A stretch of 55,911 nucleotides of DNA, filler included, from Sluysia triapertura (Eukaryota), in assembly GCA_046118255.1 (NCBI GenBank). It is 4 parts of 4 records of this genome, joined end to end, with 100 filler letters (N's around TTAATTAATTAA, not from the genome) between each part and the next. Parts side by side here need not be neighbours in the genome. Positions count along the whole stretch, not along the records: positions 28,562 to 44,412 come from JBJNIA010217140.1; 3 more parts are not named here. One strand, written 5' to 3'. The position numbers were made by a program, and so were the translations under genes. The notes under the pieces are model-generated. The model made no database searches. It saw nothing but the letters and a program-made list of their open reading frames with translations, and had not been told where the DNA came from. This document shows, piece by piece, positions 1-55,911 of this stretch. The number at the start of each line of letters is the position of its first letter. Position 1 is the first letter of the stretch.

Positions 1-1034
1 TCGGAAGAATTTTCAATTGAATGTTATATCCGTTATTACAAATCGTCAGAAGCAAATGGATGATATTGAATTTGGAATTTGCAATCAATGTATATATGAA
101 AAACTTTGGTTAAGAAACACTTCTATTCTGTCTTTCCTAAATCAAGTTCTTGTTTTTAATTATATACTTGTTTTTTCGTTATTTGTTTTTATTAATAAGG
201 CAACAAATTTTGTTTTTAAATTATCATTTTTTTGTTATACAGGCCTTAAGCCTATTTTGTTAGCAATTTTTAAATTAATGTTTAATTCGTTTAATATTAT
301 AAGGTTTAAATTAAATTGTTCGCTTTTTATTAATGTTTGCAATTTAGTTATTAAATTTTAAAAAAAAATAAAATTTCATTAAAATTAAATAAATTTTCGC
401 CCTCCACACATGCAGCGTAAAGAATAATCATTAACATTTAATGACGGAAAGAAGTTGCATAAAAATAGATGAAATTTCATTATTACAAATGTTAATTTTT
501 TAAATATTTGATGTAAATTTAAATTAAAATTATATTCAGTAAAGATATTATTTAATGATTTTTGACCACTCGTGTTATTTATAATTGGTATACTTAATGA
601 TTTTTCTTCAAACTTATTAACGATAGAGGCTTTTAAATCACATGTTCTTACATGTATCCTCCGTTTCGGTGTTTTTGAGTATCCATATTTGAACAATTAA
701 CATTCGGATGGCACAAGTGAAACTATTGAACATGTGAACGTGGAGCAATTATTCCATAGTGTAATCCATTATATAAATCAAGCGATAATAATAATGTTAC
801 TAATCAACGGATTTCTTATGTGCATAATATCACCGTTATATCGATAAATAGTTAATGGAAATTCAACAGTTATTGATGCTTTTAGAGTTAAGGAAAATTC
901 CTGAAAGCAAATAGTTTGGTTCGAAATTTGTGTCTTCGTGCCAATATCAATTTTGAGTTATGTATTAGTTCATACTCAATTTCTAGAATTAGTGTGATAA
1001 TTGATATTCAAAGAAGTCTTCATATGAAACTATC

Positions 1035-2920
1035 TGTGGGAATATTTAAGGTAGAATAGAATAAAAAATAGATTTAACGTGAATCCACCAACGTACCAGG
1101 CTTACCAGTTAGGGCTTTCACTAAGAACGTGTCTAAATCTTTTGCGAATGCCCTAAGGTCAAGGTCTGTGTGTTAGTCTTTCAAATCTAATCTAAATCTG
1201 AAGGTGTGCAGATATTGTATTCTTGGCTTATTGTTAATTTCAGATTTCAATATAGGTTATCTTTAATATTAAGTTTTTCTGAATAATTAAAGCAATTATT
1301 ATTATTCAACTAGAAAGATAAATAATTTATGAAGTATTTTACGATGATCCTATGAAAAGGAACTACAAAAATAATTTTTCGAGATTAGATTTAAATTCTA
1401 ATCGTTGAAAACGTTATTCTTCTTAGATTTTATATTTAAAACTATGAAATTTATCAAAAATAATTACTCGAAAAAAAATTTATTAAATACTTTGGTAAGG
1501 TTAATTTATTTTGAAAGTTTATATTTAAGTTTACGTTTCTGTTTGTGGTATTTTTAAAGTTTAGAAAAAGGTTATTGATTAATTTATCTTTAACGTTTAA
1601 TGTAAGATTAGGAACAAATTTATGACATAAGTTAGATAAATATAAAATAAATATATATAGATAAATATAAAATGTTTATTATGAAATTGCCGAGTTATAT
1701 TTGTAATATATACGTTTGCTTCTGCTCATATCCCTTGGAATACGATCGGTTTCGCTGTTTAAAAGAAATTTAGAAAAATGATCAATATTATATAAAAATA
1801 TATTCAATATTACTTTATAAGATTTTTCATGAAGATCATTGATTGAGACTTGTCGAGCTACGGAATTTATACTTTTATAAAACTTTAAACGGTAATTAAG
1901 TGCTAGTACAACTAAAGTCTTATCATGATAGTTTTATTACGTCTTTATAATCAGTTTGATGGTGTACGTTGTAGCTCGTAGGTAGTTTGACCAGAACTTT
2001 GTCATCATCACGTTCATATGTTGAGTGCCAAATCAATAGTTGAAATGTATTTTTATGATCAGTCTGATAATATACAAAACAATTCGTAAATGGCTTGATC
2101 GAATCATTATCGTCGTCTGGGTTACGCACTAAATAACTCAAAATTAGTTTAATTACATTTTTACAATTGTGATGATCAAATATTAGATGGTTTAACAATA
2201 GTTTATCTTTACGATTAACTTTATCACGTATTAGATAGTTCAAAGATGATTTGTTTATATCATTAACTAAGCAAATACTAGGTAAAAGTTTACAGTTAAA
2301 GTTAAAACGTAATAAAAATAGTTAATTTGCGATGAATTAAATTAATTCCTGAGTCTATAGTATTTTAATGAAGATTTTACGCCAGATCTATTATAAGATC
2401 TTTTAATAGAACATGATTTTGAGTATATTTTACGTGGATATATTTATTGTATATCTTTACCTTAACACAAATAAACTAATGTAATTATTTGTCAAAAAAC
2501 AGAATTTTTCAAATCCAGCAGATTTCTCCAAAAGTTTTTGTTTCTTCCCAAGAATATATTAAAGTCGTGCTTGTAAATAATTGTGTACTATCTGACAAAT
2601 TCTGTGACTATTTATAGTTGTTTTAATCTGACCTTGGCCAGATTAAAACAAATTAAAAATTTTTGAACTAAAATTTATACTTAATAATTATAAATTAACA
2701 AATAAAAATTAATAAATTAACAATTAAAAATTATTTACATATTCATAAGATTCCAAAAATTGCAAATAAATTATAAAACAAATAATTTTGTAATAAAACA
2801 AATAATTTAATGTAAATAATATGTTTATAAAATAATCAATAAATATTCATTCAATAATATGTGCAAATAAAATGAATCATCAATTTATTACAAATCAATT
2901 TATTACACATCCAATAAAAA
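1035..2920 (-). repeat. LTR-like 3' terminal segment (U5-like), copy A of the hairpin-bearing family
   Basis: On the minus strand it ends ...ATTCCCACA at 1035. Colinear similarity with 35896-37030 (GTAGAATAGAATAAA, GATCTATTATAAGATC, AATCTGACCTT..CAGATTAAAACAAA) and, inverted, with 46480-47519. Minus-strand AATAAA motifs near 2884-2904. Lies 3' of the gypsy pol remnant. Confidence 0.7.
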
Positions 2921-3340
2921 CATGTTAATGTGGAATTCATCGTAGGCAACATTTCAGGGTAATATTAGCTAATTTTACGTTTTTTAAGTTGTTGGTAGCA
3001 AAAATATCTTTTTGACCGGATTCTAAAATAACTTGAGGTTGATAATCTTTTGATGTCATTTCCTCTAAATGCATGTTTCTGGGGACTGCCTGTAATTCCG
3101 AAATGTATGTTAGACAAACGCAGCCTACTAAAGTGGATCGTAATTCTGTTAATTGCATTCCTCCGAATATAGATCATAGTAATTGTTCGCAGCGTACTCG
3201 TAAATCGGTGGGGATAATGATTGAGCCTCGCAGGCGAAATGCAAACTTTCAAGTTTTTTAGATGATAGATAAATTCGTGCTATTTTATGGATTCACTAAA
3301 TTATTTATGTAGTATTCGGAAATAAATAATTAATAATTAA

Positions 3341-4274
3341 TTAATTACTGAAATTAATTCGAACCCGATGTAAACAAGTAAATCTAACCCGAACATTAAT
3401 ATTTAACAATTTAACTTTAACCTCCGTACCTGAGTTGTGAAACTCAAAATTTTTGGATTTGTATACTTGTTCATTACAACGAACCACACATATCATTGTG
3501 AGTAATACCGTAGGTAATAAACTTTTTAGTTTTAGGAATTCTCGAAAGCTTACCATACATGATAACATAAGATAGAGGTCCTATAACGTACACTATAGCG
3601 AATATTAATAACATGAATAATACATCTACAAACTTCCAATCTTCCATTTCAAGTGAATCTTTTCTCGAATTATTTTTAAACGCGGCCGTTTTAGGTGTTA
3701 ATTTGCACGCTGTCATAAACTTTTGGTTTGTAGTTTTTGTGTCTCATTATTAATTTTGTTTAGTTTGTTTTCATGTTGTATTTTGTGTATAAAATTTTGT
3801 ATCGCTTGTGTATTTTCAGTATTGTCAAATGTGAAGGCTATGTAAACAATACGGACCATTGTCAATATGATGTGGTTTTCCTCTAAGTAATGGATTGAAG
3901 TAAATACAATATATTTCAAACGTATGTCTTAAAATAATAATTTCAGAAACGAATTACACTTTCCAATCATGGTTGTAAATATTTGTCATTTCTATTTTTT
4001 GTTTTCGTCCATCGTTAATCACGATATTCATATTTCTAAATTCGTCTTTCACTGTAGGTTCCATGGCTAAAGAAGGTAATGGTATAGATGCATATAGAAA
4101 GAGTAAAGATATTATTTTTACCCAATAAAAATGTTTTACTTTTGGTATTTTAATACCTCTAAGTATCATAATACTATGTTGTTCTGAAGGATAAGTAATA
4201 CTGGAGTTGATATCAAGGAATCGGACATTTGTGTCATTCTTTGTGAACCTGAATTTAGGATAGGAGTTTTCCAT
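3341..4274 (-). pseudogene. Fragmented membrane-protein (env-position/accessory) ORF of the retrotransposon
   Basis: Consecutive same-strand ORF pieces (3954-4274, 3713-3919, 3474-3716, 3341-3568) with a signal-like IISLLFLYASIPLPSLA and a TM-like VLFMLLIFAIVYVIGPLSYVIMY. Confidence 0.4.
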
Positions 4275-4329
4275 AGTGTCAATTCTTCTCCAGCGTGTGG
4301 AACTACTATTTGAGGTACTAGCATTCGTG

Positions 4330-4625
4330 ATCCATATGGTAATTTTACAAAACCGTACTTACTATGGATAACTATATCATCAAATCCGCTAACTATATCC
4401 TTGCATATTATTAATTCATATGGACTATTATACCAAACGTTATTGTGACAATATATTGGTTCAAGATTGTTATACTACCTACCAACGTACCATTGACATT
4501 TATGGGTTGATGATTAACATCGTAAGCCATTGCGTTTGGTTCGTCTATCATTGATAATTCTCAACAATTCAAAAAATTTCGGTGAACAGAAATAGTGGCG
4601 TCAGTCCATGTGTATTAGGTACCGA
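4330..4625 (-). pseudogene. Retropepsin (aspartic protease)-like remnant downstream of integrase
   Basis: TACCTAATACACATGGACTGACGCCACTATT reconstructs to YLI(D)TGADATI with one substitution and two 1-nt deletions. It is followed by the flap-like AYDVNHQPINVNGTLVGSITI and, after one frameshift, YELII(C)KDI (IIGxD-like). Confidence 0.6.
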
Positions 4626-4764
4626 ATTATTCATCATCACTACTTGTTTATCAATAAACGATTGAACCGATTGTGGTTTATCTCGGTTTTTATTTTTGGT
4701 TTAATTTTTAAATTGGTTTTCACGACTTTTCGATTTCGCAAATTATATTCTTCCTTATTCTTCC

Positions 4765-5600
4765 TTATGTGCTATTTTGTATCTATTTGCGTGTACTACA
4801 AATGTTTCTGTATTTTGTTTGTTTGGGTCTTTGATAAATAAATTAGTAGCTGTGATATTCATAACTTCATAATGACCTTAAAAGGTTTGTGTAGTCCTGG
4901 TTACTTTGTCTTTTACCTAAAATTTGTGTTCTTGAGCTTTTTTATCATAACTATCTTTATAAGATTCTTGTGAGTATTTTATTTGTAATCCTGCTATTCT
5001 CAGGCATCCAGTAAGTTTTCTCATAATAGTTACATATTCTGGTACCTCGAGATATTGTGATGTAGGTGGCACCCAATCTAAATCTACCGGCATGTTAGAA
5101 TGTCAGCCATACATAAGGAAAAATTGAGTAAAGTTGATTGTTGGGTGAACCGTCGGTTTGAGGATGATACGTATAAATTCTTAATGTATTAAAGATTTTC
5201 GGTAAGTAGTTTTCTTTGAGTTCCATACCTATAAATGATTTTTATACAAGAATTTGAGCCATTGTCTCGGCCTTCTGTCAAATAATCCACAAATACTATA
5301 ATGTATTTCCAGTGATTTTTTATGGAAGTGGTCCCATAATATCCATTTCTGTGAACTCCATAGGTGATAACGATACTGGCATCGGTTTCAGTTGTACTCT
5401 TGTTTTCTGTCCTGTATTTTTTCTACGGAAACAGATTTTACAATTTTTACACCACTTCCCTGTAGTATTTATTTTTTATTCTAGAGAATGTTTTTCTCGC
5501 TGATAGATGTCGATCATGCAACTGAATTAATATTGGTATAACTAGTGATTGGGGAATAATATTTCTCCTTTATCCTATTGCATTTTTGAATTTTAAACCA
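4765..5600 (-). pseudogene. Gypsy integrase remnant with GPY/F module
   Basis: KTFSRIKNKYY..CKNCKIC (zinc-binding part), MDIMGPLP, KYIIVFVDYLT, YHPQTDG, FLMYG, GHYEV...VVHANRYK. Confidence 0.92.
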
Positions 5601-5829
5601 CCATCTGTAATTGCAAGTCATTTGGCTTTTTTATCGTTTAACGTTCCTTTTGCCATTGCGTCGAGTATAAATGAAATATTCTTAACATCCCTTTGATGTT
5701 TAACGATTTTCAATCTTTCCCGAAATAGTTATAATTTGTATAAAACTTATATTACCTTTTTCGTCCGTATTAGTCAGCTCCACTGTAAACAATTTTTAGA
5801 TCAAATTCAGACAATTTTGTAAACCACCT

Positions 5830-6420
5830 ATTTACTATACTTATTTTTCATCTCTATGATTGTATAGTATGTTAAGGGTTTATGATCAGTATATAAATAT
5901 ACTTTTTGTCCTAATAGATAGTGTAAACAATTGCTATTGATGAATAATTTATTTCTGCCTTACTTAGTTTCCGACTGGAGTATGCTATAACTCCTAGATT
6001 ATTATTATCTTTTTGTCCTAAAATTGCGCCGATAGCGTAATTACTTTTATCTGTAGTTAATATAAACGGTTTATTAACATCAGGAAAAATTAATATTGGT
6101 GTTGTAAGTTTCTCTTTTAAAAATAAAAATGCTTTATTTTGATCGTCAGTCCATTCGAATTTTACATCTTTTTAGTGAGTTTTCTTAATGGTTGATATAT
6201 CTTAGCAAAGTTTTTTACAAACCTTCGATAATAATTAGCAAGTCCTAAAAAGCTCTGAACCTTTTTTACGTTCTCTGGTTTTGGAAATTTAACCACTTTT
6301 TCTATGTTTCTTGGATTTGGTTTAATGCCTTCTTTTGATACAATATGACCTAAAAATTCAATAGATGCTGAGGTTTAAGTTTAGTATGCTTTATTTCCTT
6401 TACATGTATCTCTAATTCTA
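5830..6420 (-). pseudogene. Gypsy reverse transcriptase C-terminus/connection and RNase H remnant
   Basis: IEFLGHIVSKEGIKPNP...VKKVQSFLGLANYYRRFVKNFAKI...FEWTDDQNKAF...PFILTTDKSNYAIGAILGQ...IAYSSRKLSKAEINYS...YTDHKPL. Confidence 0.95.
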
Positions 6421-7230
6421 TTAATGTACTAAAGAAATTATTTTACTTACAAATAAATAAAACTTAGTGATGCATCAAAAAATAATAATATAATAATGAT
6501 ATTAAGTTATAAAAACAATTTTTATGATGATTTTATAATTGACCAAGAGTCAACTTTCTGTTCATGATTTTAAGTACGGTTTTATAACCCTCATAAATTG
6601 AGAGTGGATCTATATAATATAAACTTATTTTATTTTTATTTTATTATTTATTTTAATTAATCTTAAGTAATTTTCTAAATATACAAATATGTTCGCTTAC
6701 ACCTTTACAGTCTGTTAGTAGAAATATGAGTTGTTGAGGTGTTGTGTAATGGTATATGTGGATTGTGTTATAACATGTATTTTTGTGCATGTACGTGGCG
6801 CATGTGAGATAATACATTTGTGATAAATGGTTAAATCACCACAGTGATGCTAGCAAGATTCGGAGATGACGATCTCTTCGAGCGTCATAACATTCGAATA
6901 ATATCCTTTTTCTTGTGTAAATAGGTTTGTGTGATCACGACGAATACTGTTTAAGGAGTTGTGGCGGTCATGCAATTATTAAACAGTGTAATCGTCATCG
7001 CTACAAGATTTGGAATATATTAGAGTATAAGCATAGTAATCTTGGAACCATCATAGTACGTAACATATTCTTGTATAAATTATGTAAGTATAGTTGGATA
7101 TCAGATTAAGTGATTGTGGATCATAATAGATGCTGCAGTGACATGCGACCATTAAAATCAATATTGATTACTTAAAATAAGCCGCATAAATATACAGTTT
7201 CAATAAATGAAAACTATAAAATATGCTTTT

Positions 7231-7320
7231 CCAATTAATTAACAGCAAATCCAATTAACCAATATAAAACAGCCAACCAATCAGAACGATCTATACCAAT
7301 TCAAATTAAACGCGCGTGAG
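7231..7320. promoter_or_regulatory. CCAAT-box cluster (putative promoter)
   Basis: Five CCAAT at about 7231, 7251, 7259, 7277 (CCAATCAG) and 7296, followed by CGCGCG at 7311 in a CpG-poor context. Confidence 0.35.
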
Positions 7321-7711
7321 TTAATCGATATTCGATAATCGAAATTACAGATGCTACGAAACGTTTGAAATGTCTCAATTATTGATGCTGAATTTATCTT
7401 TGATGATCGAATTAATCTTTCATTGTGGCTCATATTATAACCCATAAATTTTTCACGATCAGAAAGGAAGAAGCAATCGATATTTAGACATTTTAATACT
7501 ATTTGAAATTATTGTAATAATGATATAGATGTAACTAATAATATTTTAATTCTTTTTGGAATATTCGTCAATAAGTGGCAAAGAGTCGGAGTATCTAACA
7601 TTTTCTCCAAAATAAGTGTTATTAATTAATTTGTGTCGTTTCTGACTCTGGGCATTCATAGAGTAGTGTTCTGTGAGAAATGATTATATTAATATTGTAT
7701 AATTAATTCAG

Positions 7712-7807
7712 GAGAAGGAGTTACTAAGTCAAACCAATACCGCTCACATTTTCAATTGCTTGGCGAAACTACCATCAGATATTGATGATATTACTTTAGT
7801 GATTAAG
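7712..7807 (+). CDS. SGSM3: Internal exon of a TBC-domain RabGAP, SGSM3/RUTBC3-like
   Basis: ttcag| 96-nt open phase 0-0 exon |gtaagt. Encodes EKELLSQTNTAHIFNCLAKLPSDIDDITLVIK, resembling the remembered post-TBC segment of SGSM3 ([26 protein letters not shown]). Confidence 0.72.
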
Positions 7808-7859
7808 GTAAGTATTTTATTGAATTTGAATAATCTGGAATTTATTTTACAACAAAATA

Positions 7860-8030
7860 ATTAACTGATTGATAATGACTAACGAATGAATAATTGATTG
7901 AATGAAAAATAAACAACTAAATGACTGAAGGATTAATGGATGAATAATCGATTGAATTATTAATGAATAATTGATTGAATGATTAATGAATAATTGATTG
8001 AATGATTAGTGAATAATTGATTGAATTGTT
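7860..8030. repeat. Minisatellite, unit about 23 nt (ATGAATAATTGATTGAATGATTA)
   Basis: Several near-identical tandem copies of GAATAATTGATTGAAT. Confidence 0.85.
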
Positions 8031-8399
8031 AAATATATGTTATGTTCACATTTGTTAAATATATGGTCACACACAATTAGTTATAAATGTATTAATATAC
8101 ATTAGAAATAAATCAATATTCTAAAAAATTTTTATGTGTTAGAAATAAATCAATTCTGAAAATATTTTGTAAATTGATATTCTGGACATAATATATTACA
8201 TTTTAAACGTCAGGATTTTTTAATTATTATTAATTTATATTTTAATTTATATTTTGTCACAGTAGTCACATTTATTATCTTTTTTATTTTTATTTGTTTA
8301 AAATATTTAATTTTGTTTAAATGACCATAAGGTCATTCCATTAGACATAAATAGCAATAACTTTTTAATAATTCACACAATAGCAAAAACATAATTTGG

Positions 8400-9075
8400 T
8401 TGAGCAACTCTTCACGTGGAATCTTGACTTCGTAACATACATTGAGGATTCATCGTACAACGTTCTTTGACGAATTAAACTATTCATACGGATTTGCAGT
8501 CGTTTAGAATCTTATCGTTAGTTTTGTATTTTTAAGTTCCCGCAACGTTTAAGGTTGCATTATTAAAATACACTTAAATTCTTTGTTTAATTTTGAAATA
8601 GTTATCTTTTATTGATAGCTCATTAATATACTTGATTTAAATTTATCATAACATAGGGATTATTCCAGAAATAATCCATTTAACATTGCTGTACTATATA
8701 TTATTTTTTATTATTATTTTTATTGCAGTTCATTTGTACAGTTTCATCATTTAATAAACGTATTATTTTAAATATTATTTTCTAATTTATTTTAATATCT
8801 AAATAAAGAATAGGTTCGGTGTAAGAACCTTATTAAAATCATTACTGGTTCCAAGTAAGAACCAATTTTAAATTCCAATCAATTTAAATAAAATAATTTT
8901 CTTCTTAATAATAAGAAACCTCCAACTAAATATACGACATTTTTTGTGATATTCAAATAAATTCTTTATACGATAAATCCAACGGTTGGCCATTTTTATT
9001 TATGCCCAATACGTTGGCGGACTCACTTTCAATTTATCTTTATTCTGTACACCCTTCACTTCACATTTTCTTACA
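8400..9075 (+). repeat. LTR-like 3' terminal segment, copy B
   Basis: Ends ...TTTTCTTACA at 9075; hairpin at 8979-9017; inverted homology to 13084-13780 (e.g. AGGTTCGGTGTAAGAACCT vs AGGTTCTTACACTGAACCT). Confidence 0.65.
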
Positions 9076-10263
9076 ATATCATTGAGCATTATGAATTTAA
9101 AATGATTTTTATTTTATAATATTATTGAAAATTTTGTTTCTGTCAATTGACATTTTTGACGTAATGTTCATCGTAATATTTTATTATTTATGTTAAACCT
9201 AAACCTAAAATAGACCTTTTATAAAATTTAATATTTATATAATTATTATCCAAATTTTGAGATATAATAATTGTAAAGAACCATTTAAAGAATTTTTAAT
9301 AAAAATAAATTATATGCAAAGAAATTAAAAATTAAAATCAATAATTAGAATGTATGGTGAATGGAAAAAATAGTAATTTTTTTGATAGTCATTTTTTATC
9401 AAATTAGTTCTTTTCCGTTTATTACAGAATCAGAACCGTAAGTAGTTAATTATGTTTAATTAATTAATTTAATTTTAATGAAAATGAATTAATCTTTCCT
9501 TAAAACTGAAATTGTTTTTATCTTACAGTATTTTCGACAGATAAAATTTGAAAATGCATAAATTGAGCGTATGAATTTTATTTAGATTTAAAAATTTAAG
9601 TTTGTGCAAATGACAATTACAATAAATCCAGGGATCATTAACATTAAGAAACATTAACTTTAACACTTTAAAATAAACTGTGCTGAGAGTTTAATATAAT
9701 AGCTGTTACTTATTCAGCTGGATTGTTGGTTTTTTAAAAAGTATTTTATGATTTACTCAGAAAAATTGCTATAGATATGGGTTCGCCTGTAAATTGAGTA
9801 GGCACCTTTATAGGATTTAAATAAAAGTTAGTTAAAATCGACTAATGAATATCAATCAAATGTTACTTGGGAGATTGTATATTTCTATATAATTTTAATT
9901 CTAATAAAAATTTCATTCGAACAACAAAGTGATAAAATTTAGATGTGTTGAATATTTGCATAGGTTTAGAATATTGAGAATATAAATTATATAAAGATAT
10001 AGACTTTCTTGCTTTGCTGAAATTCAAATAACAAAAGTAACTACTAACAACAAAGTTGATATTTTGGGTATCACAAATAAAAAATATAGAATTATATCAA
10101 TAAAAATGAAAAAAGTATAAAACAAGGGTATACAATTTACTAAAAATGAATTTTTTTTCAATTTTAGATCAATTAATTTCAAAATTAAAAGTAATTTTAG
10201 CGAATTTTATAGTTTTTCGTATACAAACTCATTTTATATGAGCGTTACGATTCTCGATATTAA

Positions 10264-10740
10264 CCCTTTCGCCACCGCTGGGACCAATTGGTTCCACTCG
10301 CATTTATGCAAGTTTCTCAGGCTTAAGCAGGTCATGTTACATATTGTTTTAGAGGATTAAATAAGGACAATGTTTTGCACAATAGTTTCTGCTTTTAAAG
10401 TGTGTGCACATAATTATTTCAATAATATACCACCATTTTGTGAGAAAAATATTTGAATCAAATAAAATAAGTGAAAATATTATAAATTTATTATTACTTT
10501 TGTTAGAAGGTGGCAGATTGCTTTAGAACATTCCACACTATATTACACTAAATTTACCAATTTTCACATTATATGTTATTTTATTGAAAATTCATGAAAA
10601 ATTATACATTTTTTATTAATTTTGAAATTAACACTTGCGCAAGTGGCGTCAGCTTTTTAATGGCTGTTCTCACATATATTTCATATAATCTCTCAAATAA
10701 ATTTATGTTCGCAAAAATGCGCTCACCGGAAGTTAAAGGG
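10264..10740. mobile_element. piggyBac-type non-autonomous element (MITE)
   Basis: TTAA|CCCTTT ... AAAGGG|TTAA: TTAA target duplication at 10260-10263 and 10741-10744, CCC/GGG termini, no transposase ORF. Confidence 0.8.
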
Positions 10741-13083
10741 TTAAAGTCTTGGCCAAATGATTTTTAAAAAATGTAGTTGGTTCAAAAAATTAAATAAAAT
10801 TGTAGCAACACGATAACTCCCAAATGACTACAAAAATACCACTTCTTTGAAACCATTTTCTTCTGGAATCCATCATTTTTCATTTATTCTTTAATAATAA
10901 CAAATTAATTTCGTTTTCTGTACCTTTTTAATTAATTTCTATATTTATTTTTGATTAAAAATTAATTAAAATTTATATTTTCAATGTATTATATTTGTAA
11001 AATTATATTTTAATATTTAATTAAAATTTATTATATTATAATTTTGTTACATTTTGTATTTTAAGTGATGCATGTTGTCAGATTAATTTAAAAATTTTAA
11101 ACCTATAAATTTTAAAAACTATATAATTAAAATTCCATATTTTTTTGTGAAGTAATACAAAGATTAACCATTACATATTTAATGAAAACATTCCAATCGA
11201 ATCATTTAGATAAGTAAACGGCCGCTATAATTTTATGTATTCAGTAATATGATCAATGGAGTTGTGTAGAGATAACATTTTTACATTTAAAACATAATTG
11301 TGAGACATTTTTGATTTTGAATATTCAAGTTTAATTTTTTTGCTTAAAGTGCATTTTTGGATCAGATTCCTTTCTTGCTTAGTTTGTTATATGATAAATA
11401 TTTATTTTTATGATTTCTGAAAATTTGAATGTTTGGGCTAAAATGATCTTTTTTAATGTAATTTGATTTGATGTATCTGCATATAATAAAAGATTAAGCT
11501 GATGCTTTTTATAACATAATGCAGGTTTACTATACTTTAACTTTACGCCACCAAAAGTTTAATTTATTTTATATTAGGTCTGCCTACAGTGTATGTCTTA
11601 AAATCATAGAGTAGGTACACATGTACATTTTACTTAATCTAACTTAAAATTCAGCTTAATCTAACCTGAGAGCCCTGCAAAGGACAAAAATTCCAATTAA
11701 ATAAAAAATTTTATTAAGAAAAGAAATTGAAGCAAACACATTACATGTAGCGCAAGAACTACTTATGAAGTGTCAAAATATATTATGATTTTTAGGTATT
11801 TTTACACTACCTGCAAAATTATTTGTAGAAGTTTAAGTCTATTTTAATCTGAATTAAATCAGGTAATCTTAAGAAAAACTAAATAAGCGATTGAATTGGT
11901 GTTTATTTACACATGTTTTGTGTGTGTGTGTGATCACACCATATTTTACAAACCAAACAAAATTGAAAAAATTTTAATTTCATATTCTCTTTTGAAACAA
12001 ATATCATTTCGAAAATTACAAAGATTATTTCACATTTTCTTTGTTTATTAATTTGTTGATTGCATTTCAAACAGTTACAATATTTTCTTTAAATACAAAT
12101 GTATTTGTTATTTATAAACACGAATATTTAAGCATCATCAGGTTACATAGGTAGAAATTTTTTTGTATTAGTTTATTTTCATATAACTGTTTCTCTAATA
12201 TTGACTACTTTTAATTATTTATCTTAATTATATATTAATTCTTTAAACTTCGCTAAATTACTCAGTTAATGACCAGAGATTTTATTATAGAAATAAATGC
12301 TATTGTCACAATTGATCATAATATTCTCATCCAACTTCTGTTTTCCTACTTATTATTATTTAAATTGGTCTAAATTCTAATTTTTTTGTCTTGCAATCTC
12401 TTTCTGAACATAGTTTTTATTCATCACTTTTCTTCAACCCCTTTTTTTCAATTACTTAGTTTTCTATGCCTATTTACGTGGTTGCTACTCCTTAATTCGT
12501 TATTCGTTATTGCATATATTAATATGTAAAAACCTATTTGATTATATAATATGATGATGAAAAAATTACTAATATATTGCGAAAGGTACTGATTTGAATA
12601 ATGAAAATTACGAAATTATAAACATAATCAAATTATTATTTTGTTAATTATGACGCAATACCCAGGAACAAAATAAATCACAAAATTATAGCTTGTGATG
12701 CTGATGAAATCATGGTAACTTGTCAAAGACATTCGCTTTTGGTATTGAATTGATTTTAATTTGGAACGATTCACTAATAATTTGACGGTGATATTCGTAA
12801 TTGGAATTGATTTTAATTTGGAACAAGGTTTTGATAATTGACGGAAATATTTATTATTGGTGTTAATCTTCGGATTGAAGCAATTGTTAGCATTTTACAT
12901 TGGCATCGCTCATTATTTGGTGATCAATAAATTTCGGTATTGTTGTATCCATCTATTGTAGTCGTAACTTATATTTTAATACGTTTTTCCCTTAGGTAAG
13001 TTAAGGGTTAATATTCACTTAAAATATTTTGTAGTTTTACAAGTATAAGAAACTAGTTTTAATCATTATTAAAATCATTAAAT

Positions 13084-25380: not shown

Positions 25381-28326
25381 GTTTCTCTTCCACAATTTTA
25401 ACCAAAACTTTAATTGAATAAGTTTCTCATAAACAATCATTGGCACTGATTATTAACAATATGAAATAATATGTAATTATCAACAAAGTAATTTCATTAA
25501 TTTACGACTTATTTATTAATCGAGTTTTACTACTTTTAAAGTTTACAATTCTCAAAGTGTAAATATAATCTTTTAGCCCTTTTGCAAATTTTGAAATAAA
25601 ATTTAATTTTTATTAATCCCCAATATTATTTATAAATATAACTAAATCTAGCACAGTATAACAACAACAACAATAATAATAATATAATGCTTATAATTTA
25701 TAATATGTATTTTAAATACATAATTGGATACAAGCAGTGAACTGTTTCCAATGAAATCTTATATGTAACAAAAACATTTTGAGATAAATATAAGAACAAA
25801 TTGAATTATTGTAAAAAGATAAGAAAAATAAAATGGTGTGCCGATTTAAAAAAATCGAACATTGAGGAAATGATCCCAATATTTTAACACAATTAATTAA
25901 GTTGAACTTGATGAAGGACAAGAAACAAAATAGCATTTTCAACAAAAAAGAACATTTTTGATTTAGTAAGATATTTTAATTTATATTTATGTATGCAAAA
26001 TGATTTTATTTAAACAAAGTTATACCGTTAAAAGATATTACCTTTATTTATTACTTTCAAAATTTATTAAATTATGCATTATAAACATTGTTTTTAAGTT
26101 GTTTTTTTACTTATTTTGAAAAAGGTAACATTGAACGAAAAATATTCAATTGGAAACACAAGCTTAATAAATATTGGAAATACTCGTATTAATACAAACA
26201 AACTGTTCTGTCTAATTTAAATGATATATAACAATCACAATTAAACAGTATTAAACTTACCCAAATTTTAAAGTCATATATAAATTGTATGATATTAACT
26301 TAGTAGTCAGATATGGCATTTTTAAGAGGAAGACTCAATAAAACATTAAGGATTAAGATTTTCAAGAATTGACACCAAAAATGATACTTATACGTTTTAT
26401 TTGATTTTATTTATCTTTTTATTTTAATATGTTATTTGTTTTGAATTTATAATATTTTAAGAATCAAAAACTATAGACGATTATAAAAAAATGGCACATT
26501 TGAATGATACGCAATATAATAGATTACGTAAAGTACTCTATGCTGTCTGGAAAAACCGTAAAATTGATTGGATTCTTATGAAATTACCAATTCGAGCTTG
26601 GAATGAATTCGTACATTTATTTCGCAGTTTTATTTCGTCTGGATTTTTACCTGAGGCATTTTTAGTATTCGATTGTCCGCCAGCTCGGTGAACCTCAAAA
26701 ATATTGATTAAATAAATTCCTGCATATTTCTTTTTCTTAAATATGAACATAATATTATATATGATTTTCTTTATAGCACTAATTAGTTAAACATTTGTGT
26801 AATAAATATTATTATTTATCTAATAAGTAATTCTTTAAAAATGAAACAAATTTTTAATTATTTATTTTATACTTATAAATTTAAATAGAATAAATTTGTT
26901 AAAATATAGATAGGAATATTTATTTACTTTTTTAAGCACACTAACAATTCGAGATTAAAATAAATAACATTTATTCCGCAGTTTTATTTCATACGGAAAC
27001 CTTTTTGGATTCTATGGATTAAATATAAAGACGCTTTAAGACTGTAACATTATTTTATTGAATATTGTGATTTATAATTGTCGATAAATTCTTTGAAAAT
27101 AGTTCTAGCAAAAGATTCGTTCTATAAATAATATTTATTATTATGCTTCAGGTTGGGTACTTATTAAAATACTATATTGTTATTATGTATGAAAATGTGA
27201 AATAATAGATAACTATTTATTACTATTATACTTATGACTGGTCATTAAATAATTTGCAATATTTAATAATCTAGAATATTTTACAATATCTAGAATATTC
27301 AATAATCCTAACAGTTTTAATAGTCTACTACTTTTAAATATATGTTAAAATAGAAATTTGATTTATAACAAAAGTTGTTAAATACCTTCCACTACATCAT
27401 TATTAAATTTAGACATGTTTGATATATTAACTTCATCTGTATCACGAATTTATAACAATAAATTCGGCGCAAGCATTTTATAATTACTTTTGTTTTTTAT
27501 TTTATTAGATTAGCTTAATATTTAAGAAAGCTATGTTTTGCTAACATTGACATGTTCATTATAAATAGATGTATGCATTTTTTGATAAGATTTAAATTGT
27601 CGCATGGATTCATAGCATACTTATTAAGTATACAATTTTAGTAATAAATTAGCTACTTATTAATAATGAATATTTTGTAATTTTGAAATAAATTTCGTAT
27701 GTCTATAGTTATTATATTGTTATTTTAATAATGATTGTTCCTATATTGATATAAATAAACACTTTATTTCATTTTACTGTAAACCAAAAGATTCCAATAG
27801 TAACAATTATTTCAATACTAACTTTAATCGAAATACAAATACTGGTATAAAATTTGCTAAAATCAGTTACTTAACAAATCAAACAAACTCCAACAAATAA
27901 GATACTATACTGCTAACAAACATTAATAAATGTTTACTTATTTAAAATACAACATAAACTATATTAAACTAGCTTCACAAGCATACTAAACTGAACATTA
28001 CATAAAAATATATGTACGATATAATAATAAGCATAACCATAATAATAATCATAATAATATTAATAATCAGAATAATAATAATAATAATCATCATCATCAC
28101 CATCATAAAATTTTACCACTGTCCAATTATAACGTGAGATATAACACACCTTTCATCATGAATGAATATTCATAATCAAATATTTGTTATATTAATTAGG
28201 AGAATTCGTGATTCTCGATAAATATCATTATTTATTTATAAAACTAATTTAATTTATTTATTAGTCTCCTTGTTTTATTATGGTAAAACTGAACCACCAA
28301 TATTGTAAAGTGACTTGAATCTTAGT

Positions 28327-28461
28327 TAGGGTTACCATTTTTTTTCGCCAAACCGGGACGGTCAAATTTTTTTCAACACCCCTTCCCCCTCCCCAAAAAA
28401 ATTTTTTTTGTGTTTTTCATTGTACATATATAATTAATTAATTACCTGTATACTAAAAAGT
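28327..28461. mobile_element. hAT (Blackjack-like) terminus truncated by the gap
   Basis: TAGGGTTACCAT...AAACCGGGAC is a typical Blackjack-type end. Confidence 0.6.
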
Positions 28462-28561
28462 NNNNNNNNNNNNNNNNNNNNNNNNNNNNNNNNNNNNNNN
28501 NNNNNTTAATTAATTAANNNNNNNNNNNNNNNNNNNNNNNNNNNNNNNNNNNNNNNNNNNN
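28462..28561. other. Artificial assembly spacer
   Basis: N44-TTAATTAATTAA-N44. Confidence 0.98.
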
Positions 28562-28638
28562 AGGAGAAACATGAGGTTCCTTCACGAAACCCATGGGCTC
28601 GAAGGGTTCCTAGAAGTATAAAAGGTTGAAGACCCCTG
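28562..28638. mobile_element. hAT (Charlie/Buster-like) terminus
   Basis: ...GGGTTCC...AAAAGGTTGAAGACCCCTG followed by GCTTAGAG, a Buster-type target with central TA. Confidence 0.7.
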
Positions 28639-30270
28639 GCTTAGAGTAATTTACAAATTACCGGTATACTTCACTTTGAATCAATGCTATTATCCAAAAT
28701 AATCTAAATAGCTACATTATTTAAATTATTAATCATATTATCCGCAACATAATTCACAATAGCGTTATTCAAGAATATCGGTAATGCTATGTCGAATATA
28801 TGCTACGATATTAGATACCTAATCCAAAATAACGGTAATGTTAGTCCACAATTATTTATAAAGCAATTTACTCTGCGTTGTACACTGAAAAACACCTTAT
28901 AGTATCTTCGTATATTCATTTTAGCCAATAATCTCATTCTACAATAATCCTCCAACAATAATGTTTTCTGCGCTTATTTTTTTATTAGGGCAATTCTATA
29001 TTTTCACTAACAATGTACAGTAATGTTATTATTATTGTTGAAAAATGATTACATTAACTTACAGAATGAAAATATGTATCTAGTCTTACATGTTATGGCA
29101 GACCGTTGGATTCTAAAGAAGTAGCAACGTGAATATTAATCTCAAATACCTTATTAATAACGTTTAGTATTACTTCTTACTTAGGTGCGTAAACAATTGT
29201 ACGGCTTATTAAGCGAAGGTATTATAAATTCTGCTATTTCGAATATTTGTTTTATTACATTTGTCAAATTAATGCGGTTTAATTAAAACTTTTTATAGGT
29301 TATTGATCGTATAGATAAAATTTTACAATAGGTGCTTCTTGAATAGGATCGTTATACAAATTTTCATTTGTTAGTAATTAAATGTAACTGGATCAATGAA
29401 TTCAATGTGTTATTCCGATATTGAAAAATCGGCTTTTTATGAAAACACTTAGAACAGAATGATTTTAATCAATTTAAAATAATGAATCTGATAAAAACAA
29501 AGGTTATTTTATACAAATTAGATCAAATACCATTTTTATTACAAATAAGAATAAAAACTTACACAAATTATAATCAAGGTTAAGATTATTTTTTAAATAT
29601 TTACTAGATTAATAATATTGTCGTTAATCTTAAAAACAAAAAATCAATCAATAAATATTATTATTAAATATTCTGAATACGTATAAAATTGAAAAATCAA
29701 AAAATATTATTTTATTGTGTTATAGACATAATATACACAAAACAAATTTAGATTGTCTATTTACATTATTATTATTTTGTTAATTACATCTTAATAAAAT
29801 AAAGTTATTCAACTATTGCCATCGTGACTATTTTCATTACTGACTGATATTTCATGATATTTATTAAAGTGAAATAAAATTTCTTAGTAATTTTGTGAAG
29901 ATAAATTAAAATAGAGCTTGAAAGTGCTTGTAATGAATATTTGTGAATATTTTGTTCGAAATAAAATTGTAGGTTGTGAAGCGAACTACCACATATACGT
30001 ACAACTAAAAATTAACTAAATGTAAGAAAATATAACCAACCCACTTATAATTCACATACATAATTGAAATTGAGAAATTGAGAAAGTAATGAAAAAACCT
30101 CGAATAAAAATAAACATTTTTATAATATTTTTCTAAATTTCTAATTGTCTATTGTTAATTTTGAATCAGATAAGTTGAACTTGTTTTCAATTATTTGATT
30201 AATTAAACAGAGTTTATTGTATTTTATATATATTTTTCTATTTTTACTTATTTTCTCCAAATTGGTTTAG

Positions 30271-30486
30271 GTAAGAAAGTAAGCACTGTTGATGATAACA
30301 ATTATGAACCTAATTTAATACCGACTTGGAAAGATATTTTACCGCTCGCTTTAGCAAAATTGACCTATCAAACAGCTGTACATACTCCTAGTATGTTAAA
30401 ACTAATGTTTGGACAAGTCAAGGAGGAAGTAAAATCGGCTGTCGATAAACAATTTGAAAAACAGCGAAAAGCAAAAGAATTGGAAG
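30271..30486 (+). CDS. DNAJC1: Internal host exon, DNAJC1 (MTJ1/ERdj1)-like
   Basis: Polypyrimidine tract and tttag| 216-nt open phase 1-1 exon |gtttgg. Encodes KKVSTVDDNNYEPNLIPTWKDILPLALAKLTYQTAVHTPSMLKLMFGQVKEEVKSAVDKQFEKQRKAKELE, resembling the remembered PxWxDLLP segment of DNAJC1. The exon is solid; the identity is less so. Confidence 0.55.
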
Positions 30487-31094
30487 GTTTGGTTTTATTA
30501 TAATAATAGATATTTCTTAAAATATTTAATAAGTTATCTTGATCATATTTTTTTAAAAGTGTTTGAAGTTGGGTGGCAAAGTTATCCTTTCTGTCTGCTA
30601 CATTTTTCAGGGTATATAATTGTTTAAATTCTAAAAGAATGTATTAATTATGTCTTTTTGAATAAAACGTCAATTTTGTTTGCAAGAAATTCAGCCTTGT
30701 TATGATTATTTTCACTAATTTTGTCAACATTATTATTAATCTTTTGTTTAATTAACTCGTTTGGTAAGTTATCTTAATGGTCAAGACCTTAACCTTTTTT
30801 GCCTGCGATAACTGTCTACTAATATATTATACTTTCATTGCTAATTAATTATCCAACTATTTTGTAATGAGGCACATTACATGCATCAAATACTATTTAT
30901 TTACTAGCAAATGAAATTTAATAATTAAAACAATATAAAATGAAGTGTTGAACGATTTCTCTTTAAAATAATAAATAAAACTGAAATTTTGTTCATAAAC
31001 AACATATTTTTTAAAAAGATGAATTTTAATCGATAATATAATTCCATTATATTACAATTTTTGTAAATTTAAGATTACTAATGAAATACTACAT

Positions 31095-34000
31095 CAGTGG
31101 CGTAGCTACGCTTTTATTATTTTTATATATTTAATTAACTTTTTTGTTCTTTTAAAAATATTAAAATATCAAATCCATTCATTTAAAAAATTAAATTATA
31201 ACTACAAAACAGTAATCATCCACGTAACGTCATCTATTGGTTTCGGAACTCCTATTATACCATAAGAAATGGGAACTCCTTATTTTTTTGTTACTTAAGA
31301 AAATTATACATTATGGACATTGAAGGCGAAGATAATATGAATAAAGATGACAGTACAAGAAAGTTGTCATCGAAATAAAACTGTAAAATGAAATTGTAAA
31401 ATAAAATTGTGTGTTTACGTCTAAAATTTGTTTTACATAGTATCAATTCGGCCTTGACCGAATTGAAACAATTAATAATTAAAACAAAAAATTAAAATCT
31501 TTAAAATTTTAAAATTAAAGCTTTTTCTGATCACGTTAATTTTTATAATTTTTTAATTTAAAAATTACAGTTAATTAAAAATAAAATTACAATTTAAAAA
31601 ATTACTTTTATAAAATTTGAGATTTCCAAATAAAATTCGAAAATAAAATTCCTAAAATTCCAAATGAATGTTCAAAAACTAAAAAATTGATAAATGTGTA
31701 TAATAATTGTATGTTTATAGTTATATATAAATATAGTACATCAATCGGATCGAATAATAATAATAAGTAATTGTGTATTATTGTGGAATAATAATAATAA
31801 ATAATCATTGTGCATTATTGTTTATTGTGTATATTATTAACAGAAATATACTGAGGAAAATCGAATCCACAGATTTCGAAGGTCTCATTTCGAAATTTTA
31901 AAGTTCAAATGTTTGAAGATTTTGATGATTTAAATATGAATTTTCGATATTTAGTTGACACATTTAATAAATAAATATCAATTTAATAAACTTACTCTAA
32001 TAGGTTATTCAGTCAAAAATGTTGAACGAAATAAATTGACACTTTCAGTTATTTCTTTTGATTCTAGTTTTGTTACACAATCCCATATAAATCGCTATTG
32101 TTGAAAATAATGAAATTAAGTAATCGAAAAAAAATTCAGAAACAAACATTGTATATTAGAAGAACAAACTGAAACTGCTTCTTCGAAATTGGACGTAATA
32201 TCGGTTGAAATACATTTAGCTCATGATATTTTTCATTATGAATTTAATCCTTCCACGACAATAAAACAAGTTATTGAAACTGTTAATGAAGAACGAAATA
32301 TTTTAAAAAAGTATTGACCGATATACATATTCTCAAGAACCGATAAATAATGGAAATAGTAGTATTGATGATCAGCTTTACTATCGGATTATAAAGATTA
32401 TCAGTTTTCACTGGTCGAGTTAAAAAAATGTTTTTGTCTTCATGAAAGACTTGTGCTTAAGCCACTTTTTAATAAAATATAGAACAAAATTAACAATCAA
32501 ATTAAACATATATTCATTAAAATTTATTAATGCTTAGATTGACATTTATAAAAAAGTTCTTTTTAATTACAGTAAATGTTGTTGAAACTCGGGTTGACCT
32601 TTCCAGACCTTTTTTGAATTGCTCCTAAAGAATATTAATACAAAGAAACAATTATACAGTATTACCGTAAAATTGTGATACACAAAAAAATTGGCCCAAT
32701 GTTTAAATATTGATAGAAACTCGAAAATTATTGATGAAATAAGTAAATCAACTGATATTGGGCACTACATTAATGTTAAAGTTGCTGATGATATTAAAAG
32801 TTTATTAATTAATAATTCTTCTAATCACAAGGATAATTTACGAAGGATCCTGTTCAATAAAGTAGAAGTTTCAATGCTTCATACTATAATTTAAAGATAA
32901 AATGTGGAACAGTGCCACGGCCTTGGTTATGCTATTCAAAGTTATTGGATTCAGTATATTGCTGGTTATTTTCTAATCAAACAAATCAATGGTGTTCTGG
33001 ATTTCGGGATTGGAAAAACTTGTCGGAATAAATAAAAATGCATACACTATATGGATTGTTATAGAGTTTATGATTTATGAAACTTGCGAGAAATTCTCCA
33101 TCATTTCGTGGACATGATGAGTTAATTGGAAATGTTTACAATGGACATTTTTTTGTCTGAAGTTGAACTTTAGCAGATTATAAATGCCAACTGGTTCGAT
33201 TAAATATTTAAATCCAAAGTGAAATAATTCAATGTATTTGAGAAAATTTACTGGAAAAATTAATTACTAATATGAGATTAAGTTCGTGGTACTCCATTTT
33301 ACTTGATTATACTCAAGTTGACCAATTAAGCGTTATTAGATATGTACAAATTACTAGAAATCATAGAACCAATTGGTTTTGAAATAAAAGAACCAATGAA
33401 AATTATTTCTTTTTAAAGAAAAATTTGATTTAAGAATGTGATGAAAAGGATATATAATGGATTTCAAAAAAAATAAAAAAATTCAACCAAATGCTGAATA
33501 TATTCATTTGAATTTATTTTATAACTGAATTCATGCAAAAAATATTAACAGAGGTAAATTGTGCTTCAAAAGTTTTACAAAAAAAATAAAAGAAAAAAAC
33601 AATACAACTAAAATTAGATCTATTTAAAATGAAATTAAAAATGAAGCAATCGAGTTATCAAAATCCTGGGAAAAAGACAACCAAAAATAAATAACACTAT
33701 GATGAGCTAGCCGATGACAATGGATTCGAAACAAGAGAAGGTATTTTTAAAATTCAAGTTTATAATTTTGTAAGTGATCGTGTTGTAAATTAAATAAAAA
33801 GATTTGAACATATGGATAATGTTGTGAACTATTTTGACTTTTTAGAATCTAAAGAATTATTAAAATTATGAACAAAAGAAATAAGTTATAAATGCGACAA
33901 GTTACAAAAAACACCCACAATTACTAACAGTCATATTTGCTATACAGTTTACAAACTGTTTTGTTGAAAAGCGATTTAAATGAATCTATATTAATAAGGA

Positions 34001-34550
34001 ACTTTGCAAATATTATAATTGAAAAATTTAGTTCTTGGAAAGTGATTTATCTGATGTATATACAATGTTTATTATATTTTTTTCACTTTCCAGGTGACTA
34101 TTGCTACAGTAGAAAGAACATTAAGTTAACATTAAGCAAATTAAAAATTATAAAAGATTTAAAAAAGAAATTCAATTGGACAATCTCGTCTGAAGTATTT
34201 AGCATTGATTTTTATTGAGAATAAAGAAGCAAATCAATTAAATACTAAGACTGTGTTTGATAAATTTGCGGCTGCAACATCTAGACGAAAAAGAATTTAA
34301 ATATCTTTTTATACTTTTGTTTATATTCAAATATATTTTGCTTTTTATTTATAATCATTTTTTAACGTTTAACACTTGTACTTATTTGTACTTTAAAATG
34401 ATTATATATATGTATATGTTTTGCTTAATATATCTATTTCGTTCTCTTAAGTTGAAAAAATAATTTTCCTTCGTATAAACAGTTGAAATAAAAAAATATT
34501 AGTAAGGGCTCCGTACTTAGAATTTGCTTATGAACCTAGTTACGCCACTG
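31095..34550 (+). mobile_element. Near full-length decayed hAT transposon (ZMYM1-like/Tip100-type transposase)
   Basis: TIRs CAGTGGCGTAGCTA ... TAGTTACGCCACTG. Remnant motifs RPWLCYSKLLDSVYC, GFRDWKNL, FRGHDE, IRYV and TIATVERT..SKLKIIK (hAT dimerisation domain). The 8-bp TSD is degraded. Confidence 0.9.
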
Positions 34551-37500
34551 CACCACTATACTTGTTTGAATGGAGTAGACTACAAAAAATGTAATGCTAG
34601 AATTATTAGTCATTGTAAAATTAATTACATTAATTAAACAATTTCCCAAGTCAAACTTTTACTTTATAAAAACTACGTCAATAAAAATATTAATGATTCT
34701 TCCTAAATACATTAACTGCAAGTGCACATAGATATCACTTTATTGGTAATAAGAATTTTTGTATTATTAGTGTTTTTGTATTTTTACATTAATATTTATA
34801 TTTTGACCAAATATAATTTATCTTTCTGCTGATTGGAGATTATAGTTTTTGAGTAACTAAACGTGAAATCTGTTAACATTTTATTACACGTAATATCTAA
34901 TTGAAAAATATTTTGTCTAGTAGATTTTGTACTATCGTTTTACAAATTTCAATTCTGCGATTTTTTAAATCATTCATATTTCATTAAACTTCTTTACTTT
35001 ACCCATTCAATGTAACGGTGTCTTGTGATTCTTGATTATAAATAGTCAAGATCATTAACTAATGATCGAGGATTTATCTTTATGGAAGTCCACCGTTAAT
35101 CATTTGAACGATAAATACCTTTAAAGAATCAATATATTAATTTTGGCACATATAGATATTTGGTGTTGGAATTTATTACAAGATTGTAAATTGAATTAAA
35201 TTTTTGAATTTAATATTTAATAATAGGAATATTTAAACAATTCTCTTTATTTTATGAATATATTACGAAATGAATTTCCTACTTTTAACTTATGACTAAT
35301 GTTAAAACATGATTTTCGTAAATTTTTATTAAAATAATATTCGTTAAAATTATTTGTCCATAAATGTTTGCTAAAAAATTCTATTAATGATATTTTCGGA
35401 ATCTTGGCAATTAAATAACTAATTATAGAAAAATTAAAATAATGAAAATAAACTAAAAAGGATGTATTAAAATTTAATCTAATAATTTTAAGTGATTATA
35501 TGTTAATAATATATTGTATACTAGATTGTTAAAATGTTGATATACGCTTGTACATATTGGAGGACTGACTTCAGACGGAATAATGTTGATATAATAAATG
35601 ACTAAAAAAGAGAAATTAGAATTAATATTAAAATTAGAATTAAAGGATCGTAATTGTGAAATAAGGTAAAGTTTTCTTCTGCTTTTGAAATCGTATTACG
35701 ATTTATGAAATCTGAGTGTGATGTCTAATGAGTTGAAGTATGGCCACATAACATATAAGATATCATTCGTGTGAATTGCAACAACTTGTTGTAAATTTAT
35801 TTCATTAAATAAAATCATAACAATATCATTAGTTCTATGACTTGATAATAAATGTTCAATTAATACTACTCATTTGTCTAATTCATCATCACTTCTGTGA
35901 GTAATTTAAAGTAGAATAGAATAAATTTTAACGTGAGTTCACCAACGTACTGGACTTACCGGTTAGGGCCAGCCATTGGATTTGTGAATAAAAGAATTTC
36001 TTAAATAAGGCTAAAAGAAATGATCAAAAAGCTTTGCTAAATATTAAATTAGAGACGTCCGGAGGTAAGCTTGATACTCAAGAATTTTATAAGATTTTAC
36101 CAAAAAATTAATAATGATAATGTTATTTGATTAATTTTACGTTGATTCCTTGAAATGGAATCTTAAAAAATATTTTGCGTAATTGGATTTAAATTCCAAT
36201 TGTTGAAAACAATTTTGTCTACAGATTTTACAATCTACAACTATGTAAATTGAATAATAAATAATCTTCTTTAACAATTTATTATAAAACAGTGATAACT
36301 GGTAAAAATAAATAATATATAATATAATGATATTTTACGTGTTTTAACTCTGTAACGGTTAAAATTTCAAAAAATCTAATAGATTTTATCAAAGATTTTA
36401 CATGGGATCTATTATAAGATCCAAATAATTAACAAAATATTTTAAGTCAGATTTTTCGCTGATATTATACTAATATCGTACAATAATTAAACTAACGTAG
36501 TACAAAACAAAATTTGAAAAAATTCAGCTGGTTCTGAAACCGTAATTCTGGAACAAAATCTATTAAGAAAATTGTTAAAAAATTGTGAGATGTTTTCAAA
36601 ATTTAAGTTTATAATCTGACCTTCAGATTAAAACAAAAGTTTAGAATTTAGCTTATTGAAACAAAAAATAAAATGTATTTTATAAATTTATTTTATTTTA
36701 CGTTAGTTTAATTAATTTAATTAAAGATTTTATATTAATTAATTTTCAAAAATTTGTAAAATTAACAATAAATTAAACAATTAAAAATTATTAAAACTTA
36801 CATTTAATATGAAGATATAATTTCCAAAAATAACAAGTAATTTTACAATAAATAATTACAGTATGACTTTATACAAGTAATAAAATGAATAATATGTTTA
36901 TAAATAAATAATCAATAAGTATAATCACAATTAATTCAATAAGTGTGTAGTATATGTTACAAGTATATGCTACAAGTAAACAATCAATGAGTATGTAAGT
37001 ATTAAATTAAACAATCAATAAGTGTGTAGTATATGTTACATAAGGTTTGGAAAGATGTTTTGAAGTATGAAGACACCTTTGAATTTCTGAATCTCTGGAT
37101 CATTTGAGACCTTGTTGATCTTTTGGAATCTTTGAAGACGCTTGAGAACTTAATAAATTTTGGAGACCTTTGATTAATCTTATAAAATGTTTGGAACGTT
37201 TAAATTGTTCAAGAATTAAAATCACGGTTAATAATAATAAAGATAAATTTAATACATTAATAATTAAAAGAAAAATTAGAAAAAAGTTGAAAAAAGAATC
37301 AGGGTGGTGAAGATGAAAACATATAGAGCCTTCTGAGTACCGTATAAAGTATTTGACAACTTTCTAACCATAATAAAATCTTTAAACTTGGAATAATATA
37401 AGTTAAAATAATTACTTAATTAATTAAAATCTTAATTAACTTAATTAAGAAAAATTACGCTTGTGTGAATAACTTTGAATGAGGAGTTCTATGTTCAAAC

Positions 37501-38621
37501 TGTAATAATTTATGTATGTGTTTGAAAGAGACCTTCCAATGAAAGTAAGTTTTTACCGAGTTCACGCGAGGAGAGCCTCTATATTGAGTAAAGTCGAATT
37601 TTAATTAAAAATGATGAAATTTTTTAATTAAATAATGATGAAGAGGCGATGAATTAGATATAGAGTTATTGCTATGAAATAAGAGGATCCAAAAATTAGG
37701 TCGAAATGGTTTGTGAAATGGTTTGTTTCGGAAAGAGAACTTTAAACATTTTCATTTAAAAAATTGAGTGTGAGGATTTGAAAATTAATTAAACTGTAAA
37801 AACTATAGTTAAATTCATTATTTTAAATAGATCAAGTAGAGTAGACGAAAAATGAGAGTTGAATGTTAATCGAATTGCTTTGTTTTTGCTTGATAGATCT
37901 TTAATCTTTAAAGAGGTTTTGATGATTTGTGTAATAGTAATTTCTGATTGTGAGTTTGAAAGTGATTGGTCATACAGAAATTTAAAAACTAATGCTTAAT
38001 AAAAATAATAATAATAAAAAGAATAAAAATAATACTAATAAAATAATATATGAAAAATGCATAAATCCTAGATCATCCACACGATATGTCTTTTTTTCTT
38101 TTGTTTCTCAACATATAAATAAATAAAATGAAATAATAATATGTATATAAAGATAAAATAAAATGAAATGCATATACTTTATTTTTTTAGGTAAAAGTGT
38201 TTCTCTTTCTTATTTCTGTAAATGATCTTTATTTTCTTAGAACATGTATGATAAAATGAAACTTTATTTAAATTAAAATGCTTAGAATGGTTTTAAAGTG
38301 TGGGTTTAATGTTTTTCAAAGGTGGTAATAATTGAGTGTTGAAGAATTGTGAACTTGAAATGTTTAAGATTAATTTTAACATATGTATTTGATAATTTAA
38401 GATATAATTGTGGTTCTAATGTTATGATATAATGGATAAATTATTTTAAATGAAATTTTAAATGTACATTGATGGTTTTGAATGTAAGTTTGGTAATGTT
38501 AATTTTAATAAGTGTTTCATATTTATAATTTTATTTACAAAGTGTTTGTTTTTTAATAAAATTGTGATTAAAACTTTCTTTATAATGTTATTTACATTGT
38601 TATTAGAAAATATCTTAAAAT

Positions 38622-39077
38622 TTAAAATCTATTATAAGCTATATAAACCATAAAAGACATTCTAGCTAAAGAACATTTATTATTATTACTTTTATAAATT
38701 AAAATTTTTAAGTCTGGAGGTCCACTTATGCATAACCCCTTGAGACTTAATAATGTTCCACTACCGGAATAAAATTTAAAAATATCATCATTATTATTTA
38801 AAATTAAATTAAATTTTACTTTAGCAGAGTTTACATTATGATCACTGGTTATAACTTTGGGATTCGTTAACACAATGTGTTTAAGTAGTTCGATGATTTG
38901 TCCATTGTTCATATCGTGTTCATATTTACATTTATTACCATATTTTGAGCAAGCTGCTAAATTAGTTAAAGAAAATGGGCAGAAAGCAAAGTCACTAATT
39001 GCAGGATTCATTTTTATCTTAACATTCTTGTATTTGTATTGGTAAAAGGAATCGACTTTATAATCATTATCATGCAT
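38622..39077 (-). CDS. CCCH-type zinc finger protein ORF (cargo; probably the 3' part of a longer decayed gene starting near 39901)
   Basis: 151-aa ORF, the longest in the ORF track. FCPFSLTNLAACSKYGNKCKYEH = C-x9-C-x6-C-x3-H at 38916-38981. Confidence 0.6.
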   Translation of the reverse strand: MHDNDYKVDSFYQYKYKNVKIKMNPAISDFAFCPFSLTNLAACSKYGNKCKYEHDMNNGQIIELLKHIVLTNPKVITSDHNVNSAKVKFNLILNNNDDIFKFYSGSGTLLSLKGLCISGPPDLKILIYKSNNNKCSLARMSFMVYIAYNRF

Positions 39078-41157
39078 ACATAATTTATGTTCACTGTTGA
39101 CTACATTAAAGCATTAGATGATCTTTAAGTTTTCAAATTCTTTTTTCGTATTATCTTAATCAAAGTAACGCTTTTGTGATGATCAAGGATCAACTAATGT
39201 AATTCTTATAACATTTATACAAATTATCAAATTTAATTTCTTTAAAACTTTTAAAATTATATCATTACATGATAAACTCACAATAAACATAGTTTTATTT
39301 AGAAAAGGTTTAGAATTATACTAATACTGTTTAAATACTTACTGCCTTCAACATTACAGTATTTTATTGTAACAGTCAACATAACGGTTTACATAAGTAT
39401 TATGTCTCAAGAGTAGATATCCATAGTTGTATAAATTACGTTGTCTTTCATCTACGACGATTATGATAGTCTTTTTATTATACTCATGAATAAAGAATTT
39501 CATAACATATGATAAAGAATTGCTATTTAAAATTGATAGATCTAAAACATACATCAATACAGTGATCCCAATATAGCTTGCACTGTTTTGTGACTTTTAT
39601 ATTTACTTCTGTCAAGCTTACTCGAAATTTTTCGTTCAATTTGAAATAAAATTTTATTACTAAAGGAATCTTTATCAATCATTGTTGATGTTTCTTTGAA
39701 CAATATCGTTAATAGTTTGTCTAATTTTGGTCTTACATAACTCGAAAATTCAACACGATTTTCATAAATTGTTAATGATGATAATACACAGGTTCTAAAA
39801 TGACATGTATTAGTTGGAAAAAAGGTAATTTTATGAATATCCAAACCAAACATATCTTTTTCAGTTAAACTCGTAACATTAATTTCCATGATTTTGATCA
39901 CAATGTATAACGCTCCAAAAAGTTTTTTAAATTTTTATTTAAATTTTTATTACTCTGAAATTTTATGAAAATTTTCGATGAAGTTTTTGATGTTTTATCA
40001 GTTCTCTTGCTGATTGGTTATCCAACCAAATGATCCAAATAACACTTTCATATAAGCGCATTTGGTTGTATAACCAATGAAATCGAAGATTCATATTCAG
40101 CACACAAGAGAATCAATTTGATGATGAAATAATCAAATGTGATGACTACCATCATCATCAATGACAGAAAAATTGTTAACGTAAAACAAAGATGTCATTA
40201 TGATGATGGCAGTAACTCAGTCGATTTTAGTGTGCATAATTTTTAATTAATTTTTATTATGATAATGATTAAATGTTAATAATAATAATAACAAGAACAC
40301 TATTGTTATTATTATTATTATTATTTTGCAAATTTAAAAATGCATAAACCTTGGTATCTTTATGTCTTACACGAACTTTTCTTTTATCTTTACTCTTTTC
40401 TCACTTATTAAATCTAATTAAATAAAAGCTCATTTAAATATTGTTTCGAAAATATTTACAAGAAAAGAACATGTTTGTTATTATTATTATTTCGATAAAA
40501 ATGCATATATTCTTTGCTTTGAGACTCTATACACGATCTTTCTTTGCTTATTTTGTGTTACTTAACATATCTAGGTTGTAGAAATGAAGAGAGATTTCAG
40601 TTTTGTGAATTTAAAGTGATAAGGTTTTTCTTTGTGACTTTACCTTCTTTTATGTAATTGTTTCTGATATTCTGGCTGAAATAATATTATTATCTGAAGT
40701 GTTACTAATTCATGTATAGTTTTTCAATGAAAACCTAGAATAAAGTAGACGCTAGAGTTAGTAATCGTGGTGTTTGGTTGTGAATGTTGATGTACATTTT
40801 TTGGATGGAAGGATGTAGAAATGAAATATTTTGAATTAAAATTTAATATGTTTTGATGGTTTGGAGTATTAATGTTTTTTGGATGTTGTGAGGTGTTGGA
40901 TAAGTGTTCATAATGGATTTCTTGCTATGAGTTAATGGTGTTTTTATTATGAATTGACAGATTCGCGGTGTATTAAGAAATAAATTTTTGCTTTGTGAAT
41001 TTATAAGATATTAATATATTTTTTAAGGTTATTCAAACACAACACGATATAATCGAAACTCATAGATATGAAAATTTAGTTGAGTCACATTTGTTAATCA
41101 ATCATGAGCGATGTTCATGGAACACACGAGCGATTATTGCAATGAATGCTTTAAAGT

Positions 41158-41638
41158 ATGTCGGATGATGATGAAGATTATGGAGATAACGATGATGATG
41201 ATTTTAATGATGATTATGAAGTTAAAGATAACGAAGATGATACTCTTAATGAAGAGCTTGATGACATATTAGAATTTAGAGAAAATGTTATTAAACATTC
41301 GAGAAAATATGCAAGTCAATTTTTGCCCATTAGGTAGCGACAAAAATGGCGTATATATAAAGAGTGGAATCGACTGCTGCTATGCTCAAAGAGTCTACGA
41401 ATTGGGGTCTATCAAGAGAAATGATTCAAATTATAATTATCATTCCTCTAGAATAGCAGAACTAGTCAAGAATCTTAGTTTATTGACTACGAAATCGAAT
41501 ACCAACAACTTTATCATGAACGATCAAGAAGTAAATAATTCGTTTATTTATAGTGATAATATTATAATCTATAATTGTTATTCAGATAGTGGAGTCGTAT
41601 TAGGAGGACATACAGAAATTCAAAATTATAATAAATAA
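41158..41638 (+). pseudogene. Acidic N-terminus plus degenerate CCCH zinc finger
   Basis: MSDDDEDYGDNDDDDF... then, removing one T from the T5 run at 41320-41324, KYASQFCPLGSDKNGV(Y)IKSGIDCCYA(Q)RVYEL. The Y (TAT) and Q (CAA) codons are each one base from C and H. Confidence 0.6.
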
Positions 41639-43140
41639 ATTTTTATGTGATTTTTATTTATTCTTCATAGAACAAAAAGTTAAGATCATTTTAAATTTTC
41701 AATTTTAAAAAATAAACTTTTGATAAAATTTAGTAATTTCTTCGTAACCAAAACGCAAGTAACCATTTAAACTTATTTTTTAATTCAAAAAATTTGAAGT
41801 ATAATTTGAAATTTATTAATTATCTTCAACCACAACAATAATAATGTTAACAATAATGATAATAATAATGATAATAGTAATAATAATAGTAACCCAAGCT
41901 TAATGAATAGACCAGGTTTCTAGTAGTAATATCAGCGCTCAGTAGGTCTATTTATTTTTATCGTCAGGTATTAAGAGCATGACAAATAAATGACAAACTA
42001 ATATTTCCATACACCTTCTAACACTAAGCATCGCTGGTCCCATTACTTATTTATTAGCGCGAAGTACATCTCAGAGTAAAATATTTGACATATTCCACTT
42101 TAAATCACGCGGTATCAACAAGCATTATTTATCTTCGTAAAAACATTTGAAACAATGAATGATGGTAATTTGAAACTGATGTAACTGTGGATCACAATGA
42201 TAAAACATAATAAGTGTGAATCTATAGATGACAATGTTTATTAATTAATTTATTATTGGTAATTATACGAAATTAATAAATATGTTCATCGGTTTCTGTA
42301 GCACCTCTGAGAGATGGAACTAACGTGACAATTAATAGATATCCAATTAAGACACAGACATTTCCTTACCTTGTTGTTTCTGTACTAAATTAATAATAAT
42401 AATAATAATCTATTATGATTATGATTATTATTATCGGGCCTAGGATCCAAGACATGTAAATAAATATTATAAGTGAATATTAATATAAAAGCGTTTCCAT
42501 AGTTCATTATTACAATCATTGCGTGGTTTATCAGTTTTAATCCGTTTAAATTGAAAATCATCTCGGACAAACCAAAATGAATTAGGTAAATTATCAAAAA
42601 TATATTTGGTTGTTACAGTATCATTTAACATTCTTTGACTTACCGAAACAGATCTATTACAATAATCTGTGCGTATTACAATACTAACTGTTAAAACTGG
42701 ATAGACACTATCTTCAGACTTGTTATTCGTTTACGATGACTCATAAAATCTAATAAACCACCAAACTGACTGATATCTAATAACTTAACCACCTCGTCAT
42801 AAATCGAGCAATGAATGCCTCTTCCTTCAAAAAATACTTCCAAAACATGTTTGAAATTACAGTCTTCATTATTAACAATATTTTTAGTAAAATCTTGTTT
42901 CTCAGTTTCAATATTATTAAGATTCATAAGATGTTTTTGATCATAGTTACTTGAGTTTAATAAATTATTTTCATTTAGTGTAATGGTAATTTCGACTTCA
43001 CTTGTGGAAGTCATATTCGTATTATAGGTCTTTATTTTTTTTACACCTTTTTAGTACTTTAAAGTTATTTAATACAATTGTTTTCTACAATACCACTTTC
43101 AAATTCAACATCAAATTGTTATTGTGCGTTGTATTGCAAC

Positions 43141-43200
43141 TGATTGGCTGTCCAATCAGAGATATAAAAATAATGAAAACAATCACTCTGGTTGGACAGA
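43141..43200. promoter_or_regulatory. Inverted CCAAT-box module upstream of ORF 42691-43014
   Basis: TGATTGG-ctgt-CCAATCAGAG ... CTCTGGTTGG; related arrangements at 40010-40078 and 50285-50348. Confidence 0.5.
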
Positions 43201-44362
43201 TATTTATAACATAACGTAAATAAAATTGACATACAAGCCACTTCCAACGGTGACAATAATTTACACATAGTAACCAATAGTGGCACCATTGGTACTGGTT
43301 AGATGACAAAACTAAAATTAAAGATCCAAAATAATGAAAATAAACATGATAATAATAATAACAATAATAAAAACAATTCTTTAGATTACTCAAAACATGA
43401 ACTTTCTTTTAATTCTTTCTTGTTCTGAACATATTTAAATTGGTGAAATAGAAGAGCATTAAAGAATTGTGAACTTGTGATGTTACAGATTAATGTTACA
43501 CATTTTGGATACAATTTTAAGGTGTAATAGTGACACTAATGTAAAATGTTTAAAATAAATTTTTAAATGTTATTTACTAGTTTTAACTGAAGATAAATTT
43601 AGGTGTTGAAGGCTTGTGATTTAAGTGCTTTGAAATGATATAAATGCTCTATGTGGATTTTAAATGTACGTTAAAATGGATGTTTAAAGATCGTAATTTA
43701 AAATTGCCTTGAAAGGAGTGTGGTTTAGTGACTGTAAAGAAGATAAATTATGGACTATGATTTGGTACATTCTAAAAGGTAATTGTGTAATGTTAAAAAG
43801 ATATGATTTTGGTTATGTTAGTATTGAACTATGTAAGAAAATGTTTATGATGAATTCTTTGAATGTAAATCGTAAATTTTGAGGGTGAATTTGATTTTGT
43901 GTTAAAAGGAAAAATTTTAATAAAATTTTTAATAAAAGTGATAGGTTGGCCACCACAATTATTATAATTATAATAATAATAATTATTATTATTATTATTT
44001 AATAAAAATATGAATAGTATATTAAAATAATATAATTTCATTTTACTAGATATACATTAATTGAATATTTTAAGTTATTTATAAATATAAGTAAGTAAAA
44101 TTATGAAAATAATAAAAACATGTTTGTTTCAATCAAGTAACAGTTAATTCTTGATCAGCGATGCAGTAAACTAAAGGAATGAATTAAAATAATGGATATT
44201 ATGTAAAGACAATGGATTGAAATAAGTTGATAAATCAAAATTTTAATAAATAATCAATGAAGCAAAGAGTTTCACTTATTTATTATTATTAATATTATTA
44301 TTTTTAATTTAATTTAATAATTTTCAAAAGATGACGATGACTAAGATGATTACTACTATTAT

Positions 44363-44412
<50 letters not shown>

Positions 44413-44512
44413 NNNNNNNNNNNNNNNNNNNNNNNNNNNNNNNNNNNNNNNNNNNNTTAATTAATTAANNNNNNNNNNNNNNNNNNNNNNNNNNNNNNNN
44501 NNNNNNNNNNNN
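44413..44512. other. Artificial assembly spacer
   Basis: N44-TTAATTAATTAA-N44, preceded by (CTA)n. Confidence 0.98.
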
Positions 44513-45729
44513 TTATTCATTTACCTTTGTAATCAAGATTATTAATAAAATGAATTTTATTCAAAATTACAAAAATATAAAATTTATAATTAAAAAATTT
44601 ATGAATAAAAAATGTCAATATTTTATTGCAAACTATTAGGTTTGGTATATTCTATTAGACTTGTTATTTTCTATTCTATTATGGATAAATTATATGACAT
44701 GCGTTCAAGTATTTTAAAGGAACACTTTCAAATGCAATTATTTGATAAAGCTATTAAATCACTTCGTATAGCGTTTCTATTGTGATATAATTTTATGCCA
44801 TAGTTATGGAGCTGCTTTATCATTTGGTATGTTTTGTATATATTTGACTATATTTTAACTCATTCCACATTTTAAAAAGCATGCTTATATTATACGATCG
44901 TATTATTTTAGTATAATTTTAAATATTATTTTTATGACCATATCTGGTCTCAATTATTTGAATTCAATTATAAATGTTGATATCATTGTTATTTTATAAA
45001 TATTCACTTTACTTATGCTACTCTGATTTAAATTACTAGCAACCACAGTTATTGTATTCATTTTTATAATGTCTCATTTCTTTGCCATTTATTATCATAT
45101 TGAAATTATAAACATTACGAACACTAATTTAACTCAAATTTGTTACTTGAATTCGAAAAATTATGTCATAGTTGTATTTTTCTCTATATTATTACTTTGG
45201 ACCATTTTCAATGGATTGTATTTAAGATTGTTACAATCATTATATTATAAAGGTGCTTTTTATGCATTAATCCAAAAGGTTAAAGCAAGAATAGAAATTA
45301 AAATAGCATAACAAGTTCAATTGTATTGGCTTCGAGCTTTCATGCCCAATAGTATGACTAAATAATGTGTGTCTGAACATGTAAAAGAATCAAACAATTT
45401 CAATACAATAACGTTTGTACAGTCAAATAATAGTGTGAGCCTATTTATGTGTCTTTTTGTTTTATATTATGGTTTAATAAAAAAATTGAAATTCGTTTTT
45501 GTGGAATTGTTATTTTTTAAAGATCTTAAGCCTAGTTTATTAATTCAAAAATTTAATAATTTTTTAATGCTTATAAAGTTAAAATGTTCTCGTTTAGCTA
45601 GAATTTTAAACTTATTAAATAAAAAATAAAATAAAATGTCATTCTTCTAACAATTTTTGTGTAATTAAAAAATTAACCAAAATAATCTTAATTTATTATC
45701 CATAAAATATAAAAAGATCTCCAAACAAT

Positions 45730-45869
45730 GAAGACTAACGCTATCATCATCTTTTCCTTTTGTCTCAATAGCTTTAGTGCTGTAAAAAACTGGATACAAA
45801 ACCCAATGAAGTTGGCTACAAATTGTGCACCATAACCAACAATAAGATAAAGAATATTAAATACGATTA
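45730..45869 (-). pseudogene. REEP5: REEP5/DP1/Yop1 (TB2/DP1/HVA22 family) fragment
   Basis: After the acceptor tttttag: IVFNILYLIVGYGAQFVANFIGF-(frameshift)-YPVFYSTKAIETKGKDDD, matching the remembered family motif LYLVFGYGA.LLCNLIGF.YPAY.SIKAIES..KEDD. Similarity stops before the expected WLTYW. Confidence 0.8.
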
Positions 45870-46479
45870 CTAAAAATAGAAAACGTAAATGCCACACACT
45901 AATATGAAATAAAAATGATAAGAATGAAACAATAAAAACGATGCTATTATTATTATCATGATTAACCGTTACCATAATCAACGATTGCTATATACTTAAT
46001 GTCTGGAGTGAGGGAATTTTGTGCGTAGGTGAATAAAATTGATAAAAAGAAAGTGATGGATGCTATTGCTTTTGTATGAAGTGTGTTATGATGTGTTGTG
46101 ATATAATATTAAAATGTGAATTATTAGGTAAATCACTACAATATGCAATTCACATTGTTTTTGATTTGAATTGAATGTTAAACTAATATTGTTAATATCT
46201 TTTACTCTTTTTATTATTTGAACAATGGAATATATAATGTAGTAGTAATCATTGCTGGAGTATTCGATGATTATATAATTTTATTTGATAATAGAATATA
46301 AACAATTACTGGGATATTTAAATGATAAAATAATTTTATTTTGATAATGGAATGTAGTAGTAACAATTGCTAGAATATTAAATGATTATATATACAATGT
46401 AATAGCAAGAATTACTATTTTAATACTAATTAAAAGGACTATACAATGTAATGACTACTATTTGTAGTGACTACTAATA

Positions 46480-47519
46480 TATGTACTGACTAAATACTAA
46501 ATATTTACATTATTTACATATGTTGATTAATTTTATGTATATAATAATACAATTATTTATTGGTAATGACTAAAGAATACATTGTTGATTAATGACTAAA
46601 AATAAAATATTTATTGATTAATTTTGTGTTGATCTTGTGTACAATTATTGATTACTTCAACAATTTATTATTTATTTTCAAATTTAAAGGAATTAATCAA
46701 TGTTAATAAGTAAGACTTTAATTATTTTTAAATTATTAATAAAATTATATTTAATTAAAAACTAATTTTATCACAAAAATCATTTGTTGTCATAAATAAA
46801 ATATTAGTTTTGTTTCAGTCTGACATATTCTTCTAACCGATTTTCTACGAAGATTAACTCTACGTTATCAATGAATATATCTTCATTCCAATCCTGCCAA
46901 TCTAATCGTGACTTCAAGAAATCTTTATTCAATTTTTCATTATTGTAGTTAGTTTACTTTTATAGGATTTGATATCGATAAGATATCCACGCAAAATCAG
47001 ACTAAAAATCATAATTGTAAATTATTTCGAATCTTACAATAGATTCATTGTAAACTTTTAACTAAAATAATTTCTCAGTAAAAAGAATTTGATTAATTTT
47101 AAGTAATTTTGTATACATATTTATATATACTTTTATATATACATAACATTTTTAATAATAAACCTTACGATTTAATTTTCTTAATTTGAATTAATTTACA
47201 TAGTTTTAAATGAAAGAAAAATCATCCGTCAATTGAATTTTTGTTAGAATATAAATCTAACAACGAAAACTAATCATTTCGATTCTATTTCAAAGTATCT
47301 ACGAAAAATTTATATTTAAATTTCCTGAATAAATCATATAAGTTGAATTAATAGATAACATTCTAAACAACTAACATAAATTCTAAAATTTGATAAACTT
47401 GACTTAACCTCCAATATTTTTACTTTACTAAATCCAACGGCTGGCCCTCGCTGGTAAGTCCAGTACGTTGGTGAACTCACAGTTTTAATTTAACTTTTAT
47501 TCTATACACTTTTCCCACA
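46480..47519 (+). repeat. LTR-like 3' terminal segment, copy D
   Basis: Ends ...TTTTCCCACA at 47519; hairpin at 47434-47471; inverted homology to 1035-2920 and 35896-37030. Confidence 0.7.
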
Positions 47520-48220
47520 CAATGTAATAGTTTTACCAAGCAATTATTTTATTTAAAATTGATACAACTTCCTCTTTTATTTTCTGTACATATATTTCTA
47601 CTTATACACTATACATTTCTACTTCTATGCTATATTTTTTACTACACACTATGATGAAAAATATATAAATATACATATAAAATATATGAAAAATATATAA
47701 GTAAAGGTAAAATTGCTGTACAAAAGCATTCGTGTTAGATTTATTTTCTTAAAACCTGCGAGGCTTAATTTTAGTACATGTGTAGTCCATAAACATTACA
47801 TTAATAATTTAACAGATTAATTTGTTATTTGTTTAGATTTTTTGGTTAATGAAGAAAGACGTATTAAGGCAAGAACTCATAATAAATGATAATAAACGAT
47901 CCGACATTGGTGCTATTGCTTTAGTCATTTAGGTAATCATTATGTTTGTTTCGAACAAATGTAGATATCATTGCTTACCTTATGACAACTATGATAATGA
48001 CCACTATTAAGTTCCAAACCATTTTATTACACCATCCCACGTAACATCATTTTCCATTGCTGGACTGCAAATTAGGTATTTAGAATCAACATTATTCGTA
48101 TTTCATCTCCGATGCATGCACATACAAACAATAAATAATGAGTATACCCAAAAGTATTAAACCTCAAATAACCATAATTGTAAATCAAAATGGCATAGTC
48201 AAGATGCGATTGATCTAAAG

Positions 48221-49390
48221 CAAGGGTCGACAACTTACGGCCCGCGAAATGATTTTGACAAGTTCATGAAGATATTTGACTGGTTCTTGACCGCATGTTA
48301 AATAATGTTAATAAATTTAATAAACAAAAATTGTTTTAATATTCATTAAAATTCACTATTTAAATTTTAAATTAACCCATGAATTCAAAGATCAGGAAAG
48401 TAGGTGGCGAGTTTGATTATTTCTTTATCGAGCAAAATGGAAAGCGAGCATGTCTTACTTGCCTTGAAAAGGTTGCGCCGAATAAAGTGACCCACAATTT
48501 TGAAAATTTAAAAAAATTACCGGAGAATTAAGGAGAGATGAAGTTAAATAGCTTAAATCTAAGTTTGGAAAGAGACATTATTTTTTACGAAGAAAAGAAG
48601 TGAATGTGAAGCTAATACCCGTGCAAATTATGAAGTGTCAAGACTTATCACTGAAAATGTGAAACCGTTTATGAATAGTGAATTTGTTAAACAATGTTTA
48701 ATGACAGTGGTCGATATGCTTTGTCCAGTAAATATTCAATATTATTATCTGATAGGACTGTCACAAGACGTATTGAAGAGATGTCATCAGATGTTAAAAG
48801 TTGTTTAATGAAGGCCTGCACTGAATTGCAGTTGATGAGACTATAAACTTAAATGGCACAGCTCTGCTTAAAGTGTTCATGCGAGGTGTGACTTCGAGTT
48901 TCAATGTTTTTGAATAATTTATTCAGTTAATTCATTTGAAAGATACATTTACTGAAGCAGACAAAATGAACTTAGATATTTCAAAATTAATTGGCATCAC
49001 AATTGATGGAGAACCGGTAATAACGGGAAATAAAAAAAAGCATTGTTGCAATATTGCAGGAACGTATGAAAAATCTTGGAATTCCACAGAAGCTGGTGAA
49101 AATTCATTGTATTATTCATCAAGAAGCCTTATGTGACAAATCTGTGAAACTGAAGAATGTAATTGACACTGTTGTGAAAGTTGTTAATCTGATCCTATCT
49201 CGTGGATTAAATAATCGCCAATTTAGGCAGTTTTTGGTAGATACAAAGGATGAATATGGAGACTTCGTCTATTTTTCCATTGTTCGCTGACTAAGCAGAT
49301 GTTCAATGCTCAAAAGAATATTAAAATTACATAATGAAAGTGTAGTTTTCCTTCAAAGCAAATCTGTGGATGCATCACATTTTCGCGTCA
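48221..49390 (+). mobile_element. 5' part of a decayed hAT transposon (SPIN/Charlie/GTF2IRD2-type)
   Basis: Terminus CAAGGGTCGACAACTTACGGCCCGCG after ATCTAAAG. Motifs KPFMNSEFVKQC, LSDRTVTRRIEEMS, ITIDGEPVITG, IHCIIHQEALC and GLNNRQFRQFL..EYGD. Confidence 0.92.
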
Positions 49391-49399
49391 AATATTTTC

Positions 49400-51348
49400 A
49401 CTAATGATTGTTATCAATAACTAAATACTAAAATCAAAATAATCAAAAATTTGAATATATATTTTAATAATCACAAAAGAAAACGAATCTACAAAGTGTT
49501 TTTATTCACAATAATTATCAAATAAAATAAAAGAAAATTATTGAAATACAAATAAACAATTTCAATATAAACCTTGATCAAATGTAACTCATTAAACATA
49601 GCTGTTAGAGTAGCTTCCAGTATGCGTGCAACAGATTTATTCATAGCTCGAGCTTCCAATAATTCGTACTTTTGGATCGCAGTATTCAGAATCTCGCAAA
49701 CTCAGCAAAATATGATAAGGAATATAGAACAGTCTTTATTGTCTCGAACACTGAGTAATTTGCATGATACACTTGATCGAAAAACTGGGATATTAGATCA
49801 ATTAATTGTAAACTTATTCGACATTTAATACAAATGCGTAATGAATATGACATTCGTGATGCTTCCGCATAAGTTGAACCAATTTTATCGTTGAAAACAA
49901 ACAAATTACGTTTTTCTCAAATCCGTTGGATCATTTAAACATGAATTTGAATTTGCTACTCGAATCAGTTCGAACTCTATTATAATACCTTGAGACGAAT
50001 CAGAATGTTTATTTAATGTCCTGTATTCATATTAATAAACATTATCTACATCATTTTCAATTTTTCGTATTCAAAAATGTGATCATAATCTGCATGAACA
50101 ACTTTATAATCTGCAGTTTGTACGACTAAACGATCTACTCATGTTTTTCTATCCACCGTAGAATTGTTTGACTTGAAATTGTAATAAATAATAACACCGA
50201 AGATAATTTTATAATTTTTATTGCTCCTTTTTTGTCTCTTAGTTTCTCAATCAATATTATTATGTTTTTTGTTTCTAACTATTAGATTATTTGGCTTGCC
50301 CAATCAGAGTATTAGAAAGTAATTTTAGTAGTATGTACTCTGATTGAGTGACGTATAAAAATTACTGGTTTTAAATAAAAGACGAGAAAACTGGTGATTG
50401 ACCATCATCAGTGGTGGCACTATAATGAAAAATGTGACGTGTAGTGTCAATACTGGTGATGAATTGTTATTATTATTATTAAATAAAAGTAATTACATAA
50501 AATTTCTTGTTATCTTTTAAAAAACCTGATCGTTTCTTTCTGCGTCCTGATTTCTTACATATTGAAATAAAATAATCAGATAAAACTATTGAAATTATGT
50601 GAAGAAGCAACGACAACGTGGTATGCTATGGTTCAGTTATCGTTGTTGCTTTATCAAAAGGCAATGAATTCTTTAAAGCTCAAATATTTATTTTTGAAAA
50701 TGTGAGATTAATTTGAGCTACAAGTAAACTACAGAGTGCTAGAATGAACTCTTAAGGTTTATTAAAGGTTTATAATGGAAAATGCGATTTATGTGTTGAA
50801 TGTAATAGTTTAGAATGTTTGTTAGTAGGTTATAGTCTATTTGATTCAAAAGACCATTACAAAATAAATCTTATCTACCATATTATTGAAGGGTGTTGAT
50901 AATGATTGTTTGAAGAAGCGATAGGTTTAAATTAGTGTGATTGATCCGTGATTGTAGCGTGAATGTTTTCTATGTTTCGGGTACTTGTTAGTGTTGTTGG
51001 ATAATATGAATATGTTTGTAATTTAAATATTATGTATTATGATTATAACTTGGTTTGAGAGAATGACTATTGAGTAAACATTGTGAATTATTTTTCGTAT
51101 TAATTATCGAAGTATGGTGTGAGATGAATGATTGAGAGTATTCGACGAGTTGTTTTTAAGAAGTATATATTGTTAAATTGTTATGAATGTCGAATGTTGT
51201 TTTTGATGTATTGAATAGTATGAAATGTGATTGATTTAGATGTGTTTTTTGTGAACTGATTGTTGTGGTTTTAATATGTTAAGTATAATTAATATTTAAA
51301 GTTGTCAGGTTTTGAGAAAATTTAGAGTTGTGGGTGTTGGCCACTACA
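49400..51348 (-). repeat. Compact LTR-like unit (TGTAGTGGCCAAC start, CCAAT module, decayed ORF)
   Basis: Family start at 51348, skewed region, CCAAT pair at 50285-50348, decayed minus-strand ORF at about 49570-50240, T-rich 3' region. Abuts the truncated hAT. Confidence 0.5.
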
Positions 51349-53279
51349 CTTCACATAATATAGGATGCAAATTTTCAAAATCAAATCTTCTATATAATTA
51401 AATTTTCTTAATAACACATCATTTGCAGGAATTCCTCGATTGTAGATATAATTTACCAAAGTCATATGAGAAATTTAACTTGTGAAATAAACTAATTGTT
51501 GTAAAATTCCAAATAACTGCTTTAAAATTCACATCATCTTTGTCTTGATTTAACAATTTAAAAAAAACAATAAATATTGATGTTAATGAATATTATATTA
51601 AAAATTTGTATAAATAACATCAAAGATAAAACATATCTCGAAAAATGTAAATTAAAATAGCATCGATAAAACAATATAAAGTATAAGACATAAATCCATA
51701 AATTATTGTAATTTAGTTATTCTAAGTATTTAAATGATATAATGCATAAATTTTAAATATCTTTAGTTTATTTAACTACATCCTCAAATAATTTGATGCA
51801 AAAAAATGTTAATTTTCACTTTCTTTAGACAATTTTGACAAAAAGACTTTTTCATATTTCTTAACTTTCATTTAAAATACATGTATCAATTGTTTTGAGT
51901 AATCCCGATCTTAATATTTCATTTTCATTAAGTAAATTAGGAAATTCCTTAGTGTACAAAGAAACCGGGATTTCACCATTTGAGTTATTTTAAATTTTAC
52001 ATATAGCGTCGTAGAATAGTTGCGGTGTAATGCCTTATTATTATGATTATTATTATTCAAACTTTAAAACATGGATCAACATAAGAAATAGATCAACGGA
52101 TAAAAACGTTCACTTAATTCAAATAGTTTCTTTACATATTGTACAATGTCACTCGAATTAAGCTTGAATTTTTGCGATGATATCTTAGTTACACGTACGT
52201 AATCCGATATAAATGAATAATTATTTTTCTGATAAATCAATAGTATAAAGACGAACAATATTATGATAGTTACAATATTGCAATATTACAGTTACCTTCA
52301 CATACTTTATGGGATAATAATTCATCAGTAAGAGCTGCTTCATGAAACATTAATTTACATAATACCAATAAGTTCTTAGCAGAATAAAATATTTCAAAAA
52401 TATGGATAAAACTATAAGACATAATACAATATATTATCTTATAATATATAATTATAATAATATTTAATATTATTATTATATATTATAATGCAATAAACTA
52501 TTATTTTTGTAATCATTAAATATATATAATGTTTAATATTGTCAGCGGTAATGTTATGATGATCAAATATTGATTGGAATGCTGAAACCGAATAAATTAC
52601 ATGTAAATGAATAATATATAATCCATATAGAATAGAATGAGTGTGAATGTATTATTAATAATTTAGTAATACCATTTTATTTTAATATCATTATTATTAT
52701 TAAAGTAAATATAAAATAGACAAAGTAAACACTTGAAATTTATTGATTAAATTAAAAAATCTAAAATTCCTATTAATTATATTTCTTTGCAATTGGTTCA
52801 ATTTATATATAGAATTTTGTAACAATAAAATTTGGCTTGATTAGAGTCTTTAACTTCACAAATGGATTGGTAAATAGATAGTAGATAATAATACTTCAAT
52901 AAGCATTTCCATTTTTAATATCAGAGACGAGAATTGAACTAAACATCCAAACTAAAATTTCAAGAGATATCAATTTTAAACAAATAGAAGAATGGCCCTA
53001 AATAATTAAAGAAAAAATTATTTGATCAGAACCTCCAAGATAAATTTGTACTAAGCCATTAAAGAAACATAAAAGAAAAATGTTAAACTAATACAAAGAA
53101 CTCATCAGCAAACGATGTAAAAATAAAAACACATAAATTTACAAAATCAGTTTGGTGTTGATGAACTGTATTTTGGTGATATGAATTTATTACTGCTTAC
53201 TCTTTATTATTTAAAATCAAAATAATGATTTTTAATTAAATGATCAATGATTTTGAATTAAAATATGTTGCAAAAGTAG

Positions 53280-53940
53280 ATTATAAATGATCTTATTGAG
53301 TTAAGGTTCAAAGGCCAACATTTGATTTTGTTGAAAGAATGTTTAAAAAAGGTCAGGATTAAGCTGGTATTTAAATGCGATAATATATGTATACAAAAAT
53401 TGATATTCTTCGAAGAAACCATTGATGAAAGCATACCCTTTAGTAAATCTGTGGTTATTATATCAAGAGTTAATAAAGTAATTAAACATTGTATTATAAG
53501 TAGTAGCTTGAAATATATTTGGAATAAATGCGTTCGTAAAATTTCTAGTCTCCATTATGCAATAATGTAATTCATTGTTGAAGTACGGAATAATGCACAC
53601 GAAATAAACACAGTTCATCGAAAGTGATTTTGTGTCACAAAAAGCGAAGTAGAACTCAATGATGAGACAAACTTCTTTCATGTTTGTTCGTAAAATGAAC
53701 ATGACAAATTTTCTTGAAATGAAAACAACTGGTGGAAACAAAGCAAATATTTGTGAATCTATATCCATCTTTAAATAATCAGCTCGTTATGGCAATTGAC
53801 ATTCTATGTCATGACGATTATAAACGTCTTTGTTAATGTTAGAAATAACTATACAGTATTCTTTAGGTTGATTTAAATTATTGGACATATTAACACTTAC
53901 TGTGATAGAATTAATGTATAATTTTTTATTATGGTCTAAT
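53280..53940 (-). pseudogene. Possible LRR-CT/TM/TIR (Toll-like receptor-like) remnant
   Basis: VNMSNNL..YC...IECQLP, a weakly hydrophobic stretch, then IIPYFNNELHYCIMETRNF..FIPNIFQA, CLITLLT and KCWPLNLNSIRSF across a stop and a frameshift. Confidence 0.28.
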
Positions 53941-54972
53941 TGTTCTTAATCGTGTTTAACATTAACGTTAAAATAAACTTGACATCTATCCATATTATAA
54001 CAGGTTGTAATTGGTTGTTTAGTGAGGGCTTATAATTTATTTTGCTATCAACAAACTTCATATGAATGAATTTTATGAATTGGAAAACAATTAACAAAAA
54101 CAATTTAATTATCGCATTGGGCTTAAGGCCTTTTAAAACAATGGAAAGTTTAACTAATAACAAGTTAACCAAACCCAAAATTTAGTTTATTTTTATAAAA
54201 TAAGAGCAGCACAACAAATTAGACACAAAATACAAATGCACGTACATATATACTTTCAGAGCTACGAAACGATTTCCTTTTTTATATTAATTTATCATTG
54301 TTCTTTCAAGTCTTATCCATTAATATTTCCACGATGTAACTCATTTTAGTTTTAGAATAAATATTTATAGATATTATAACAAAAATTAAATATATTCACT
54401 AGTTTCTATTTCACAATAACTTCACAACATAAAATTTTATATTATTAACTTAGCTGTTACCATTTAGATCAGTAAACATTAATTTATTAATTCATTGAGT
54501 CTTTGTGCTGTTAATTCATCACAACCACTGCGACTGATTTGTACGGGACTAGTAAATGTCATTGGTTTTGCTGTGATATTTTTTCTGAAGTTATTATTAG
54601 TAAAGTCTGAGCAGTGTTAGACGATTTAATATAAGGACCCATAGTGCTGGTCGCATTGATTCCTAAATCAGTATTACGTGCATTAGTCTGAAAAGCTTGT
54701 GCAGTCGGAGTCGAAGTTGAATTGGATGCATAAAAATAAGCACACATACATACAAAAAATAAACACACATTCAAATAAGAAGAGAATGAAAAAATAAAGT
54801 AATTGTGACCATAACAGTTGCTATAACAATAAGTAGTAAATTATAATACGGAATTATTATAACGGTTTATTATTATTATGATGTTGATATTGAAATAATT
54901 GGGGAAATCATTCTTATAATGTGAAAATTATAGTAATAATTATTATTGTGTAAATGATTATTATAACAATAA

Positions 54973-55380
54973 TGTAACATAATATTCAACTTTTATTTTT
55001 AATTTTCTCAATTATTTAATTTTTAAATTTTCAAATTAAATCTAAAATTTATTTAATTTAAAAATAAAATTATTTCAAAGTAAAATTAAAATCATTATCA
55101 TTAAGATTATAATGTTTTATATCAATTTAAAATGAGATTTAATAGAGTTAGTATAAATTTAAAATTTAATAGCAAATAATTAGTTTTAGATTAAAATAAA
55201 ATAATAATTTTAAAATGAGATTCTATAAAGACAATATAACATTGAATTTTAAGAACATAAAGATTATTCCAATATGAGTGTTAAAATTATATTAAATTGA
55301 GATTAAGTAAAACTAGTAACAATTAAAAATTAATAATTAAAGATTGAGAGAAAAATATTATATCAAATTTAAAAGCATTA
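54973..55380 (+). repeat. Dispersed repeat starting TGTAACATAATATTCA (copy 2)
   Basis: Colinear with 23706-24230. Confidence 0.8.
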
Positions 55381-55911
55381 TTTAACAGTATTTAACAGCT
55401 GATATAAACGTTGACACAGAATTTTGCACAGTATTTCACGGTATTTCATGCAGTATGAAATTTTATTGAATATTAGACTGCGATATTTTGGACATTACAA
55501 ATTATTATTAGCGGAATTCGTTCGATTATCCCGAACTCTATTGGAACAGTTCAAGAAATATTTAATATTTAATATATAGATCAAACATTGAACGTAACGG
55601 TAATTATATTTGCTTTTTGTTTAAAAAATTAAAATATTGTATTTCATTAACATTAAAATTTGTTATTTTATATTTTGTTATTAAGTGTTTAAATCATTGT
55701 TGAATAAAATTTCTTGTGAATTTAATGTCTTATTAATTAATTGTTAAGTAAAAAGAGAGCCCCAAACAAAGGATAAAACAAATAGAATAAAATAAAATAA
55801 AGTGAAACAAAATAATATTTATTCATGTAACATTCAAAGTCAAATTCGAGTATCCTCGCAAATAAAACAAAGTAAAATAAATAAAAAACGTACTTGCATT
55901 TCCATTCCCGG

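Follow-up and report, generated by a model that had tools for sequence, protein, structure and literature searches.

A conserved GC-rich hairpin near putative LTR ends in Sluysia triapertura and its possible pairing with a tRNA-Ile-type primer

The DNA analyzed here (the window) is a 55,911-nt stretch of the Sluysia triapertura assembly GCA_046118255.1, made of four pieces joined by N spacers. Its GC content is about 24% overall, and it holds no long open reading frame (ORF), with 13 ORFs of at least 100 aa and a maximum of 163 aa. ARAGORN detected no tRNA genes in the window. A GC-rich motif of 47 nt occurs in five copies, designated A to E, and the coordinates and strands given for them in the original prediction were all borne out. 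A profile search of the window recovered these copies at E values of 2e-15 to 6e-21, together with a weak remnant (copy F) and otherwise a single 11-nt noise match, giving five to six copies in 56 kb (Table 1). With a GC content of 0.47 to 0.60, the copies rank within the top 0.03 to 1.2% of all 47-mers of the window. The mean pairwise identity of the block was 0.75 (10 pairs), versus 0.49 after composition shuffling. Six of the seven flanking blocks of 47 nt gave 0.53 to 0.58 (shuffled, 0.53 to 0.56), and the tail block just downstream of the motif reached 0.66, above the other six. Copies C, D, and E are 89 to 94% identical within the block, and their immediate upstream flanks are at shuffle level. 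The motif is thus better conserved than its flanks, as previously claimed, and the repeat is a real conserved element.

Table 1. Positions of the main features along the window.
Feature	Position	Strand	Description
Spacers between the four joined pieces	16666-16765, 28462-28561, 44413-44512		100 nt of N; central all-frame stop linker in each
Copy A	1035..1125	-	5' arm lost; loop and 3' side kept; ACA end at 1035
Copy B	8979..9075	+	Stems kept, one compensatory pair, loop replaced; ACA end at 9075
Copy C	13084..13166	-	ACA end at 13084; about 300 bp upstream in common with B
Copy D, hairpin	35942..35979	-	Outer stem of 6 bp (one U-G), bulged A, G-U plus 4-bp inner stem, 15-nt loop
Copy D, tail	35896..35932	-	Pyrimidine-rich, terminal ACA
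Copy D, loop 8-mer	35959..35966	-	Exact complement of nt 3-10 of human tRNA-Ile(AAT) as printed
Copy D, 3' arm 8-mer	35946..35953	-	Exact complement of nt 63-70 of the same tRNA
Copy D, conserved tail	35933..35940	-	7/8 pairs (one G-U) with T-arm nt 49-56 of the same tRNA, PAS-like
Copy D, G/GTAAGT in loop	35954..35960	-	Taken to be a 5' splice-donor consensus
AT-rich block upstream of D, putative U3/R	35980..37041	-	Colinear with copies A and E
Copy E	47434..47519	+	Changes confined to loop
Copy F, weak remnant	29080..29112	-	5' arm and loop only; profile E=0.014
Start motif S1	43944..43957	-	TG plus 9 nt complementary to the tRNA-Ile 3' end as printed; 8 kb upstream of D, same contig and strand
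Start motif S2	22653..22666	+	14-mer identical to S1; no hairpin copy linked
Start motif S3	51336..51348	-	One G>A difference
Possible decayed start motif S4	6820..6843	-	By eye, tentative; upstream of pol remnants before A
Broken gypsy-type RT/RNase H	5914..6374	-	Upstream of copy A, same strand

All five copies end in ACA, as originally noted, and homology stops there. Up to this trinucleotide, 5 of the 10 copy pairs have significantly homologous tails (p<0.05); beyond it, homology was found in a single pair over positions +1 to +60 and in none of the 10 over +1 to +200. The motif lies 36 to 49 nt from the ACA, or 45 to 58 nt when counted from the last stem base. Upstream, patchy colinearity links copies A, D, and E for about 1.1 kb, interrupted in A by an insert of about 0.9 kb, and copies B and C share colinear sequence for about 300 bp. 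A gypsy-type pol is found upstream on the same strand in one of the five copies (A), where the RT-RNase H remnant matches PF17919 (E=2e-22) and shows 49 to 55% identity to RT/RNase H domains in 12 matches. Since copy A lies after these remnants, the copies are probably the 3' (U5) ends of putative long terminal repeats (LTRs). The hallmarks of LTRs include TG..CA ends and a TATA box and AATAAA at conserved positions, according to the available text of PMC3601003, and the TG..CA ends are shared with the animal Metaviridae LTRs described there. By eye, the RT-RNase H remnant is followed by integrase-like and then env-like ORF pieces up to about position 2940, "env-like" being a label from position alone for pieces that have a hydrophobic end and for which no homologues were found. 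Copy D is preceded by 8 kb of ORF pieces, and the sequence past copy E is homologous to the regions upstream of A and B. No polypurine tract was seen by eye, and the 5' boundary of the LTR is undefined. Paired LTRs around one internal region were not found among these contigs of 11 to 17 kb with decayed copies. A tRNA primer-binding site (PBS), which the original prediction had raised as a possible sequel to the element ends, was not observed, with TGG present within 60 nt after none of the five; this is expected if all are 3' or solo LTRs. The end of copy E, though it lacks TGG, runs into internal-like sequence.

The accessory and env-like ORFs had no homologues except for one irrelevant bacterial-looking repeat protein, and their Atlas scores were below 0.9. 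Pfam returned only weak CCCH, RepL, primase, and Cwp8 matches below the cut-off, and none in four read-through pieces. An ORF of 163 aa at 38625-39113(-) contains a CCCH zinc-finger-like stretch and shares a DNA segment with the insert of A (1766-1844). One of 119 aa at 42694-43050(-) has a weak, below-cut-off match to DNA_primase_S (E=6e-4) and no homologues among longer proteins. An ORF upstream of D shares 78% DNA identity over 79 nt with the insert of A, and homology between the two at the protein level was rejected as not significant (E=0.6).

A separate GC-rich start motif was found at 43957(-), 22653(+), and 51348(-), in every case with unrelated sequence before it and a C-rich strand after it. 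The pattern was drawn from those same three sites, and any chance figure for it is circular. In two of the three, the 9 nt past the TG read as a PBS. A possible fourth site was not recovered by a start-motif search allowing up to 2 mismatches. The start motifs are tied to hairpin copies by position only (S1 to D and, tentatively, S4 to A). None of the three clear motifs is preceded by a hairpin end, and none of the five hairpin ends is followed by a PBS. Part of the start motif has its exact reverse complement at positions 8984-8992 of copy B; the 5' arm can pair with the motif at 9 of 9 positions in B, and with one mismatch in D and E. No clean target site duplication (TSD) was found for the S1-D or S4-A pairs. 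The same 4 nt occur in TSD orientation for S3 and D (51349-51352 and 35892-35895), but a spacer intervenes. Around copy E, there is either a 4/5 match or a 12-bp direct repeat (about 46395-46406 and 47518-47529) that brackets most of the unit and could represent a TSD, the start of a tandem LTR, or the decayed form of a start motif.

In copies B to E, the predicted fold has an outer stem of 6 bp followed by a bulged A, a G-U pair, and an inner stem of 4 bp; copy A does not fold so. A hairpin of about 11 pairs on the pol-sense strand is plausible, with weak folding z-scores (B, -2.25; E, -1.21; C, -1.06; D, -0.65; A, +0.73). In the alignment, 89% of 55 cells are paired, compared to 22 to 49% in slid registers, and 30 of 500 shuffles scored as high. 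Double changes affect 2 of 11 pairs (17 of 500 shuffles as high), and one of the two pairs sits in copy A, which has lost the rest of its 5' arm, leaving that of copy B as the only clean one. The description of the hairpin as covarying was therefore overstated in view of these nonsignificant values, but the compensatory change from C-G to U-A in copy B is real. Several structural details also had to be revised. The U-G wobble assigned to C lies in the outer stem of D, C having an A-G mismatch at the stem base instead; the fold resolves the proposed 1x2 internal loop into an invariant G-U pair and one bulged A; and the centroid structures of C, D, and E lack the inner CCTA/TAAG stem. G-U pairs favor the pol-sense strand, the one named in the original prediction (covariation term of 0.36 versus 1.84 on the reverse strand). 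The changes in copy B fall on 2 of 22 stem and 9 of 16 loop columns (p=0.003); in copy A the bias is reversed, with 9 of 22 stem and 1 of 16 loop columns differing (p=0.025). Given these opposite patterns, the fold and the sequence of the loop and 3' side both seem to be constrained, and the loop and 3' arm seem to matter as sequence and not only as fold. A structured cis-acting RNA, as first proposed, is the best-fitting class for this LTR-like 3' end in view of the ACA stop, the gypsy pol before A, the G-U strand bias, and the preserved stems of B; on the other side stand the nonsignificant covariation, the opposite behavior of A, and the unproven LTR.

The original prediction could not match the motif to a known family, and neither could Rfam, which gave four hits in the window, none of them on a copy. 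Searches with the D and E regions gave four and two hits, respectively, all at E of at least 0.5 and far below gathering thresholds; the models covered included twister, HDV-like, hammerhead, and snRNA families. A suspected likeness to twister or HDV-like ribozymes was rejected, since by eye the topology disagrees and Rfam lends it no support. A tRNA gene or the head of a tRNA-derived SINE was rejected in view of the ARAGORN result and of the permuted order on the reverse strand, where by eye a T-arm-like part precedes a 5'-like part. Helitron 3' ends carry a short hairpin 10 to 15 nt before CTRR, and were dismissed since the copies end in ACA, 45 to 58 nt past the stem. Spliced-leader RNAs combine a donor in stem-loop I with an Sm site; a donor is present in 4 of 5 copies here, and no convincing Sm site was seen by eye. 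A GTDB scan produced one hit within a myxobacterial reading frame of 60 to 65% GC (L001), attributed to chance, and blastn matches of 25 to 27 nt in capsid genes of 11 phage records (best E=8e-3) were also rejected. Among the titles and abstract openings surveyed, none was found to describe the motif or its family, which may be catalogued in Repbase, Dfam, or subscription papers, the two databases and most of these papers being outside the scope of the survey.

The possible partner, tRNA-Ile, was proposed from the start motif first, and the hairpin was checked against it afterwards by eye. The comparison tRNA is human tRNA-Ile(AAT) as printed in the available part of PMC13439101, which may not be identical to that of the host. 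Relative to this printed sequence, the loop is exactly complementary to nt 3-10 in copies C and D, the 3' arm is exactly complementary to nt 63-70 in C, D, and E, and a third block, in the tail, pairs at 7 of 8 positions in the expected order. The 5' arm itself copies 6 of 7 bases of nt 66-72, and the first five bases of B and E pair with nt 15-19. The two 8-mers mismatch each other (C-A) exactly at G5-U68 of the tRNA; nt 3 of the tRNA pairs with nt 70, and a 5-nt linker bridges the two blocks where an acceptor-stem invader would cross. Divergent copies depart from the best-pairing form mostly by C>T or A>G changes, which keep pairing as G-U in the tRNA-facing blocks: all five departures in the three blocks of copy A are of this kind, as are two of the three in the loop of copy E (the other is a mismatch) and the one in the tail of copy B, which also has a G>A mismatch in the arm and has lost the loop block. 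The tRNA-facing blocks persist in copy A, where the hairpin has been lost, and the hairpin persists in copy B, where the loop block has been lost. Two exact 8-mers were found in 273 of 400,000 simulated cloverleaf tRNAs (6.8e-4), and in 198 of 300,000 (6.6e-4) when the 3' end was fixed to the start motif. The chance rises to 5 to 10% over 50 to 100 tRNA types and either strand, and simulated tRNAs understate how often words recur among real ones. Real tRNAs do repeat such words, since the loop 8-mer is also the complement of the 5' end of a Schistosoma tRNA-Lys(UUU) fragment given in the available part of PMC3653858.

Of the functions originally offered (priming, packaging, or dimerization), priming gains specific support from this complementarity. 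We tentatively propose, with a probability of roughly 0.4, that the motif is an RNA element working in cis within the LTR U5 end of a decayed Ty3/gypsy-type family primed by a tRNA-Ile-type tRNA, serving as a switchable auxiliary primer-tRNA binding site similar to the HIV primer activation signal (PAS) or the extended PBS of Ty1 and Ty3. In the genomic RNA, the hairpin would be the closed state, with the 5' arm imitating the 3' strand of the tRNA acceptor stem and masking the 3' arm. Upon primer loading, the loop would pair with nt 3-10, allowing the tRNA to open the hairpin through the loop; the 5-nt linker would then span to nt 70, with which nt 3 is naturally paired, and nt 70-63 and 56-49 would be bound by the 3' arm and the tail, respectively. 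The acceptor stem would thereby be prised open and the tRNA 3' end presented to the short PBS, and, in a cyclization step, the 5' arm, once released, could bind the start motif at the opposite RNA end. The conserved AAG of the linker is unexplained by this tRNA model.

That linker would be accounted for by the main rival explanation, a splice donor (U1 snRNA site) in the LTR that the hairpin presents or masks, which would control a spliced subgenomic RNA or suppress polyadenylation, the tail being part of a short intron. The word G/GTAAG is present in 4 of 5 copies (A, C, D, and E) and GTAAG in remnant F. In A and D, the terminal CA and the next G form CAG 72 and 65 nt downstream (the latter counted by hand), after a branch-like word and a pyrimidine tract, and related copies carry an exon-like block with a terminal donor (7771-7811 and 47896-47936). 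However, the donor is absent in B, copies B, C, and E lack an AG at the end, and the G after ACA falls outside the homologous unit. GGTAAG also occurs 17 times in the window on both strands, and a donor leaves the stems and 3' tail unexplained. We consider this role unlikely, and it may coexist with the tRNA one. It is likewise doubtful that the motif is a purely structural packaging or dimerization hairpin whose tRNA match is coincidental. Two RNAs could pair with each other through its 5' side, which is nearly palindromic (perfectly so in B, around one central base), B and E keep the stems and vary the loop, G-U pairs show a strand preference, and palindromic dimer signals have been proposed for Ty1 in the available part of PMC4974528, PMC5371799, or PMC3592414. 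Against such a hairpin, copy A lacks the 5' arm yet keeps the loop, 3' arm, and tail, the unpaired tail is conserved as much as the stem, and the z-scores are weak.

A DNA-level site near the element end, either a core promoter or a dyad protein-binding site with two imperfect 9-nt half-sites set 9 nt apart, seems improbable to a greater degree: the half-sites of C and D do form an alternative 9-bp stem on the reverse strand, and the short-repeat arrays upstream look like enhancer repeats, but the dyad is poor in A and B, and neither the compensatory pair of B nor the G-U strand bias is explained. Still less credible is a functionless GC-rich leftover that merely appears conserved against AT-rich, saturated flanks. 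There are only five copies with nonsignificant covariation, as this would have it, but the identity of C, D, and E within the block, set against their shuffle-level upstream flanks, and the uneven stem and loop changes of A and B speak against it. The start motifs raise a further possibility, which is improbable but somewhat less so than the DNA-level site, namely, that these are retroelements starting at a 2-nt spacer plus PBS and ending at U5, with one LTR only (a circular or tandem template), and that the U5 hairpin is a self-masked anti-tRNA invading both acceptor-stem strands. Both linkable units (S1-D and S4-A) hold one hairpin only, which fits this single-LTR arrangement; a long LTR merely starting with a PBS-like motif fits the start and end pattern as well.

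The auxiliary tRNA-binding site that we favor has partial counterparts in known systems, considered here from the portions of the cited papers that were available. The HIV-1 PAS pairs with the primer T-arm from upstream of the PBS (PMC13191261), and, as in the PAS and the Rous sarcoma virus U5-tRNA contacts, an 8-nt U5-like block here pairs at 7 of 8 positions with nt 49-56. Unlike in these viruses, the complementarity extends to both acceptor-stem strands within one hairpin, the context is an invertebrate-like gypsy one, and the contacts here are predicted from sequence. In Ty1 and Ty3, a short PBS is supplemented by T- and D-arm contacts and end-to-end pairing (PMC5371799, PMC4974528, and PMC3592414). 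The extra tRNA-binding blocks and end-to-end pairing resemble those of Ty1 (CYC5-CYC3) and Ty3, but the yeast elements use tRNAi-Met, and their extra blocks follow the PBS on its 3' side in Ty1 or lie within the 3' end in Ty3, whereas the blocks here would be 5' of the PBS and include tRNA nt 3-10. The U5-IR stem-loop of retroviruses and Tf1 is likewise a structured U5 tied to the initiation of reverse transcription; this likeness is one of description, and the stem here lies 45 to 58 nt inside the end with no PBS junction seen. Burro, a planarian giant gypsy element, encodes a giant polyprotein with BIR, MATH, and env between gag and pol (PMC6431247), and shares with the present decayed gypsy elements the presence of env-like and accessory ORFs. 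Nothing observed ties the present elements to Burro itself or to a planarian: none of the BIR, MATH, or env domains was found in the 48 ORFs scanned, and the env-like pieces come after pol.

If true, an auxiliary site of this kind would reveal a way for an element to unfold its own primer, by complementarity to the T-arm and to both acceptor strands. In the literature examined, contacts of primer tRNAs beyond the PBS have been characterized only for retroviruses and yeast Ty elements, and the many natural variants of a high-copy animal gypsy-type family would make covariation with the host tRNA directly testable. Should the tRNA match fail, the motif would still be an unusually conserved marker by which to locate the ends of an uncharacterized repeat family.

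Several other features were observed in the window. Upstream of B and C, 8812-8865(+) and 13270-13380(-) are made up of a unit of about 40 nt repeated in tandem, each unit containing a small GGTTC...GAACC palindrome; upstream of A, D, and E, a CGTAAAAT-like word is repeated instead. These short repeats are possibly subfamily-specific enhancer repeats. The exon-like blocks at 7771-7811(+) and 47896-47936(+) are homologous, end in a splice donor, and show several third-codon-position differences; the block is upstream of B, yet downstream of E. Decayed coding-like stretches lie antisense to the element strand next to S1 and S3 (43400-43950, 38300-38600, and 50500-51340, all +), and segments 38339-38458 and 43459-43575 are 73% alike. 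Fragments at 26461-26700, 30207-30500, and 32000-33400 (+) look like exons with short introns, are possibly decayed host genes, and had no Pfam match among the ORFs scanned. A decayed ORF at 45691-45987(-), which we presume to be REEP/TB2-DP1 membrane protein-like, had no Pfam match either. Positions 18854-19566, with inverted ends of 41 nt that are 93% alike, hold what we take to be a Tc1/mariner-like remnant, and 48219-49480(+) holds the remnant of a transposase presumed to be hAT/SPIN-like. With the decayed gypsy fragments, these two remnants, labeled by eye, suggest an animal genome. An AT-rich repeat of about 400 to 550 bp, with an internal periodicity of 150 to 180 nt, is present at 23693-24241, 1 kb past start motif S2, and at 54960-55381, the two being 70 to 75% alike.

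Follow-up and report, generated by a model that had tools for sequence, protein, structure and literature searches.

What kind of element occupies some 8 kb of one contig of Sluysia triapertura (assembly GCA_046118255.1), where promoter-like blocks alternate with decayed open reading frames (ORFs)? The window analyzed here is the whole stretch of 55,911 nucleotides, four contigs of 11-17 kb joined by linkers, in which positions 28,562-44,412 represent JBJNIA010217140.1. The genome is AT-rich, and the host is an animal, probably a flatworm. An initial annotation had proposed that positions 35896-43957, read on the minus strand, constitute a giant LTR built as an expandable array of separately promoted genes. 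The reading favored here, with a probability slightly better than even, is that this segment is one decayed solo-LTR-like copy from a long subfamily of a very abundant gypsy-type LTR family, with a U3 that grew by promoter duplication and the acquisition of accessory genes. The features discussed below are collected in Table 1.

A bounded, multi-copy repeat

The segment 35896-43957 is a real, bounded, multi-copy repeat, a mobile unit with TG...CA ends, and its ORFs are part of the repeat family. Contigs of a single DNA run, possibly the source of the window itself, were placed on the unit and their depth was summed in bins of 361 bp. Summed contig depth, which is not a copy number, is 660-327,000 over most of the unit, ORFs included, against a single-copy depth of about 20, and most family contigs are 80-99% alike to the unit. 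Just beyond both termini the depth drops, its edges coinciding with the bins that contain them: from 6854 in the bin with the start motif to 52.6 in the next bin outward, and from 81,617 to 372 at the 3' edge, where 212 loose ends lie at 35983. Within the unit depth is graded: block 3 lies far below the core and 3' end, and the ORFs lie below the blocks. This profile suggests two forms, one short (block 3, core, and tail) and very abundant, the other long, cargo-bearing, and rarer. Loose ends and skipping joints occur inside the core, to which tails A, B, C, and E have no match; the identity of the core as a separate MITE is disfavored by its edges, which are graded and not sharp. Graded depth fits a conserved R/U5 joined to a variable U3, as in the crapaud LTR subfamilies of Podospora, where U3 variation is ascribed to template switching or gene conversion; crapaud is fungal, and the available part of its description mentions neither gene cargo nor serial promoter modules (PMC10787394).

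One segment of the unit departs from this profile. Depth is 42 and 198 in the two bins of the near-single-copy gap, a contig of 680 bp spanning 41898-42543 has a depth of 19.1, and no joint bridging 41.8-42.4 kb appears among the joints listed. The gap could be a join of two elements: a piece made up of start, block, and ORF1, comparable to locus S, and a second one of at least 5.9 kb. Such a composite is unlikely, though consistent with the depth of only 42 in 41803-42163, with the lack of a target-site duplication (TSD) around the unit, and with the existence of locus S as a start-plus-ORF piece without a tail. Against it, module 2 (M2) has no start motif of its own in a scan of the window, the two halves share a strand and differ little in ORF depth (780-1452 vs 878-1069), and a private insertion accounts for the gap equally well. 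The second element would hold ORF3, M2, ORF2, module 3 (M3), core, and tail, so that an ORF-bearing LTR is kept and the 8-kb, three-module one is dropped. Minus the gap, the unit of 8.06 kb measures about 7.4 kb.

Table 1. Features of the unit at 35896-43957 and related loci, in window coordinates.
Feature	Position	Strand	Characteristics
5' terminus (presumed U3 att end)	43945..43957	-	13-bp start motif opening TGT; common to 22653(+) and 51348(-)
Module 1 (M1)	43360..43944	-	C/A-skewed block and ~80-bp box; skew 0.55; depth 2410-6854
M1, 3' part	43140..43377	-	(TTA)n tract and palindromic CCAAT pair (43159-43140), 135 bp before ATG
ORF1	42467..43014	-	Decayed orphan, ~180 codons in all; pieces 43014-42691, 42730-42467; depth 780-1452
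Near-single-copy segment	41803..42460	.	Private insertion or junction of two elements
ORF3	41111..41638	+	Decayed, antisense; acidic stretch, several Cys; 121-codon and 60-codon pieces; depth 660-1282
Module 2 (M2)	40010..41010	-	Skewed block, two boxes, TAA/TTA tract; depth 1003-2496
ORF2	38622..39889	-	Decayed orphan, several pieces, ~420 codons; CCCH-like motif near C-terminus; depth even, 878-1069
Module 3 (M3)	37960..38620	-	Skewed block, (TTA)n; presumed true LTR promoter; depth 9762-39516
Core (presumed R region)	37050..37950	-	Very high copy; depth 112,625-327,537
Tail D, of the unit (presumed U5)	35984..37000	-	AATAAA at 36697 and 36283; depth 2433-14,623
Conserved 3' terminus	35896..35983	-	Stem, GTAAGT donor-like site in loop, pyrimidine tract, final ACA
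Tail copy A	1035..2942	-	Downstream of same-strand gypsy RT/RNase H/integrase remnant
Tail copy B	8509..9065	+	
Tail copy C	13084..14084	-	
Tail copy E	46489..47519	+	
Locus S (another contig)	49400..51348	-	Start motif, skewed block, box-like tract, CCAAT pair, decayed ORF
Start P (another contig)	22653..23300	+	Short block and TTA tract; z 4.3 to M1 only

Promoter-like modules and decayed ORFs

The three skewed blocks of the initial annotation are borne out, their C-over-G skews of 0.55, 0.56, and 0.63 falling in the top 0.2-1.3% of 541 400-bp windows. The ~80-bp box proved equally common to the modules: among 3681 windows, the top three non-self matches of one M2 box (M2a) are the boxes of M1 and M3 and the other box of M2 (M2b). 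The boxes of M2 lie at 40575-40490 and 40410-40335, and that of M3 at 38120-38045. Homology among M1, M2, and M3 holds with microsatellites left out: in each pair, none of 100 local shuffles reaches the score (z 8.6 for M1-M2, 12.8 for M1-M3, and 5.2 for the remaining pair). Each block ends in an NF-Y-type CCAAT box: the perfect inverted pair in M1, now confirmed, boxes at 40078 (inverted) and 40019 in M2, and a single box at 37971 in M3. Four of the seven RRCCAATSR boxes in the window are at module ends (binomial p 0.011). A decayed orphan ORF then follows M1 and another follows M2, at CCAAT-to-ATG distances of 135 and 130 bp, respectively, compared with 162 bp at locus S; no ORF follows M3.

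Judged from their alignment, the three promoter-like blocks are old paralogs and not nested whole LTRs, the unit having only one start motif and one tail. Because the blocks align only in patches while the family contigs are so closely alike, the duplications are taken to predate the spread of the unit. Three homologous blocks alternating with unrelated ORFs are also what nested independent solo LTRs or a TRIM/LARD-style tandem array (LTR-internal-LTR-internal-LTR) would offer, the latter consisting of near-identical complete LTR units alternating with internal segments, but the single start, the single tail, and the patchy alignment make this the least probable of the explanations weighed. 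Highly improbable as well is an ordinary ~2.7-kb LTR (M3, core, and tail) preceded by a partial internal accessory-gene region with LTR-derived promoters, 43957 then being a break point. M3, core, and tail are indeed far deeper than the ORFs, and Burro-like elements have internal accessory ORFs in the available account (PMC6431247); however, neither a TGT start motif nor a purine tract is found at 38620, and the repeat stops at a TGT motif common to two other loci, with near-single-copy depth beyond. The proposed expandable array draws on the paralogy of the modules, the depth profile, and one contig, in itself weak evidence, that joins 38477 to 40881 and skips ORF2 between homologous blocks.

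The pieces of the ORFs reach 163, 126, 121, and 119 codons, and in none of the 300 simulated sequences did as many as two ORFs of at least 119 codons occur. All are broken in this copy, and tblastx finds no homology between them. The ORF annotated at 43014-42691 is present and extends as decayed ORF1, with a second piece in another frame. In Atlas ORF1 matches unnamed clusters at 0.95/0.94, with Platyhelminthes as the commonest phylum, low recognition (1190), and 155/256 shared features, which suggests a flatworm link; homologs numbered 0 of 3 among proteins of near length for its N-terminal piece and 0 of 9 among longer proteins for its C-terminal piece. The ORF placed at 39901-38622 is a coding remnant and not intact, comprising several pieces with a first ATG at 39889. 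Its proposed CCCH finger is weak (Pfam zf-CCCH E 0.004, 17 bits vs cut-offs of 24.6-30). None of 254 candidates among longer proteins matched the C-terminal piece of ORF2, and ORF2 read through its stops gave 0 matches among 1.84 billion representatives; its best Atlas match, 0.87, is a lead only. Viral-locus protein searches returned 0/17 for ORF2 and 0/12 for ORF1. The antisense ORF3, absent from the initial annotation, has no Pfam match at cut-off; ORF3, the locus S ORF, and the N-terminal piece of ORF2 were compared with Pfam only. Single-sequence structure models were unusable (pLDDT 41.9 and 28.8), and Rfam and tRNA searches each gave 0 matches.

Termini, tails, and the class of element

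A scan allowing 3 mismatches recovered the annotated start motif at 43957(-) and its relatives at 22653(+) and 51348(-); the fourth match in the window (32769) has 3 mismatches. All eight termini in the window are TGT or ACA (3/3 starts, 5/5 ends). The ~1.1-kb tail was likewise upheld, with five copies in the window, tail D being ~60-64% alike to tails A and E and 57% to C. The 3' terminus is 62-78% alike pairwise over the last ~115 bp of the five copies, and the same stem is predicted in four of them. As to a hairpin-bearing tail, the terminal hairpin of D folds no better than shuffles (z -0.34), and of the tail copies only B departs from them (z -3.08). The inverted att-like ends TGTGG/CCACA ascribed to copies A and D hold for A and fail for D, which ends TCACA; perfect CCACA is found in tails A and E, and the unit's termini are complementary at 4/5 bp. 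Self-comparison revealed no long terminal inverted repeat between the unit's termini beyond 4-5 bp, and A/B or D/E as long terminal inverted repeats were rejected (z 1.3; ~61% alike). Part of the start motif is directly seen to be complementary to a stem arm in the tail. The CCAAT at 37971 and AATAAA at 36697/36283 stand in the order expected of an LTR, but AATAAA is common, with 26 sites.

Other hallmarks of an LTR retrotransposon are missing around the unit, the retrotransposon nature of which is inferred. The TSD sought there was not found, the 5 bases on either side differing; decay or a recombinant solo LTR may explain this, the left flank being an ATT microsatellite. No TGG/PBS follows any of the five tail ends in the window, and there is no clear PPT, a purine-rich stretch lying upstream of P only among the three starts (12/15 bases, vs 8/15 at each of the other two); both absences would be expected of solo LTRs. 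Neither a paired copy nor gag-pol adjoins the unit, the contig ending 455 bp past the start, and the window has a single case of a start paired with a tail. The position of tail A downstream of a gypsy pol remnant on its own strand (RT_RNaseH_2, E 2e-22 at 5911-6171) speaks for the LTR reading, but the absence of any LTR start motif between the two speaks against it. A scan of viral contigs for the start and end motifs gave 0 matches, and the one terminal-motif match in metagenome contigs falls in a GC-rich bacterial gene and was put down to chance. The labels REEP-like, for a possible host gene close to tail E, and hAT-like were assigned by eye and are presumptive; Pfam and PDB did not confirm them.

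Locus S, described as a one-module version, has the same order of features as the unit, but its block is not alignable to M1-M3 (z -0.4 to 0.7) and it has no tail. Since the window consists of linker-joined contigs, nearness of 51348 and 22653 to the unit is not implied. S and D were rejected as paired LTRs despite a matching 4-bp flank, their blocks being unalike, their contigs different, and the possible pairings about 15.

Helitrons and Helentrons end in TC...CTRR with an AT target or have constant T flanks; the TGT/ACA termini and varying flanking bases of the unit exclude it from them. A Ginger-like reading, that of a non-autonomous DNA transposon bounded by integrase-type TGT...ACA termini, or of another cargo element with asymmetric ends, moved in trans and bearing separately promoted passengers, is distinctly improbable. 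The absence of PBS, PPT, and paired repeat together with the complementarity of start motif and stem arm speaks for it, as does, in the available part of the GingerRoot report, the fact that integrase-related transposons have LTR-like termini and carry gene fragments (PMC6839031). In the same source, the terminal inverted repeats of GingerRoot measure 100-150 bp and its TSD 6 bp (PMC6839031), whereas the unit has 4-5 bp and no TSD, both of which count against Ginger/GingerRoot membership, and the oppositely facing tails A and B are too unalike for one element's ends.

A proposed gene-bearing LTR and its significance

Under the favored solo-LTR-like reading, a basic LTR of ~2.7-3 kb would comprise start, block, box, CCAAT, core (R), tail (U5), and ACA. 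The long form would owe its extra ~5.3 kb of U3 to events that duplicated the promoter block, either template switching in the course of reverse transcription or unequal recombination, and accessory ORFs would have come to sit behind the block copies that lie upstream. Modules 1 and 2 may each fire a short accessory mRNA ~130 bp after the CCAAT boxes and M3 the genomic RNA, while splicing into an internal region could start from the donor-like site of the 3' terminus. U3 would be copied into both LTRs each cycle, thus doubling the cargo, which would stay in solo LTRs once gag-pol is lost. A broader proposal, tentative and rather doubtful, is that of a flatworm gypsy-like lineage in which the LTR is a modular gene cassette, its U3 gaining and losing promoter-plus-ORF units and its subfamilies having the same termini and different cargo. 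Here that cassette would hold two sense genes and one antisense gene in ~8 kb, a length above that of every LTR in the literature consulted; its cargo would include orphan ORFs, a CCCH-like protein, and possibly the presumed REEP-like gene. With different cargo between common termini, solo LTRs would spread genes already equipped with promoters across the genome.

There are precedents for ORFs in LTRs, for LTRs of several kb, and for variable U3 regions. Burro/GYPSM1 of planarians are giant gypsy-like LTR retrotransposons with thousands of copies (PMC6431247). The unit resembles them in its giant size, its accessory ORFs, and its copies in the thousands, as well as in lying in an AT-rich genome and having an ORF match that leans toward flatworms. 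Compared by description only, they differ in that their extra domains are in the polyprotein or internal accessory ORFs, LTR ORFs not being described in the available text (PMC6431247); the Burro polyprotein domains BIR, ankyrin, MATH, and BCL2 were found in none of 56 ORF pieces scanned, and no internal region adjoins the unit. Ogre (LTRs of 1.9-6.5 kb; PMC6431247) and Retrosat2 (>3.2 kb; PMC3485330) likewise have, in the sections available, multi-kb LTRs with multicopy regulatory signals and extra orphan ORFs, but they are plant elements with internal extra ORFs, whereas the unit has its ORFs between its termini. Coding inside the LTR, sense and antisense, occurs in retroviruses (MMTV sag, which has its own U3 promoter P2, lentiviral nef, and HML LTR ORFs; PMC2664473, PMC9412291); as presented in the excerpts available, these are vertebrate LTRs of 0.5-1.3 kb, mostly with one ORF and without serial duplicated promoter blocks. 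A literature search turned up no 8-kb LTR in which promoter-ORF modules follow one another in series.

Were the unit only a composite or an internal fragment, it would be an uncatalogued yet ordinary repeat. If the LTR reading is true, the unit would be of record length for an LTR, and the family could escape structural LTR finders whose length limits are short. In the presumed host group, retrotransposon cargo has been reported, in the available text, to affect stem-cell survival in the case of Burro1 (cited in PMC13465017). The LTR would then be a gene vehicle besides a regulatory end, and U3 cargo, duplicated with each insertion and surviving solo-LTR formation, would offer a route to many promoter-equipped orphan genes.

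Modules and open reading frames of the 8-kb repeat

The 8-kb LTR-like unit contains the order of elements claimed in the initial annotation, and its start motif is shared, with three close copies among the four matches in the window at up to three mismatches. The C-over-G skew of the blocks in its three promoter-like modules (0.55-0.63) is equalled in 0.2-1.3% of 541 windows, and the blocks are homologous with microsatellites excluded (z 8.6, 12.8 and 5.2; 0 of 100 shuffles reach the score in each pair). Across 3681 windows the short boxes M2a and M3b, of modules 2 and 3, have other module boxes as their top non-self matches, and no module box was recovered as a match for M3a or for the box of locus S. 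Of the seven RRCCAATSR boxes found in the window, four sit at the ends of modules (p 0.011), and the CCAAT-to-ATG distance is 135 and 130 bp. Locus S (49400-51348, minus strand), proposed earlier as a one-module version, repeats the feature order, but its block is not alignable and it has no tail. A C/A-rich block with a TAA tract (21500-21980, plus strand), not alignable to the modules, lies just upstream of P, another start on that strand.

The unit holds four ORF pieces of at least 119 codons; none of 300 simulated sequences had even two that long, and 3 of 300 gave one of at least 163 codons. One of the four, the antisense remnant ORF3 (41111-41638), was absent from the initial list. Every ORF is broken, protein homology searches found no homolog, and the supposed CCCH finger scored under the Pfam cut-off. 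ORF1 scores 0.95 and 0.94 against two unnamed Atlas clusters, in both of which Platyhelminthes is the commonest recorded phylum (phylum known for 8 and 11 members); given low recognition and 155 of 256 features shared, this link is a lead.

Termini and abundance

The five tail copies, A to E (D is the unit's own), are 62-78% alike over the terminal ~90-115 bp, with likeness reaching up to 1.1 kb at ~60%. A common stem is predicted in four of the five, better than shuffles in B only, with one pair changed on both sides in B versus C, D and E, and GTAAG occupies the stem loop in four of the five. TGT or ACA stands at all eight termini in the window. The bases flanking the unit hold no TSD, TGG follows none of the five tail ends, and a purine-rich stretch precedes only start P. 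A cargo-carrying DNA transposon whose ends are of integrase type is an improbable reading, as the unit is without the inverted repeats and TSD that the available description of GingerRoot gives. The four bases before start S (51349-51352) equal those after end D (35892-35895), likely by chance, since they lie on different contigs and the blocks are not alike. A 2.1-kb unit (6960-9065, plus strand) begins at TGTGG and finishes with tail B; it has a CCAAT cluster at 7231-7296 and a donor-like site near 7806, no TSD surrounds it, and it is possibly a short, cargo-free relative. A second shared repeat (3308-3421 and 47701-47814; 45% identity as translated) lies close to tails A and E, on a different side of each.

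Depth was summed over contigs of one DNA run, which contains 45% of sampled words and may be the window's source; they aligned to 33500-44300 at 80% likeness. Inflated by overlapping short contigs, the sum does not equal copy number. Identical contigs have a depth of 16-23. Summed depth is 54-372 in six left flanking bins and 52.6 in the right one. Within the unit, the bin with the 3' terminus reaches 81,617 and the tail 2433-3751, bins around the core range from 14,623 to 327,537, and block 3 has 39,516 and 9762. ORF2 stands at an even 878-1069, block 2 at ~2400-2500, ORF3 at 660-1282 and ORF1 at 780-1452, with only 42 and 198 in the gap between the last two; block 1 and the start have 2410 and 6854. 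As orders of magnitude only, the cargo would number tens of copies and the core and 3' end thousands or more. The shared start motif sits at the depth edge, which makes an internal accessory region beside a short LTR very doubtful; nested LTRs or a tandem array are more improbable still, the unit having a single start and a single tail. Among 20,155 contigs placed, 1638 are at least 99% alike, 4206 95-99%, 7636 90-95% and 6675 below 90%. A single contig (depth 23) connects 38477 to 40881, joining blocks 3 and 2 nearly, not exactly, in register, joints being unreliable at such likeness. Of 179 joints and 74 between-letter rows, the 15 and 12 listed include no bridge over the 41.8-42.4 kb gap; the main rival, unlikely as it is, holds that the unit is a composite of two relatives fused at this gap. 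A 60-bp stretch (37416-37476) has an extreme summed depth, which is 1.6 million at 37425, and numerous loose ends flank it on either side.

Surrounding remnants

The window's four contigs (1-16665, 16766-28461, 28562-44412 and 44513-55911; linkers N-flanked) have 18-38% GC per kb and plentiful decayed mobile DNA. The third carries the unit, 455 bp from a contig end.

Remnants and possible cargo in the window
Feature	Position	Strand	Details
gypsy remnant, 5'-truncated	3500-6400	minus	RNase H (Pfam E 2e-22), final part of RT, and integrase motifs recognised by eye
Two hydrophobic ORF pieces, 94 and 87 codons	45027-45629	plus	resemble membrane proteins by eye; no match in Pfam; lie upstream of tail E
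Decayed ORF	45600-46120	minus	antisense to tail E and immediately upstream of it; follows a C/A-rich block
Putative transposase remnant	48220-49370	plus	identified by eye; abuts end of locus S; no Pfam match
Decayed orphan ORF, ~210 codons	53260-53890	minus	RRCCAATSR box upstream at 54567; start motif not found

The gypsy remnant lies upstream of tail A on the same strand, next to a decayed ORF in env position that has no Pfam match; it may be a separate insertion, as no start motif occurs between it and tail A. The ORF preceding tail E, which by eye we take to be REEP5/DP1-like, unsupported by Pfam or PDB, is possible host-gene cargo, and the transposase remnant is presumably hAT/GTF2IRD2-like. 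Further decayed remnants (14880-16600, 17690-18190, 18850-19580, 32100-34300), lacking Pfam matches at cut-off, are by eye presumably a DNA transposase, a LINE RT end, and mariner-like and hAT-like elements. An AT-rich 400-bp repeat occurs on two contigs (23693-24076 and 54960-55340; 75% identity).

A putative ORF-bearing LTR

The unit is a bounded repeat whose modules are paralogous and whose ORF remnants are multi-copy, and its core and 3' end are very abundant. The first description was largely right about repeat and modules, and needed correction on the CCCH finger, locus S and the broken ORFs. It most likely works like an ORF-bearing giant LTR, an assignment that stays putative because the TSD test failed. 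U3 is copied into both LTRs of a retroelement, and TG...CA ends are integrase sites. Such ends also appear in the available part of PMC2664473, which describes LTR-borne ORFs in MMTV, lentiviruses and HML groups (up to three in HML4). In the parts of the other sources at hand, MMTV sag has its own promoter in U3 (PMC9412291), crapaud conserves R/U5 with a variable U3 (PMC10787394), LTRs >3 kb are uncommon and can contain multicopy signals (PMC3485330), Ogre LTRs reach 6.5 kb, and Burro elements, longer than 30 kb, have an internal part of up to 25 kb, accessory ORFs and homology to env (both PMC6431247); the portions seen of PMC8532177, PMC11410931, PMC13238120 and PMC13465017 give no LTR structure. 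No paper on an LTR of serial promoter-ORF modules was found in a search outside which lay most subscription papers, Repbase and the primary Burro papers; should the last describe long or ORF-bearing LTRs, novelty would drop.

The basic LTR would comprise block 3, core and tail. In a long subfamily, U3 may have acquired two further promoter blocks and ORFs via template switching or unequal recombination, modules 1 and 2 would each yield a separate accessory transcript, and the copy at 35896-43957 would be a solo remnant. Tentatively, the unit may represent a flatworm gypsy-like lineage whose LTR is a modular gene cassette, with U3 gaining and losing promoter-plus-ORF units.

Follow-up and report, generated by a model that had tools for sequence, protein, structure and literature searches.

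Two open reading frames (ORFs) on opposite strands in the genome of Sluysia triapertura appear to encode the same CCCH-type zinc finger, which raises the question of what carries them, where the finger came from and what it may do. The window, i.e., the whole 55,911-nt stretch of DNA that was analysed, is AT-rich, eukaryotic and joined from several contigs. On translation, finger A (38916-38981, minus strand; contig JBJNIA010217140.1) is an intact C-x9-C-x6-C-x3-H finger within an open piece of 163 residues, and finger B (41324-41389, plus strand) has the same 66-nt length and FCP start, in agreement with the original prediction, with Tyr as ligand 2 and Gln as ligand 4. The intact motif occurs once in the six frames of the window and is absent from all 60 shuffles. 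Homology between the type-A and type-B ORFs extends beyond the finger (27% over 117 amino acids, E 3e-5), and when conservation of the C/C/C/H ligands was looked for in homologues, all four were found intact in 24 of 36 copies of type A and 15 of 30 of type B, as well as in 16 of 20 Unkempt-like ones. The relatives show finger B to be a decayed finger, and the claim that the two ORFs share a finger holds, with A intact and B damaged.

Two further statements about these fingers did not survive. A Tis11/TTP-like lead-in (KYASQFC) had been assigned to finger B; it is an artefact of a frame-shifting deletion near 41320, which places the KYxSQF lead-in and the finger in different frames in the window copy, and about 13 residues lie between KYxSQF and the first Cys in type-B relatives. 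Tandem CCCH proteins of the Tis11/TTP type carry a YKTEL-type lead-in directly before a pair of C-x8-C-x5-C-x3-H fingers, and the single finger, its other spacing and the lead-in in another frame rule out this identity. The ligand spacing had also been called atypical, and is in fact the native spacing of finger 3 of Unkempt (UNK).

We therefore compared the two ORFs with Unkempt. The finger aligns without gaps to positions 100-128 of PDB 5ELH_A with identical ligand spacing, and types A and B share with Unkempt finger 3 (PDB 5ELH, PF25427) a K-x-G before ligand 3 and an aromatic residue at the F149 position; type B also has an equal distance to the following helix. The same segment of 5ELH_A is the sole PDB match of a type-B ORF (E 1.1), and the A and B ORFs score 10-22 bits against Pfam PF25427 (zf-CCCH_UNK), below its cut-off of 31.1. 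When the genome was searched with PF25427, the best 150 of 5489 candidates were all above the cut-off; there were no matches in 14 control genomes. Host unkempt exons with introns were among the matches (L248, with fingers 4-6 downstream, and L249), and the remaining top matches inspected were repeats containing fingers 1-3 or parts thereof. One of the least-diverged of these Unkempt-like copies matches 5ELH_A with an E value of 7.6e-24. At the DNA level they are 71-84% identical to the host L248 exon, and the homology stops about 14 nt short of the end of the finger-3 exon. The intron is absent at the host splice-acceptor position in all five Unkempt-like copies inspected, four of which read through finger 2 and one of which has a small deletion there.

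In a tree of the finger segments (85 of 101 segments over 54 columns, 16 with frameshifts or more than two stops being excluded), types A (100/99) and B (97/97) form clades and both host exons fall among the Unkempt-like copies, with the bootstrap not fully settled and long branches present. Starting from the host end, near-host intron-less copies grade into the diverged A and B types. The six-finger architecture of Unkempt is found in none of these units: the least-diverged copies contain fingers 1-3 only, and A and B contain a single finger, fused to a C-terminal domain without known match, without introns and within a repeat. Altogether, we are highly confident that both fingers descend from part of the host unkempt gene, in decayed form and borne by an LTR. 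A separate, older capture may have given rise to type A or type B.

The original prediction placed the fingers in a mobile element, and this was borne out: they are carried in LTRs of Ty3/Gypsy retrotransposons. The finger-bearing family is present in hundreds of copies in the genome; in the copy searches the best 150 of 1126 (A) and the best 150 of 2338 (B) first-look candidates all matched, these candidates not being copy numbers. The finger-bearing LTRs measure 2.4-2.9 kb, with the ORF inside them on the sense strand. Aligned type-A units start with TGTGGTGGCCAA and end with CCAAA, and type-B units start alike and end with CCACAACA; the termini are TG...CA in B and TG...CCAAA in A and in the short LTRs. 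An exact 5-bp target-site duplication flanks 8 of the 36 copies that have the 5' motif, against 0.33 expected, and is absent from the other 28. This count rests on relatives (A: L045, L052 and L097; B: L054, L100 and L104; Unkempt-like: L252 and L261), the 5' ends of the window copies being missing.

Reverse-transcription signals adjoin these units. A primer site, TGGTGTCAGGAG, which we take to be of the tRNA-Leu type, follows directly after the A end in L002, L049 and L096 and is also found in L199 and L294 (A) and in L184 (B clade). The extended site is antisense to a tRNA 3' half with CCA; a search of eight loci for a whole primer tRNA using ARAGORN returned none. The leaders behind the primer site in L096, L049 and L199 match those of gag-bearing elements, whereas no such match was obtained for the leaders of L002, L131 and L184. 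The gag-bearing elements encode a DUF7041 gag (E 4.5e-12), protease, Ty3-like reverse transcriptase, RNase H and integrase, with a CHCC gag motif (C-x2-H-x9-C-x3-C) in L283 and a variant of it in L286, and a PDB search with the element pol gave Ty3 reverse transcriptase as the best matches. Genome-wide, this clade has 44 junctions at which a polypurine tract precedes the same LTR start, and one match lies before an A-type start (L294).

Elements with two LTRs add to this picture. C29277 is internally deleted and has 107-bp LTRs with a TCTTT duplication. L294 has two A-derived LTRs that are themselves internally deleted, 89-96% alike and without the finger; between them lie a primer site, a leader, the integrase end and a polypurine tract, and GCTTT flanks the element. 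In L176 the order is primer site, gag, integrase, polypurine tract, LTR start, helicase pieces and finger, and the 3' end of this finger-bearing LTR was not found. No contig of the assembly, which is broken by long repeats, contains two full-length finger-bearing LTRs of one element, and a search for A-type primer-site junctions gave five matches, and in no case do a long A LTR and gag share a contig. Given the duplications, primer site, polypurine tract, gag-pol linkage and two-LTR elements, we conclude that the A and B units are LTRs and that the ORF lies inside them.

The clade would be best described as CsRn1-like only, judging by its sequence features. As in PwRn1 of the CsRn1 clade, according to the accessible text on that element (PMC2582038), there is a CHCC gag motif, a PR-RT-RH-IN order and a GPY/F integrase tail; unlike there, where a tRNA-Trp primer site and a 4-bp duplication are described, the primer type is different and the duplication is 5 bp. 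The LTRs here also differ in ranging from 107 bp to about 3 kb with ORFs, and in the type-A end, which is CCAAA and not CA.

Within the window the region is a nest of LTR remnants, comprising A, B and two further LTRs of the same clade. The type-A LTR of about 2.5 kb (38489-41032, minus strand) ends with CCAAA at 38489 and lacks its first ~16 nt; as no primer site follows its end, it is a solo LTR. Its ORF consists of a final open piece of 163 amino acids (38622-39113, minus strand) with the finger and the C-terminal domain, and a broken 5' part (39114-40200, minus strand, 5' limit approximate) with a frameshift near 39593 and more stops or frameshifts down to 39113. Of the type-B LTR the 3' third remains (41037-41837, plus strand), containing an acidic stretch at about 41153-41320, the frameshift, the finger, the C-terminal domain and the end CCACAACA; about 2 kb of its 5' part is missing, and its ORF is broken by truncation, the frameshift and the two lost ligands. 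Since their nearest relatives are only 90-93% identical, both window copies are old. On the other side of A lies a same-clade LTR remnant (37041-38488, minus strand) in which no finger was found; the apparent insertion point of the A LTR is about 150 nt from the start of this remnant. An insertion of A into B at a shared site was dropped, because the 9-nt match after the end of A also occurs in the neighbouring LTR type. The second same-clade LTR (42388-43957, minus strand, 3' end undefined) starts with TGTGGTGGCC at 43957, a start that also follows a polypurine tract in L247 and L275; it contains a primase-like ORF piece (42694-43050), and a finger was looked for in it and not found.

The link that had been drawn between the fingers and a terminal hairpin is not supported. 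The hairpin (near 35940-35980) sits in a separate TG...CA repeat of 1.14 kb (35896-37040, plus strand) outside the finger units, which has been inserted into both A and B units: into a type-B unit with an ATAT 4-bp duplication in L058, and at the end of a type-A unit. One 23-mer of this repeat has 666 exact matches in the genome, and a 4-bp duplication was seen at 2 of 27 candidate starts. It is probably a solo LTR of another family, and the idea that it forms terminal inverted repeats for the finger element was dropped on account of its ends, the ATAT duplication and its insertion into A and B. No Rfam family was found in window positions 34000-48500, hence no known ribozyme in the hairpin.

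The pieces upstream of the finger differ between copies. DEAD-box helicase (L176), HLH (L145) and acyltransferase (L056) pieces were identified, along with a weak kinase-like piece in L086 (E 0.012), and in A and most B copies the upstream sequence has no family match. As the copies are broken, any in-frame fusion of these pieces to the finger is putative. A Pfam scan of 136 of 208 representative upstream pieces plus four other LTR ORFs gave no family for 131 of 140. Searches at E<=0.001 yielded no relatives of the 486-amino acid A ORF among 4413 candidates in a protein database (near lengths only), and none of the 325-amino acid B ORF among 1.84 billion representatives. The N-terminal part of A had no Atlas match, with Pfam and protein databases likewise blank, although blanks in protein databases do not prove absence. 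AlphaFold2 models were of low confidence (mean pLDDT 47.4 and 56.6) and the better of them (pLDDT 56.6) gave nothing at E<=0.001 in Foldseek. A Walker-B/NTPase reading of the A ORF was dropped for want of Pfam support.

To assess selection among copies, we aligned them at the DNA level to one natural reference and separated private changes (one copy) from shared changes (each allele in at least three copies). The copies had been found via protein similarity to open references, a possible bias, and their private ratios match those of non-coding controls. Private changes are neutral throughout the LTR ORFs (omega 1.0-1.2), stops included. In contrast, shared changes are depleted in stops: 0/286 against 11/244 private in the C-terminal part of A, 8/877 against 30/646 in the long A ORF, 2/346 against 23/495 in B and 1/144 against 16/258 in the Unkempt-like copies (p 6e-6 to 8e-3). 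The shared/private ratio of amino-acid to silent changes was 0.46 in B (p 3e-6; 1.10 and 0.91 in shifted frames) and 0.44 in the Unkempt-like copies (p 7e-4). In type A it was 0.60 and 0.75 in frame and 0.62-0.83 in the shifted forward frames, and non-coding controls went down to 0.51-0.59 in some frames; this test thus does not show selection in type A, as the signal is not frame-specific and overlaps the controls. The three Cys ligands of type A are kept in 91-94% of copies versus 59-78% for other Cys columns, a contrast that is weak in type B. Constraint on the LTR ORFs is far weaker than on pol, with a shared/private ratio of 0.15 for integrase and a pairwise omega of 0.07 for pol against 0.49-0.67 for the LTR ORFs. 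Depletion of shared stops is present in all three groups, and frame-specific silent enrichment in B and the Unkempt-like copies only. The lack of stops among shared changes, together with their enrichment at silent sites in B, indicates that the reading frame was maintained during the active life of the elements, and we consider past selection on the ORF likely.

What such a protein would do can be approached through the residues that contact RNA. According to the available text of the respective reports, Unkempt fingers 1-3 have a preference for A/U-rich RNA, with weaker binding than that of fingers 4-6 (PMC12136788), and R119, Y120, N143 and F149 are the finger-1-3 residues altered in an RNA-binding mutant (bioRxiv 2024.07.29.605660). 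Types A and B differ from Unkempt in having lost the R119 and Y120 equivalents and in having mostly replaced N143; only the aromatic at 149 is kept, as Tyr in 28/29 A and 23/28 B segments. The Unkempt-like copies retain R in 9/19, Y in 13/19, N in 10/19 and F in 12/19. We favour a weak or re-specified RNA-binding module that would act on the element's own AT-rich RNA, and rate an RNA-binding accessory role as somewhat better than an even prospect. The single sequencing run examined retains the host unkempt intron and looks like DNA, perhaps the reads behind the assembly itself, and is therefore uninformative on expression.

The main alternative to a useful protein is that the captured unkempt piece merely hitch-hiked, at least in type A. 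The silent-site result in type A, the loss of RNA-contact residues outside the finger core and the neutrality of all private changes agree with such a passenger, whereas the depletion of shared stops in all three groups, the frame-specific signal in B and the Unkempt-like copies, and ligands that are kept while flanking sequence falls to 20-35% identity between subfamilies argue against it, and we regard it as rather unlikely. Less probable still is a protein that acts on the host, either as a truncated Unkempt mimic competing for Unkempt/CCCH targets or by blunting RNA silencing. Such a role would suit a host-derived finger that is kept across subfamilies while its partners change, and Burro elements, as far as their accessible description goes, carry host domains that possibly meddle with host pathways (PMC6431247); however, A and B retain only one of the six fingers, and the capture did not include the UAG-binding fingers 4-6, the homology ending inside the finger-3 exon.

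Two readings do without a retrotransposon gene, and we give either very little credence. The long open frames of some copies (up to 486 amino acids) would fit a host gene family dispersed through the genome, or retrogenes that were domesticated and are selected in the host. The copies, however, are bounded by LTR termini and target-site duplications, other repeats interrupt them, and their private changes are neutral and include stops, which largely refutes this reading for the copies examined. The modular, nested arrangement and the nearby hairpin repeat would fit cargo of a Helitron or another DNA transposon with a terminal hairpin. Helitrons and Helentrons make no target-site duplication and end in 5' TC and a 3' hairpin-CTRR, and the 5-bp duplications and LTR-type ends rule out this identity; primer site, polypurine tract, gag-pol linkage and intron loss likewise indicate LTR retrotransposition, and A and B each received the hairpin repeat independently.

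Our preferred explanation is that a piece of unkempt resides in the LTR, was captured by template switching and was kept as an RNA-binding accessory gene; taken as a whole, we hold it to be reasonably probable. The intron-less piece was probably taken from mRNA, and template switching onto a co-packaged mRNA is a described route of LTR-mediated capture in the accessible part of PMC5131818. Capture into U3, a placement suggested by ORFs that end 100-200 nt before the LTR end, would during reverse transcription have copied the insert to both LTRs, so that each solo LTR would still contain it. A reduction of fingers 1-3 to finger 3 alone and repeated swapping of the N-terminal partner may have followed. 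The single CCCH finger of the putative accessory protein would bind zinc and A/U-rich RNA for the benefit of the element, and its target would be the element's own AT-rich RNA, with effects on stability, translation or packaging. It is tempting to speculate, if only tentatively, that the LTR is a gene-building cassette, in which a fixed Unkempt finger receives swapped host fragments in front and yields an accessory protein for each subfamily. If so, each solo LTR would be a self-contained, potentially expressed chimeric gene, and the family would parallel, among retrotransposons, the U3 accessory genes of retroviruses, with a host donor that can be traced.

Retroviral accessory ORFs in or overlapping U3 are exemplified by MMTV sag and HIV nef. 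They share with the present ORFs a position in the terminal repeat, but are fixed genes of shown function in vertebrate retroviruses, whereas here the carrier is a retrotransposon, the host donor is traceable, the partners are swappable and the role is putative. The LTR-mediated retrocopies of Tan et al. (2016; PMC5131818, where maize Bs1 is cited), as described in the accessible text, are likewise partial intron-less mRNA pieces taken up by an LTR element, sometimes from several genes and mobile again; those are internal, flanked by the retrotransposon and few in copy number, whereas here the piece lies within the LTR, persists in solo LTRs, has reached hundreds of copies and bears signs of selection within the lineage of the element. 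The available accounts of bdelloid ORF3 elements (PMC5408684) and planarian Burro (PMC6431247) also report host-like domains as accessory coding sequence, placed between pol and the 3' LTR or in the polyprotein and not inside the LTR as here. In the openly accessible literature searched, we found no report of an Unkempt finger in a retrotransposon, nor of captured ORFs inside invertebrate Gypsy LTRs. Neither the finger type nor the capture of genes and the presence of extra ORFs in LTR elements is new; what appears new, against that literature, is a cargo located within the LTR.

LTR-captured cargo, in the accessible descriptions, lies between the LTRs and is mostly of low copy number. Cargo inside the LTR is duplicated whenever the element is copied and remains after the internal region has been lost, and can therefore fill a genome, as it has done here. 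The gradation between near-host copies and the deeply diverged types A and B traces, in one genome, the path from a host RNA-binding domain to a probable retroelement accessory gene, and makes directly testable both how accessory genes originate and whether host RNA-binding domains are recruited by elements against silencing.

The genome holds two intron-containing host unkempt paralogues, L248 and L249, which have in common the position of the intron before the finger-3 exon, and the LTR-borne copies are nearer to L248 than to L249. In two elements (L176, at 1800-4867 on the minus strand, and L282) the integrase is followed by the polypurine tract, the LTR start and then DEAD-box helicase pieces, which are 78% alike between the two; in L176 a finger comes after them.

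In a Pfam scan, SKI/SNO and c-SKI Smad4-binding domains were identified in a 326-aa ORF at L272:5707-6684 (plus strand), which begins approximately 1.25 kb past an LTR start marked by a polypurine tract. The 3' end of that LTR was not found; the ORF is probably one more captured host gene. In the window, a weak match to the DNA primase small subunit (42694-43050, minus strand, E 6e-4) lies downstream of an LTR start at 43957 and is probably captured cargo of a sister LTR type. An ORF matching glycoside hydrolase family 85 (L185:1691-2899, plus strand) sits directly upstream of a primer site and is possibly additional LTR cargo.

The LTRs of the clade vary approximately 25-fold in length while their termini remain constant: a two-LTR element without RT/RNase H (L168, C29277:5220-9394, minus strand) has LTRs of 107 bp, whereas others reach approximately 3 kb.

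In the window, an abundant TG...CA repeat (35896-37040, with others at 1035, 9046, 13084 and 47504) carries a conserved hairpin approximately 45 nt from its start, for which an Rfam scan of positions 34000-48500 gave no match. At 2940-6374 on the minus strand, broken Gypsy pol pieces, RNase H and integrase-like, are followed by ORF pieces with hydrophobic stretches; judged by eye these ORF pieces may be env-like, and the three that were scanned had no Pfam match.

At L121, L122, L123, L125, L126 and L160, primer-site units occur in tandem, with a degenerate self-copy before the primer site and a small GGAG-n5-CTCC/CCCC hairpin after it. At L107, L152, L177, L183, L203 and L205, antisense tRNA-like sequence lengthens the primer sites by tens of bases, as if an extra stretch of the primer had been reverse-transcribed and integrated.
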